From NCBI GenBank assembly GCA_964652755.1, contig CAZZBP010000004.1, positions 1 through 54,670 on the forward strand: 54,670 nucleotides of DNA. The letters run 5' to 3'. The notes beneath the pieces are model-generated. The model was not told where the DNA came from. It made no database searches and saw only the letters and a list, made by a program, of their open reading frames with translations. This document shows, one piece after another, positions 1 to 54,670 of this stretch. The position numbers were made by a program, and so were the translations under genes. This DNA comes from an uncultured Dehalococcoidia bacterium (GTDB lineage Bacteria; Chloroflexota; Dehalococcoidia; Lucifugimonadales; UBA826). Each line of letters starts with the position of its first letter. The stretch's first letter is position 1.

Positions 1-137
1 ATTAACGGTTTCTTTCTACTATTCAGTTGTTAAGGTGCGTCGGGACAAAGTCCCTAAAGAAACCGCGCGCTAAACGCGACGGAAATATATCTTAAACAAG
101 CATTAACTCCGAGTCAACACAAATCTCTGCAGAAAAC

Positions 138-1079
138 TCAGATTCCAACAAGGGGAGAGCCATCTTTTATTTCAGACAATATTTGCCTGACATAGGCAAC
201 GCTTCTCGCATCTTTCGTAATGTGATCGCCGGTTTGAGTGCCCTCAAGGGCAAAATACCCCTCGTATCCCGCGTCCAGCATGGCATGTATTGCAAATCTA
301 TAATCGATATCTCCATCAGGGAGGGGAACTCGAAGGAAATATGTCCTGTCATGTTCTGGAACGTGAACTCTTTGAAGGCTCTTACAATGCCAATATTTTG
401 AGTGTGGGGCTAAAGCTATAATTGCCTGTTCGCTCGACTCTTCAGGCTCATCGTAATGCCACAATATATTTCCAAGGTCAGGATTCGCAAAAACGTGTTG
501 ACTATCAGTCATTTCCAGTAGTTGCAATGTCGACTTGCTGTTGTCTGCAATAGCATGCTGATGCACCTCCACAGTAACATCCGCTCCGATTGCTCCTGCC
601 CTATTACCGGCCTCTCGAAGGATGGAAGCCGTCAGTTCAAAATCTTGGTAGGAGGCAAGCTGGCTTGACCCGGGCTGAATTGCTCGACCAGGACTTATAG
701 GTCCTAAAGTTCTATTTCTCGGAGGGCCTGACAATGCGCTGTTTACGATACCCACTCCTAACCATCCTGCTATCTCAATAGACTTAAACAACCTAGCCTT
801 GTTCTTTTCCCCCTCAATTGGAGTGCAAAGCACACCGCCAGCCCTCATAGAGACACAAGGTGTCCCCGAGTCGTTTAGCACCTTCTGAAGTTCACTTACA
901 GATTGCTTGGTCGCATTATGGCCGCCAAACACCTCAAACCCAAGTTCTATACCATCAAATCCTATTTCTCTCACTTTACCTAGGAAGTTTGTGAGAGCCG
1001 GTTCCGGTTGTAGATTCCATCCTTCCTTCGCTTCATGAGGATAGACTGTACTTCTTCTGAACGCATACGCAATCTTCAC
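138..1079 (-). CDS. Sugar phosphate isomerase/epimerase, xylose-isomerase-like TIM barrel
   Basis: 313 aa ORF. Pattern of G(F)DGIEL, an internal E...H, and a C-terminal 'GYFALEG' is typical of AP-endonuclease-2/xylose-isomerase-like TIM barrels. Family assigned by eye only. Confidence 0.55.
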   Translation of the reverse strand: MKIAYAFRRSTVYPHEAKEGWNLQPEPALTNFLGKVREIGFDGIELGFEVFGGHNATKQSVSELQKVLNDSGTPCVSMRAGGVLCTPIEGEKNKARLFKSIEIAGWLGVGIVNSALSGPPRNRTLGPISPGRAIQPGSSQLASYQDFELTASILREAGNRAGAIGADVTVEVHQHAIADNSKSTLQLLEMTDSQHVFANPDLGNILWHYDEPEESSEQAIIALAPHSKYWHCKSLQRVHVPEHDRTYFLRVPLPDGDIDYRFAIHAMLDAGYEGYFALEGTQTGDHITKDARSVAYVRQILSEIKDGSPLVGI

Positions 1080-1128
1080 TACTTGCTCCTTTTTTCAAAC
1101 ATTGGAGTGAACAAAATACCACCTTGTT

Positions 1129-2349
1129 TCAAACAGCTTTCAATCCAAACGATTCTTGAGCGATATCAACGATGTACCTGCTAATTGAAAGAGATGATGT
1201 TGCTCCTGGCGAAGGTGCGTTCAGAACATGAATCGCATTCTCCGTTTCAGCTATGCTGAAGTCCTGAAGCAACTGGCCTTTTGTATCCACGGCTTGGGCT
1301 CTTACCCCAGCCCCAGGCTCTCCAAGGTCTTCACCTGTTATTTCAGGCATAAGTGTTTGTAAGGATTTCACAAACACTCCCTTTAAGACTGAGCGGTATT
1401 GTTCATTAAATCCCACTTTCCAGTATTTAGCTGACATCTTCCAGAAACCAGGATAAGCAAGTGTGCCGAACGTATCTTTAAAGTTGAAACTGGTTTTCGA
1501 GTACCCCTCTTTGGCCAAGGCAAATACCGCATTGGGACCCGCTTCTACAGATCCATTTGTACGGCGAGTAAAGTGAACACCCAGGAATGGGAGGCTTGGA
1601 TCCGGTACAGGGTAAATTAGGCCCTTAACCATGTGAGCCTTTTCAGGAACAATTGAAAAGTATTCCCCTCTGAATGGGATAATTCTTACACCGATATCAA
1701 CCCCCATCATTTTCGCGATTGTGTCAGCATGTAGTCCTGCACAGTTGACTAAGTTCTTTGCTGAAATTGTTCCTGCTGTTGTCTCTAAATATATTAATCC
1801 GTCACGCCTTGCTATTGATTCCACCTTACCCCCTGTAATGAGATCCCCACCGGTTTCTCCAAAGTTCCTCGCGTAAGCGCGGGACACTTCCTTGAAATCG
1901 ATGATCCCAGTATTAGGCGAAAATATGGCTTTTACACCAGCAGAGTAAGGTTCAATGTCTGTTATTTCGTCTCCATCAACCATTCGAAGGCCCTCTGCTC
2001 CATTTTCCGTTCCGCGTCTGAGGAGGTCCTCAAGTCTTGGTATTTCATCGTCGTCAATGGCTACTATCAGCTTGCCACACATTTCATAGCCAATGTTCTG
2101 TTGGTCACAAAATTCACGGAGAAGTTTCCCACCGGTGGAACAAAAATTGGCCTTTTGAGATCCCGGAGCATAGTAGATGCCGGCATGAATAACACCACTG
2201 TTATGACCAGTCTGGTGGATAGCTACTTCTTCCTCTTTTTCAAGAACCACAACTTTAAGACTTGGAAATTCCTGACTGACTCTCATTGCTGTAGCAAGGC
2301 CTACTATCCCTCCACCAATTACTGCGAGGTCGTAATTTCCATCCAACAT
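1129..2349 (-). CDS. lhgO: L-2-hydroxyglutarate oxidase/dehydrogenase (FAD-dependent)
   Basis: 406 aa. N-terminal FAD fold 'DLAVIGGGIVGLATA', then 'HQTGHNSGVIHAGIYYAPGS.KA.FC', 'PFRGEYF', 'PFLGVHFTR', 'GVRAQAV' and 'NAPSPGATSS'. It appears collinear with E. coli LhgO/YgaF as I recall it. Confidence 0.8.
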   Translation of the reverse strand: MLDGNYDLAVIGGGIVGLATAMRVSQEFPSLKVVVLEKEEEVAIHQTGHNSGVIHAGIYYAPGSQKANFCSTGGKLLREFCDQQNIGYEMCGKLIVAIDDDEIPRLEDLLRRGTENGAEGLRMVDGDEITDIEPYSAGVKAIFSPNTGIIDFKEVSRAYARNFGETGGDLITGGKVESIARRDGLIYLETTAGTISAKNLVNCAGLHADTIAKMMGVDIGVRIIPFRGEYFSIVPEKAHMVKGLIYPVPDPSLPFLGVHFTRRTNGSVEAGPNAVFALAKEGYSKTSFNFKDTFGTLAYPGFWKMSAKYWKVGFNEQYRSVLKGVFVKSLQTLMPEITGEDLGEPGAGVRAQAVDTKGQLLQDFSIAETENAIHVLNAPSPGATSSLSISRYIVDIAQESFGLKAV

Positions 2350-2553
2350 ATTTCCACCATAAACCGCAAGTACATTTGATATCAGAATCTTATCGGACTA
2401 CACAAACCATCAGTCCGATAGTCGGAGCGATTCTAGCACGTAAAATTAGAGCATTTTAATGATCTTGTAGATAATTATGATTTAATTGATCTGATATGGT
2501 TCAGTCGTATTATGGCAAATAAGATCGCTTGCCCGTAAGGAGCTTTTAAACCG

Positions 2554-3528
2554 ATGACAAGGCAGAATTGGCCGGAGCTAAAAGACGTGCTAGCGGCGAG
2601 ACAGCGCATCTCGCAATACATCTCCAGAACACCCCTATACAGGCACATAGCGTTAGATAAATTCGTGGGAGCGGAAATTTACGTAAAACACGAAAACCAT
2701 CAGATACTGGGGGCATTCAAAGTAAGAGGAGGAGTGAACCTAGTTTCGCAGATGTCTCGAGAGGAACTCGATCGAGGTTTATCTACTGCTTCAAGTGGAA
2801 ACCACGGACAATCTATCGCCTATGCAGCCAGACTTTTCGGCGCCAACGCTCATATTGCTGTCCCCGAGGGGGCGAATCCCGGGAAAGTGGATTCAATGAG
2901 AAACCTCGGAGCCGAGGTAATGCATTATGGCACTCATTTCGGGGCTGCGAACGATTATATTCAAGAATTATCTAGGGAAAAAGGGTACAGATACGTTCAT
3001 GCTGTCCAAGATACCACCCTCTATGCAGGTGTCGGGACATATACTTTGGAAATAATGGAAGACCTACCTGAACTGGATACGATAATAGTTCCAGTCGGAG
3101 GAGGTAGCGGAGCTTGTTCAACAGCCATAGTTGCCAAATCAATTCGTCCCGATGTAGAGGTCATCGGAGTGCAAGCTTCGTCCGCGCCCGCCGTCTACAA
3201 CTCATGGAAGTCAGGGAAACTTCAAACTTCGCCGATGGAGAGTATTGCGGAAGGACTGGCGACAAACTCTGCATACGAACCCGCCCTTTCGATTCTAAAG
3301 GACAAGTTGGATGACTTCGTTCTTGTCTCGGATGAAGAAATGGAAGATGCTGTCCTGAAGTATCTGCAACATACTAGAAATTTAGTGGAACATGCGGGAG
3401 CAGCAAGTCTGGCGGGTGCTATGAAAATCGGTGGAAATCTTGCCGAGAAAAAAGTCGTACTTGTAGCTAGCGGCGGAAACCTGTCTATGGGACATTTAGT
3501 CAGGGCCTTGGAAAGATTCAAAGACTAA
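2554..3528 (+). CDS. PLP-dependent threonine/serine dehydratase (fold type II)
   Basis: 324 aa. PLP-lysine motif 'GAFKVRGG', 'SSGNHGQS', and glycine loop 'PVGGGSGA'. SD-like 'AAGGAG' lies upstream of the ATG. Confidence 0.75.
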   Translation: MTRQNWPELKDVLAARQRISQYISRTPLYRHIALDKFVGAEIYVKHENHQILGAFKVRGGVNLVSQMSREELDRGLSTASSGNHGQSIAYAARLFGANAHIAVPEGANPGKVDSMRNLGAEVMHYGTHFGAANDYIQELSREKGYRYVHAVQDTTLYAGVGTYTLEIMEDLPELDTIIVPVGGGSGACSTAIVAKSIRPDVEVIGVQASSAPAVYNSWKSGKLQTSPMESIAEGLATNSAYEPALSILKDKLDDFVLVSDEEMEDAVLKYLQHTRNLVEHAGAASLAGAMKIGGNLAEKKVVLVASGGNLSMGHLVRALERFKD

Positions 3529-3532
3529 TGCT

Positions 3533-4183
3533 ATGACCAACATAACTGAATCATCAAAGGGGTCTGATCTATTTCCAGAATTCGAAAATCTCTTCGAACT
3601 CATCAAACTTGAAGTAGACGGGCTAAGTGAACGGCAGCTCGATTATACCTCTACCAAGTGGACCTGGTCAGAGTGGAGCATCAGAAACCAGCTGAGCCAT
3701 ATGGCATCGTTAATTCCTCGCTGGTTAGTCGTCAGGTGGGGTAACGAGCTGTTTCCTCAAGGCAACCATGGAATCCCAGACCTAGACTCCATAACGAACT
3801 CGCCTTCCGACCGTAGATTAGACGACCAAATATACTGGGAAAAAGATAAGATACTGGGCTCCCTTAATCAATACCTTGTATTAGCCTGCGATGTTTTAAA
3901 AGAAAGAAATGTAGGGTACCTCAGGAATCGTGTCATAAATAGGAACGCCACACCTCAGTGGAAGTCAATGTCGCGAGCACACCACACGGGAATTACCGCA
4001 GACGGCGACCCCGCCTCGGGTACCATGACACTAGAGGCTACTTTCCGTCATATTTACTTTGAAGAGATAACCCACCTGTACAATATTCAGCGGCTCAAGA
4101 AAGCACAGGACCTCCTACCGTCAGTGAATGTACCGAAGGTTGGTTACTGGATGCTTGATGACTGGGACAGAAGCGAACCTTAG
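3533..4183 (+). CDS. Hypothetical protein, possibly a DinB/YfiT-like helical bundle
   Basis: 216 aa ORF packed 4 nt after the preceding stop. 'W.WSEWSIRNQLSHM' and a later 'HIYFEEITH' resemble the His-containing helices of DinB-family proteins. Assignment is weak. Confidence 0.45.
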   Translation: MTNITESSKGSDLFPEFENLFELIKLEVDGLSERQLDYTSTKWTWSEWSIRNQLSHMASLIPRWLVVRWGNELFPQGNHGIPDLDSITNSPSDRRLDDQIYWEKDKILGSLNQYLVLACDVLKERNVGYLRNRVINRNATPQWKSMSRAHHTGITADGDPASGTMTLEATFRHIYFEEITHLYNIQRLKKAQDLLPSVNVPKVGYWMLDDWDRSEP

Positions 4184-4188
4184 ATCAA

Positions 4189-5304
4189 TTAAGCCTTACC
4201 AAGCAGGCGATTTCTATACTCCTCAGTTACTTCGTTGATCGCCCTTGATGGTAGTGGCGAATCGTGCCTCGTAGAAACACTGCGTGCAGCTGACTCTATA
4301 AGTCGAACTCCACCACCAAAATCTTGCAGCGAAATATATTCTTCCCCGACTTCACCTTTCTCGTCCATAATTGATGTAGTCGCGTTGTGCCAGTTACCTA
4401 GGGCAAAGGCAATACCCGTTGTGCGATACCCGTTAACGGCAAATGCACTAGCTTCGCACGAACCCGCACTCATTAGTTGGCGCTGACATTTGAATTCTGA
4501 ATCTTCTTTTAGAATCTTTTCCCGACCCATTATCAGGATTTGTTCAGCTTCTGCATAAAAAGAATAAGTAGCATCAACTGTCCGTATAATCGGTCCGCTC
4601 CCTTGTATTACCCCAGGTATAAGTGAACTGGTTTCAACGGAAACAACAAAAGTATTTTCCGGCAGGGTTTTCTCTCCAGATAACAACCTAGCACCAATCA
4701 GTCCTACTTCTTCTGCCCGCGTGAAAACGCCATATACATCACTCTCTGGAGGGTCCGCAGATATCGATTCAAGGGAGGCCAAAATAGCCGCACACCCACC
4801 CAGATCATCTAGGGCTCTCATCTTTATTGTGCCGTTCTCTACTACCATGTCAGGTAAATCAAACACTATCGGGGTTCCGATACCCAGTGACGTTTTCGAT
4901 CGGACATAAACACTCCGCTCTCCCAGATCTGTCATCGGTTCCAACGTGCAAGGGACACGTGTGCCATTACTATCGAAAGAAAAGGCGTCTACGTTCTTTC
5001 TCAAGGCAGCTACAGGCACTCCTCCAAGCGCGCCGGCAACCACAGTACCATCTAAGTCTTCGATTACTTCGAATCCTGGGTGGTCCATATGTGCCACAAA
5101 AGCGATCGGGGGTTCTAAAGTATTACTTCCAGGCACCTTGGCTATTACATTCCCATAGTCGTCTAAGATGAATGGGATATCCATAGTGGTCAAGATACTT
5201 TCTATCCGGATCGATACCAATCGCTCATAGAATGATGTCGCTGGATTTTCGCCAAGTGACCGAAGAATCTGGATAGCCCTACTAGTGCTCTGCGTTGTAT
5301 TCAC
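4189..5304 (-). CDS. M42 family metallopeptidase (FrvX / glutamyl aminopeptidase-like)
   Basis: 371 aa. Has 'FVAHMDHPGF', 'ALDDLGGCAA' and 'FTRAEEVGLIGA', the metal-ligand motifs of M42 peptidases. Confidence 0.7.
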   Translation of the reverse strand: MNTTQSTSRAIQILRSLGENPATSFYERLVSIRIESILTTMDIPFILDDYGNVIAKVPGSNTLEPPIAFVAHMDHPGFEVIEDLDGTVVAGALGGVPVAALRKNVDAFSFDSNGTRVPCTLEPMTDLGERSVYVRSKTSLGIGTPIVFDLPDMVVENGTIKMRALDDLGGCAAILASLESISADPPESDVYGVFTRAEEVGLIGARLLSGEKTLPENTFVVSVETSSLIPGVIQGSGPIIRTVDATYSFYAEAEQILIMGREKILKEDSEFKCQRQLMSAGSCEASAFAVNGYRTTGIAFALGNWHNATTSIMDEKGEVGEEYISLQDFGGGVRLIESAARSVSTRHDSPLPSRAINEVTEEYRNRLLGKA

Positions 5305-5470
5305 GTTTCTGCCTTGCCTAATGAAAATTTCATACTATCCTTGAGATGAAAATATCTCTGTCATATACTGCCACAAGCATCCCGTTACAAGCCATGGAAC
5401 ATCATCACAATGTAACTGAATCCGGCTTCGACGACATCTAAACTTACAACCCAGAGTATCATGAGGCGAC

Positions 5471-6550
5471 ATGGAGCTCGGCTATTTCACAATGCCCCTT
5501 CATCCACCAGGCTCTAACATTACACAGACACTCGACGATGACCTAGACCAGATAGTGACTTTGGATAGGCTTGGATATCGAGAGGCATGGATAGGAGAGC
5601 ACTTCACTGCGCAGTGGGAGAATATACCCGCGCCCGATCTGTTCATCGCCAAAGCGATCGCATTAACTAAAAATATAATTCTTGGAACCGGTGTTACATG
5701 CATGCCCAATCATAACCCGTTTATGATCGCTCACCGGATAGCACAGTTAGACCACCTCGCACATGGCAGATTCCAATGGGGAGTAGGATCCGGAGGTTTC
5801 CCTGGTGACTTCGAAGTGTTCGGTTTTGACCCACAGGAAGACAACCATAGACAAATGGCCAGAGAAGCCGTAGAACTGGTCTTACAAATATGGGAAGACC
5901 CGAAACCTGGCAGGTATAAAAACGACTTCTGGGATTTCACTATCCCGGAACCTGATGAGGAGGTGGGGCTCAGATTTCATCTCACTCCATATCAAAAACC
6001 ACACCCGCCAATCGGAGTCGCAGGCGTCTCTCCGAAATCAGACACCTTGTCACTTGCAGGAGCGAATGGTTGGATACCTATGAGCATAAATCTCGTCCCC
6101 GGCAACACTTTAAAGGGACACTGGGAAGCAGTGGAAGCAGGAGCGCAAAATACGGTGAATGAACCCGACAGAAGTCAATGGCGTATCGCTAGGGAGGTCT
6201 TCGTGGGTGAAACCAACGAGGAGGCGAGAGAAGAAGCCCTAAACGGCATATTGAGAAGAGATTTCGACAACTATTTCCACAAGCTAATGACTAAATTAGG
6301 AATGCTCGGGTTATACAAAAAGGATCAGGACATGCCAGACATTGACGTAACTCCGGAATATGTGATGGAAAATGTCTGGATTGTTGGAGACCCGGATGAA
6401 GTCGAGGGAAAGCTCCGATCACTTCATGAGGAAGTAGGTGGCTTCGGCGTACTTCTAGCTATGGGTCATGAGTGGTCACCGGTCGATAAATGGCAGCGAT
6501 CAATGACCCTACTTGCCAAGGAAGTCATGCCCAAATTAGCAGATTTATAA
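5471..6550 (+). CDS. LLM-class (luciferase-like) flavin-dependent oxidoreductase, paralogue 1
   Basis: 359 aa. Has 'LDRLGYREAWIGEHF' and 'RFQWGVGSGG', with the overall luciferase-like TIM-barrel pattern. Confidence 0.75.
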   Translation: MELGYFTMPLHPPGSNITQTLDDDLDQIVTLDRLGYREAWIGEHFTAQWENIPAPDLFIAKAIALTKNIILGTGVTCMPNHNPFMIAHRIAQLDHLAHGRFQWGVGSGGFPGDFEVFGFDPQEDNHRQMAREAVELVLQIWEDPKPGRYKNDFWDFTIPEPDEEVGLRFHLTPYQKPHPPIGVAGVSPKSDTLSLAGANGWIPMSINLVPGNTLKGHWEAVEAGAQNTVNEPDRSQWRIAREVFVGETNEEAREEALNGILRRDFDNYFHKLMTKLGMLGLYKKDQDMPDIDVTPEYVMENVWIVGDPDEVEGKLRSLHEEVGGFGVLLAMGHEWSPVDKWQRSMTLLAKEVMPKLADL

Positions 6551-6555
6551 GCGTC

Positions 6556-8544
6556 ATGGGTGAACTAGTTCTTGCGAATCTAGGTCGTCGTCTCACGTTG
6601 TGCGAGCTCATTGGAAAAACCCCTGACACCAGACGGGAAATACTTAAGATTGGCAGAAATAAAGAAGCAAAAATCCCACCTGACAAGATAATTCACCGAA
6701 CTGGTCTTAATATAGCTTCTTTCGAAGATATAGTTTCCTTTTCAAATAAGTGTAATCAGATCGCCTCTACCCTGAATATCTCAGAGGCTTGGGAATTGCT
6801 GCTAGGCGAAGAAAGGCTCTTGAGTGCGGAAGAAATCGCCAATTCTTGCAACGATCATCGTGTATATCCGGAATATATAGTGGCTGTGCATCTGAATATT
6901 AACTCAGACCCCATTTACTTTGAACAAGATAACCACGGGTTCAGAGCCAGAAGTTCTGCTCAAGTAAAGGAGACATTAATAAGGAGAGAAAGATCGGCCA
7001 AAATAGAGCGAGAGGAAACGGATCTTCTGACAGCATTGGAGAAAGGTCTCGTACCAAAATCTTTAACTCAACACCAGATGGAGTCGCTTAACCATATGCG
7101 GGAATTCGCTGTTCATGGTAACGAATACAGGCGAAGCGTACGTGCACAGGAACTGTTAAAGCAATCCGCAACAGGCAACGTTTCACAACTTCAAAGACAT
7201 ACGTTCGAAATCCTTGTGAAGGCCGGGATTTTAGTAGAAGACGACCCGCTAGAGATTGAAAGGGCCGGAATTCCAACCGTTTTCAGCAAACCTGTTATGC
7301 AAGAAGTTAAAAGCTCCATTCACCAAAATGATTTGATGCTGAACTTAACAGCAATCCCGACTTTTACAATCGACGACGATGGAACATTGGACAGGGACGA
7401 TGCGTTCTCTTTAGAAAATGGAAGTCTCTGGATCCATGTAACAGACATGACCGAGTTAGTTCCGGAAGGGGGTGAAATAGATAGAGAGGCCAGTAAGAGA
7501 ATGGCTACACTCTATACGCCCGATGTTGTGATTCCCATGCTACCCCGTGAATTGTCTGAAGAGTTGGGAAGTCTTAAGCCAAACACTGTTCGGCATTGTC
7601 TCTCACTAAAGCTTGATAAAGAATCTGATGGTTCTATTTCAAATTGGAGTTTTCACAGAACTATAGTGAGAAGCAATAAAGCGATAAGTTACGAAGAAGC
7701 TGACAGAATTCTATCTAATCCTGAACACTGCTTATATCAATTGCTAGTAGAAGTACTTTCACTTACCACTTATTCCCTTGGTGAACGATCTAGGAAGGGA
7801 GCGTTCACACTTAACAGAACTGAGATGAAAGTTAGACCCAGTAATGCCGGCAACATAGAGGTTAAAGTTTCCGCAAGAGATTCGGCATCTCGGACAATGA
7901 TAGCCGAGCTTATGATCCTCTATAACAGCCTAGTAGCAGAATACTGCCATGCTAACGGTCTTCCCGCCACATACAGAATTCAGGCACCTCCGGTGGCAGA
8001 ATTCCCCGATAGTTTTCCAGACGGTCCATTAGGATGGTATATCGCAGGTACCATGCTGAGAGGAGCAACACTATCAACCATACCCGGAGCTCATTCTAGT
8101 CTAGGCGTGGAGAAATATACGCAGGCGAGCTCTCCGATCAGAAGATATATAGACATGCATCTACAACGACAGCTGGTTCATTTTATCGAAACTGGTCAGA
8201 GAAAGTATTCAGAACCGGAAATGACCTCCGTAGGCGGAAGAGGGGATTCACAAGTGAGGGAGTTAGCTAGGATAGAGGCCCAAAGAACAAGATACTGGTT
8301 CCTAAAATACTTGCGAACAAGCTATCTGGAAGCCAACGAAAACTCCACATTGAAAGCAATCGCTCTTGAAAACAGTGGCGAAAGACAAGATATGTTTGAG
8401 CTATTCAGTTATCCATTCAGGGCCAGATGCACGATCCCTGAATCAGTGAACCCTGGGGAATTAATCAATGTGAGGCTCACAGGGATTGACCTCTGGCATC
8501 GATACGCCCAGTTCACTTACATGAACCTAGTCGAAACTCAATAG
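6556..8544 (+). CDS. RNB-domain 3'-5' exoribonuclease (RNase II/R family)
   Basis: RNB catalytic motifs 'FTIDDDGTLDRDDAFS' and 'SSPIRRYIDMHLQRQL'. Start set to the ATG at 6556, 6 nt after the upstream stop. The tracked start at 6490 would overlap the LLM gene by 61 nt. Confidence 0.7.
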   Translation: MGELVLANLGRRLTLCELIGKTPDTRREILKIGRNKEAKIPPDKIIHRTGLNIASFEDIVSFSNKCNQIASTLNISEAWELLLGEERLLSAEEIANSCNDHRVYPEYIVAVHLNINSDPIYFEQDNHGFRARSSAQVKETLIRRERSAKIEREETDLLTALEKGLVPKSLTQHQMESLNHMREFAVHGNEYRRSVRAQELLKQSATGNVSQLQRHTFEILVKAGILVEDDPLEIERAGIPTVFSKPVMQEVKSSIHQNDLMLNLTAIPTFTIDDDGTLDRDDAFSLENGSLWIHVTDMTELVPEGGEIDREASKRMATLYTPDVVIPMLPRELSEELGSLKPNTVRHCLSLKLDKESDGSISNWSFHRTIVRSNKAISYEEADRILSNPEHCLYQLLVEVLSLTTYSLGERSRKGAFTLNRTEMKVRPSNAGNIEVKVSARDSASRTMIAELMILYNSLVAEYCHANGLPATYRIQAPPVAEFPDSFPDGPLGWYIAGTMLRGATLSTIPGAHSSLGVEKYTQASSPIRRYIDMHLQRQLVHFIETGQRKYSEPEMTSVGGRGDSQVRELARIEAQRTRYWFLKYLRTSYLEANENSTLKAIALENSGERQDMFELFSYPFRARCTIPESVNPGELINVRLTGIDLWHRYAQFTYMNLVETQ

Positions 8545-8617
8545 CAAGGCGATTTCTACATCCTTTAAAGGTTTTTCTTTTTAGCGGAACATCCCTAGCA
8601 TCTGGTCATATGTACCT

Positions 8618-10765
8618 TTAATTTTTTCGACTTTTCTTAATCACGAGTATTAGCAGAGCGCAAGCTACAAAAAATGAACCTCCCATCATCATGATTAAAC
8701 GGGAGACGCCTCGGAGCGCCTCCTCTCCAACACTGGGAAGACCGAGCCCGAGCACATGCGAACTTTCCAGCAGGGAAACATTTGCGGAGCCTAAAATGAC
8801 ATCGTTTCCAGAAAGATACATTTTCAATGAAACAGATTCGCTGTTCCCCTCCACGTTCACAGCTAGGACTTCAAACTCATAATTTACATCTTCAGAAAGT
8901 CCTTGAAAGACAACAGCCAGACTGGACGCATCTGTACTCGTCGCAAGGTTGCCTGGGACCCCTGACACCAGATAACCGGTTATCGGCATACCACCATCCG
9001 CAAAAGTCTCAGACCAGGAAAGTGAAATCCCAGTATCCACGATAGTAGCGTCAAAACCAACGGGGGGAGCAGGGGGCAAAAAGGGAAGTCTGGCGAACCC
9101 ATATCCCCAAGTATTATTTGGGACCTCATCGCGGGGGTCTGCAAACGATTTCAGGTAACCAACAACCTGTGCCGGAGTGAACTCCGGAAAGCGTTCTTTA
9201 ACGAGTGCCGCGAGGCCTGCAACATGAGGTGCCGCCTGACTAGTTCCTTTCCATACGGACCGAGAGGCTGTATCTACACCATCCGGCCCAACTATGTCTG
9301 GTTTAGTTCGCCCATCGGGTGTCGGCCCTCTGGCACTATTTGGATTTATTAGGAAGGGATTGGTTATGCTCGCTGATCCTACCGCAAGCATCCCCGTATT
9401 ATTGCTTTCTGATGGGTTGGAGATCGAATAACCGGAAGTATAAATTGCAAAAACCTGGCTTGTGTGTGCTTGTAATTGCAGCCACGCCGGTATGGGACCA
9501 GACCTCCCTAAAACTGCGAAACTATAACGTCCTGATTGTACCGGGACGTATGAAAGTCTTTCTGTAGGTAATTGACCTTGCCCGCCCGATTGTAAACCAA
9601 CACTTTTTGCTACAGATTGTTCGATAGTCGATCCATAGGGATACAAGTAAAGGTTCAAGTCGGTGGACGGGTTTTCCCATGAGTCATTCCAACGTAATTG
9701 CAGCGCAAAAGGTTCGCCCTCCACCAATTGAACATAATTTGAATTTGTATCGACATCGAAGTTTAGTACGGAGTCATTATCATAGTCGGTGAAAGTACCA
9801 AACCATGTTGACTTTCTCTCGTTTCCTACTCCATTTATCCAAGTTATTCCATTCTGTACTGCGTAGTTCACCGTATTAAGCGGGCTATCGCTTCTTTGTG
9901 AAGTACCATCCCCAGGACCGTCCCATAACCACCCCACTGAATGGTTTATCACGACAACCCCCTCCGACACCATCCACTCAACAGTGTCCCTCAGTGTCGC
10001 GGGACTTTGTGGATTCGCTATATACAAAGCAGCTTTAGGAGCGACATCCATGACTAATTCCGAGACTGAAGTGCCGTGATCGGAATCGATTTCACAAGCT
10101 GAGACATCATTCTCGGTCCAATCCACGATCGACGAATAGCACCGGGAATATACTACCGATGGTAACTCGATTCCCATGTGATCTGAGAATTCTTTGAATC
10201 CTCCGTCAATCACCCCTATTTTTACAGCTCTTCCAAAATATCCGCTATCATGCCATATATCTGAACGAATCATTGATACTGCATTGCCAGTGCCGCTTGA
10301 AGTTTTTTTCTCATCAAACGATGTTGGGGCCGTTATCGCCTCAATTTTCACGACCTCCCTTTTATTAGCCAAAGGAACTATAAGCTCGATCGGGACTAAG
10401 GCCTCCAGATAGTCATTCCCTATAGAACCAACTCTTCCACCCCACATCTGAACGAGAAGTCCAAGCTTATAGGGGTTTTCTGCAACCCGCACTGAAATCG
10501 GAAACCTTTCATTATCTCCAGAGAAAAAGGATTGACGGACCTCAGGCACCCTTAATCTAGACTCCAGCATAAGATTCAGTCGGGAATCGAGTTTGGAATG
10601 AAAGTTATCCAGCAAAGAGGCTTCAAAAGGCATGTGTTCAGCGACGTCGAAGGAACCCTCACTTACCTCTTTACCTCCAGATATTTCGGTTCTAAGGAAA
10701 AATCCGTGGAACGTCAATAAAAATGTAAATACGAGAGTTAAATTAAGTATTTTCCTTACGGACAT
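8618..10765 (-). CDS. Secreted, membrane-anchored S8 (subtilisin-like) serine peptidase with an FN3-like domain
   Basis: Catalytic triad motifs 'IGVIDGG', 'DHGTSV' and 'GTSQAAPHVAGLAAL'. Signal peptide 'MSVRKILNLTLVFTFLLTF', C-terminal TM helix plus 'KKSRKN'. Start set at the ATG at 10765 because codons upstream are the antisense of a tRNA gene. Confidence 0.8.
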   Translation of the reverse strand: MSVRKILNLTLVFTFLLTFHGFFLRTEISGGKEVSEGSFDVAEHMPFEASLLDNFHSKLDSRLNLMLESRLRVPEVRQSFFSGDNERFPISVRVAENPYKLGLLVQMWGGRVGSIGNDYLEALVPIELIVPLANKREVVKIEAITAPTSFDEKKTSSGTGNAVSMIRSDIWHDSGYFGRAVKIGVIDGGFKEFSDHMGIELPSVVYSRCYSSIVDWTENDVSACEIDSDHGTSVSELVMDVAPKAALYIANPQSPATLRDTVEWMVSEGVVVINHSVGWLWDGPGDGTSQRSDSPLNTVNYAVQNGITWINGVGNERKSTWFGTFTDYDNDSVLNFDVDTNSNYVQLVEGEPFALQLRWNDSWENPSTDLNLYLYPYGSTIEQSVAKSVGLQSGGQGQLPTERLSYVPVQSGRYSFAVLGRSGPIPAWLQLQAHTSQVFAIYTSGYSISNPSESNNTGMLAVGSASITNPFLINPNSARGPTPDGRTKPDIVGPDGVDTASRSVWKGTSQAAPHVAGLAALVKERFPEFTPAQVVGYLKSFADPRDEVPNNTWGYGFARLPFLPPAPPVGFDATIVDTGISLSWSETFADGGMPITGYLVSGVPGNLATSTDASSLAVVFQGLSEDVNYEFEVLAVNVEGNSESVSLKMYLSGNDVILGSANVSLLESSHVLGLGLPSVGEEALRGVSRLIMMMGGSFFVACALLILVIKKSRKN

Positions 10766-10817
10766 AGTAGCGGCAAAGCGTATGTGAAAATATACATTCT
10801 CATTAGTAGTCCATGCC

Positions 10818-10889
10818 TCGGGGTGGCCGGGATCGAACCGGCGACCTCCTGTTCCCAAAACAGGCGCGCTACCGCTGCGCCACACCCCG
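10818..10889 (-). tRNA. tRNA-Pro (anticodon UGG); CCA not encoded
   Basis: Reverse complement folds as a perfect 72 nt cloverleaf. Acceptor CGGGGTG/CACCCCG, D stem GCGC/GCGC, anticodon stem CCTGT/ACAGG with loop TT-TGG-GA, T arm GCCGG-TTCGATC-CCGGC, discriminator A. The next 3 nt are GGC, not CCA. Confidence 0.93.
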
Positions 10890-11165
10890 TATGCTTGGAA
10901 AAATCCTTCCTAGATTACATTCTGACATGTGAGAGGTAAAGCACCAGTGTTTCTCGCAAAGTTTCAGTTCCCACTTAAGTTTTCTACTTTAGGCACGGTA
11001 AAAACGAAATGGAAGTTACTTTAACGCTACTCCTATGCGGGCGAGTTAAGTTCCATATACAATTCGTGCTCTCGTAGATTTGATTAAGGCAGCACGTCTG
11101 AGATTTAGATCCAAATACTGTTGTCAACTCTACGAAGAGTTCGTACTCATAAGGAGGGATTAGTC

Positions 11166-12032
11166 ATGGCTACAGTGGGAAGCGGTGATTACAGATATGA
11201 GAGAGTACCTTCGTGGCCTGAAATGCCAAAATATTGGGCCTTTGGCGCAGCCTCGGATGGCGCAGTCAATTCTAAAGATGAAGTCCACATTTTCAGTAGA
11301 GGAGAACATCCTCTAACAATCTGGAATACAAATGGCAATTTTATATCTTCATGGGGCGAAGGGACTTTCTCCGCCAATCCACATGGTATTTACATAGCCC
11401 CAAACGATAATGTCTGGTTGGTTGACCGGGATTTTCATATAGCGACTGAATATAGCCCCGGAGGACAGGTGCTCAGAACCCTAGGTGAAAAGCTGGCACC
11501 ATCTCCATCGTTCCAGGGTATTCCATTTAATATGCCCTCCGGACTTGCAATTGCTCCAAACGGTGAACTATTCGTGTCAGACGGCTACGGAGGCCATAGG
11601 GTGCATAAGTTCAGCCCTGAAGGAGAGTTACTCCTTTCCTGGGGAAGGCAAGGAACTGGCCCGGGAGAATTCGCTCTTCTTCATAATATCTGGGTAGACA
11701 AAGACAGCAGGGTCATTATATGCGACAGGGAAAACGATAGGATTCAGATTTTCGAAGATGATGGTACCTTTGTTGAGGAATGGACAGACATATCCAAGCC
11801 AGGAGATGTGTGGGTTCATGAAAACTTAGTCTACTGTGTGGAACAGGGTGAGCATGGCGGCGTCAGTATATGGACCCTCTCAGGTGAAGTCGTTTCCAGG
11901 TGGAAGATTGATGATGAACCCGGAAGAGGTACCATAATTGGTGGCCATGGCATAACAGTGGATTCTGAAGGATCAATATACGTAACTGAGATAGGAACCG
12001 GCGAGAGAGTATCCAAATTTGTCCGTGTCTAG
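11166..12032 (+). CDS. NHL-repeat six-bladed beta-propeller protein (peptidyl-hydroxyglycine lyase-like fold)
   Basis: Repeated 'P.G(I/L)A...G...V.D....R(V/I).(K/I)F' units, for example 'PSGLAIAPNGELFVSDGYGGHRVHKF' and 'ICDRENDRIQIF'. SD 'AAGGAGG' lies 8 nt upstream of the ATG at 11166. The tracked TTG at 11121 is less likely. Confidence 0.6.
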   Translation: MATVGSGDYRYERVPSWPEMPKYWAFGAASDGAVNSKDEVHIFSRGEHPLTIWNTNGNFISSWGEGTFSANPHGIYIAPNDNVWLVDRDFHIATEYSPGGQVLRTLGEKLAPSPSFQGIPFNMPSGLAIAPNGELFVSDGYGGHRVHKFSPEGELLLSWGRQGTGPGEFALLHNIWVDKDSRVIICDRENDRIQIFEDDGTFVEEWTDISKPGDVWVHENLVYCVEQGEHGGVSIWTLSGEVVSRWKIDDEPGRGTIIGGHGITVDSEGSIYVTEIGTGERVSKFVRV

Positions 12033-12093
12033 AAATGGAATATCTAATATTTAGATTTGGCTTAATCTTAATAAAGATAAAGGAGCTTTAGCA

Positions 12094-12864
12094 ATAGACG
12101 AGCAACGAATCCGAGTACTTCTGGAAAATATACGAAGTGGCCGAACCGATGTTGACTCAGGAGTAGATGCGTTAAGGGGTCTACCTTTTGAGGATCTAGG
12201 CTTTGCTCAAGTTGATCACCATCGCTCTATACGACAAGGCTTTCCGGAAGTAGTCTTCGGACAAGGAAAAACACCACAGCAAATAGCCGATATTTCCTCC
12301 GCTATAATGTCGCGTTCGGGCAGGCTCCTTGTTACGCGAGCAAGTGAAGATGCGTTTGCCGCCGTAAAAAAGCAGCTGCCAGAAGCAGAATATGAACAAT
12401 CAGCCCGGATTATTACTGCAGGGAAGCCGAAAAATGAGTGCAGCTTGCCAGGCGTTCTCATCGCCTGTGCAGGAACATCCGATCTCCCGGTCGCAATCGA
12501 GGCAGCGTTGACTGCAGAAATGATGGGATGTGTTGCGGAACGTATTTTTGACGTTGGCGTAGCAGGAATACACAGGCTATTTGACAAGCTAGACAATCTG
12601 AACGAGGCCCGTGCTATCGTGGCGGTCGCTGGAATGGAGGGCGCCCTTCCGTCAGTTATTGGAGGATTGGTGGACGTTCCGATCATAGCTGTTCCAACAA
12701 GTGTTGGATATGGAGCAAACCTAGGGGGGATTGCTGCATTGTTAGCTATGTTAAACAGCTGTGCGCCGGGTATTGCCGTTGTGAATATTGACAATGGCTT
12801 CGGTGCAGGATATCTCGCGGCAAACATAATTTTATCCGCAGAGAGAAAAGCCAAACAAGTATAA
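12094..12864 (+). CDS. larB: Nickel-pincer cofactor biosynthesis protein LarB (PurE-like pyridinium-3,5-biscarboxylic acid mononucleotide synthase)
   Basis: C-terminal AIR-carboxylase-like domain 'ACAGTSDLPVA', 'VAVAGMEGALPSV.GG' and 'PVIAVPTSVGYG'. The conserved N-terminus 'LGFAQVDHHRSIRQGFPEVVFGQGKTPQQI' is encoded upstream of the first ATG (12307) in the same frame. The 5' end is uncertain: no ATG, GTG or TTG is in frame. 'AAGGAG' at 12080-12085 lies 8 nt before an ATA at 12094. Confidence 0.7.
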   Translation: MDEQRIRVLLENIRSGRTDVDSGVDALRGLPFEDLGFAQVDHHRSIRQGFPEVVFGQGKTPQQIADISSAIMSRSGRLLVTRASEDAFAAVKKQLPEAEYEQSARIITAGKPKNECSLPGVLIACAGTSDLPVAIEAALTAEMMGCVAERIFDVGVAGIHRLFDKLDNLNEARAIVAVAGMEGALPSVIGGLVDVPIIAVPTSVGYGANLGGIAALLAMLNSCAPGIAVVNIDNGFGAGYLAANIILSAERKAKQV

Positions 12865-12882
12865 GCCCACTCAGGAGCTAAC

Positions 12883-14457
12883 ATGTCAGACAGAGCATTC
12901 ACCACTTATCCATACGGTATGACATCAAAAAAGGAACCTCTAAATGGCCTCGTTTGCGGTGATTTTCAAACCGCAGATAATATCTATAGAATCGCTTTAG
13001 TCAGCGGTCTCTCCGGTAAAATAGCCTCACGAGAGGCACACGAGGAAGCTTTAGACGTACTTCTTAATACCCCTAAAGAATTGTCTTTTATCGCTGCTGA
13101 TCTAAGCAGGACTAACGCCAGCTTGGCTGAATCCTCCTACCCTGCCAACGACGGGTATTTTTTTGACCAAACATGTCCGGAGTCTAGGTACCTGTGGCGG
13201 TGGATTACGATGGAGGCACCAGACATTGTTCTGGAATTGGACCCTGGGTCCCCCAGATCCGTGAAATACTACACAGGAGGCGCTAACGATGGTTCGTTGT
13301 TATCTGCCCTGGCAAGCGGTAAAGGGCAGACCCCGGGACCAATCCCCGGGATAAGACTCACATGTCCGACCGATACTGTTGGTAAGGAAGTGGAAGCGGT
13401 CCTTGATAAAATCCGGTCCGATTCTCCTACACTGTCGGGCGCTCGATCCGAACTTGACAAACGATCAGCAAGATCTCCTCTAAATACGGCCCGTGTTCTC
13501 GGGAAAATTTACGGTTACAAACTTGACGAGCCAGTTAACTACGTTCAAGGAGTAGCAATTAGCGGTCGAATGAGGCTTAGCAACCTAGATCCTGCCTACC
13601 CTGACCCTGCGGACAGCGTAGTCAAACTAGTAGAATTTCTTAATACGGAAGCTGGTTTCGCCGGCAACGATAGGACAGGGCCCAATTTAGCAGCCATGTG
13701 CTGGGCAGAAGATCTCCTCGAGTCGACACGTGACGAAATATGGAAGAATCTACTGTTGAAAGCTGCTAACACATACAATCAATCCAAGAGCGGTACTGCA
13801 CCGTACCCCTGCCATCCAGACTTTGGCTGTGAAGATATGTTTTTCATTTCGGCGATGTGTGGGCGTGCCTACAAGATTACCGGAGACGAGCAATATTTGG
13901 ATACATATAGCAACTTCCTGTTGGAGGCTGATATCCAGCAGAGCGACGGCCTCTTTTGGCATTGCAGATCGGCTCCCTATTTTTGGGGTAGAGGTAATGG
14001 TTTTGCGGCCCTGGCATTCGCTGAAGGCCTCACATACATGCCCGATCAACATTCCTCAAGGAATGAACTTATTGCGATGCACACACACCACCTTGATGGT
14101 CTCTCTAGATTGCAACAACCTTCTGGCATGTGGACTCAACTACTCGACTATCCAGGAACCTATCAGGAAATGTCTGCCACCTGCATGATTGGCTATTCTA
14201 TGGCAAGGGGAATACGGTTGGGATGGTTGGATCAAAGATTCCTCTCCGTTCTGGAAAAAGCCTGGGATGGGGTCAACAGAAGGATTTCGAACCAAGGCGA
14301 TCTGGTCGATGTTTGTACCGGGACTGGTTTTCAGGAAAGCCGTGAGGACTATATTTACAGAGCGGCCGAATACGGGTACGACGACAGAGGCGGATCTATG
14401 GCAATTTGGTTTGCCACAGAAATGGAAAGGCTACAGCGATCCATAAGTAACAGGTAG
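12883..14457 (+). CDS. GH88/GH105-like (unsaturated glucuronyl/rhamnogalacturonyl hydrolase-like) protein with a ~250 aa N-terminal extension
   Basis: 524 aa. The C-terminal half has 'FWGRGNGFAALAFAE', 'MWTQLLD' and 'DDRGGSMAIWFATE', reminiscent of the YteR/UGL (alpha/alpha)6 barrel. SD 'CAGGAGC' precedes the ATG. The N-terminal half is unassigned. Confidence 0.5.
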   Translation: MSDRAFTTYPYGMTSKKEPLNGLVCGDFQTADNIYRIALVSGLSGKIASREAHEEALDVLLNTPKELSFIAADLSRTNASLAESSYPANDGYFFDQTCPESRYLWRWITMEAPDIVLELDPGSPRSVKYYTGGANDGSLLSALASGKGQTPGPIPGIRLTCPTDTVGKEVEAVLDKIRSDSPTLSGARSELDKRSARSPLNTARVLGKIYGYKLDEPVNYVQGVAISGRMRLSNLDPAYPDPADSVVKLVEFLNTEAGFAGNDRTGPNLAAMCWAEDLLESTRDEIWKNLLLKAANTYNQSKSGTAPYPCHPDFGCEDMFFISAMCGRAYKITGDEQYLDTYSNFLLEADIQQSDGLFWHCRSAPYFWGRGNGFAALAFAEGLTYMPDQHSSRNELIAMHTHHLDGLSRLQQPSGMWTQLLDYPGTYQEMSATCMIGYSMARGIRLGWLDQRFLSVLEKAWDGVNRRISNQGDLVDVCTGTGFQESREDYIYRAAEYGYDDRGGSMAIWFATEMERLQRSISNR

Positions 14458-15258
14458 ATGCTTGCATCCATCCTGCTCGGACTAATTCAAGGCATCACCG
14501 AATGGCTACCCGTAAGCTCAGAAGGTTTGGTCACCGCTTCTGCAACCTTTTTACTAGATACGAATTTAGAAGATGCCATAGGAATTTCGCTGTGGCTTCA
14601 CTTGGGAACAGCCCTGGCCGCACTTTTGTCATTCAAGGCGGATATACTCAACTTGACGAAGAGATTTATGGGGAAGCCCTCGGACCGCAAAGGAGAGATA
14701 GGATTCTTATTCTTAGGAACTGCTGTTAGTGCGCTAATAGGGCTTCCTTTGCTTTTGCTTGCAGGTGAAATATTTCAATCAGACTCTACAAAAAACGGCA
14801 CCCAAACTTTTGCCGCGCTAATCGGGATATTCATGATCGTCACAGGGGTGATCTTACTTCGCAGTGAACGAACAGGAAAACGTAAAAGAAACGACTCCGG
14901 AACGATTGATGCGATCCTCACCGGCATTGCACAGGGATTTTCAGTATTACCTGGATTAAGTAGGTCTGGTTTAACAGTTTCCGTCCTCTTGGCAAGAGGA
15001 ATGGATAGAAGAGACGCTCTAACATTGAGCTTTCTGTTGAGTATACCTGCAGCGATAGGGGCCAGCCTATACATTGTTCTTTCTAGCGGTATCATACTTT
15101 CAACAGAACATCTCGTAGCGGTAGGCGTATCCTTCATAACGGGACTCGTGACCATTAGAATATTGCTAAAATTGGCCGATAGGATCAATTTCGGGATTTT
15201 CGTAATCTCCGTAGGAACACTCCTAGCATCAAATATATTTTTTGCTGGACTGATCTAA
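14458..15258 (+). CDS. uppP: Undecaprenyl-diphosphate phosphatase (BacA/UppP family)
   Basis: 266 aa polytopic membrane protein. Has 'QGITEWLPVSS' (the EGLTEFLPVSS equivalent) and 'PGLSRSGLTVS' (the PGxSRSGxT motif). The ATG directly abuts the upstream TAG. Confidence 0.8.
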   Translation: MLASILLGLIQGITEWLPVSSEGLVTASATFLLDTNLEDAIGISLWLHLGTALAALLSFKADILNLTKRFMGKPSDRKGEIGFLFLGTAVSALIGLPLLLLAGEIFQSDSTKNGTQTFAALIGIFMIVTGVILLRSERTGKRKRNDSGTIDAILTGIAQGFSVLPGLSRSGLTVSVLLARGMDRRDALTLSFLLSIPAAIGASLYIVLSSGIILSTEHLVAVGVSFITGLVTIRILLKLADRINFGIFVISVGTLLASNIFFAGLI

Positions 15259-15398
15259 AACTTTACAAAATGCTTGTATCCTGTCGCGATAACAATTTCA
15301 GTTAAGGAGAATGTTAATCACACAGTCATTTGCAAATTTTTCGACCGCAAAGCCAACAAACCAAAAGTAAAAAGGGACACTTGCAGGAGATAATAAAT

Positions 15399-16460
15399 AT
15401 GGATATCGGAGTTGGACTTGATCCTACACTGGGCTTGACACTCGAACAGCAATTTGAACTTTCGCGCGAGGCAGCCCGACTTGGATATCAAAGCATATGG
15501 ACACCTGAAGGTACTGGGCAGGATTCATACCAAATGTGTCTAATGAGGTGGGCAGCAAGTAAAGAGGTAATAGAGGGAGGACTTGAAACAGGGATCGCAG
15601 TTTCACCCGTCATATGGAGAAGCCCGGCGGCATTTGCAATGGCTGGGGGAACGGTAAGTCAGATGACCGGCGGACGATTTATCATGGGGATTGGTTCAGG
15701 ACAGGCACACTTACCCATTGGAAGGAGGGTGATGAAGCTGCAACAGATGTCCGCCTTGACATTAATGCGGGAATACCTGGTCATCATAAGAGGACTCCTC
15801 AGAGGCGAAAAAGTGGATTATCAAGGCGAAGTGGCTACCTTGAGGGGAATTAGATTAGGAATCAGACCTGCCCCCGAAACCCCCGTTTATCTTGGTGCCC
15901 TAGGACCTAAGATGCTGCAACTTGCCGGTGAGCTATCGGACGGTGCTGCGTTGAATTGGTGTGCCCCAGATCAAATCGCCTGGAGCCGCGAGAGAATAAC
16001 GGAAGGTGCGACACAAGTAGGTCGTGACCCGTCAGAAGTAAAGGTATCTGAGTACATTAGGGTTTGCGTGGATGAAAATGAGGATCGAGCTCGTATAGCT
16101 CTTGCCAAGGCGACGATGAATTATGCATTGGGACCGGTTGTTCCTACCGAAACGCAGAGGAGATTTGGATACCGGGCTCATTTCGAGCGAATGGGTTTTA
16201 CCTCAGAGCTGGGGAGACTTGACGAAATGAGAAAAACCGGTGCTAGCAACGACGATATTGCTGAGGCTTTCCCGGAGAACATATTGCGGGCAGTCGCCTA
16301 TTTTGGAAAGTCGGAGGGAGCAGCAGCCGAATTTGCCAGACTTTCAAAAGGATTAGACAACGCGATCGTGAGAGTCGTTTCTTCAAGGCCTGGCACAGTC
16401 GAAGGAACCCTTGATGTGATGAATGCCTGCGCGCCTCAAACAGTAAGGGCGCATATCTAG
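15399..16460 (+). CDS. LLM-class F420/flavin-dependent oxidoreductase, paralogue 2
   Basis: 'ARLGYQSIWTPE' and 'GRFIMGIGSG' fit the luciferase-like TIM-barrel pattern. Start set at the ATG at 15399 with SD 'AGGAGA' 8 nt upstream. The tracked TTG at 15330 is less likely. Confidence 0.7.
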   Translation: MDIGVGLDPTLGLTLEQQFELSREAARLGYQSIWTPEGTGQDSYQMCLMRWAASKEVIEGGLETGIAVSPVIWRSPAAFAMAGGTVSQMTGGRFIMGIGSGQAHLPIGRRVMKLQQMSALTLMREYLVIIRGLLRGEKVDYQGEVATLRGIRLGIRPAPETPVYLGALGPKMLQLAGELSDGAALNWCAPDQIAWSRERITEGATQVGRDPSEVKVSEYIRVCVDENEDRARIALAKATMNYALGPVVPTETQRRFGYRAHFERMGFTSELGRLDEMRKTGASNDDIAEAFPENILRAVAYFGKSEGAAAEFARLSKGLDNAIVRVVSSRPGTVEGTLDVMNACAPQTVRAHI

Positions 16461-16463
16461 GAA

Positions 16464-17408
16464 ATGCCAGAAATGATCAGCATCGGCGAGTGCATGATAG
16501 AGCTTTTCTCTGAAGAGCCGCTTGAGACAGCAAGTACTTTCACAAGGTCGTTCGCAGGTGACAGTTTCAATATTCTAGTAGCCGCGAACAGGCTAGGAAC
16601 CTCAACCGGTTATATCACCAAACTTGGAAACGATCCGTTTAAAAGCTACCTCGAAAATTCTTTTCTCGCAGAGGGAGTTGATACGTCTCACGTCATAACG
16701 TCAGACTCGGGAGGATTCAACGCAGCGCATTTTGTCGCGGTAATGCCGAATGGCGAAAGAGAGTTTGTTTACTACCGTAAGGGCAGCGCTCCTTCCACCA
16801 TAGCCCCCAGCGACCTAAACGAGCATTACATAACAAAAGCGAAGGTCATGCATTGCAGTGGTATAGCGCAAGCTATATCTCCTTCTGCTAGAAACACAGT
16901 ACTCCGGGCTGCGGAGATCGCTCATAGAAACGGAGTTACCGTGTCATACGACCCCAATTACAGACATCAACTTTGGAACCCTGACGAAGCTCGCGTGGCT
17001 ATGGAAGAGTTGATGCCTTTCGTTGATATATTTCTGCCCAGCTCTCCAGCCGATTCTGTACCATTATTTGGAACTGAAGACCCAGAAGATGTTATACGTG
17101 AAGCCGAAAATAGAGGTGTGGATATAACTGTGGTAACAATGGGGGAAGATGGAGCAATTGTAAGTGGGAGAGGGGAGACGATACGACTCGACCCCGAACC
17201 TGCCGGTATCATTGTAGATACTACTGGTGCTGGGGATGCATTCAAGGGGGGATTCATCCACGGCTTAATCGAGGGTCTCACATTGGAAGAGTCTGCTTTA
17301 TTGGGCAATATCTCAGCGGGTATTACAGTTACTGGCCGAGGAGCGCTAGGAACAATACCCGGAGGAGCCACAGTGTATCGAATTCTAGAAACTATTCAGG
17401 CAAAGTGA
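16464..17408 (+). CDS. PfkB-family sugar kinase (2-dehydro-3-deoxygluconokinase-like)
   Basis: 314 aa. N-terminal 'FAGDSFN' and C-terminal 'DTTGAGDAF' are the PfkB signatures. Confidence 0.8.
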   Translation: MPEMISIGECMIELFSEEPLETASTFTRSFAGDSFNILVAANRLGTSTGYITKLGNDPFKSYLENSFLAEGVDTSHVITSDSGGFNAAHFVAVMPNGEREFVYYRKGSAPSTIAPSDLNEHYITKAKVMHCSGIAQAISPSARNTVLRAAEIAHRNGVTVSYDPNYRHQLWNPDEARVAMEELMPFVDIFLPSSPADSVPLFGTEDPEDVIREAENRGVDITVVTMGEDGAIVSGRGETIRLDPEPAGIIVDTTGAGDAFKGGFIHGLIEGLTLEESALLGNISAGITVTGRGALGTIPGGATVYRILETIQAK

Positions 17409-17600
17409 ATGAATCACCAAGAGCGCGTTCAATTCTTAATTAACAGCCTTGACCAGATTCCATCCTGCCCAGGATGTGGAATGCGCTGGAGCACCGGGGA
17501 TTACGAATGTCCACATTGTGGCGAGGACTTGGATGAAAATCTCACTACATGGGCGGAATCAGTTCTGAGCCGTATGTCCGCTCACTCTGATTCACCCTGA
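17409..17600 (+). CDS. Small zinc-ribbon protein (CxxC-x10-CxxC)
   Basis: 63 aa containing 'CPGCGMRWSTGDYECPHCG'. Its ATG abuts the kinase stop (TGAATG), which suggests translational coupling. Confidence 0.45.
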   Translation: MNHQERVQFLINSLDQIPSCPGCGMRWSTGDYECPHCGEDLDENLTTWAESVLSRMSAHSDSP

Positions 17601-17607
17601 GGGTGAT

Positions 17608-18288
17608 TTAAGCAGTTACCCAGTCGACGCCATTTAGAACCAGCTTTTGAAAATCCTGGTTCTGCTGGCTCAAACCATCATGCCCAAGAAGTGTTACAAA
17701 GACTTTTCCTGAACCATAAGACCTCGTCCATGCGAGCGGAAAAGTACCTCCAGGCATATGAATTTCCTCGTTTCTCACGCTATTCTTATGGAATGTACCA
17801 CTCTCGAAGTCTGCTGACAGAAACACGTCATTACCATTTCCTCTGTAATCAATATTCATATACAGTTCATCATCTGTTGTGAAATCCGAAATCCCTTCTG
17901 CGCAGGCATGGTCACTGTTTTTTACATCCACCTTGAACCTTCCGTAAGGAGGGTGGAAACTTTGACCCATAACCCATCCGCCGCCAGTAATGTCCCCGTA
18001 TCCTTGCCATGTGTCAGGCACACACCCTGAAATATGTATACACACAAAGCCATTTCCAGAGCCGATATATTCCTTCAGTGCTTCTTGCTGGGATTCGTCG
18101 AGTGCCATTTCACCCGCTCTCAACGTATTAAACACCAGTGCATCAGCCGATTCGACAGTACCATCAGTCAAAGCGTCTGCATCTTCCCGGACGGTAACAT
18201 CATGTCCTGCTGACTCCAAGAAACTATTCAGCACCGGAGTCGACTCTTCATAAGGATGACTGCCACCACTCATTAATAATAGGTTCAC
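17608..18288 (-). CDS. ThuA-domain (class I glutamine-amidotransferase-like fold) protein
   Basis: 226 aa. The pattern 'LLMSGGSHPYE', 'FNTL', 'G.GFVCIH', 'HPP' and 'PLAWTRSYGSGKVFVTLLGHD' is typical of ThuA-like proteins. Confidence 0.55.
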   Translation of the reverse strand: MNLLLMSGGSHPYEESTPVLNSFLESAGHDVTVREDADALTDGTVESADALVFNTLRAGEMALDESQQEALKEYIGSGNGFVCIHISGCVPDTWQGYGDITGGGWVMGQSFHPPYGRFKVDVKNSDHACAEGISDFTTDDELYMNIDYRGNGNDVFLSADFESGTFHKNSVRNEEIHMPGGTFPLAWTRSYGSGKVFVTLLGHDGLSQQNQDFQKLVLNGVDWVTA

Positions 18289-18331
18289 ACTATCTCTCCT
18301 TCTTCTAGTTTCTTGTTCCTATTCGCTCTCT

Positions 18332-19480
18332 TCAGGCGACTATTAATCCCGAGCCACCAGGGCTCGCTCCTGAGTACAACTTGTTCAAATTCGCATATTT
18401 TTCAGGGTTCAGGTCTCGACCCGAAATAGCGAGGTCGTGGGATCCATATTTGTGGGCGCGAAACACCATATTACTTGGAGCGCCGGTGCGCAAATCAGGA
18501 GTTTGAAACGGATTCACATATTCCCAGACTACATCTCCCTTCTCGGTGACTTCAAAAATCCTACCGAAAGCTCCCTCACATATGAGTGTATTCCCGTTGG
18601 CTAAACGTTCGGCACTGCTTATGTGAAAACTAAAGAAGGCCATAGGAGGTGTTTCCGTATATTCCCACTTCACTTTCCCACTCTCCGGATCCACTTCAAT
18701 TACCCGAGATCTGTCCGCCCCTTTTGAATGACTACCATTATCGAAGAGCAAGATATTTCCATTATCCAAGAACGTAGGATGGTGCTGGTGCCAAACCTCC
18801 CCAGGACCCCATTTCCACAGGAATCGGCCCGATTCCTTTCCTATAATGCCTATGGTACTTGTGTTCCTAAAGCTGACCAAGAAATCACCGTCAGGTGTCA
18901 GGTTTATACAGTTAGCGTGGGTCCATTCCCGCCTATGCTCTAATGGACAAATAACGTCTTCATCGTAGGAAAGGCTTTCCGAAATATTCCATTCACTGAC
19001 GGTATCCCCATCCGGCGAAATTTCTCTTATTAGATCACCAAGAATGGTAGGCGAATCCTCTTCAGATACATATCCGCCCTGAACCTTTTTCGTAGTCTCC
19101 TCGTCTAGTGGGTCAAACAATAACGCCAGCGTATTTCCATTCGATAATCTTACAAAGTCGTGGTGAAGCATTGGGTCATCGTATCGCCAGATCACTTCAC
19201 TCTCCCAGTTAATTTCTAAAAGAGCGGCCGAAGATCCTCCGAGATTCTGAACTAATTCCACATCGGTGGATGGATTTGTCCTGCATAAGAGATTCCCAGA
19301 GGAAAGAAGGTATGCATAGACTATCCCCTCTTCAGAATTCCACCTGTGTACTATCCTTCCTTCCATATCAAGCAGGGTAGCGTGATTGCCGCCATTTACG
19401 TTGGTGAACAGTGTGTAGCCACTATAAGCTGAGGAGGAGTTGTGAATTAGCCCCACAGGATGATGAATAGATCTGCCCAT
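18332..19480 (-). CDS. Arylsulfotransferase (ASST)-like beta-propeller protein
   Basis: 382 aa. Has 'LHHDFVRLSNGNTL', 'EWTHANCINLTPDGDFLVSFRNTSTIGII', 'HQHHPTFLDNGNILLFDNG' and 'RLANGNTLI', the His-rich repeat pattern of ASST-family proteins. No obvious signal peptide. Confidence 0.55.
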   Translation of the reverse strand: MGRSIHHPVGLIHNSSSAYSGYTLFTNVNGGNHATLLDMEGRIVHRWNSEEGIVYAYLLSSGNLLCRTNPSTDVELVQNLGGSSAALLEINWESEVIWRYDDPMLHHDFVRLSNGNTLALLFDPLDEETTKKVQGGYVSEEDSPTILGDLIREISPDGDTVSEWNISESLSYDEDVICPLEHRREWTHANCINLTPDGDFLVSFRNTSTIGIIGKESGRFLWKWGPGEVWHQHHPTFLDNGNILLFDNGSHSKGADRSRVIEVDPESGKVKWEYTETPPMAFFSFHISSAERLANGNTLICEGAFGRIFEVTEKGDVVWEYVNPFQTPDLRTGAPSNMVFRAHKYGSHDLAISGRDLNPEKYANLNKLYSGASPGGSGLIVA

Positions 19481-19498
19481 TGGTTTCTTCCAATAATT

Positions 19499-20344
19499 CT
19501 ATTTCACTAACGGGGTATCTTCGCGGTTCGCCCACTCTCCCATAGAGCCGTCATAGTTTCGCACTTTCTCATAGCCAAGCAGGGTGAGAACAAACACTCC
19601 GTGCGCCGCACGGATGCCTCCCTGTCAATACGTCACTATCTCTTTTTCAGGAGTCACTCCAGCAGCCTCAAGAATGTCGCGCAACTCTTGAGGGGACTTA
19701 AAAGTGTGATGTTTGTCATTCGTGACGAAATTAAGCCATTCAAGATGAACCGCGTCGGGAATCCTTCCAGATCTGCCGTTTCCCCTATCGACGGTTCCCG
19801 TCCATTCCTCATCAGACCGTACATCCAAGAAAAGCGTCTCATCATTTCCAATCGCTGACATAGCGTCGTCAATGAGACAAACCAGGTCGGGTTCCGACTT
19901 CGGCGTGAAGGTCACTTCTTTTTTCACCGGGCGGTCTATAGAAACAGGCCTCCCCTCATCAAACCACTTTTTCCAGCCTCCATCGAGAACTCTCGAATTA
20001 TTGTGTCCATAGTAGTTTAAGACCCACCAAAACCGAGAAGCCCACAAACTTCCACTGCTGTCATAAGCCACTACTGTGGTATCGTCTCCAATGCCCATAT
20101 CCTCAAATAGCTCTTTCACCACATCAGGTTCTGCAACCAAGGGATAGGATTTGGGGTCTCTTGCATAATCCGGATGTTTTATATAGTGATGCACTTTGAT
20201 CCCCGCCGCACCCTCGATGTGAGCTCTCGTATAAGAATCAAAAGGATCGCAATCGACGATCCTAATATCAGAATCACCTATATGTTCTTCCAACCATTGG
20301 GTAGACACTAAAATTTCTGGTTTAATAAAGCCATTGGACGGCAT
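19499..20344 (-). CDS. Two-domain rhodanese (thiosulfate/3-mercaptopyruvate sulfurtransferase-like) with in-frame TGA at the catalytic Cys position; candidate selenoprotein
   Basis: The tracked ORF ends at TGA (19625-19627). The same frame continues 'QGGIRAAHGVFVLTLLGYEKVRNYDGSMGEWANREDTPLVK' to TAG at 19499-19501. 'Y-[TGA]-QGGIRA' matches the rhodanese active-site loop C-x-x-G-x-R. Total length is 281 aa from the ATG at 20344, which has SD 'AGGAGA' 6 nt upstream. The alternative reading is a pseudogene created by a nonsense mutation. Confidence 0.6.
19580..19624 (-). promoter_or_regulatory. Putative bacterial SECIS-like hairpin immediately 3' of the in-frame UGA
   Basis: mRNA sequence: UGA-CAGGGAGGCAU-CCGUGC-GGC-GCACGG-AGUGUUUGUUCUCA-CCCUG. 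The upper stem CCGUGC/GCACGG is 6 bp and starts 11 nt after the UGA, with a G-rich apical loop. The lower stem CAGGG/CCCUG closes the element. Pairings were checked by hand. Confidence 0.45.
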
Positions 20345-20449
20345 CAGAAGTCTCCTATCACTGATTTCCAGAACAACCAAAAGATCGCACTGAATCTAGG
20401 GGGAAATTGGCCGGAGTATACCACAATAGAACAGCCACACAGGCACGTA

Positions 20450-21397
20450 TCATAGAAGTGTATAAGACAACTCTGGAATAACTTGGTAGCGTAGTTTTTC
20501 TAGATGTTCCATATGGTCGAAAACTGGATTAAACATCACCATCTCTGCCCCAGAATTAATAACTTCTTGGATACTCTCAGTGCATTTTGCCACACTACCC
20601 CAGACGGAAACGTGTGCAGCCAGATCGGCATTGCCATAGTGTGCTCCAAACCAGTTGGACAATCGAGCCTTCGCTCTTTCTTCATCATCATCTATTGCAA
20701 CGTATACCCGTTTCGATATCACAAATTCAGACTCCGGCCTTCCAATCCGGATTAATTCAAAATGGATGATTTCCACATGTTCTCTAAACTCACCCGTGGA
20801 TGTAGAACCGGCACCCATCCATCCATCTCCCATTGTTACCGCCCTTTTCAGGGCATCTAGGTGCCTGCCTCCGAACCAAATAGGAGGACCGGTCTCCTGT
20901 ACTGGCAGGGGTCTCATCTTTATGCTATCGAAGTCCCAGAACACACCATGATGCGAGGCACTTCCTGAAGTCCAGAGGGCTCTGATAACACTCAAAAACT
21001 CAATGAAATGTCTCACTCTCTTCTCCCGAGGGGCTCCCAGCAACGGATACGTCGCAGCCCGACCTCCGAGAGCGATACCCAGCGTCAATCTGCCTTTCGA
21101 AAGGTTGTCAATTGTGCAGAGCTCTTTCGCCAGAAGAAACGGATTCCTCGTAGTGGCGATTATCACTGCTGTCCCCAGTCGAATACTCTTGGTAGAGGCT
21201 GCCAGATAGCTTAAGAGAGTTAAAGGTTCAAGCGAGTCGGCAGTTCCAATAATCCTTTCCTGCACCCAGAGGCTGTCGAAGCCGAGATCCTCCGCTCGGC
21301 TAGCGAACTTTCTTATCAAGTCTAGATCAATAGGATCTTCTGTAAAAACCTGCGGAATGGCTATCCCACAGGAGACATTTCCGTCAACGCTTTCCAT
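20450..21397 (-). CDS. LLM-class F420/flavin-dependent oxidoreductase, paralogue 3
   Basis: 315 aa. 'AEDLGFDSLWVQERI' and 'GRLTLGIALGG' fit the luciferase-like TIM-barrel pattern. Confidence 0.7.
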   Translation of the reverse strand: MESVDGNVSCGIAIPQVFTEDPIDLDLIRKFASRAEDLGFDSLWVQERIIGTADSLEPLTLLSYLAASTKSIRLGTAVIIATTRNPFLLAKELCTIDNLSKGRLTLGIALGGRAATYPLLGAPREKRVRHFIEFLSVIRALWTSGSASHHGVFWDFDSIKMRPLPVQETGPPIWFGGRHLDALKRAVTMGDGWMGAGSTSTGEFREHVEIIHFELIRIGRPESEFVISKRVYVAIDDDEERAKARLSNWFGAHYGNADLAAHVSVWGSVAKCTESIQEVINSGAEMVMFNPVFDHMEHLEKLRYQVIPELSYTLL

Positions 21398-21427
21398 AGA
21401 ACCTCGCCCATAGCATCAAATCTATAT

Positions 21428-22342
21428 TCATTCCTGCCAGTGAGCTGGCACTATTGGGTCTGCATCTTTTCCAATCAGATTCTCTGTGATCCATTTTTCA
21501 GCAAACAGTCCGTCCAGAAAGCTGGACCTTTCTGACTCATGAACAGTTGTTTCGCCGGCTATTCCTTCAACAAGCGAAGACAGACTTTTCGGAGAGTAGA
21601 GTCCGCTTTCGTGATCGGCCATGACAAGAGCTGTAGCAGTTATTGATTGGGCGTGCCATTTGAGGTTGTAGTAATTGAGAACATTCTCTACCAATTCTTT
21701 CTGTTCCGGGAAACGTCGAATGTAATCGTTAAATTCCTCAAGCGGATATCCTGAAGTTCTTTCAGCCATTTCGATTGTATTCAGAAGATAAGCTGGCGTC
21801 GTAACAACATGGGTCACAGAATCATGGAGCGCCGCCGCCAAAAGCGCATTATCGTTGCCCCATGCAACCACAGCATTCCTGTCAACCTCCGATCGGGACA
21901 TTAGGAAATCGAGACCTCTCATCGTATCGGCTACGATCCCCCGGTAAACATAAGACTCTGGATCGTGAATCCCGTCGGTCAGCTGCCCAGGATACATTGC
22001 TGTGTATGGCTTGTCTGAGTTCCTCATTCCCCGACAAGCTAGAGAAAAAGTGACGTAACGGCTCCTTATTGCATTTGAAGTCCCCTGAGGAATAATTTCC
22101 AGAACACTGGCGTTCTTAGGTACATAATAGATTACAGGTGCCGGACCATCCGATTTGGGTATACTGAGATACCCGTATAATCTGTACGGTCCGATACTTG
22201 TAATTCTTACCCCGTAAAGATCTGCAAAATCCGTTGACCGCATCGGTATCGACTCTATCTCAGGAGAAGCCGGAATGTCTGCCAGATCTTTCCCTAATTC
22301 ATACCAGAAACTACCAAAGTCTGAAGGACGTATAGTGTTCAC
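21428..22342 (-). CDS. CE7 acetylxylan esterase-like alpha/beta hydrolase, variant with Asp at the nucleophile position
   Basis: 304 aa, collinear with the upstream paralogue: 'P.DF..FW', 'YVYRGIVADTMRGLDFL', and the acid and His regions 'ADHE' and 'VHE'. The nucleophile elbow reads G-N-D-N-A (21845-21859) instead of G-x-S-Q-G. Confidence 0.6.
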   Translation of the reverse strand: MNTIRPSDFGSFWYELGKDLADIPASPEIESIPMRSTDFADLYGVRITSIGPYRLYGYLSIPKSDGPAPVIYYVPKNASVLEIIPQGTSNAIRSRYVTFSLACRGMRNSDKPYTAMYPGQLTDGIHDPESYVYRGIVADTMRGLDFLMSRSEVDRNAVVAWGNDNALLAAALHDSVTHVVTTPAYLLNTIEMAERTSGYPLEEFNDYIRRFPEQKELVENVLNYYNLKWHAQSITATALVMADHESGLYSPKSLSSLVEGIAGETTVHESERSSFLDGLFAEKWITENLIGKDADPIVPAHWQE

Positions 22343-22344
22343 GG

Positions 22345-23271
22345 TTAGCTATCTCCTTTGAGGTGCTCTGCAAAAAAATCGTCGACTATTGAAGTGTGAA
22401 TATATCGTCCGGCTTCATGCCCGTGACCATCATAATCAAACAACTTCTTTTGCTCGCTGCCTATAGAAGAAAACAAAGAGTAGCCGGTTTCGGGCGGACA
22501 GACATTATCCTGAAGACCTATATTTATGATGATTGGGCACTTTATCTTGTCAGCAAATGATATGCCGTCGAAATACGACAAGGTATTTTCAACATTCTCT
22601 TTACTCTCTGGATTCACTCTTAAGTAATCGTTGATTTCTTGATACGGGTAAGTGTCGGTAAGCTCAATAGCATCCATGTAGCCGCAGAGATAAGGAGCTC
22701 CAGCCGCTGCTGCCCGAACCTCACTCCGCATTGCAGAAGTAGTTATCGTCAATCCCCCACCCTGGCTGCTACCTGTAACACCGATACTTTCACTATCAAT
22801 TTCAGGTCTACTCAAAAGAAAATCGATACCCCTCCATGCGTCAACATAGAAACCACGATAAGAATAGGTGTTTTTATCGATTATCCCGTATGTGAGAAGC
22901 CCCGGGTATCCAGGATCGAATTGCAATCGGCTGCGCACTTTCCCCCGAGGATTGATCGAGAGACACGCGTAACCTTTAGATGCCCAATCCTTGGGAATAG
23001 ACGGATCACTCTGGTAACCAGGCACTAAGAGAATAGACGGAAGATCGCCGCCGTTATGACGCGGTACTGCGTACCATCCAGAAACCCTGACATTATCGAG
23101 GCTATTGTAAAAAACCTGGTATACAGATATTTCCGCATAGGATCTCAGATCATCCTCGATACAATCAGGCATAAGATCGATACTCCCTACTTCAAACAAT
23201 ACCCCGGCCCAGAACTCGTCAAAATCTGAGGGCTTCTCTACCCGACACTTGTATTCAGAATTGACCGCCAT
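22345..23271 (-). CDS. CE7 family acetylxylan esterase / cephalosporin-C deacetylase-like hydrolase
   Basis: 308 aa. Has 'PSDFDEFW', 'YSYRGFYVDAWRGIDFL', nucleophile elbow 'GSSQGGG', 'GLQDNVCPP' and 'GHGHE'. Confidence 0.7.
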   Translation of the reverse strand: MAVNSEYKCRVEKPSDFDEFWAGVLFEVGSIDLMPDCIEDDLRSYAEISVYQVFYNSLDNVRVSGWYAVPRHNGGDLPSILLVPGYQSDPSIPKDWASKGYACLSINPRGKVRSRLQFDPGYPGLLTYGIIDKNTYSYRGFYVDAWRGIDFLLSRPEIDSESIGVTGSSQGGGLTITTSAMRSEVRAAAAGAPYLCGYMDAIELTDTYPYQEINDYLRVNPESKENVENTLSYFDGISFADKIKCPIIINIGLQDNVCPPETGYSLFSSIGSEQKKLFDYDGHGHEAGRYIHTSIVDDFFAEHLKGDS

Positions 23272-23477
23272 TGTTTTCTCCTTACTTGGAAACCCGCATA
23301 TTTAAATCTTTTCGCAGGCGATTCTAACCCTTGCTTCGAGACCGTCAAGAAAGGATACTCAAATCAGTGTCTATAATCGAAAAAATTTCGGATATCGGGA
23401 AGAACACCCTTCAATTTCTAAAAAACTCGTCTAGCCGAAAGAATGAAATCTAATGGTTCGCAATAATTGTAATCGTA

Positions 23478-26400
23478 GTGATTGCTGCGTTTTTACGATT
23501 CAGTGGACTTCATTGGGATGAGGGATTTTCTTATACTCCACATCCCGACGAAAGAGCGATTCTCATGAAGAGTCGGGAAATAGAGATGCCACCATTATCG
23601 AAGTTAGGCACTTTATTTAACGCAGACGAAAGTACCTGGAATCCGAGATGGTTTCCTTACGGAAGTTTTCCTTTATATGTTCTAGAAATTAGTGAGAACA
23701 TACTAGAAAGGATGACCGGGACAGATGTAACCGATCTACGTACATTGGCAAGATCGATATCTGTTCTCGCCGATCTCGGAACTATCATTGGAATAGCTAT
23801 GCTAGGTAAGTCTGCTTTTAGCAGAAGAGTAGGACTTCTTGCAGCATTTCTGATTTCGTTCTCAGTTATCCATATTCAACTGGCACACTTTTTCGCTTTC
23901 GATACGTTGACTGTATTTTTCACCACTTGGTCGTTGTTAGTTCTATATCGCCTAACCATTAGCGGGAAAAGGAGTCATTCCTTAATAGCCGGTGCCCTTA
24001 TAGGCCTTGGTTTAGCAACAAAAGTTAGTCTCTTGCCAATAGCTGGCGCGTTTGTAATGGCTCATTTAATCTACGCTGCGCGGAATCAAACTATGGAGGA
24101 TATCCAGTACTGGAAGGTGAAAAAAGCCCTAATTTCAGGCGCCTGGGGCATATTAGCCGGCTCATTAATATTCGTTCTGGCTCAGCCCTATGCTTTATTG
24201 GACTGGAACAGGTTCATAGGTGATGTCACCGAGCAATCTGAGATGGTTCGTAGGATCAGAGATTACCCTTACACAAGGCAGTATATTGGTACTACGCCAT
24301 ATGTCTACCAATTTATCCAAATGGGCAAATGGGGACTAGGATGGCCGCTCACTATCATTTCTGTCGTGGGTCTGTTTTGGTCAGCTTCCAAGGGCCTCAA
24401 ATTAGTGCCCGCGATTCTGTCGATTCTTTGCTGCGCAATTATCCCGGCCTCGGTCCTACTGTGGAATAACAGTGCACCTGCAATTGTGGTGTCTTCACTA
24501 ATTTGCTTTTTCTCTCTAATCATATTTTCGCCATTTCGGGGAAAAGGAACCTCCATCTTTATACTCTTGCTGTCATGGGTTCTACCTTACTTGCTCGTGA
24601 CGGGCAGTTTCGAAGTGAAGTTCCTTCGTTATTTGCTACCTGCTATACCGGTAATCGCATTGCTTGGGTCGGCATTTGTCATCCATTGTTTTCATAGAAC
24701 TCCCAGATACAGCCAGATCTCTGCAGCATGCCTGATACTCCTCACTGTGATTGTAACGGTATGGTACGGATTCTCCATGATGGGAATATATGGCGAGAAG
24801 CATACTGCCGTAAAAGCATCTGAATGGCTAGCTAAATATGGGAAAAGTGGCTCCTTGATCATCAAGGAGCATTGGGAAGAGAGCCTACCCAATCTTCGAA
24901 ATTTTCGATATGAGGAACTACCTATTTATGAAGATGACACGTACTTCAAACTGACTCACATTTCAGAGTCATTGCACAGGGGTGACTACTTAGTTCTCTT
25001 CAGTAACAGACTTTACGGGACGGTCACAAGAATCGAAGACAGATACCCGGTCATGAAAGGTTATTACAGGGCTCTTTTTACAGGAAAGTTGGGTTATGAA
25101 CCTGTGCTGATAGAGACGTCATATCTAAATCTCCTCGGAATAAATCTTATTGAGGACACCTTTGACCGCCCAGGAGTCCCAGACCCGAGCAAAAGATTAA
25201 TACCGCCATATGACAAAGCTGGCATACAAATTGGATTCGTTGACGAAAGTTTCTCTGTTTATGATCATCCTAAAGTGATGATATTCGAAAATAGAAACCG
25301 CCTGTCTGCGACGGTAATCAGAACAGAAATTGAATCTGAAACGATAAGTTTTTCAGCATTAAATAAGGTCAAACCCAGATCCCCACCTAAAGATTTAATG
25401 ATGGATGAAGAGATGCTCCGCTCTCAACGAAGCGGAGGAACCTGGTCAGGGATAATCAGTAAGAACCCCATATCTTCCCGATTTCCTGTCGCCACCTGGC
25501 TCGGTATCATCGAGTTGATTTCACTCTGCGCTCTCCCCCTATCCTTTTTTGTATTCAGGGGGCTACTCGCAAGAGGATATCTACTTGCAAAAATACTGGG
25601 AATTCTGTTGACATGTTTTTTTGCCTGGCTTCTCTCCAGCATGCAGTTGATGAAATTTGAGGATACAACGATGTGGGTCAGTCTGGGTGCACTTATGCTC
25701 ATATCCTCATCAGTGCTGTATTTCAGAAGAGACGACATCCTCAGTTTCTTACGGGTTCAATGGAAACGCCTTGTGATACTTGAATGTGTCTTTCTCTTGG
25801 CATTCTTCTCATTTCTTCTGATCCGGATGGCGAACCCTGATCTATGGCACCCCTATAGGGGTGGAGAAAAGCCCATGGACATGGCATACCTAAACGCTGT
25901 CTTGCGATCCAGTTATATGCCGCCCTACGATCCCTGGTTTTCAGGCGGATATATGAACTACTACTACTGGGGTCAATTCATTGTAGCGTCGCTTATCCAT
26001 ATGTCTGGGATAACGACTGAAGTTGCCTACAACCTTGCAATTCCAACATTATTCGCTTTCACCGCCGGTGCTGCCTTCACAATCGGTTCAAACTTAGTAG
26101 GAAGAACAGCCCTTAATTTGAGTCATCGGACCAAAATATTCCCATTAGCTGCAGGTATGTCTGGTCTTATTTTCGTTTGTGTAATAGGAAACCTAGATGG
26201 GTTTTTTCAAAGTTTCGGGATACTAAGTGACAAGATAATTAATGGGTTATCTGGCGGAGAATTTGATTACTGGCGTAGTAGTCGGATGATGCCACCAGAC
26301 CCTCCAGGACACGAGATCACAGAATTCCCGTTTTTCACTTTCCTTTTCGCGGACCTACACGCTCATCTTATTGCCCTACCGTTTACGTTGCTCGTAATAG

Positions 26401-27818
26401 GAACATCGATGTCGATCATATTCTCAAGCCGCGGCAGGACCCCGGGAAAAGTGGAAGAGACCGTCAGATTGTTGTTGTTAGGGCTATCTCTAGGCTCCCT
26501 CAGAGTTATAAATACCTGGGACCTGCCCGTGTACGTTTTTATTTCAGTTGGAAGTGTCGGTATTGGTCAATTCATACGGCATGGCGGAATCAACTTAACA
26601 GTAATCTACAAAACCTGTTGTAAATCTATGCTTGCTCTCACAGTTGCCTTTATTGCCTTTATTCCCTACCACTTGAATACCGTAACTTATTTCAATGGGC
26701 TAGAACCAACCACAAACATGACGACATTCAATCAACTGGTTTCGATAAATGGATTATTTCTATTTTTAATCGCCTCCGGTTCATTATATCTACTGAGGGC
26801 AAAAGTAGGCACGGTACTTTTAGAGATCAGACGGCTCGGACTAGCTACCTTGAATCCAAGAGTACTATCGTCTACAGAAATCTACCTAGGCCTAATACTA
26901 ATGCTCGCTCTGGGTTACATAATTACTGCATTACTCAATGGTTCTTTAGGAGGGGCGTTACCGGTTTCCATTTTCCTCCTGATCCTGGTGATTGCAGCAG
27001 CGCTCAGAAAGTGTCGTCAAGAAATGAACGAACAACCGGTCTTACTTTTCGCTTCACTCATGGCTGCAGGAGGCCTGAGCATAATAGCCTTCCTCGAAAT
27101 CTGGCGAATTGAAGGCGATATAGATCGCATGAACAGCGTATTTAAATTTTATACACAAGCATGGGTGCTCCTTGCTCTGGCTTCTGTTTACTTTTCCTAC
27201 CGGATCATGCTAACAATCAAAAATACCTCTAGCCTCATAAAATTCCCTTGGATAGGAATAGCTTCAATCCTGGTTCTTGCCGGACTTATTTATCCTGTGA
27301 TGGGCACTAGGGATCGTCTGCGAGATCGTTTCAACGGTAATGTCACGCCCCTGACACTAAACGGGTATGCATACCTAGAAGGAACTACTTATACAGATAT
27401 TAAAGGTGAAATTGATCTGGCAACCGATTTCGAAGGAATCGAATGGTTGCGAGAAAACGTTAAAGGATCCCCGGTAATTATCGAAGGCTTAACACCAACC
27501 TACAGGTGGGGAGGACGCGTATCTGTAAACACAGGACTTCCTACTGTAGTCGGTTGGAAGTGGCATCAGGAACAGCAGAGATGGGGAATGAAGCATCTGG
27601 TAAGTAGTCGCCAGGAGGACGTGAATACCATATACAGTTTACCAGCAGCAGCAGCTGACTTAATTGACAAATATGAAGTTGAATACGTGTATATAGGCGA
27701 ACTGGAACGGCTCTACTACCCAAACAACAGCCTTGAGAAGTTAGCTCAAGGATTAAACGGGAAATTATCGAGAGTGTTTGAATCTGACAGTGTGATAATA
27801 CTTAAGGTGAGCCGGTAA
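23478..27818 (+). CDS. Giant polytopic membrane protein: GT39/ArnT-like N-terminal module plus DUF2298 ('Chlor_Arch_YYY') domain
   Basis: 1446 aa with more than 25 predicted hydrophobic helices. N-terminal 'HPDERA' loop as in PMT/ArnT-like glycosyltransferases. '[20 protein letters not shown]' matches the YYY-motif domain as I recall it, reported as restricted to Chloroflexi and Archaea. The 5' end is uncertain (see findings). Confidence 0.75.
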   Translation: [1446 protein letters not shown]

Positions 27819-27852
27819 ATAACTCTAAAGGTTACTCAAATTGTGTCCTATC

Positions 27853-28716
27853 TTAAGAGGTAATCCTGAACAGATTGTTCTGCCTTGAGTGCAGATAATG
27901 AGTTGACAGGAACGCCAAAGGTTTCCTTGCAGCTGTAAATTGCTCGCGCAATACATTAAAAACATCAGATAACTCTAGCATTGAAGCGGTAGGATGCGAT
28001 TCAGCTAGCTTATAAAATCGTTTACCCTCAGCTTCGTATTCTTCTACACTTCTCTTTATCCTGCGGGACCAGGTCGGAGAAGAAGATTGACGAACCCGAT
28101 AGACAGAATCCCTCATCACTGAGGATTTTTCCGCTTCAGAATGCGTGTGGTCCCTGAATAACCCGGTCACAAAAAGACAAACGTCACCTATTCTCTTATA
28201 AAAGGAAAACCGTTCTGACTCTTCAACCTTAGAGGCAAATTGGATTAGGCTATCAATATCCATATCGTTATATCTTATGCGGCGACGAATACCTTTCCTT
28301 TTCCGCACTGGAACAACATAGCTCTGTATTCTCGTAAATGACGCCAGCATATGGGCAAGGTATTCAAGTACGTATGGACTATCCAGGAAATCTGCGACCT
28401 TAACAGAGTCAAAAACCGGGATGCTTTCCTTACCTGATCTTTCCATGGTGTACGAAGTTGACTCAAGGTCACGTTGGGCTCTACGAAGCAATACCTCAAA
28501 ATATAGCGAGGGCGAAATTTTGAGGAAAGATTCCTCGTCATTGATAACTTTGGAAAATACTCTCTCGTCAGAGACTATTGCTTTTCGATAAGCAGGCTCA
28601 TGACGAATTGCATCCCGTACGGGTGATGTGTCGGAAGAGCCTGAAACAACCGCAGATATAAGAAAATCCAGATCCCTTTCGGTGAAATCCAGCGATACCG
28701 GCTTCTGCTTCATCAT
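27853..28716 (-). CDS. Hypothetical protein, no recognisable family
   Basis: 287 aa ORF with protein-like composition that fills the gap between flanking genes. No motif recognised. Confidence 0.5.
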   Translation of the reverse strand: MMKQKPVSLDFTERDLDFLISAVVSGSSDTSPVRDAIRHEPAYRKAIVSDERVFSKVINDEESFLKISPSLYFEVLLRRAQRDLESTSYTMERSGKESIPVFDSVKVADFLDSPYVLEYLAHMLASFTRIQSYVVPVRKRKGIRRRIRYNDMDIDSLIQFASKVEESERFSFYKRIGDVCLFVTGLFRDHTHSEAEKSSVMRDSVYRVRQSSSPTWSRRIKRSVEEYEAEGKRFYKLAESHPTASMLELSDVFNVLREQFTAARKPLAFLSTHYLHSRQNNLFRITS

Positions 28717-28891
28717 GATACTCCTGGATAGAGCTCCCTTGCTATTGAACCAAATACTTCAGTTGATACTACACCTGGTAAAAGCCCGCCGCTATGGAGT
28801 AGCGTTGTTCCTTTGAACTTGAATTTTAAACTCCAGAAGGCTCTCTTTCTTGGCTTTGCCAAATTGACAGAAGGAGCGGATGCTATAGACA

Positions 28892-30148
28892 ATGGCCAAA
28901 CTCTCAAACTTGGAGTTATGCCAAACCGTGCCTTACGAAGCCCTAGATGGATATCTGGTCATCGACTTGTCTGACCGTCTTGCAGGTTCTTTCTGCGCAA
29001 AAACACTCGGCTTGTATGGCGGCGAGGTTGTCAAAATTGAGCCCCTGGAAGGAGACCCATTAAGGCAATTAGGCCAAACCGAAGATGAACCCGATGAAAG
29101 TGACAGCTCACTTTTCCTTCATCTCAACGTCGGAAAGAAAAGCCTCACCCTGAACCTGGAAACAGCGGAAGGTAAAGAGATACTTGGCATCCTGTTACAA
29201 AAGGCAGATATTCTAGTCGAGACGTTCATTCCAGGAAAATTAGCTTCCATGGGTTTTGCATACGAGGACATTGCAAAGCAAAATCCTGGCCTCATAATGA
29301 CTTCCATTACCCCTTACGGCCAGACTGGCCCTTATAAGGAATTCAAATACACTGAGCTCACAGTATTTGCAATGTCCGGGGCTATGCATAGAGAGGGTCT
29401 ACCAGAGAGGTATCCCCTTCGATACGGTGCAGAAGTTGCCCAGTATTATGCTGGCAACTCTGCCGCAGCAGCTACTACTTCCGCCCTATTCAGAAGATTT
29501 AAAACCAACTTTGGAGACTGGATAGATATCTCAATACAGGAATGTATGGCAGGCCATCCCCACCAGATTGGTAGAAGGGCTCCTTTCATATATTCCGGAG
29601 AGCTCGACCCCCGAACACAACCTCGAGTGTCTGCGGCTGGAGCCAGAGAACCTTACGCGGTGGGCACATTCAGGTGCCGAGACGGGCACGTAAGTTTTCT
29701 GCCACTCGGCCCCAGAATGTGGCCAAATATAGCAAGAATGATTGGTCAAGAAGACCTTATGCTCGATCCTCGCTTCAACGACCCTGATAAAAGAAGCGTT
29801 AACAGGGAAGCCTTAGAAAGCATTTTCCAGTCATGGCTAGACAAACGTACGCGTGAAGAGATATTCATTGAGGTTCAAAAAGCAGGAGTGCCTGGGTCCC
29901 CTATCCTTCGAAGTGAAGAAGTAATGGAGAACGAACAATTTGAGTCAAGGGGGTTTTTTACAGAAGTTGATCATCCAAATTCAGGTACTCTTAAATATAC
30001 TGGAGATCCATTTAGGTTAACAGCTCTTCCTTACAAGAAACGAATGTCCGCGCCAACGGGCGGGCAACAGACGAATCAGGTCTTAAAGGATCATCTCCAG
30101 CTTTCCTCTGAAGACATTGCGACTTTGAAAAACAAGGGAATCGTGTGA
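28892..30148 (+). CDS. Family III (CaiB/BaiF) CoA-transferase, copy 1
   Basis: 418 aa. N-terminal 'L.GYLVIDLSDRLAGSFCAKTLGLYGGEVVKIEP', 'PGKLASMGF.YEDI...NP.LI..SI..YGQTGPY', and a C-terminal 'G.P..L' region. Confidence 0.8.
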   Translation: MAKLSNLELCQTVPYEALDGYLVIDLSDRLAGSFCAKTLGLYGGEVVKIEPLEGDPLRQLGQTEDEPDESDSSLFLHLNVGKKSLTLNLETAEGKEILGILLQKADILVETFIPGKLASMGFAYEDIAKQNPGLIMTSITPYGQTGPYKEFKYTELTVFAMSGAMHREGLPERYPLRYGAEVAQYYAGNSAAAATTSALFRRFKTNFGDWIDISIQECMAGHPHQIGRRAPFIYSGELDPRTQPRVSAAGAREPYAVGTFRCRDGHVSFLPLGPRMWPNIARMIGQEDLMLDPRFNDPDKRSVNREALESIFQSWLDKRTREEIFIEVQKAGVPGSPILRSEEVMENEQFESRGFFTEVDHPNSGTLKYTGDPFRLTALPYKKRMSAPTGGQQTNQVLKDHLQLSSEDIATLKNKGIV

Positions 30149-31536
30149 GCAAAGAACAAGTGAGCTCTATATCGGGCTTCCCTCTTGAAGGAGTTAGGGC
30201 ACTAGAACTTTCGGAGATTTGGGCGGGACCTTTCTGTGGATCCTTGTTAGCTGACATGGGAGCAGAAATTATCAAAGTCGAGTCTGTACAGAGAATAGCT
30301 AGAGGCCCTATAAACCCGCCAAAAGGGTCGGGAGCATACCCGGATGGGGATCCCGGGGAACGTCCTTGGAACAGACAGTCTAACTTCAATGCTATAAACC
30401 GGAACAAGAAGGGAATTACTCTAGATCTCAAGACGAACGCTGGCGTAGAGACGTTTCTCGATCTGACCTCTACTTCGGACATAATTTTCTGCAATTATGC
30501 AAGGTCAGTAATGGAAGATTTTGGGCTAGGCTATGAAAAGCTTCGAAAAGCAAGACCTGACATCATTTTCATGCTAATGCCCGGCTATGGAAATACTGGA
30601 CCATATCGTGATTACAGAAGTATGGGAATGGCGATAGACGCAATTAGCGGACATTCTTTCTTGAGGGGCTATCCGGATCTAGACCATTCAACAAATTCTC
30701 TCGTTCATCACCCTGATGCAGCTGCCGCGGTCAACGCTGTCTTCGCACTCACCACCGCGTTAATATACCGAGAAAAAACGGGAATAGGGCAGTTCATTGA
30801 TATGTCCCAGGCGGAATCCTTTATGACTCACATGGGAGAGGTATTTCTAGAATATCAAATTCATTCAAAACCAAGGAAGCGTCAAGGTAACCGGAATTCC
30901 CACTACGCGCCACAGGGGGTTTATCCGTGTAAAGGTGAAGATAACAGGATTGCACGCAGCATCGTTACAGAGTCGCAATGGAAGTCTTTTATCCGCTGCA
31001 TTCCTTTGCCCAGCCTTAGAGACAAGAAATTTTCGAGCGTGAAAAATAGAATCGCAAATCATGATGAGTTGGACCTAGCAATAGAGAAATGGACATCTAG
31101 TAAAGACCGATACGAAGTCATGGATACACTGCAATCTTCAGGAATTCCTTCCGGAGTAGTTCTGAACTGCGGTCCTGACACATATGACGACCCACATTTG
31201 AACGAAAGGGAGTTCTTTCAGATAGTTGATCATCCTGACGCCGGGATCTTTCCCATGACTGGTCCGGTCCTCAGGTTCCAAAGTAATGCAGGAGTTGTCT
31301 TGCATAATCCTTCCCCTTGCTTGGGTCAACACAATGATTATGTTCTCGGCGATATTCTGGGTTATACACAAAAGAAGATGGATACTCTTGCTTCAGACAG
31401 TGTTATTGGAACAGTACCGCTACCGGGATCGGATCTAGGTGGATCTCGCAGAGCGTCCATTGAATCAGTTCATCGAGAGTCCATGAGTCAACAAACTAAT
31501 ATTAACCCGAACACACATAACAGTAAGGAAGAATAG
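30145..31536 (+). CDS. Family III (CaiB/BaiF) CoA-transferase, copy 2
   Basis: 463 aa. 'LEGVRALELSEIWAGPFCGSLLADMGAEIIKVE' and 'GYGNTGPYRDY'. The GTG start overlaps the upstream stop (GTGTGA), indicating an operonic pair. Confidence 0.8.
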   Translation: MSKEQVSSISGFPLEGVRALELSEIWAGPFCGSLLADMGAEIIKVESVQRIARGPINPPKGSGAYPDGDPGERPWNRQSNFNAINRNKKGITLDLKTNAGVETFLDLTSTSDIIFCNYARSVMEDFGLGYEKLRKARPDIIFMLMPGYGNTGPYRDYRSMGMAIDAISGHSFLRGYPDLDHSTNSLVHHPDAAAAVNAVFALTTALIYREKTGIGQFIDMSQAESFMTHMGEVFLEYQIHSKPRKRQGNRNSHYAPQGVYPCKGEDNRIARSIVTESQWKSFIRCIPLPSLRDKKFSSVKNRIANHDELDLAIEKWTSSKDRYEVMDTLQSSGIPSGVVLNCGPDTYDDPHLNEREFFQIVDHPDAGIFPMTGPVLRFQSNAGVVLHNPSPCLGQHNDYVLGDILGYTQKKMDTLASDSVIGTVPLPGSDLGGSRRASIESVHRESMSQQTNINPNTHNSKEE

Positions 31537-32201
31537 ATGCCAATACGGAATACTTCGATATCGATCAAGAGGAAATAATGGTTTATCAATGACTCACCAA
31601 CTTACAAAGGTAGAGAATTCAAGGGAAAACCTACAGAAGGACTGTTATTGAACTCGCGAATGGTTAACGCTATGTTTGATGATAAAAATCCACATGCCAA
31701 ACACCTAAGGAATTATCCGGACACAAATGAATAGAACCTTGACAGAAACACATCCGAGTTCATCAAGATGTTACCGCTTTATAAGATTCACGGCCTTTTT
31801 GCGTTTAGAGTGAATTTTCAGGGCGGAGTCCCTTGGGGTTATTGCCGGCTTGAACCGTTTCACGATTATATGTCGGCTATTGGAATGGAAATCTCATACG
31901 AAGAGCTATGGTAATCGAAACAAGATCTCTGGCCCATTACAAACCAATGCCGATTTTGTTCAATGAAGATAATCATCTTGGATTTGAAAACAACGCAAAT
32001 AACTTCTCCAAGACCATAAAAAATTATGCTGGCTGGGAATGTTTTGACCCTGGAAAAGGTGCAGGTGGGACGTCGGATTTTGGCAATTACAAAGTGGGAT
32101 ATCAACTTGTTCCCACAAATTGGAGGATAAATACAGCCGGAAAAAATCTTACTTTGAATTCCTCAAGAAAGTCACTTCAAGTTGAGGGCGCGTATGTCTG
32201 A
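31537..32201 (+). pseudogene. Decayed gene remnant: three in-frame stops plus one frameshift; family unknown
   Basis: Frame 1 reads from the ATG at 31537 through TAA (31576), TAG (31732) and TAA (31909). Protein-like segments lie between them, for example 'GKPTEGLLLNSRMVNAMFDDKNPH' and 'HGLFAFRVNFQGGVPWGY'. Coding-like sequence then continues in another frame from 31908 ('PILFNEDNHLGFENN...WECFDPGKG'). Confidence 0.4.
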
Positions 32202-34137
32202 TGAGAGAGCTTCATTACCCTATGGATCATGGCAATCACCTATAACAACAGAAATGATCATATCCGAATCAATCAGCCTCGGGGACATGGCAATTGATGG
32301 AGAGAACATTTACTGGCTTGAGATGAGGCCTTCCGAGGGTGGGAGATGTGTAATAGTCAAAAGAGCATCTAATGGATCTCAATCAGACGTGAACCCAGCT
32401 CCGTTCAATGCAAGAACAAGGGTTCACGAATACGGCGGAGGTTCATACCTAATTCACAACGGTGTGGCTTTCTTTTCTAACTATACTGACCAGCGAGTCT
32501 ATAGGGTTGATCCGAACGGACTAAACCCAATCGCTATCACCCCAAATGGATTTGATCACAGATACGCCGACTACACGTTAGACATTTACAACGAGAATTT
32601 AATAGCAGTTCGTGAGGATCACACTGGGCCGGGAGAAGCATCTAACACACTGGTCTCTATCAATATGCACGGAATAGGGAAAGTGAAGATACTCATTTCG
32701 GGAGCAGACTTTTACTCCTCACCAGTTCTCAGCCCTGATGGTTCCTTACTCGCTTGGGTCCAATGGAATCATCCAAACATGCCGTGGGATAGCACAGAAC
32801 TGTGGGTAGCAGAAGTGGAAAGTGACGGATCGCTTACTGCCCCCATGAAAGTCAAGGGCAGAGAAGGTGAATCCATATGCCAACCAGTATGGTCACCAGA
32901 AGGGATCTTACACTTTGTATCCGACGAATCTGGGTGGTGGAATATTTATCGCCAAGAAAAGGGAGAATCAGTTAACCTTACGCCCATAAAGGCAGAATTC
33001 ACCCAGGCACAGTGGGGCCTAGGGGCACGCTATTATGGGTTTCCTTCAAGCGATCGGATAATGTGTGCGATGAATGAGAATGGAATATGGTCACTAGCCG
33101 AGATTTTCCTACAGGATAAGCAACTAGAAAGAATTTCGACTATTTTCACAGAAATAAACCGCTCTGGGTTGAAAGTGTCAGAGAAAGACGTGGTTTTTGG
33201 AGCAGGTTCGTCAAATCTACCTTATTCGGTTTATCGTAGAGGTCTTGATGGTTCTACCACCGAACTCAGAAAGTCTGATAGCCCAAGCATTGCGGCCGAA
33301 TATATATCTCAACCAGAGCCCATTGAGTTACCAACAGAGAATGGACTAACAGCTCACGGGTTTTTCTATCCACCCCAGAATCCTCAATATTGCGGTGAAG
33401 CGGAGGAGTTACCTCCACTGCTGGTCATCAGCCACGGAGGTCCCACGGGTGCCACAACCACAACGTTGAATCTCACCACTCAATTCTGGACAAGCAGGGG
33501 TTTTGGCGTTCTGGATGTTAATTACAGCGGTAGTACAGGATATGGGACTGCTTACAGGAGACGACTAAACGGCCGATGGGGAATCGTCGATATTGAGGAT
33601 TGCGTCAACGGAGCGAAGTTCCTTGTCGCAAGAGGTAACGTCGATGGTAACCGACTCGCTATCAGGGGAGGTAGCGCTGGTGGTTACACCACCCTTGCGG
33701 CTCTCACATTCACTGATGTGTTCAAGGCAGGCGCGAGTTACTATGGGATAAGCAATCTAGAAGCTCTCGCTCTGGAGACACATAAGTTTGAATCCAGATA
33801 CATGGATTCGATGGTTGGACCCTATCCTCAAATGAAGAATGTTTATGAGGAACGGTCGCCAATTTTCCACACTGACCTTCTCTCATGCCCCGTAATTCTT
33901 TTTCAAGGTCTGGAGGATAAGATAGTCCTCCCGAATCAAGCGGAAATGATGGTGGACGCCTTGAACAGCAAAGGGATCCCAGTAGCTTATATAGCATTTG
34001 AAGGGGAGCAGCACGGGTTTAGAAAATCGGAGAATATCCGGAGAACTCTTGACGCAGAACTTTATTTCTACTCTCGTATTTTCGGTTTCGATGCGAAAGA
34101 TATCGAGGAACCGGTATTCATTTCTAATCTTGATTGA
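32194..34137 (+). CDS. S9 family serine peptidase (prolyl oligopeptidase / acylaminoacyl-peptidase-like) with N-terminal beta-propeller
   Basis: Nucleophile elbow 'GGSAGGYT', acid region 'FQGLEDKIV', His 'GEQHGF'. WD/Tol-like propeller repeats in the N-terminal 400 aa. Start set at the ATG at 32194. Confidence 0.8.
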   Translation: MSDERASLPYGSWQSPITTEMIISESISLGDMAIDGENIYWLEMRPSEGGRCVIVKRASNGSQSDVNPAPFNARTRVHEYGGGSYLIHNGVAFFSNYTDQRVYRVDPNGLNPIAITPNGFDHRYADYTLDIYNENLIAVREDHTGPGEASNTLVSINMHGIGKVKILISGADFYSSPVLSPDGSLLAWVQWNHPNMPWDSTELWVAEVESDGSLTAPMKVKGREGESICQPVWSPEGILHFVSDESGWWNIYRQEKGESVNLTPIKAEFTQAQWGLGARYYGFPSSDRIMCAMNENGIWSLAEIFLQDKQLERISTIFTEINRSGLKVSEKDVVFGAGSSNLPYSVYRRGLDGSTTELRKSDSPSIAAEYISQPEPIELPTENGLTAHGFFYPPQNPQYCGEAEELPPLLVISHGGPTGATTTTLNLTTQFWTSRGFGVLDVNYSGSTGYGTAYRRRLNGRWGIVDIEDCVNGAKFLVARGNVDGNRLAIRGGSAGGYTTLAALTFTDVFKAGASYYGISNLEALALETHKFESRYMDSMVGPYPQMKNVYEERSPIFHTDLLSCPVILFQGLEDKIVLPNQAEMMVDALNSKGIPVAYIAFEGEQHGFRKSENIRRTLDAELYFYSRIFGFDAKDIEEPVFISNLD

Positions 34138-34142
34138 CCAAT

Positions 34143-35246
34143 CTAGAAACCGGAGAGCCGAAGTTGGATCATGTCATCTTCATTTTCTAGCGAATCGAAG
34201 CCGGAAACTCCAACTCCTAACAACCTGTATTTTATTCCGGAGGAAAGTTCGCGTTCGAGAAGCTGTAGTGCAGCCTCCGAAATCTCAGACGAAAGTTGAA
34301 CTGGCTCTCTCAGAGACAATTGCCTTGTAAAGGTCGTAAAATCAGACGAACGCAACTTCAACTTAATTGTCTTACCTCGCATGCCTCTTACCATCAGGCT
34401 GTTACCTACATTATGACTCAGCCGAGAGACAATCTCACGTAGGGTTTCCCGATCCCCTGTGTCATCAGCAAGTGTCGTTTCTGAACTGTACGATTTTCTC
34501 TTCCTGTGGATAACTACAGGGCGATCGTCAATTCCAAGACACATCATCCGTACTGAAGGACCATTGGATCCAAAGTTATCTATGAACCACATTACGTCAA
34601 ACTTCGCTAAATGACCTACCGTATTTATGCCCACGCTGTTAAGTTTTTCTGTCCTTTTAGGACCAATTCCCCATAGCGATTCCACTGGGAGTGGGGAAAG
34701 AAAATTCCGTTCTGTGCCTGGTCGAACAACAGTAAGGCCGTTCGGCTTACCAATATCTGAAGCTATCTTTGAAATAGACTTCGAAGTTGCGACCCCCGTC
34801 GAAATGGTAAGTTCCAAATCATCACTTACTCTTTTTTTTAGTTTGCGAGCGATCATGGGGGGGGTAAGTACATCAGATTCTTGTTCTGTGACGTCCAGGT
34901 ATGCTTCATCCAACGACAATGGTTCAACTAGATCAGTGATATCTCGGAAAATGTCCATCACTTGGCGAGATACACGTTTGTACTCTTCAAATCGGGCCTT
35001 TCTTCTTACAAGACTTGGACATAAGCGTACTGCTTGACTCATCGGCATCGCCGATCGAATTCCAAATTTACGTGCCTCATAAGAGGCCGATGCAACCACT
35101 CCTCTTTTATCAGGGCTGCCACCTACAACTACTGGAATTCCGGCAATTGAAGGATCATCTCTCTGTTCTACAGAGGCAAAGAAGGCGTCGAAGTCCGCAT
35201 GAATTATCGCTCGGTAAATGTGAGATGTTCCCGTTGGTATTCGCAT
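34143..35246 (-). CDS. dinB: DNA polymerase IV (Y-family translesion polymerase)
   Basis: 367 aa. Has 'IIHADFDAFFASVEQRDDP', 'SLDEAYLDV', 'S.GVA.SK..SKIASD..KPNG' and 'LWGIGPK'. Confidence 0.85.
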   Translation of the reverse strand: MRIPTGTSHIYRAIIHADFDAFFASVEQRDDPSIAGIPVVVGGSPDKRGVVASASYEARKFGIRSAMPMSQAVRLCPSLVRRKARFEEYKRVSRQVMDIFRDITDLVEPLSLDEAYLDVTEQESDVLTPPMIARKLKKRVSDDLELTISTGVATSKSISKIASDIGKPNGLTVVRPGTERNFLSPLPVESLWGIGPKRTEKLNSVGINTVGHLAKFDVMWFIDNFGSNGPSVRMMCLGIDDRPVVIHRKRKSYSSETTLADDTGDRETLREIVSRLSHNVGNSLMVRGMRGKTIKLKLRSSDFTTFTRQLSLREPVQLSSEISEAALQLLERELSSGIKYRLLGVGVSGFDSLENEDDMIQLRLSGF

Positions 35247-35293
35247 TTGATGACATTAATAAAGGCTATATCAGTCGGACCGCATCAATCTCA

Positions 35294-36187
35294 TCACCCA
35301 ATTGATTGGATTATCCTTTCAATGGTTGAAGTTCGGAATTTTTCAAGATCATCAGAGTTCTTCAGCAAAGTACCTAACGTACTTAAAACAACATCGGGTT
35401 CAAGACTCTCTATATGCAGGACCATCATAGCGGTAGCCCAATCTAGAGTCTCAGACACGCCCGGAACTTTCTGCAGATCTTCTTCTCGGGAGGCTCTCAC
35501 AAACCTGCATATTTGAAGAGCTAGTCCCTCAGGCATATCACCAATTCTTTTTTTAACAATTTCTAACTCTTTCTGAAGTTCAGGGAAGTCAATCCATAGA
35601 TATAGACATCTCCGTCTCAAAGCGTCAGACAGGTCTCGTGATCTATTGGATGTAAGTATAACTAAAGGCTTGTTCTCAGCTCTAATCGTACCTAGCTCCG
35701 GTATCGTGACTTGAAACTCTGACAACACCTCAAGAAGAAATGCTTCAAATTCTTGATCTGCCCTATCAACTTCATCTATTAAAAGTACCGGAGCTTTTTC
35801 CTTCGTGAGAGCAGATAGAAGTGGACGCTCCAACAGGAATTCCCTACCAAATACTTCGGTCTCCATTTCAGTCGGATCTAACCCTTTATTCTCGTTCATC
35901 CGAATCCATAATAATTGACGGGAATAATTCCATTCGTATAAGGCAGAATTTACATCCAATCCTTCATAGCACTGCAGCCGTATAAGCTGAGTGTTAAGTA
36001 GCCGTGCCATAGCGGAAGCGATCTCGGTCTTGCCCACACCGGGCCTACCTTCAATCAGCAATGGTCTATCTAGTAGTTGAGCTAAGTGTAAAGACGTAGC
36101 AATTGAGGAGTCTGCCACATAATCTAAATTGTCGAGCTCCGAAATTAGATTCGAAACTGGATCTTCTATATTTTCATTGACAAACAT
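35294..36187 (-). CDS. MoxR-family AAA+ ATPase (CoxD-like)
   Basis: 297 aa. Walker A 'GRPGVGKT', Walker B 'LLIDEVDRA', and 'F.VLATQNP'-like 'LVILTSN'. Lies immediately downstream of the coxL-like gene. Confidence 0.8.
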   Translation of the reverse strand: MFVNENIEDPVSNLISELDNLDYVADSSIATSLHLAQLLDRPLLIEGRPGVGKTEIASAMARLLNTQLIRLQCYEGLDVNSALYEWNYSRQLLWIRMNENKGLDPTEMETEVFGREFLLERPLLSALTKEKAPVLLIDEVDRADQEFEAFLLEVLSEFQVTIPELGTIRAENKPLVILTSNRSRDLSDALRRRCLYLWIDFPELQKELEIVKKRIGDMPEGLALQICRFVRASREEDLQKVPGVSETLDWATAMMVLHIESLEPDVVLSTLGTLLKNSDDLEKFRTSTIERIIQSIG

Positions 36188-36282
36188 GAAAAGAAACTAT
36201 CCCTAAAACATAGACCGCCCAACCCATGTTAACTAGGTGGAGCGGTCTATTGTTTGTCTTTTAAAAATCTCAGAGCCCAACC

Positions 36283-38625
36283 TCAGTTAGAATTCTGGAT
36301 AAGCCTCCATACTTTCTCAGCTTTAGCAGGCATATCTATGTGCCTCACGCCATACGGAGAAAGGGCATCGACGACTGCGTTTATGACCGCGGGAGAACCG
36401 GCTATAGTGGCAGTCTCGCCCGCCCCTTTGACACCCAGTGGGTTGACCTGAGTTGGGGTGACAGTTCTATCAAGTTCATACATTGGCATATCCCAAGCCC
36501 TCGGTACAGCATAATCAAGCATACTTCCAGTCAGTAGCTGTCCAGAATCGTCATAAATAGCCTCTTCCTGCAATGCCTGACCAATCCCTTGAGCGGCTCC
36601 GCCATGAACCATCCCATCAACTATCATAGGATTTATTACATTCCCAACGTCATCTACCGCTATATATCTAAGTAAAGTAACCTCTCCAGTCGACTCATCT
36701 ATTTCGACAACGGCTATGTGTGTGCCACCTGGCCAAGTGAAGTTTTTAGGGTCAAAGAAACTCATTGCTTCCATCCCCGGTTCCATATCTTCCGGTATAT
36801 CCTCAGTGTAATAGTAAGATGACAATGCTATTTCTTGGATTGTTTTTCCTTCTGACGGAGCTCCTTGAACAAAAAGCCTCCCATCTTCAAACACAATATC
36901 TTCTTCAGATGCTTCCAAGATATGGGCTGCTAATTTTCTCGCCTTGTCTTTAATTTTCTGAGTACTTAAGTGTATAGCGGACCCACCGACCGCTGCACTA
37001 CGGCTTCCAAAGCTACCAGTTCCCATTTGTATCTGCGAAGTATCACCGTGAATTACATCAATGTCTTCTACAGGAATCCCTAATTCAGATGAAACAATTT
37101 GAGCAAATGCTGTCTCATGTCCCTGGCCATGTGCTGATGACCCAGTAAAAACTGAAACTTTTCCGGTCATATGAATTCTGACGTTGGCACTCTCCCAAAG
37201 TCCTGCTCTGGCCCCCAGTGTTCCGGCGACTGCTGAAGGCGCAGCCCCACATATCTCTACATAAGAAGAAAGACCAATCCCAAGAAGTTTGCCATTATCT
37301 CTGGCCTGTTTCTGCTCTTCTCTAAAATCGTCATAAGCTACCATTTCGAGTGCTTTTTCAAATGAGGCAATGTAGTTACCACTATCATAAGAAACTGTCG
37401 TGGCAACTTCATATCCATCATCAAAAGGGGGTATAAAGTTCTTCTTCCGCACCTCGGCCGGATCCATGCCGATCTCGGCAGCAAAAAGATCTACCGCACG
37501 TTCTACGGCATAAGTAGCCTCTGGTCGACCTGCTCCCCTGTAAGCATCCACCGGAGTGGTGTTCGTGAAAGGCGCAACCACCTTGCAATATATATTAGGA
37601 ATCTTGTAGGGACCAGAAAGCATTAACCCATAAAGCCAGGTGGGAATAAGCGGAGCGAAGGTGGAAAGGTATGCTCCCATATTGGCCATGGTTCGTACAT
37701 CAAGGCCCGTTATCAAACCGTCTCTGTTCCCAGAGATTTCGATATCTGTTATGTGATCCCGTCCGTGAGTTGTAGCTATATAACCTTCAGAACGAGACTC
37801 AATCCATTTAACCGGTCTTTTAAGGCGTTTGGCGATAATCGGTACTATTACCTCCTCTGCGTAAAGATATAGCTTGCTCCCAAAAGCCCCCCCTACATCA
37901 GGTGCGATGACTCTTATGAGGTGCTCGGGGTGACCGGTAACAAGAGATAAGAGAACTCTTACAAGGTGTGGGATTTGAGTGGAAGTCCACATAGTTATTT
38001 GATCGGTACCAGAGGCATAGTCGACCACTACGCCTCTGTTTTCCATAGCGGTAGGGATAAGTCTTTGGTTAACAAATCTTTGGGATACAGAAACATCTGA
38101 GGAGCTTTTAGCCTCTTCCACACTTCCTGCGTCCACTTCCCATTCAAAAGCTATGTTGTTTGGCGCATCAGTATGGAGCTGCATCGCCTCATCTTTCACA
38201 GCCTCTTCCATATCGACAACAGAATCTAGTTCCTCATATTCGATTTCGATGAGTGAGGCAGCATCGGAGGCAATGGCAAGGGATTGCCCAATAACCGCTA
38301 AAACCGCATCTCCGACGTACCTAACTGTATCGACCGCCAGCGGAGGATGGGGAACCTCTTTAGTATCTGGGACGACCCATCCACAAGGAAGGGAGCCTAA
38401 TTCTTCTTCAAGGTCTTTACCTGAGAATAAAGTTACCACTCCAGGCAATTTTTCAGCAGCAGAGGTATCTATCGATTTAATCTTCGCATGTGCGAATGGA
38501 CTCCTGACAAGAACCATATGCAACATACCTATCAGGCTTATATCTTCCACATACTTCCCCTGTCCCGTGATAAGCCTAGGGTCTTCTTTCCTCTTAATAC
38601 TGGAACCAAACGCTGTTGTAGTCAT
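36283..38625 (-). CDS. Molybdopterin-binding large subunit of the xanthine dehydrogenase/aerobic CO dehydrogenase family (form II CoxL-like)
   Basis: 780 aa. N-terminal 'R.ED.RL.TG.G.Y..D'. The active-site loop reads 'VDAYRGAGRPE', the AYRGAGR (form II) signature rather than the form I AYxCSFR. Confidence 0.8.
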   Translation of the reverse strand: MTTTAFGSSIKRKEDPRLITGQGKYVEDISLIGMLHMVLVRSPFAHAKIKSIDTSAAEKLPGVVTLFSGKDLEEELGSLPCGWVVPDTKEVPHPPLAVDTVRYVGDAVLAVIGQSLAIASDAASLIEIEYEELDSVVDMEEAVKDEAMQLHTDAPNNIAFEWEVDAGSVEEAKSSSDVSVSQRFVNQRLIPTAMENRGVVVDYASGTDQITMWTSTQIPHLVRVLLSLVTGHPEHLIRVIAPDVGGAFGSKLYLYAEEVIVPIIAKRLKRPVKWIESRSEGYIATTHGRDHITDIEISGNRDGLITGLDVRTMANMGAYLSTFAPLIPTWLYGLMLSGPYKIPNIYCKVVAPFTNTTPVDAYRGAGRPEATYAVERAVDLFAAEIGMDPAEVRKKNFIPPFDDGYEVATTVSYDSGNYIASFEKALEMVAYDDFREEQKQARDNGKLLGIGLSSYVEICGAAPSAVAGTLGARAGLWESANVRIHMTGKVSVFTGSSAHGQGHETAFAQIVSSELGIPVEDIDVIHGDTSQIQMGTGSFGSRSAAVGGSAIHLSTQKIKDKARKLAAHILEASEEDIVFEDGRLFVQGAPSEGKTIQEIALSSYYYTEDIPEDMEPGMEAMSFFDPKNFTWPGGTHIAVVEIDESTGEVTLLRYIAVDDVGNVINPMIVDGMVHGGAAQGIGQALQEEAIYDDSGQLLTGSMLDYAVPRAWDMPMYELDRTVTPTQVNPLGVKGAGETATIAGSPAVINAVVDALSPYGVRHIDMPAKAEKVWRLIQNSN

Positions 38626-39226
38626 CGCTATTCACCTCTACATTTCGAAGAATCTATCCGTTAAATTCACTCTTACGTATAGGTTGTCCGTTAGAGCCAG
38701 GACGCTAAAGAATAAATTAACCGCTAAAACACGCCATCCTACTGTTCTTAAAAAATTCTAAACAGGTTACACATTCCCGATGTTATTCACCAAGAAACAT
38801 GTCTGACTTTGGCCGTAATGTATATCACTTGTATTGATCAGGCAACCACAATTTCAATGGCGATTATGGTCGCTTGTGATCACGTGTCCAAGAAAGGCAC
38901 TTTAATCAAACCCAACACACGAGATTCTAATGGGTAATTTATGCCTCGACCCCACTATCGATTCTAGTATATAAACAGGCACCGCTAAATCTTTCAACTT
39001 TACGAAGTTTTGAAAATACCCCTGAATGTTGACCCCGCGATATTTACTATAGTACTATTCTATAGTGCCCGAAATATACCCCGCGCGACTTTTCTGTAAT
39101 AAGTTATCTTGCCTTCCTCGGGTAGAGTATTTCTTTTTTTGGCACACGCTATCAAAGCGAATTTCCACCGCAACAAAAACCCCATAGACCCCTTATTGCC
39201 ATTTCCTGCAAGGAGTGTGAGAACTT

Positions 39227-42200
39227 ATGACTTCTTCTGTTTCAAAGAAACTTGACACTATTTTCCCAACTACTCGGTCTTTTTCCAAAATCAAAACAAT
39301 TCTTGATGTCCCAGACCTGATAGATGTCCAAAAAGACTCCTTTGATTGGTTCAAGAGTAAAGGTTTGAGTGATCTTTTCGAAGAAATATCTCCAATAGAA
39401 GATAGCCAAGGACAGAATTCTAGATTTGCTCTGAAGTTTGTGGGGCACGACTTTGAAGATCCCAAATTCAGCGAGGATCATTGTCGCTTACAAGAAAAAA
39501 CTTTTGACGCTTCATTGTATGTAACAGTCGAACTTCAGATAAACGCCACAGGCCCTGGTCAAGGTGAAGTCAAAGAGCAAAGACTGTATGTAGGGAATAT
39601 TCCGATGATGACTTCAACCGGTACGTTCATCATTAACGGAGCTGAAAGAGTTGTAGTAAGTCAACTGGTACGGTCGCCTGGGGTCTATTTTACGGAAGAT
39701 AGAGACCCAGGGTCTGGAAGGCCCCTAGCCTCCGCAAAGCTGATCCCTTACCGCGGAGCATGGATGGAGTTTGAAACGAGCAACAGAGACGTTCTATATG
39801 TGAAAGTTGACAGGAAAAGAAAGACTCCTGTCACTACTTTGCTACGCGCTTTAGGGTATGAGACCGATCAAGAGATTCTTGAATTATTCGAAGATGTCGA
39901 CATTAACTCAGATCATCAATTTATAAAAACTACAATAGAAAAAGACTCCGGAGTTAGAGATTCTGAAGAGGCTCTCATAGAGTTTTATAGAAGATTGAGA
40001 CCTGGCGAACCACCAAATGCTGAAAATGCCACAACTCTTATAAACACTCTGTTTTTCGATTCACGAAGATACGATTTGGGCAAAGTAGGCCGTTACAAAT
40101 TGGATAGCAATCTTAAAGGCCCTGAAAACGCGAATCGTGACGGAAATGGTGATGTCCGAATACTGGCAAAAGAAGACATCATTAATCTTCTCAGACGACT
40201 CATAGAAATCAACAATGAACAGCGCAGAGCAAATGACATAGATCACCTAGGTAATAGGCGAGTAAGAGCGGTAGGGGAACTCATCCAAAATCAGGTCCGT
40301 GTCGGATTATTGAGGATGGAGAGAGTTATTAAAGAAAGGATGACCATACAACCAGATCCAGCTAGTACTACGCCCGCAGCTTTGATCAATGTAAGACCTG
40401 TCGTTGCAGCAGTACGAGAGTTTTTTGGAGGTTCTCAACTTTCTCAATTCATGGACCAAGCGACCCCGCTGGCTGAATTGACCCATAAGAGAAGATTATC
40501 CGCTCTTGGCCCTGGGGGCCTTTCAAGAGAACGAGCAGGATTTGACGTAAGAGACGTTCATCATTCCCACTACGGTAGAATTTGTCCTATCGAGACCCCT
40601 GAAGGACCCAACATCGGTCTCCTCGTGTCCCTCGCAACATATGCAAAAACAAACGCGTTCGGATTTATAGAGACTCCTTACAGAAAAATTCTAACTGAGA
40701 TAACAAACGAAAATTCAGACGAACTTATCGGACATACTCCTATCGAAAATGTGCTGTCTGATGAGGGCAAGACTATAGTCAGAGCTGGCACTCGAATCAC
40801 TGTTAGAACTTCCGGGAGAATAGCCTCCCAAATGAAAAAAACCATCAAGGTAAGATCTTTCGTGTCCAAATCGATTGACGACGTTACGCATTTGTCTGCC
40901 GATGACGAAGAGAACTATTTCATTGCCCAGGCTAATTCAGCTATAAATGATGCTGGGGAGTTTCTAGAGGACAGAGTTGAAACCAGGAAGGGAGAAATCG
41001 TCGGAATGGAACCAACTTCGGCAGTCTCCTACATGGACGTTTCACCGCTCCAACTGGTTAGCGTTTCAACGTCTCTTATCCCATTCCTAGAGCACGATGA
41101 CGCAAACAGAGCCCTTATGGGGTCTAATATGCAGCGACAGGCTGTTCCTCTTCTAAAGCCAGAGAGTCCGCTTGTAGGAACGGGGATGGAACAACGTGTG
41201 GCAAGGGATAGCGGTCAGGTAGTTCTTTCTAAAGCATCAGGTGTTATCTCAAGTGTTACGGGCAACAACATCATAGTCGAGGATGAGAACGGAAAACTAC
41301 ATAATCACAATTTAGTAAAGTTCCACCGCAGTAACCAAGGTACGTGTATAAACCAAAGACCCATAGTTGACAGGGGTAATTCTGTGGAGAAAGGTGAGGT
41401 GATAGCTGACGGTTCGTCAACTGACGCCGGTAAACTTGCACTAGGCCAAAACATCCTTTGTGCCTTTATGACATGGGAAGGTTACAACTTTGAAGACGCT
41501 ATCATCCTAAGTAACCGGCTTATTAAGGATGATAAATTCACTTCCATTCACATCGAAAAACATGAAATTGAGGCCCGGGATACCAAACTTGGGCCTGAGG
41601 AAATAACTCGCGATATACCTAATATTGGAGAGGAGAGCCTAAGGAACCTCGATGAAGAGGGAATAATTCGCATAGGTGCGGAAGTGGGCAACAGAGACAT
41701 CCTTGTGGGAAAGATAACCCCGAAAGGAGAGACTGAATTAAGCGCGGAAGAAAAATTACTCAGGGCAATTTTTGGTGAAAAAGCACGTGACGTTAAGGAC
41801 TCCTCCCTATACGTTCCCCACGGACAAGGAGGAAAGATAATAGATGTGAAGGTTCTTGAACGTGAAAAAGGCGATGACCTCTCACCCGGGGTAAACAAAC
41901 TGGTGAGGGTTTGGGTCGCGCAAACTCGGAAAATTACCGAAGGTGACAAAATGGCTGGCCGGCACGGGAACAAAGGTGTCATCGCCAAAATAATGCCGGA
42001 AGAGGATATGCCATTTCTTCCTGACGGAACACCAATAGATATCATACTGAATCCAATCGGCGTTCCGTCTAGAATGAACCTTGGACAGGTATTAGAAACA
42101 CATCTAGGTTGGGCAGCCAATCAGCTTGGGTTTAACGCGGAAACCCCCGTATTTGATGGCGCGGAGGATTCTGAGATTGAGAACGAATTAGCAAAGGTTT

Positions 42201-43105
42201 GGATTATTGAGCAAGCCGAAGCGATCCCCCCAACAGCCGTACTCGATAATGATCTGAATAGTGTCAATATAGACGCGATCAAAAATTATCTGCAAGAAAG
42301 AGGTTTTGACTTCGATGATGTCTTTGTCAACAACACGCCTGATGCTGCCCGTACTGCCTGCCTAAAGATATGGCTAGAAGAGGTCGCTATGCGTAACGCA
42401 GATAATATGTCCGTGGATCAAATGATGGAGGAAGCTCTCGCGTTGAACAGAGACTTCCAGTTGGCAGCTCCAGTATTGGGAAAATTTACATTATATGACG
42501 GTAGAACGGGAGAAAAATTTGATCAAGCGATCACTGTTGGATACATCTACATGTTGAAGCTTATTCACCTGGTCGAAGATAAGATTCATGCTAGAGCAAC
42601 AGGTCCATATTCTCTCATCACACAACAACCTTTAGGTGGAAAAGCGCAGATGGGCGGACAAAGGTTTGGAGAAATGGAGGTGTGGGCTTTAGAAGCCTAC
42701 AGTGCGGCGCATAATCTTCGAGAGATGCTAACTATTAAGTCCGACGATGAAATTGGTAGAGTGAAGACATACGAAGCCATTGTTAAAGGGGAAGATGTCG
42801 CCCAACCGGGAATTCCTCAATCTTTTCACGTACTCATGAAAGAATTGCAAAGCCTCGGACTCGCTATTGAATTAGAGAATGATGAGATAGAGGAACTAAC
42901 TCTAGCCAACGCTGGTGATATCTTTGGCGGATCCGCGGATATTTCCGATCCATTAGCTTTGCTGGAGGGATCTCCTCTCTCAGAAGTCGCTGGACAAGAT
43001 AACACCGAAGAAACTACCCCCCTAAATACCGATGCGATAGAAGAGCCATCGCAGGAGTCGGAGGAGATAGAAGACGACCAACCCGTCACAGGTGGAGACA
43101 GTTAA
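39227..43105 (+). CDS. rpoB: DNA-directed RNA polymerase subunit beta
   Basis: 1292 aa. Has 'GNRRVR', '[10 protein letters not shown]', '[17 protein letters not shown]', 'NMQRQAVPL', 'GRHGNKGV' and '[16 protein letters not shown]'. SD 'AAGGAG' lies 9 nt upstream of the ATG. Confidence 0.97.
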
Positions 43106-43154
43106 TAACTAAAGACAACTAGGGCTCTATAGAAGTGTTTTACGGAGTGAAAAT

Positions 43155-46100
43155 ATGGCGCAGGCCGGAAATGACTTTGATGCGATAAAAATATCTCTTG
43201 CTTCACCTGATTCCATAGCCAAGTGGTCATGGGGAGAAGTCACAAAACCAGAGACGATTAATTACCGAACCCTCAGGCCTGAAAAGGATGGCCTGTTCTG
43301 TGAAAGGATCTTTGGACCAACCAAGGACTGGGAATGCTATTGCGGTAAATATAAGAAGATTAGGTTTAGGGGAGTTACATGTGACCGATGCGGTGTTGAG
43401 GTTGCGAGGTCAAAGGTTAGGCGAGAAAGGATGGGACACATCGATCTCGCGGCACCAGTAGCACATATCTGGTTCTCGAAAGGTACTCCAAGCCGACTCG
43501 GGCTTCTACTCGATCTTTCGCCGAGAAACCTTGATCGGGTTCTTTATTTCGCCCAGTATCTTATTACTAGTGTTGACGAAGAGATAAAATCCCAAATATT
43601 GGGCAATTATGAATCTGATCTTGAGACTATCAATGCGGAGAAGTCCGCCAAGATCGAGTCAGAGAAGCAAAGAATCCTCGAGGAAATACGTTTGGAAGTC
43701 GAGCCACTTGAGGCTTTACTTTTAGAATCTTCGGACGAAGCCGAAGATATAGAAATTACGGAAACACAGTCAGATGCTCAGTCAAAATTAAATGAGATCA
43801 ACGATCAGAGTGCAGGGAGATTATCTGAATCTGAAGCGCCGATTCATGAAGAATATGACCCGCAAATTACTCGAATAGAGGAACTCATCTCAGAACTTGA
43901 AGACCTCCATGTAACAAAACTTCTTACAGAGACACAGTATAGGGACCATCGGGACAATTTTCCTGGCGTGTTCCAGGCGGGCATGGGAGCAGAATCAGTC
44001 CTAAATGTACTACAGAACCAAATAGACCTTGATGATTTGAAGAACCATCTCCAAGATGAGATGCACTCTACTTCCGGCCAGAGAAGAAAGAAGGCCATAA
44101 AGAGGCTCAGGGTAGTTGAGTCTTTCAGAAAAAGTAATAACAAGCCCGAGTGGATGGTCTTGACTAATTTACCTGTTCTTCCACCTGACTTACGTCCGAT
44201 GGTTCAACTAGACGGTGGTAGATTCGCAACCAGTGACTTGAATGATCTTTATAGAAGAGTGATCAATAGAAATAACAGGTTAAAGAGACTTATAGAGCTT
44301 CAAGCTCCTGAAATTATAGTTAGAAATGAAAAAAGGATGCTCCAAGAATCGGTAGACGCGCTAATTGACAATGGTAGGCGAGGACGTGCAGTCGCCGGTA
44401 GCCATAATCATAAATTGAAGTCTCTCTCGGACCTGCTGAGAGGAAAACAAGGCAGGTTTAGGCAAAACTTGCTCGGAAAGAGGGTAGATTACAGCGGTAG
44501 ATCAGTGATTATTGCTGGACCAGAACTGAAACTGCACCAATGCGGTTTACCGCGCAGAATGGCACTGGAACTATTCAAGCCGTTTGTGATGCACAGGTTA
44601 GTATTAAAGGGTTATGCTCACAATATTAGAAGTGCTAAAAGACTCGCAGAGCGAAACAGGTCTGAGGTTTGGGATATACTCGGCGATGTTGTTAAAGAGA
44701 GACCCGTCCTTTTAAACAGGGCGCCAACATTACACAGACTAGGCATCCAAGCGTTTGAGCCGGTATTGATTGAGGGAAGTGCTATTAGAGTTCATCCCTT
44801 AGTATGCACCGCCTTCAACGCAGACTTCGACGGGGACCAAATGGCTGTACATGTACCACTCTCAAGGGTGGCAGTCCTTGAAGCACGTCGGTTGATGCTT
44901 AGTACGTTTAACATGTTAGCGCCCAGTTCGGGTGAGCCTATAGTAACGCCCTCCTTAGACATGGTATTGGGTTGCTATTACATGACGTCAATCGACCCAA
45001 ACGGCCATGGCACAGGCAAGAGTTTCAGCAATTTTGAAGATGCGACCTTAGCATATGAGGTAGGCGCGACTAACTTACGATCTCTAATCAATGTTCGCAA
45101 CGCTGATGCAGAATGGACGGAAACCACAGTCGGAAGAATTTTGTTCAACGACGTATTACCTGAAGAGATTCCTTTTGAAAATAGCGAAGTCGAGAGAAAT
45201 AGACTCAGAGAGTTGACTAGCGAATGTTTCAGGGCACTTGGAAATGAGGGAGCAGCGGTCGTTTTAGACGATATAAAGAATCTTGGATTCAAGAATGCTT
45301 CAAAATCTGGTGTGTCCATTGCGATCAACGACGTTGTAGTTTCATCCCGGAAATCTGAGATTGTGGCTAGAGCTGAAGATGCTGTTACCCAACTAGAGGA
45401 TCAATACCAAGACGGGTTAATTACTGACGAAGAAAAATACACTGCAACTGTGAAGATTTGGACCGATGCAAATGACGAACTTACACAAGTAATTTCTGAT
45501 GATCTCCCAAATTATGGCGGGATATACATGATGGCTAACTCTGGAGCGAAGGGGAATATAGCCCAGATAAAACAAATGGCTGGTATGAGGGGATTAATGT
45601 CAAATCCTCGCGGTAGAATCATCGATCGGCCAATTAAATCTAACTTCCGTGAGGGACTCACTGTATTGGAATATTTTATCTCCACACATGGTGCCAGGAA
45701 AGGGCTCGCGGACACCGCTCTTAGAACAGCCGACAGCGGGTATCTCACAAGGCGTCTTATTGACGTCGCTCAAGAGGTTATCGTTATGGAGGAGGACTGT
45801 AACGTCGAGCAAGGATTGGTAATAACTGACTACCAAGACGAAGCTTTAAGTGATCTTTTCTTTGACAGGATTAAATACCGTTATACCGCTGCGCCAGTGT
45901 CGAATCCAAATACTGGAGAAATCATTGTCGAGCCGAATCATCTTATTAATGAAGATGATATAACCGCTTTGAAAGAGTCTGGTGTCACTTACGCAGAAGT
46001 AAGGTCCCCCCTCACATGCGAGGCAGAGAAGGGGTTGTGCCGCTTATGTTATGGCCTCTCGTTGGCAAATTTACAACCTATCATGATAGGCGATGCTGTA

Positions 46101-47231
46101 GGTATTATCGCGGCTCAAAGTATAGGTGAACCAGGCACCCAACTTACAATGAGAACATTCCATACTGGAGGGGTTGCGGGCTCGGACATAACAAGCGGGC
46201 TTCCGCGTGTAGAGGAATTGTTTGAAGCTCGGTCACCTAAGGGCGCTGCTGTACTTTCGGAAATATCAGGCACAGCAAAAGTAGTCGAGTCAAACGAGGG
46301 AAGGACAGTCCGAATCCTCAATTCAGAAGAGTTAACCGACGAATACACAATTAGTGGCTATACTCCGCTGATTAAAAAGGGAGATACCGTTATTATTGGT
46401 ACCCCTATCGCCACACTCAAAGACGCAGAAGCGGATGACGAGATCATTCATGCTCGTAACTCCGGACTAGCTAATATAAAGAAAGACACCATCACCATCA
46501 CTTGGACAGATGAGGAACAACGAGAATATCCAATTCCCGCGGCATCTCACATCGAAATAAGTGAAGGAGACTTCATAGAAGCTGGGCAAGCTATAACTTC
46601 CGGACCTAAGAATCCTCAACAGATTCTGGAAATACAAGGTCGGGAAGCGGTCCAATCATACCTCATCGAAGAAGTACAAAAAGTTTACAGATCTCAAGGG
46701 GTTCCAATCCACGATAAGCACATAGAAGCAATCATCCGGCAGATGCTTCGGAGAGTTCAAGTACACGAAGCTGGCGATACAGATCTTTTACCGGGTGATC
46801 CTATGGATCGCACAGAATTTGAAGAGAAAAATGCAGAAATCATAGCTGAAGGGGGAGATCCCGCAACCGCAGTCCCAATTTTACTCGGCATTACTAGAGC
46901 GTCCCTACATATGGACAGTTTCCTAGCGGCAGCCTCCTTCCAAGAGACAACCAGAGTGTTGACAGAATCAGCGGTGATGGGCAAACGCGATATGTTGAGT
47001 GGACTAAAAGAAAACGTAATTATAGGCAGGCTGATCCCCGCTCGATATGACAATACGGTTGAAGGTAAGGAAAAGCTTGGATTGAACGAGCTAGAAAAAC
47101 TTTTAGAATTAGACGATATCCCCGATAGCCCTCCACCACCAGAATTCGAAGACAAGGAAGGGAATATTATTCCAGTGACCCAGCTCGAAGCGAATCCCGA
47201 AGAGGAGATGGAGGAAATCCCAGGGAACTAG
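43155..47231 (+). CDS. rpoC: DNA-directed RNA polymerase subunit beta'
   Basis: 1358 aa. Zn motif 'CYCGKYK...CDRCGVEV', '[18 protein letters not shown]', and the catalytic '[12 protein letters not shown]'. Confidence 0.97.
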
Positions 47232-47254
47232 CTTTTAACTAGTACATCGGGTTT

Positions 47255-47288
47255 AAAAAGGCAGTTCATCGCAATGAACTGCCTTTTT
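47255..47288 (+). terminator. Rho-independent terminator after rpoC (A-tract/U-tract flanked, potentially bidirectional)
   Basis: Perfect 10 bp stem GGCAGTTCAT (47260-47269) / ATGAACTGCC (47274-47283) with loop CGCA, followed by TTTTT (47284-47288) and preceded by AAAAA. Confidence 0.8.
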
Positions 47289-47379
47289 AATGTCTGCCAT
47301 TGACAGTAAGGATAAAAGGTGATCTGATACCGTCAGTTCCAGTGGCAATATGCAGATTAACAAGTGACATTAAAGTGAA

Positions 47380-47585
47380 TCAGGTGCCCGAGTAGGGTTT
47401 TAAAGAGGAAGTCGGTCGAAATCCGACGCTGTCCCGCAACGGTAGGTTCGATAGAGAACAGAACAAGTCCGGTCCACCACCTATCACGTACATCTAGACC
47501 TTCGCGGAAAGGTATCGGATGCATCTTTCTACAGATAGCCCGTATCCACCTGCTTAAATCGCAAAAGGGATAGGGGCTTTTTTTA
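47380..47585 (+). promoter_or_regulatory. Cobalamin (B12) riboswitch with terminator expression platform
   Basis: The core 'AAAGAGGAAGTCGGTCGAAATCCGACGCTGTCCCGCAACGGTA' matches the conserved GGGAA..GGTG-AAA-TCC..GC.G.CCCGC.AC.GTA core. The B12-box-like 'AAGTCCGGTCCACCACC' follows. P1-like AGGTG (47382-47386) pairs with CACCT (47478-47482). It lies upstream of a btuFCD-like operon. Confidence 0.75.
47537..47584 (+). terminator. Intrinsic terminator forming the riboswitch expression platform
   Basis: Stem AGCCCGTATCC (47537-47547) / GGATAGGGGCT (47568-47578) has 10 bp with one G-G mismatch and a 20 nt loop. It is followed by a run of T to 47584, 54 nt before the transporter start codon. Confidence 0.55.
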
Positions 47586-47638
47586 TTCCCTTTCAATTAT
47601 CGTCGTAAAAATGCCTTAAATTACAACAGGAGACAGGT

Positions 47639-48727
47639 TTGAATCTACAAAATACCCTCTTCTTTGTATTTTTCGTCACATTAGTAGTGATTGATTTAGG
47701 TTGCACCAATTCAGAAGATCCTCAAAAGCCTTTACCTCCAGCGCCTGCTTTAGCTCCGATAGAAACAATCTCTACAGTTAAGTCCCCAGTTCTGCCCGCT
47801 CCTGCAGCTCCGGCACTGCCAGCTCCTACAGTAACAATTCGTGTAGGAATTCCTGATAAAAACTCTACGATGAAGAAAAATTTAGTCGGTAAACATATTG
47901 AAAGAGTGAATGAACCACCAAAATTTTTCGCTGAGTTTCCGATTTCAATACCAGACAGGAGTGGCAAAGAGATTATATTTGACAAAGCCCCTGAACGTAT
48001 AATTGCATTCGACTCAGCTGCCATAGAAACTCTCTTCGCTATAGGTGAAGGTCACCGAGTCATTGGCACTCACGATTACGTTATCTACCCACCTGAGGCA
48101 AGTGAAGTCATTAAAGTAGGAGACGCCTTTAACATGGATGTAGAGGCCGTGCTTAATCTGGAACCTGACCTAGTTTACCTCTTCTATCCTACTTTCAAAG
48201 ATCAATTAGAAGATGCTGGGCTGAAGGTATTGTTAATCGAGACCATTGAAGATGATTTTAAGAAAATGGCAGATCATTTTCGAATGTGGGGTGCCATAAC
48301 TGGGGCAGTAAAGGCCGCTGAGACTATTGCGGAGGACTTTGAGGCCCGAGTAGAAATAATTGAAACTGCACTGGCACCCTTTGAATCAGGACCATCTGTG
48401 TTCCAAGACGTAGGTAATTTTTGGACGCCTGGTAACGATACTCTTGTAGGCAACGTATTTGAAGTACTCAAACTAGTTAACATTGCGTCCGAAGTCGAAG
48501 GTTACGCACAGATAAGCCCGGAGGTGATTATTGAACGGAATCCTCAATACATCATTTCATCCTATGGCGATATTTATAGTATTGATCCTGCATTTGCTGA
48601 AGTATTAGCTATAAAAAATCATGCTATCTTAGTCCCCAATGAGGATTATTTGAGCGTTTCCGGTCCTAGGTTCATATTAGGTGTGGAAGAAATAGCTCAG
48701 CTCATCTATCCAGGTATATTTAAGTAG
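47639..48727 (+). CDS. btuF: ABC transporter periplasmic-binding lipoprotein, BtuF/FecB class (cobalamin inferred from the riboswitch)
   Basis: 362 aa. Signal peptide plus lipobox 'VIDLGC', a Pro/Ala-rich linker, then the class III SBP pattern 'PERIIAFDSAAIETLFAIGEG.RVIGT' and 'LEPDLV'. TTG start with SD 'AGGAGA' 5 nt upstream. Confidence 0.7.
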   Translation: MNLQNTLFFVFFVTLVVIDLGCTNSEDPQKPLPPAPALAPIETISTVKSPVLPAPAAPALPAPTVTIRVGIPDKNSTMKKNLVGKHIERVNEPPKFFAEFPISIPDRSGKEIIFDKAPERIIAFDSAAIETLFAIGEGHRVIGTHDYVIYPPEASEVIKVGDAFNMDVEAVLNLEPDLVYLFYPTFKDQLEDAGLKVLLIETIEDDFKKMADHFRMWGAITGAVKAAETIAEDFEARVEIIETALAPFESGPSVFQDVGNFWTPGNDTLVGNVFEVLKLVNIASEVEGYAQISPEVIIERNPQYIISSYGDIYSIDPAFAEVLAIKNHAILVPNEDYLSVSGPRFILGVEEIAQLIYPGIFK

Positions 48728-48745
48728 TGGTTAGCACAAGTTAAA

Positions 48746-49819
48746 GTGCAGCAAAATATTGATAAGAAGTCTGAAAAAGCCTACGTAACGAATTTATCTT
48801 TTCCTTGGATAAGGACGGCCTTTTGTCTACTATCAGCTTTCCTTTGCTGTATCTTGGCCGCTTTAATTGGCTCTGTAACGATAGATCCTGATGCAGCTAT
48901 TGCTATTACTTTTTCACGTCTACCTTTTATAGAAATAACAAACGATTGGCCGGTCTCATGGAACATTATTTTATGGGAACTTCGATACCCTAGAATCGCA
49001 TTAGCTATGCTAGTTGGAGCAGCGCTATCAGTTTCGGGTGCCACCTATCAGGGTCTTTTTAGAAACCCATTAGCTGACCCTTATCTTATAGGAGTGGCCT
49101 CAGGGGCTGCACTAGGTGCAACGATTGTTTTCTTATCTGGTATCCCTTCCGTAATTGCTGGTGTAAGCATCCTACCTATTGCCGCTTTCATCGGCGGAAC
49201 CGGTGCCGTAACCGCAGCCTATACACTGGCAAGAAGGTCGACAGGTACACCCCTAACTACATTGATTCTTGCTGGAGTCGCCATAGGATCATTTACGACA
49301 GCAGTAGCTAGCATCCTAATGCTCCGTAGCGATCCAGATCTTAGACCGGTCCTTAGCTGGCTAATGGGTGGATTTATCCGTGCTCAATGGTCACAAAGTC
49401 TTTATCTTCTCCCCTATTTGATCCTTGGATTCACCGTAGTGTTCTCTTACAGCCGAATCTTAAACGCTATGCAACTGGAGGAAGAATATGCTTCCAGCGT
49501 TGGCGTTAATGTTGAAAAAACCAAGAAGATTTTGATTTTGACCGCTACTGTAATAACAGCAGCGGCTGTCTCATTCAGTGGGCTTATAGGATTTGTAGGG
49601 CTTGTAGCTCCGCACACCGCAAGGCTTCTCTGGGGAAGTGACTTTCGCAATTTAATACCAATGTCCGCACTTCTAGGAGGCTGTTTTCTTGTCTTGTCAG
49701 ATCTTATAGCTCGTACAATTGTTAGCCCTGGAGAATTACCTGTGGGTATTATCACATCGCTAGCTGGAGCCCCATTCTTTATATATTTACTTGTTAGAAA
49801 TGGATCAAATATCAAATAA
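48746..49819 (+). CDS. btuC: FecCD-family ABC permease (BtuC-like)
   Basis: 357 aa with about 9-10 TM helices. 'LRYPRIALAMLVGAALSVSGA.YQGLFRNPLADPYL.GV.SGA' is the FecCD signature region. Confidence 0.75.
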   Translation: MQQNIDKKSEKAYVTNLSFPWIRTAFCLLSAFLCCILAALIGSVTIDPDAAIAITFSRLPFIEITNDWPVSWNIILWELRYPRIALAMLVGAALSVSGATYQGLFRNPLADPYLIGVASGAALGATIVFLSGIPSVIAGVSILPIAAFIGGTGAVTAAYTLARRSTGTPLTTLILAGVAIGSFTTAVASILMLRSDPDLRPVLSWLMGGFIRAQWSQSLYLLPYLILGFTVVFSYSRILNAMQLEEEYASSVGVNVEKTKKILILTATVITAAAVSFSGLIGFVGLVAPHTARLLWGSDFRNLIPMSALLGGCFLVLSDLIARTIVSPGELPVGIITSLAGAPFFIYLLVRNGSNIK

Positions 49820-49820
49820 T

Positions 49821-50621
49821 ATGACCCCAGCAATCACATTGAAGAAATTAAGTTTCTCCTATAATGAGGTTTCCGTAATTTCCAATATCAATATTCAATT
49901 TAACGACCAGGAAATGGTTTCGATTGTCGGTCCCAATGGTGCCGGCAAAACTACATTGCTGAAATTAATTGGGGGTCTCTTGCCCCCTAGCCAAGGAACA
50001 ATAAGTGCCTTGGGGAAGAGGATGGAGACATTAAGTTCGAAAGACAAAGCCAGACTAATTTCCATAGTCCCTCAAAATCCGCGCTTACCCGAAAAGATGA
50101 AAGTAGTCGATTTCGTGTTGTTGGGACGAAACCCACATTTAGCTCTTATGGAATGGGAAGGGGAAAATGATCTGGATAAAGCCATTAGATCAATGGAACT
50201 AACGGAGACTTACACTCTAGCAGAGCGCGAATTAGGACAAATATCTGGAGGCGAGTTACAACGTGCAATGTTGGCCATGGCTATTACACAGAACTCTCCG
50301 ATAATGCTTCTGGACGAACCTACATCTAATTTGGACCTCTCACACCAAGGAAAGGTTATGGACTTGATAAAGAACAATCATAGTCAACGGGGTGGAGCTA
50401 CATTAATTGCAATACATGACCTGACACTAGCAGCCCAGTACGCCGATAGAATGATATTGATTTCGGAAGGTCGCATCTTTGCAGACGGAACCCCGGAAAT
50501 GGTTCTTACGGAATCCAATATAGAGGCGGCGTATGGCACCAAGGTAACCATCCTCCCTCATCCGAGCGGTGGCTCACCGGTAATACTCCCTGTTTCGGGA
50601 GAGTATCCTAAAACGGGATAG
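49821..50621 (+). CDS. btuD: ABC transporter ATP-binding protein (BtuD/FepC-like)
   Basis: Walker A 'GPNGAGKTT', signature 'ISGGELQR', Walker B 'MLLDEPTSNLD', H-loop 'IHD'. Start chosen at the ATG 1 nt after the permease stop. ATG at 49800 and TTG at 49791 are alternatives. Confidence 0.75.
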   Translation: MTPAITLKKLSFSYNEVSVISNINIQFNDQEMVSIVGPNGAGKTTLLKLIGGLLPPSQGTISALGKRMETLSSKDKARLISIVPQNPRLPEKMKVVDFVLLGRNPHLALMEWEGENDLDKAIRSMELTETYTLAERELGQISGGELQRAMLAMAITQNSPIMLLDEPTSNLDLSHQGKVMDLIKNNHSQRGGATLIAIHDLTLAAQYADRMILISEGRIFADGTPEMVLTESNIEAAYGTKVTILPHPSGGSPVILPVSGEYPKTG

Positions 50622-50624
50622 TTG

Positions 50625-51137
50625 TTATTCAAGATCACCTTGATTCTTGTACCTTTGAGCTTTTTCCTTGTAAATATCACAAAGTTCCTCTTGAAGGTCT
50701 ATATGTTTTTGCAGAGCTTCGCCTCTGATTCTGCCCGGGATACCCATAACTATAGACCGCCTGGGTATATCCATATTTTCAACTATCATCGAACCTGAAC
50801 CGATAATAGAGTTTTCACCTACTTTCACTCCATCGTTTAAAATCGCCCCATTACCAACAAGCACCCTATCTCCTATCTCAGCCGCGTGACACATAACTCG
50901 GTGGCCAATGACTACGTTGTCACCAATAACTACGTCAGCGTCTCCATGCACTACCGAATTATCCTGTACGTTAGAAAATTTTCCTATTTTGACCTTACCC
51001 ATATCTCCCCTTATTACCGTACCAGGCCATATACTGGAGCCTTCACCAATCTCAACGTCTCCCACGATATAGGCCATTTCGCTGACGAAAGCCGTGGGAT
51101 GCAAAACAGGTGTATTACCTTCAAAGCTCTTTATCAA
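50625..51137 (-). CDS. Gamma-class carbonic anhydrase-like / hexapeptide-repeat (LbH) protein
   Basis: 170 aa. 'P.....AFV...A.IVGDV.IGE.SSIWP..V.RGD...I.IG...NVQDNSV.H' is the typical YrdA/PaaY-like left-handed beta-helix pattern. Confidence 0.75.
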   Translation of the reverse strand: MIKSFEGNTPVLHPTAFVSEMAYIVGDVEIGEGSSIWPGTVIRGDMGKVKIGKFSNVQDNSVVHGDADVVIGDNVVIGHRVMCHAAEIGDRVLVGNGAILNDGVKVGENSIIGSGSMIVENMDIPRRSIVMGIPGRIRGEALQKHIDLQEELCDIYKEKAQRYKNQGDLE

Positions 51138-51276
51138 TTATTCCTCCATCACCTTGCGGTTGAATTTATTTCCAGATCATGGTCATTCAGCTATCTGTAC
51201 CATTAGCTATGCTATTCTAATACTTAAATGGATGACCTTTTGCATCAGAACATATGATGTTCTCTATTTTCTTGAC

Positions 51277-51879
51277 ATGGGAAAAATAACTCTGTTGCGA
51301 TTCTTATTTCCAAATAAGACGATAATATCGTCTATATTTTTGATAGTTTTCACTATTTCATTATCATGTACTGGTTCCGCTCCAACACCACAAAGCACTC
51401 CACTTCCCCTAGCCATTTCCGATAAAACATCACCCATTTCCTCACCGCCAATATTAAAAGATCTGGGAGCAACTCATTTAGATCCCGAACCTACTTCAAC
51501 ACCAGAACTTGAGGCGCTTTTCATATACAACCGTGCTGTTCGTTCACTTCGTATCGAGGAATACAATGACGCAATTAATTCGTTCACTCAAGTAATCCGA
51601 CGCATGCCTAATCTTGCTATAGCTTACAAGGGAAGAGGGGCCGCTTATTACCACGAAAATCGGCTGGAACTAGCTATTGGGGACCTGGAGAAGGCATTGG
51701 AACTAGATGTAGATCTAGGCGGTGCCCACATGTATTTGGGAATGATTCTCAGAGATCAAGGAAATTTAATTAAAGCGGAAGAAGAGCTGACCAAGGCTGT
51801 AAATTTTATACATCCAGTGAGAGAAAAATGGGAACTACTTGAGGCAGAACGAGCCCTTTCAGAACTTTATTTAAAATAA
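51277..51879 (+). CDS. TPR-repeat lipoprotein
   Basis: Start set at the ATG at 51277, giving 'MGKITLL...IFLIVFTISLSC' (signal peptide plus lipobox). The C-terminal half has TPR units 'Y..A...F..VI...P.LA.AY..RG.AY......ELAI.DLEKALELD'. The upstream tracked extension overlaps the convergent gene's promoter region. Confidence 0.6.
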   Translation: MGKITLLRFLFPNKTIISSIFLIVFTISLSCTGSAPTPQSTPLPLAISDKTSPISSPPILKDLGATHLDPEPTSTPELEALFIYNRAVRSLRIEEYNDAINSFTQVIRRMPNLAIAYKGRGAAYYHENRLELAIGDLEKALELDVDLGGAHMYLGMILRDQGNLIKAEEELTKAVNFIHPVREKWELLEAERALSELYLK

Positions 51880-51889
51880 TGATGATTCG

Positions 51890-52339
51890 TCACACATCAA
51901 ACAACCCAAGTATGGGTGCGCCGTCGAGTATGGACTCTCCTGGAACCACAAGAATTGATCCAACTTTACCCCCTATATCTGAACGAAGTACCTGTCTCAT
52001 TTTCATAGACTCCAATAAACAAACATCATCCCCAGGAGACACATAATCTCCGATCTCTACTGAGATAGACAATACCGTGCCAGGCATTGGTGACTCGACC
52101 AGTCTTAGCGGCTTACTTGAAATTCCATTGGGCTTCTCATTTCTATCTGTTTCTGAATCGCGGGAATCTTCCATTGGTTGTTCGACGTAAGCCATTTGGC
52201 TCTGAACCTCGGGTTTATCGTGCAAAATGATCTCGAACTCTTTCCCGTTGACTTTCACTTTAACAGGATCCGTGTTGATATCGTCAATTTCTACCCTATA
52301 CCACCTTGGTCCCACTCTAACTTTCAAGATTTCCGACAT
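51890..52339 (-). CDS. Biotin carboxyl carrier subunit of a Na+-translocating decarboxylase (GcdC/MmdC/OadA-C-like)
   Basis: 149 aa. C-terminal biotinyl domain 'PMPGTVLSI.V..GD.V..GD.V..LESMKM' carries the (E)xMKM biotinylation motif. The ATG lies 1 nt after the oadB stop. Confidence 0.7.
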   Translation of the reverse strand: MSEILKVRVGPRWYRVEIDDINTDPVKVKVNGKEFEIILHDKPEVQSQMAYVEQPMEDSRDSETDRNEKPNGISSKPLRLVESPMPGTVLSISVEIGDYVSPGDDVCLLESMKMRQVLRSDIGGKVGSILVVPGESILDGAPILGLFDV

Positions 52340-52340
52340 A

Positions 52341-53498
52341 TCAATTGACCAAGGATATGAATACGCCGGCGATTACGGCGGAACCTATGACGCCGGCAAC
52401 GTTTGGACCCATAGCATGGGGAAGAAGAAATGTTTTAGGATTGGCTTCTTGGCCAACATGATGCGATATCCGTGCAGCCATAGGAACCGCTGAAACACCT
52501 GCTGAACCAATAAGTGGGTTAATTTTCTCCTTAAGAAACAAATTCATTAACCTTGCAAACAATAGCCCTCCAACAGTGCCACACGAAAATGCCACTAGTC
52601 CGAGGCCAAGTATAACTATGGTTTCGAGGTCGAATACTCTTTCAGCAGTTAGTTGTGTTCCCACCGTAAGCATCAAGAAAATTGTAGCGATGTTCAAAAT
52701 CTCATTTGAAGCGGCACTGGTAAGTCTGGGAACAACTCCACTTTCTCTAAACAGATTACCGATCATGAACATGGCTATGAGGGGAGCAGATTTCGGAACG
52801 ATAAGAATAATGGCAATGAGCGCCACATTCGGAAACACTAGTTTCTCCAATTTTGAAACCGCTCTTGGAGGCTTCATTTCAATCTGCCTCTCCTTGGCCG
52901 TCGTGAATAGTTTCATTAAAGGGGGTTGAATAAAAGCGACAGCTGCCATGTACGAATAAGCGATCACAGCAGTGACACCTAATATATCTGGAGCAAGCCT
53001 GGCTGAAAGAAATATAGTGGTGGGACCATCAGCTCCACCTATGATTCCAATTGAGGCCGCTTCTTTAATTCCAAAACCCAGTCCTAAATATCCTGCGAAA
53101 AGCGCTCCCCAAAACGCAATGAAGATTCCAACCTGCGCCGCCGCTCCTAGGATAAGGGTCTTTGGGTTGGCAATTACAGGACCGAAATCTGTAAGTGCCC
53201 CTATCCCTAGAAATATGATGGGAGGAAGAATATTCCAGAAAGATAGTCCATAGTGGAATAGAACACCGAAGATGCCGGCTTCCTGAAATCCGGCCGATTG
53301 TGAAGGTAACGTAATAAGTCCAGTCAAAGGAAGATTGGCAGCAACGATCCCAAGTCCAATAGGCAATAACTCATAGGGCTCCCATTCATTCCTTATAGCT
53401 AGGTAAATAAACACCAAGCCAACCAAGATCATAATCCCGTTACGCCAATCGAGATTGGCTAGGCCTGTAGTAGCGATAAAATCTAGCAATTCTTGCAT
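52341..53498 (-). CDS. oadB: Sodium-ion-translocating decarboxylase beta subunit (OadB/MmdB/GcdB family)
   Basis: 385 aa polytopic protein. 'LVGLVFIYLAI....EPYELLPIG.GI..ANLP', 'IGIIGGADGPT' and 'MGPNVAG' are characteristic of OadB-family proteins. Confidence 0.85.
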   Translation of the reverse strand: MQELLDFIATTGLANLDWRNGIMILVGLVFIYLAIRNEWEPYELLPIGLGIVAANLPLTGLITLPSQSAGFQEAGIFGVLFHYGLSFWNILPPIIFLGIGALTDFGPVIANPKTLILGAAAQVGIFIAFWGALFAGYLGLGFGIKEAASIGIIGGADGPTTIFLSARLAPDILGVTAVIAYSYMAAVAFIQPPLMKLFTTAKERQIEMKPPRAVSKLEKLVFPNVALIAIILIVPKSAPLIAMFMIGNLFRESGVVPRLTSAASNEILNIATIFLMLTVGTQLTAERVFDLETIVILGLGLVAFSCGTVGGLLFARLMNLFLKEKINPLIGSAGVSAVPMAARISHHVGQEANPKTFLLPHAMGPNVAGVIGSAVIAGVFISLVN

Positions 53499-53551
53499 AA
53501 GGGCTCTAAACCGGGCGGATGGGCGAATAAGTCATTTTAATTACCTGAAGA

Positions 53552-53767
53552 TTACTCAGTAGCTTTCGCTTTAAGAATAGAAACAGCCACGGCGGCGGCG
53601 GTGGCCCGCCTTATATTTTCCTCATTCTCATCAAAAGTGTTCGGATGAGAAACTCGATCTATCCTATTAGCAATAACTTTTGTTACGACAATTGAGGAAA
53701 TCAGCACTAAAAGAAGACCAAACGCGGTCCCCATTCCAATCGCCGTGAGATATGCAGCCTGAATCAA
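53552..53767 (-). CDS. OadG-like small membrane subunit of a Na+-translocating decarboxylase
   Basis: 71 aa. Single N-terminal TM 'LTAIGMGTAFGLLLVLISSIV' followed by a polar tail. Position directly upstream of oadB matches OadG/MmdD/GcdD architecture. Confidence 0.55.
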   Translation of the reverse strand: MIQAAYLTAIGMGTAFGLLLVLISSIVVTKVIANRIDRVSHPNTFDENEENIRRATAAAVAVSILKAKATE

Positions 53768-53896
53768 AGTCGCAGAATCGATGTCTAAAATATCCTTTGT
53801 AGTAGGATTGAATGACTATGGAATTTTACACCATCTTTGTATTCATGAACGATGGTTAAGTCTGTGGATAACAAATAAGGCAAATATTAAAGAAAA

Positions 53897-54439
53897 ATGT
53901 TACAAAATGCAGTGAGAGCAGCATTGCTTGACTTCGAAGTCTACAAAGAGTTTCGAGACAGAGCCGAACTAGTTCTCCATTCGGTAGGAACTGTTTCAGT
54001 CACTGGAGTTACCCTTGCCGTGGCATTGAGATACACCTCTCCTAGCACGGGAGACGGGTTTCAAAACCTTCAGATGGTAATGGTCGCATTCAGTACTGTC
54101 TTGGTAGGATGGATGATTTGGGCATTCGTAGCCAAGGCCTTATGCAACCTTTGGGGTAGTGAAGCACAATTCAGAGACACCATGCGGGCCACAGGAATAT
54201 CTTATGGCCCCGGAATTTTAATCCTATTAACTACAATTCCTAAGATAGGTCCCGTTGTCTTGTTTATTGTGTGGGTGTGGATTCTGATCTCAGTCACTCG
54301 AGCAATCGAGGTCACTCATAATGTTAGTCTCTTAAAGGCCGCGGTGCCCGGATTCATAGGATGGTTCCTAGCATGGATACTTCTTCCAGTACTGATGCTA
54401 GGCAGTTTTTTCTTTACTTCTACCGAATTAGGTTCCTGA
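53897..54439 (+). CDS. Yip1-domain-like integral membrane protein
   Basis: 180 aa. A soluble N-terminal ~25 aa is followed by 4-5 TM helices. The topology and N-terminal 'A.L....VY.E' resemble Yip1/DUF1282-type proteins. Assignment is weak. Confidence 0.4.
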   Translation: MLQNAVRAALLDFEVYKEFRDRAELVLHSVGTVSVTGVTLAVALRYTSPSTGDGFQNLQMVMVAFSTVLVGWMIWAFVAKALCNLWGSEAQFRDTMRATGISYGPGILILLTTIPKIGPVVLFIVWVWILISVTRAIEVTHNVSLLKAAVPGFIGWFLAWILLPVLMLGSFFFTSTELGS

Positions 54440-54670
54440 TATATATGAGTTAACTTTATCCCAACGACTTTGTAGCAACCTTTTCATATTATTAAAGATT
54501 ACTTCTTCCACCTCTCGGACATCTCTACTTTTGAGTTCAGCTATCTTCTCAATGATCGGCCGAAGGTGTCTTGGTTCTGTCAAGTTCTCTCTATTTTTAT
54601 TGAATGGATCGGGAAAGGCGTCAGTATCTATTACGATACATTAAAAGGGGACTATTTCTACAACCAACCT
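54428..54670 (-). pseudogene. TatD-like metal-dependent hydrolase C-terminus (partial at window edge) with an in-frame TAA
   Basis: The minus-strand frame reads 'RLVVEIVPF*CIVIDTDAFPDPFNKNRENLTEPRHLRPIIEKIAELKSRDVREVEEVIFNNMKRLL'. This resembles the TatD C-terminal region (ETDAP...N.P..L......A.L.g....EV...T..N..RLF). The TAA is at 54641-54643. The 3' end overlaps the convergent Yip1-like gene by 12 nt. Confidence 0.35.

Follow-up and report, generated by a model that had tools for sequence, protein, structure and literature searches.

A two-domain rhodanese of SAR202-type Dehalococcoidia with a predicted selenocysteine at its catalytic position

The stretch of DNA analyzed here (the window, 54,670 nucleotides from an uncultured Dehalococcoidia bacterium) carries on its minus strand a complete gene, at 19499..20344, for a two-domain rhodanese in which an in-frame UGA (19625..19627) occupies the column of the catalytic cysteine. 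The UGA is very probably decoded by SelB/SECIS-directed insertion of selenocysteine (Sec) at residue 240, giving a sulfurtransferase that would carry the transferred sulfur on selenium. Assignment of the gene to an already catalogued family of predicted selenoproteins is well supported by its domain type and active-site motif. The evidence comes from the position of the UGA in the rhodanese fold, its conservation in relatives, the selection acting on the codons behind it and a hairpin that accompanies it.

The open reading frame runs on the minus strand from 20344 to 19628 and ends with '...PEKEIVTY' before the TGA at 19627-19625. Past the TGA the same frame reads QGGIRAAHGVFVLTLLGYEKVRNYDGSMGEWANREDTPLVK and stops at a TAG at 19501-19499. 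These 41 codons (19502..19624, minus strand) would be translated only upon UGA decoding, and they encode the rest of the active-site loop and a conserved 'LLGY..RNYDGSMGEWAN..TPL' C-terminus. The joined protein has 239+1+41 = 281 amino acids, an architecture common to all relatives. Its predicted Sec-spanning peptide is EIVTYUQGGIR, and the part beyond residue 240 includes NYDGSMGEWANR. A Shine-Dalgarno-like AGGAG, read directly from the sequence at 20352..20356 of the minus strand, lies 7 nt 5' of the ATG (20344-20342). The first-pass annotation had already described the TGA after 'PEKEIVTY' and the 41 in-frame codons up to the TAG, and the coordinates agree on re-reading. Its apparent gap of 144 nt to the next ATG (19480) is also right; the distance it gave from the TAG to that ATG, 19 nt, is really 18 nt. 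In random sequence a frame would stay open for 41 codons with a probability of about 0.14. The extension alone is not rare by chance, so the significance of the read-through frame rests on homology.

For the Pfam and PDB comparisons, U was replaced by C in the joined query. The 281-aa protein matched Pfam Rhodanese (PF00581) in two stretches (6e-37) and aligned end to end, across the TGA, with the solved sulfurtransferases 1uar (7e-46), 8k55 and 3hzu; its homologues carry Cys or TGA at this position. The two Pfam matches and the end-to-end alignments bear out the earlier suggestion that the joined protein has two rhodanese domains, and the product of the SAR202-type gene is, as judged from these alignments, a two-domain SseA/COG2897-type sulfurtransferase. 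The N-terminal domain (19961..20305, minus strand) corresponds to the best PF00581 stretch, residues 14-128, and is non-catalytic, with an Asp at the position equivalent to the catalytic residue ('VVAYD-SSGSLWA'). The C-terminal domain, approximately residues 171-281 (19502..19834, minus strand), is the predicted catalytic one with the loop U240-Q-G-G-I-R-A. The alignment partners of this domain are 1uar (residues 166-282), 3hzu, 3p3a, 3aax and 3hwi. In these five solved enzymes the UGA column is the active-site Cys of 'yCRiGERS', which agrees with the first reading of Y-[TGA]-QGGIRA and its tail as a rhodanese catalytic loop. The nucleophile position is the first of the six-residue active-site loop of the C-terminal domain, and a Sec is predicted there in the loop U-QGGIR-A. 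The protein shares with Cys-type two-domain thiosulfate/3-mercaptopyruvate sulfurtransferases (1uar, the rhodanese of T. thermophilus; 3hzu, SseA of M. tuberculosis; the thiosulfate sulfurtransferases 3aax/3hwi; and 1e0c, RhdA of A. vinelandii) the fold, the length, the inactive N-domain and catalytic C-domain, the six-residue loop after the nucleophile and the 'NYDGSW.EW' tail. It differs from these enzymes in the predicted Sec in place of Cys and in the loop, QGGIRA versus RIGERS, at about 35-40% identity.

A TGA at a catalytic codon may also have arisen by nonsense mutation or by an error of sequencing or assembly, or it may mark a decaying pseudogene, in which case the downstream frame would be a relic. 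A single window is unable to rule this out, and about 14% of random sequences would show a 41-codon extension; the DNA of relatives is what bears on it. A protein search of a 5.8-billion-protein database gave, as the best 120 matches, homologues with 59-98% identity. All of them are 238-253 aa long and cover 81-85% of the 281-aa query; they are equally short because gene callers end all of them at the same column. We examined the DNA of 80 relative loci, one genome per species, mostly from Dehalococcoidia/SAR202 with 8 from Candidatus Binatia and 1 from Tectomicrobia. TGA stood at the catalytic column in 80/80 of them, followed by an in-frame QGGIRAAH...NYDGSMGEWAN...TPL and a real stop. With the 239-aa part as query, 1.84 billion cluster representatives were searched exhaustively. 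The Sec-rhodanese family falls into one 50%-identity cluster, and 16 more clusters end exactly ahead of the catalytic column. DNA was obtained from six of these 16 (35-49% identity), and all six had the TGA and a conserved in-frame tail. When the window gene, the 80 species loci and the 6 divergent clades are taken together, the identical TGA column is found in 87/87 independent sequences. They span 35-98% protein identity and three phylum-level lineages (Dehalococcoidia/SAR202, Binatia and Tectomicrobia), and the gene is present on complete chromosomes (e.g. OY762210.1, OZ220685.1, OY282441.1 and OZ252229.1, and OZ253480.1 from Binatia). One observation on the side of decay is a 1-nt frameshift in the relative L056, which lies 27 nt 5' of the TGA within a GGGCCCGG run; the TGA and tail of L056 are intact, and the frameshift is most simply explained as an assembly indel. 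Decay of the tail in close relatives, which the first-pass annotation had named as a sign against Sec decoding, was not seen: the tails of the 86 other sequences are free of stops and frameshifts.

The tail is also constrained at the protein level. The pooled Nei-Gojobori dN/dS was 0.13 for tail codons +11 to +39, as compared with 0.26 in the 49 codons upstream of the TGA. Past the hairpin described below, many tail columns are more than 93% conserved in amino acid while the third positions vary freely (1.2-1.9 bits), and conservation of the tail starts with the first codon after the UGA. This codon pattern indicates that the tail is translated and under purifying selection. The same data bear on the idea that the UGA mainly terminates translation and that the gene makes a functional 239-aa protein without the active-site loop, perhaps with a role in binding or regulation, the tail being rarely or separately translated. 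The 239-aa form is indeed what gene callers and GenBank deposit. However, conservation from the first post-TGA codon leaves no room for a separate start of the tail, where neither a start codon nor a ribosome-binding site was seen, and selection is tighter on the tail than on the codons upstream. Judging from the alignments, a C-domain cut before the catalytic loop and the last helix would be unlikely to fold. We consider a truncated functional product highly improbable.

Directly behind the UGA, at 19596..19615 of the minus strand, lies a predicted upper stem-loop of a bacterial SECIS (bSECIS), recognized by its fold, its frozen synonymous sites, its pair counts, its absence in Cys forms and published bSECIS criteria. 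The hairpin occupies nucleotides 11-30 past the UGA and has the form CCGUGC-GGC-GCACGG. A19615 pairs with U19596, and a 7-bp stem joins U19614...C19608 (U-C-C-G-U-G-C) to G19604...A19598 (G-C-A-C-G-G-A), with G19607-G19606-C19605 as the apical loop and G19597 bulged. The same nucleotides encode I-R-A-A-H-G within the active-site loop. The core CGUGC-GGC-GCACG was invariant in the 81 sequences of the main family. Among 110 well-conserved codon columns, a third-position entropy below 0.55 bit was found solely in residues 236-246, all others being at 0.61 or above. The low-entropy codons are UAU UGA CAG .. AUC CGU GCG GCG CAC GGA, with UAU in 80/81 and GCG, GCG and CAC in 81/81 sequences, and the codon context UAU-UGA-CAG is nearly invariant across relatives. 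Synonymous divergence was 0.29 in the ten hairpin codons versus 0.76-0.78 in the flanks. Since low as well as high G+C contents are represented among the genomes, codon bias does not explain the frozen synonymous sites.

[quoted passage not shown] The GGC loop, the stem of 5-7 bp and the UGA-to-loop spacing of 17 nt fall within these ranges. For the 42 nt that follow the UGA, the MFE was -7.5 kcal/mol or lower in 80/81 main-family sequences, with a mean of -10.0 kcal/mol over the 81; for the hairpin window in the six divergent Sec clades it ranged from -5.4 to -12.0 kcal/mol. Read as C-GGC-G, the loop fits the N1-G[G|U]-N-N2 pattern. In the most divergent clade (L086) the peptide is ARAALA for IRAAHG, and the hairpin is retained with the same loop at the same distance through compensatory swaps in three pairs (U-A to A-U, C-G to G-C and U-A to C-G). 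In-register pairing was seen in 94.7% of cells over 68 distinct sequences, versus 15-63% with slid partners. Both sides changed in 4/8 hairpin pairs, a number reached in 0/500 shuffles, the independent events being few and mostly from one clade. These pairing data point to selection on the RNA structure of the hairpin itself, with few covariation events.

The signal is confined to the hairpin. The 81 nt around the UGA folded no better than shuffled sequence (z = -0.06), so the region is not unusually stable and the signal is the local hairpin and its conservation, not bulk stability. The Rfam SECIS models gave no match at gathering and permissive thresholds, and no other occurrence of the hairpin core was found in 637 kb of window and flanks. 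A lower SECIS helix (CAGGGN with ..CCCUG) was paired in 72% with mostly one-sided variation and is not claimed. The layout of the E. coli fdhF/fdnG SECIS, the bacterial SECIS that has been defined by experiment, is similar in that a stem-loop within the coding sequence directly follows the UGA, the upper stem starts 11 nt on, the small apical loop contains G and the upper stem has a bulged nucleotide. The predicted element differs from it in having a GGC rather than a GGUC-type loop, a bulge on the 3' side and no sequence similarity, and SelB binding to it is putative.

Homologues with a cysteine at the UGA column allow the hairpin to be separated from the peptide it encodes. Among the 1.84 billion cluster representatives, 14 full-length homologues of 270-292 aa carry Cys at this column, for example P0121 with 'VTYCQGGVRAA...NYDGSMGEWANRTNTPLVK', P0153 with 'TYCQGGIRAAYA' and P0163 with 'TYCQAGIRAAF'. 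These three metagenomic Cys forms, paralogues or orthologues, are the closest ones; they have up to 48% identity to the window protein and share with it the C-Q-G/A-G-I/V-R-A-A loop and the C-terminal tail. They differ in having TGT or TGC at the column and in using other synonymous codons for the loop peptide, such as AUA AGG GCU GCG UAC, and they have no hairpin. The equivalent windows of the three Cys-form genes, which encode QGG(I/V)RAA or QAGIRAA, gave only -0.8, -1.7 and -4.8 kcal/mol. Since Cys forms keep the same peptide without the hairpin, the hairpin accompanies the TGA and not the peptide. The UGA column forms a predicted Sec/Cys pair with these homologues. Given the shared loop and the different codons, a Cys/Sec switch would need little beyond the change between TGY and TGA and synonymous changes in five codons. 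The first-pass annotation had left a choice between Sec and a TGC/TGT-to-TGA nonsense mutation. The first of these is very probable; the second does not hold, because the TGA in 87/87 sequences, the purifying selection on the tail and the SECIS-type hairpin linked to the TGA together exclude a nonsense mutation or error, the probability of which we put next to zero.

How the UGA is decoded is a separate matter. Elsewhere in the window TGA serves as a normal stop: the long open reading frames end with 13 TGA, 13 TAA and 10 TAG, and TGA terminates 12 of the 35 other than the rhodanese; there is thus no code reassignment, and decoding in the rhodanese gene must be local and context-dependent. It may take place without selenium, either by read-through with Trp, Cys or Arg via a near-cognate or suppressor tRNA, or by Sec machinery that delivers Cys (Cys-tRNA(Sec)) at low selenium. 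A weak UGA-C context and the hairpin would help such read-through, and the outcome would be either a Cys rhodanese of the usual kind or a variant without activity. UGA-C, invariant in the relatives, is the leakiest stop context in E. coli, and Cys is known to be inserted at Sec codons under selenium limitation. The window also holds no Sec machinery. ARAGORN found no tRNA-Sec in its 54.7 kb or in about 580 kb of flanks of related genomes, reporting tRNA-Pro alone in the former and tRNA-Asn alone in the latter, and SelA, SelB and SelD were absent from the 30 window ORFs annotated with Pfam and NCBIfam. Two ORFs of SelA/SelB size, 30145-31536 and 32182-34137, encode a CoA-transferase and an S9 peptidase. 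A second selenoprotein gene was found neither in the window by a read-through scan nor in the flanks by an all-against-all search for U/C pairs. Of the three read-through candidates in the window, one proved to be non-coding sequence, another a LarB/AIRC-like gene that is intact, and the third the place where a biotinyl-domain protein normally ends. The U/C pair matches in the flanks were off-frame artefacts and a decayed LLM pseudogene remnant, with nothing else.

Several lines of evidence stand against selenium-free decoding. The hairpin fits the SelB-type SECIS consensus in both loop sequence and spacing. The column requires a Cys-like nucleophile; with Trp or Arg there the enzyme would be dead, in contrast to the strong conservation of the gene. 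If Cys were to be delivered at the UGA, a plain Cys codon would be simpler, and close Cys forms exist. The lineage is moreover documented as Sec-using and rich in selenoproteins. SelA and SelB occur in each of three sponge bins with SAR202 as the closest 16S relative (PMC5649159, Table S4), a tRNA-Sec variant of the 8/4 form has been reported from Chloroflexi, and BSepDB lists two Dehalococcoidia MAGs, with 49 and 46 selenoprotein genes, in its top ten bacteria by this count. Mukai et al. 2017 (PMC5424206) contains nothing relevant on UGA-to-Cys recoding in Chloroflexi. Decoding without selenium is unlikely on this balance.

We infer SelB-dependent decoding, selenium incorporation and Se-S chemistry in the following manner. 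As the ribosome nears the UGA at 19625-19627, the mRNA hairpin that begins 11 nt downstream would act as a bacterial SECIS and recruit SelB-GTP-Sec-tRNA(Sec). Sec would be inserted as U240 and the last 41 codons would then be translated; without UGA decoding, the rhodanese product would lose its whole active site. The transferred sulfur would reside on selenium as a Se-S intermediate instead of on a Cys persulfide.

Sec-containing rhodaneses have been predicted before. In 2005 a 'rhodanese-related sulfurtransferase' (COG2897) was described from the Sargasso Sea data as a new selenoprotein family of three sequences, for which a SECIS was predicted. The GOS survey of 2008 listed the rhodanese-related sulfurtransferase as cd01449, with 8 Sec sequences versus 3,367 Cys homologues, and a 2026 review gives the family as 'rhodanese-like form 4, UxxG'. 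The first-pass annotation was therefore accurate in stating that marine selenoprotein lists from the Sargasso Sea and GOS surveys include such proteins. The published family and the gene described here are alike in being two-domain SseA-type and marine, with Sec for the catalytic Cys, a U-x-x-G motif (here U-Q-G-G) and a SECIS directly downstream. The match was made by domain type and motif, the representatives AACY01016424 and MCY3690685.1 being known here by description; MCY3690685.1 was not seen among 10 NCBI-sourced clusters. Given that the family is catalogued and that Dehalococcoidia are already known to be selenoprotein-rich, the gene is not a new kind and implies no new mechanism. The published accounts examined come without a host lineage, a conserved neighbour or an estimate of breadth, as compared with more than 80 species and deeper clades here. 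The selenoprotein literature examined contained no biochemical study of, or selenium-incorporation experiment on, any Sec-rhodanese. Nor is the Sec form mentioned in the SAR202 papers examined that discuss rhodanese or in those that combine 'SAR202' with 'selenocysteine', all of which is in line with the earlier statement that no biochemistry and no SAR202 report were known. Five aspects seem to go beyond the literature examined. The first is the breadth of the family, which takes in several deep clades and three phylum-level lineages and has over 80 species. The second is an almost fully frozen SECIS within the catalytic-loop codons, and the third is the existence of Cys forms that have the same peptide. 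The fourth is the routine deposition of the protein at 239 aa, e.g. MCH8186105.1, and the fifth is a conserved gene pair.

The other member of this pair is an arylsulfotransferase-like (ASST) beta-propeller gene at 18332..19480 on the minus strand, which starts 18 nt past the rhodanese stop and matches Pfam PF05935/PF14269. The best PDB match of its product is the sulfotransferase 9kf4 (4e-9). An ASST-like gene lies directly downstream of the rhodanese on the same strand in 48/80 species. It is a conserved partner and probably belongs to the same operon, and the Sec-rhodanese probably works together with the ASST-like protein. A more specific and rather doubtful reading is that the two form a selenium-dependent sulfur/sulfate transfer module of SAR202-type Dehalococcoidia, in which the Se-S intermediate at U240 feeds or regenerates the partner. 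As part of the same tentative reading, selenium supply might also gate expression of the ASST-like partner, since translation would be uncoupled by a stop at the UGA, 144 nt ahead of the partner start. A related point, put forward with equal reserve, is that the QGG(I/V)RAAH loop peptide may have been pre-adapted to encode a SECIS; if true, this would explain repeated Cys/Sec switching and the spread between phyla.

In the dark ocean SAR202 bacteria are abundant, and a role in sulfur cycling has been proposed for them. Their rhodanese, for which transcripts have been reported, has been discussed as an enzyme that uses thiosulfate, apparently with no note of a dependence on Sec. On the evidence above, one widespread copy of this enzyme would be selenium-dependent. 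Because the protein is deposited in a truncated 239-aa form, metabolic reconstructions hold a protein without its active site, and the selenium demand of the lineage would be underestimated. The family, whose Sec and Cys forms share their active-site peptide and whose SECIS lies inside the loop codons, offers a clean test of what Sec gains over Cys in persulfide chemistry, a comparison that to our knowledge nobody has made for any Sec-rhodanese. The practical value of the finding would lie in the annotation of these genes and in a system for the comparison of Sec with Cys.

Directly downstream of the rhodanese gene, with only 18 nt between the rhodanese stop and its start in the window, lies an arylsulfotransferase-like beta-propeller gene (18332-19480, minus strand; PF05935/PF14269). 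Among the 80 species loci compared, this gene is immediately 3' of the rhodanese on the same strand in 48, with identities of 51-75%, and in loci among L001-L076 it lies about 135-300 nt past the rhodanese TGA. It does not adjoin the Binatia and Tectomicrobia rhodanese copies in this set. In 19 loci the next gene is ThuA. The arylsulfotransferase-like protein of the window is without an obvious signal peptide, and its top solved-structure match is the sulfotransferase 9kf4 (4e-9).

The gene preceding the rhodanese in the window encodes an F420/luciferase-like oxidoreductase (20450-21397). In the loci of the closest relatives, L081 (9600-9960) and L001 (2600-2960), this gene is reduced to a short remnant with in-frame stops upstream of the rhodanese, where a 54-aa ORF was called. 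The remnant is a genuine local pseudogene, and its decay contrasts with the unbroken rhodanese tail at the same locus. In L056 (BPKO01000001.1, Tectomicrobia), the rhodanese gene is split by a 1-nt frame shift within a GGGCCCGG run, 27 nt 5' of its TGA; the corresponding database protein, P0090, is 253 aa long. Since the TGA, hairpin and tail downstream of the frame shift are all unbroken, the shift probably reflects an indel introduced in assembly, not decay of the gene.

The mis-annotation of the predicted selenocysteine rhodanese gene in databases is systematic. A 239-aa product that ends ahead of the active site is deposited publicly (GenBank MCH8186105.1, the JGI entries and the 120 best matches), under the labels 'sulfurtransferase' or 'thiosulfate/3-mercaptopyruvate sulfurtransferase' (MCH8186105.1; JGI entries in the cluster of database protein P0106).

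The AIRC/LarB-like gene (about 12080-12867, plus strand) is unbroken and collinear with its 256-aa counterpart in L081, the closest relative. Because no ATG, GTG or TTG occurs at the position homologous to the L081 start, its ORF is listed as merely 185 aa, from an internal ATG. The ORF antisense to it (12216-12905) was rejected as an artefact. A 755-aa subtilase/fn3 ORF from the mechanical gene call (8618-10885, minus strand) runs at its 5' end into the tRNA-Pro(UGG) gene (10818-10889, minus strand); the true start of the protein must be further downstream. Three very large plus-strand ORFs encode 1446 aa (23478-27818), 1292 aa (39227-43105) and 1358 aa (43155-47231); synteny with L081 identifies the first as the counterpart of a PMT_2/DUF2298 membrane glycosyltransferase-like protein.

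A cobalamin riboswitch (47365-47567, plus strand; Rfam RF00174, 39 bits) immediately 5' of a periplasmic-binding-protein/FecCD permease/ABC ATPase operon (47639-50621, plus strand) constitutes a typical B12-regulated uptake system. Paralogue expansions have been described in SAR202. The three luciferase-like (LLM/F420) monooxygenase paralogues (5471-6550, 15330-16460 and 20450-21397) and two side-by-side family-III CoA-transferase paralogues (28892-31536), all inside 55 kb, fit these expansions.

Follow-up and report, generated by a model that had tools for sequence, protein, structure and literature searches.

The hairpin of 15-17 nt located at 19599-19613 on the minus strand is very probably a canonical bacterial SECIS element, which would recode the UGA at 19625-19627 as selenocysteine (Sec), the predicted catalytic residue of a rhodanese. 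The host of this Sec-rhodanese is a marine SAR202 (Chloroflexota) bacterium. The window referred to below is the whole stretch of 54,670 nucleotides that was analysed. Direct support was obtained from the structure and position of the hairpin, its extreme, Sec-specific conservation, the compensatory substitutions, a coding pattern beyond the UGA and the genes for Sec machinery found in the genome, while SelB binding and the actual insertion of Sec at this UGA are what we infer by analogy with known systems. The initial annotation had described a stem-loop with bacterial-SECIS-like geometry directly after the UGA, and this reading now appears well supported by the fit to published SECIS models, a helix confined to the Sec forms of the gene and compensatory changes among them.

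An in-frame UGA at the catalytic position of a two-domain rhodanese

The rhodanese gene, its UGA and the adjoining gene are located in the window as follows.

18332..19480, minus strand: ASST beta-propeller gene (arylsulfotransferase-like), with PF05935 and PF14269 (Pfam), 18 nt downstream of the rhodanese stop
19499..20344, minus strand: putative Sec-rhodanese gene, a two-domain thiosulfate/3-mercaptopyruvate-type sulfurtransferase with PF00581 twice
19625..19627, minus strand: in-frame UGA (putative Sec codon) at the catalytic-Cys position, in the motif Y-U-Q-G-G-I-R (UxxG)

Standard gene calling stops at the UGA. The mechanical ORF (19625-20380, minus strand) starts with an in-frame TTG at 20380 and comprises 251 codons, terminating at the TGA at 19625-19627. 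When the TGA is read through, a frame of 293 codons is obtained, extending up to the TAG at 19499-19501. Since orthologue alignments begin only at residue 10-13 of this frame, the true start is probably the ATG at 20344, from which the protein would comprise 281 aa with Sec as residue 240.

Pfam analysis matched PF00581 (Rhodanese) twice in the window protein (E 7e-37), and PRK11493 was found to align with its residues 22-292 at a score below the PRK11493 cut-off. The best solved relative is 1UAR, which aligns end to end (E 7.5e-46). In the alignments, the Sec (U) coincides with the catalytic Cys of both 1UAR and 8K55, and the active site reads Y-U-QGGIRAAH in the window protein versus Y-C-RIAERSSH in 1UAR. 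The peptide spanning the Sec site is ...EIVTY-U-QGGIR, and the stretch encoded 3' of the UGA includes NYDGSMGEWANR. An ASST-like gene was observed downstream of the rhodanese in 64 of 109 orthologous loci, immediately adjoining it in most of them.

Distribution of Sec and Cys forms

The comparative sample comprised 130 Sec forms (65 distinct 33-mers) and 19 Cys forms, collected from 60 related genomes, a phylum-wide sample covering other classes, and named genomes. Among the 60 related genomes searched, the gene, containing one in-frame TGA, was found in most families of the order. The phylum-wide sample contributed further Sec and Cys forms from other Chloroflexota classes, and the scan of named genomes yielded 80 additional loci, all of them carrying TGA. 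Fifteen gene copies originated from MAGs labelled Binatia, Deltaproteobacteria or Thermodesulfobacteriota.

The TGA occupies the same codon in 130 of 130 Sec-form orthologues, and TGT or TGC is found there in the 19 Cys-form homologues. Spacer length between the UGA and the hairpin is identical in 42 aligned Sec forms (gap-free alignment). In the FastTree phylogeny, five Cys forms are nested among Sec forms with support of 80-92, a placement not forced by starred branches; the Sec/Cys tree was built with FastTree only, and we make no firm claim about the number and direction of the switches.

Position and folding of the hairpin

The elements downstream of the UGA are listed here in the order in which they are read on the mRNA.

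19614..19624, minus strand: 11-nt spacer CAGGGAGGCAU from the UGA to the hairpin; its first 5 nt form the 5' arm of the lower stem
19599..19613, minus strand: candidate SECIS core, a 6-bp stem CCGUGC/GCACGG with the triloop GGC, supported by RNAfold, RNAalifold and the freeze of synonymous sites
19613-19608, minus strand: 5' stem arm CCGUGC
19605..19607, minus strand: apical loop GGC, beginning with an invariant G at position 3 of an Ala codon
19604-19599, minus strand: 3' stem arm GCACGG
19598-19585, minus strand: 14-nt stretch between the 3' arm of the upper stem and CCCUG
19580..19584, minus strand: 3' arm of the lower stem, CCCUG, complementary to CAGGG at 19624-19620 and not conserved

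On the minus strand, the positions originally assigned to the UGA, spacer, stem, loop and CCCUG segment (19580-19624) proved exact, and the perfect 6-bp upper stem placed 11 nt after the UGA is indeed present at 19599-19613 with its GGC loop. An extra U-A pair lengthens this stem to 19598-19614 (17 nt, 7 pairs). The resulting 17-nt upper hairpin has the RNA sequence UCCGUGCGGCGCACGGA, and the hairpin overlaps the codons for I-R-A-A-H-G.

When 19570-19630 (minus strand) was folded with RNAfold, as the initial annotation had proposed, MFE and centroid both corresponded to the nested structure of upper and lower stems (-20.2 kcal/mol); the 48-nt segment from the UGA onwards gave -19.6 kcal/mol. 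The accompanying suggestion that such a nested 6+5 bp helix is somewhat less likely to arise by chance held for one part of the structure. The 17-nt upper hairpin alone folds at -9.9 kcal/mol with a z of -3.08, only 1 of 200 shuffles folding as well, whereas the whole element is not clearly above chance against shuffles (z -0.89 for 61 nt, -0.81 for 121 nt and -1.71 for 48 nt). The shuffling statistics of the full element are weak and were not relied on; comparative evidence was treated as decisive. A single copy of the 13-mer CGTGCGGCGCACG is present in the window, as in the whole 2.08-Mb genome, and a dispersed repeat or palindromic site was therefore rejected.

Extent of the conserved element

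Conservation among the orthologues is concentrated in the upper stem-loop. With the outer U-A added to the six pairs, the upper helix of 7 pairs is formed in 94% of cells across the orthologues; the corresponding values are 70% for the middle stem and 64% for the lower helix (13-17/53-57). The RNAalifold consensus retains only the 6-bp upper stem and omits the lower and middle helices. Thus, of the extended SECIS-like stem-loop described initially, the upper part is conserved and the 5-bp lower stem, paired in only that 64% of cells, is not.

It could nevertheless be argued that in this organism the functional unit is the extended element, in which the upper hairpin, a middle stem rich in wobble pairs and the 5-bp lower stem would all take part. 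In favour of this, MFE and centroid both give the full nested fold here (-19.6 to -20.2 kcal/mol), a G-C to A-U double change preserves the lower stem at columns 15/55 in 2 sequences, and the middle-stem pairs 18/45 and 21/42 are double-changed in 6-8 sequences. We consider this larger unit unlikely, given the low pairing of both helices and their omission by RNAalifold. In addition, three of the five pairs in the lower stem fail to form in over half of the sequences, the lower-stem pairs that are always formed (A-U, G-U) follow from fixed codon letters, and third codon positions in the arms of the lower and middle stems vary freely. In the E. coli SECIS, the lower stem is dispensable provided that the 11-nt spacing is kept. 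Judged from the aligned sequences, only the upper 6-bp stem-loop is conserved and the lower stem is particular to the window and some related sequences, and the CAGGG/CCCUG stem is probably incidental, lying outside the functional element.

Codon freeze in Sec forms compared with Cys forms

The 13-nt core is essentially invariant among the 130 Sec forms, with R-A-A-H frozen as CGT GCG GCG CAC, and the upper stem is formed with at least 5 of its 6 pairs in 128 of them. The same peptide is encoded by 125 Sec forms and 14 Cys forms (RAAH), for which codon usage and pairing are given below.

R codon: in 125 RAAH Sec forms, CGT 121, CGC 4; in 14 RAAH Cys forms, CGC 7, CGG 4, AGA 1, AGG 1, CGT 1
A1 codon: in 125 RAAH Sec forms, GCG 125; in 14 RAAH Cys forms, GCC 7, GCA 3, GCG 3, GCT 1
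A2 codon: in 125 RAAH Sec forms, GCG 125; in 14 RAAH Cys forms, GCA 4, GCG 4, GCT 3, GCC 3
H codon: in 125 RAAH Sec forms, CAC 125; in 14 RAAH Cys forms, CAC 10, CAT 4
Pairs in the Sec register: in 125 RAAH Sec forms, 6/6 in 115 and 5/6 in 10; in 14 RAAH Cys forms, 2-4/6

In the comparison with Cys orthologues that had been suggested at the outset, none of the 14 RAAH Cys forms makes the Sec-register helix. This result bears on the idea that the hairpin is a mere by-product of encoding I-R-A-A-H-G, without a recoding role, since CGN GCN GCN CAY is self-complementary. Two of the six pairs are indeed forced by the amino acids (G-C between Ala1 and His, and G-Y between Arg and His), and some Cys forms carry other hairpins nearby: L163 and L164 contain GUGCGC-GCC-GCGCAC, a perfect 6-bp hairpin shifted 2 nt from the Sec register, and the GC-rich forms L162, L166 and L168 have 7-bp stems further 3'. 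For these two reasons, the RAAH-coding stretch is regarded as intrinsically hairpin-prone at the sequence level. A by-product is nonetheless very unlikely, as every free synonymous site is fixed in the Sec forms and free in the Cys forms encoding the same peptide. Given this peptide, the stem needs U at position 3 of the Arg codon, where it pairs with the A of His, and G at position 3 of Ala2, where it pairs with the C of Ala1. Position 3 of Ala1 is the first loop nucleotide, unpaired and synonymous, yet it is G in 125 of 125 RAAH Sec forms, a constancy that neither pairing nor coding explains. This invariant nucleotide is the apical G that bacterial SECIS elements conserve.

The remainder of the gene provides a further measure of the freeze. 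Codon entropy is 2.1-2.3 bits at other Arg codons and 1.7 bits at another conserved Ala, where GCG is the rarest choice, and both Gly codons of the spacer vary freely at their third positions. Across the 122 conserved degenerate codon columns of the gene, the eight lowest synonymous entropies all fall at codons -1 to +9 around the UGA, and the four hairpin codons reach normalised values of 0-0.11 against a median of 0.85 (122 columns), which also speaks against a by-product of coding. Shared ancestry does not account for the freeze, since other synonymous sites of these sequences have reached saturation.

Few compensatory changes are available, since the stem is nearly invariant, and the covariation evidence comes from few sequences. 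Within this range, the covariation anticipated for Sec-form orthologues was observed: rare Sec variants keep the stem through compensatory changes, including those with differing peptides (RSSN, RASH), which a by-product of the RAAH codons would not lead one to expect. L061 and L064 encode R-S-S-N as CGUUC-GUC-GAACG, in which a G-C pair has changed to U-A with the stem kept, and in L064 the outer C-G pair has also become G-C. The same outer pair is A-U in L023 and L065, the latter additionally containing a G-U wobble (GCAUG). GUC loops are present in the Ser-coding variants L061, L064 and L065. In L059 (R-A-G-H-S-T), the original 3' arm is lost, and GCACG located 5 nt further downstream gives a 5-bp stem with an 8-nt loop.

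Reading of the UGA and selenocysteine machinery of the genome

TGA is an ordinary stop in this genome, terminating 364 of 1203 long ORFs, and global UGA reassignment was rejected on these grounds. Over the 41 codons after the UGA of the rhodanese gene, pairwise differences amount to 0.18/0.15/0.49 by codon position, which is a coding pattern. That the TGA is a true stop, whether in a truncated or decaying gene or through an assembly error, with the hairpin acting as a terminator or protein-binding palindrome, is extremely improbable: standard gene calling does end the ORF at 19625 and TGA is the normal stop signal elsewhere, but this TGA is conserved at the catalytic codon in the 130 orthologues across phyla, the codons beyond it are coding-like and encode the conserved rhodanese C-terminus, no U-tract follows the stem as in a terminator, and the G-U wobbles in L065 and L042 are compatible with pairing of the mRNA strand only.

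Genes of the Sec machinery were identified in the same genome. They include selA (528 bits) and a selD gene with an in-frame TGA at its active site, in the motif CAG-U-ASK (G000 contig C3, ~96.2-97.1 kb); the selD TGA is followed by a 9-bp hairpin with a GUU loop, beginning 24 nt downstream. The selB gene is divided between two contigs: the portion containing SelB-wing_2, SelB-wing_3 and beta-barrel domains is cut off by the end of contig C75, and a matching GTPase N-terminus by the start of contig C69. For selC, no gene was found in the genome itself, an 88%-complete MAG in which ARAGORN lists just 20 tRNAs. The sole tRNA-Sec candidate above the gathering score was a tRNA-Ser(gct), the next being a tRNA-Leu, and both were rejected. 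Clear tRNA-Sec matches of 61-73 bits were obtained in 19 of 25 relatives searched, and the tca anticodon was confirmed by ARAGORN in all 3 relatives checked, so the absence of selC is attributed to the incompleteness of the MAG.

Comparison with SECIS models and known elements

Agreement with SECIS models had been named at the outset as a check, and the hairpin lies within all of the published bSECIS constraints (PMC13188914, Fig. 2). This consensus describes a loop of 3-9 nt on an upper stem of 4-16 bp, and the window hairpin has a GGC loop of 3 nt and a stem of 6 bp (7 with the U-A pair). At least one G is expected in the first two loop positions, usually as N1-G-[G|U]-N-N2 with N1 and N2 paired; the window shows C-G-G-C-G and the variants C-G-U-C-G. 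The distance from the UGA to the apical loop is 17 nt, composed of the 11-nt spacer and the 6-nt arm, within a range of 16-37 nt, and the energy of the 17-nt hairpin (-9.9 kcal/mol) lies below the limit of -7.5 kcal/mol. An Rfam scan of 19300-19900 with E up to 10 gave no SECIS family and only chance snoRNA-like matches. This negative result is uninformative, because Rfam, to our knowledge, holds no general bacterial SECIS model.

The minimal SECIS of E. coli fdhF and fdnG is a 17-nt upper stem-loop located 11 nt after the UGA (PMC8659212, review). The window hairpin is similar to it in its location within the coding sequence, its 11-nt spacing, its size (15-17 nt) and an apical-loop G followed by G or U, and SelB would presumably be its reader. 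The two sequences are unrelated, and several details differ. The window stem is perfect, unlike that of fdhF with its bulged U17, and the loop, unlike that of E. coli, is a GGC triloop that would become a C-GGC-G pentaloop on opening of the closing pair. Counted from the U of the UGA, the loop G lies at positions 21-22 in the window and 23-24 in E. coli. The G23-U24 loop feature of E. coli is absent from the window, whose loop is GGC; GUC occurs only in the Ser-coding variants.

The SECIS candidate of selD in the same genome resembles the window hairpin in its perfect stem, its G-starting triloop (GUU) and a position inside the 16-37 nt range. The two differ in stem length and spacing, the selD candidate having a 9-bp stem (CUGUCGCAG/CUGCGACAG) 24 nt after the UGA, compared with 11 nt in the window, and they share no sequence similarity. 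From these differences, the SelB of this lineage appears to tolerate varied stems and spacings.

By analogy with SelB of E. coli and Moorella, SelB-GTP carrying Sec-tRNA(Sec) would use its C-terminal winged-helix domains to bind the apical stem-loop and would contact the loop G. The 11-nt spacer would place the hairpin at the mRNA entrance while the UGA occupies the A site, where the tethered ternary complex could outcompete RF2. The ribosome would later melt the hairpin and translate it into I-R-A-A-H-G, which belongs to the active-site loop and the helix after it.

Two more speculative ideas, which we hold to be doubtful, are that the self-complementary RAAH codons were a pre-adapted site for the birth of a SECIS, or that the SelB of this lineage recognises a bulge-less C-GGC-G triloop. 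If true, pre-adaptation could explain the interleaving of Sec and Cys forms on the tree and the movement of the frozen 13-nt hairpin, intact, between phyla (Chloroflexota to Binatia-labelled genomes). Recognition of a bulge-less C-GGC-G, if true, would represent a binding mode distinct from that of E. coli, which involves G23/U24 and a bulged U.

Relation to published selenoproteins and significance

Neither the element nor the selenoprotein family is new, as both the family and its predicted SECIS were published in 2005. The "Rhodanese-related sulfurtransferase" (COG2897; UxxG) was predicted as a selenoprotein family from the Sargasso Sea metagenome by Zhang, Fomenko & Gladyshev (2005; PMC1088965), and the legend of Fig. 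3 in that paper describes a predicted SECIS that immediately follows the UGA and carries a G in its small apical loop. In the GOS selenoproteome, sulfurtransferase selenoproteins are placed under cd01449 and COG2897 (PMC2398784). The window protein shares with the COG2897 UxxG family a two-domain SseA/TST-type architecture, Sec at the position of the catalytic Cys, the motif U-Q-G-G and an origin in marine bacteria; compared by published description (members AACY01016424 and MCY3690685.1), nothing of substance was found to differ.

Other selenoproteins that combine a rhodanese fold with selenocysteine include NCBIfam NF041203 (rhodanese_LYCAU) and TsoB (NF045694). The window protein differs from both NF041203, which is a single domain with CxU, and TsoB in its architecture and Sec position, and its match to NF041203 is weak (27.9 bits, cut-off 115). 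In the literature, searched by titles, no biochemical study of a Sec rhodanese was found, and work on SAR202 and selenocysteine yielded incidental mentions only.

What the present analysis adds to published work is a comparison between 130 Sec forms and 14 Cys forms that encode the same peptide. One peptide whose codons are frozen across 125 Sec forms but free to vary among 14 Cys forms constitutes an unusually clean natural experiment, and the constancy of the loop G is direct evidence of selection on this nucleotide at a synonymous position. These Sec/Cys codon data could be used as a benchmark for SECIS predictors, and the practical value of the analysis lies in this clean comparative benchmark together with an annotation correction. 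The ORF at 19625-20380 (251 aa) reported by gene callers drops the catalytic residue and the last 41 residues, and a widespread SAR202 enzyme looks truncated or inactive because gene callers stop at the UGA. With the UGA read as Sec, marine SAR202, which are abundant bacteria, would use selenium in a sulfurtransferase that usually has an arylsulfotransferase-like gene as its partner.

Possible transfer of the Sec-rhodanese across phyla

Fifteen copies of the Sec-rhodanese (L091, L093, L095, L098, L101, L109, L111, L115, L117, L123, L132, L134, L136, L142 and L149) come from metagenome-assembled genomes labelled as Binatia, Deltaproteobacteria or Thermodesulfobacteriota. In a quick FastTree tree, these copies formed one clade (support 100) nested among the Dehalococcoidia copies, and both sets carry an identical frozen SECIS core. 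This pattern suggests that one inter-phylum transfer moved the gene together with its SECIS.

In the window, 18 nt separate the Sec-rhodanese from the gene downstream:

18332-19480, minus strand: arylsulfotransferase-like beta-propeller gene (PF05935/PF14269)

This neighbour was observed downstream of the rhodanese in 64 of the 109 orthologous loci, directly after it in most, with copies sharing 50-75% identity. The Sec-rhodanese and the arylsulfotransferase-like gene are a conserved two-gene module. Loci with the neighbour fall in L023-L051 and L072-L127, and the matches listed for it include no Binatia-labelled copy up to L123.

Sequence around the UGA in Sec and Cys forms

Low synonymous variation extends to the codons flanking the UGA (window 19622-19630, minus strand, and orthologues), where the preceding Tyr-1 is TAT in 97 of 108 sequences and CAG encodes the following Gln+1 in 105 of 112. 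The cause may be codon context acting on UGA decoding or on RF2 competition.

Perfect 6-7 bp hairpins were also observed in or adjoining the RAAH codons of GC-rich Cys-form rhodaneses, namely L163 and L164 (G182, G335), L162, L166 and L168. They lack a UGA, and their register differs from that of the Sec-form hairpin. Such hairpins could supply the starting point from which a SECIS evolves, or could mislead SECIS predictors into false-positive calls. One Sec form is divergent:

G352, contig C1:1091234-1092637: Sec-form rhodanese L158 (41% identity, peptide U-QGGGRSAVAV)

It lacks the CGUGC/GCACG core and has a different GC-rich fold 3' of its UGA, a candidate structure that may be a second SECIS solution within the same protein family.

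selB and selD in the genome of the window

Two partial selB features were located in the assembly that contains the window (G000):

C69:3-443, minus strand: selB GTPase N-terminus, extending past the start of the contig
C75:6828-8252, minus strand: selB domains 2-4 and SelB winged helices, extending past the end of the contig

The assembly seems to have broken selB between C69 and C75, which are probably adjacent contigs. The same genome encodes selD, itself a selenoprotein gene:

C3:96223-97140, minus strand: selD (locus L017), motif CAG-U-ASK

Its UGA is followed by a hairpin that starts 24 nt further 3' and has a perfect 9-bp stem (CUGUCGCAG/CUGCGACAG) and a GUU loop. Under standard gene calling, this selD would come out truncated.
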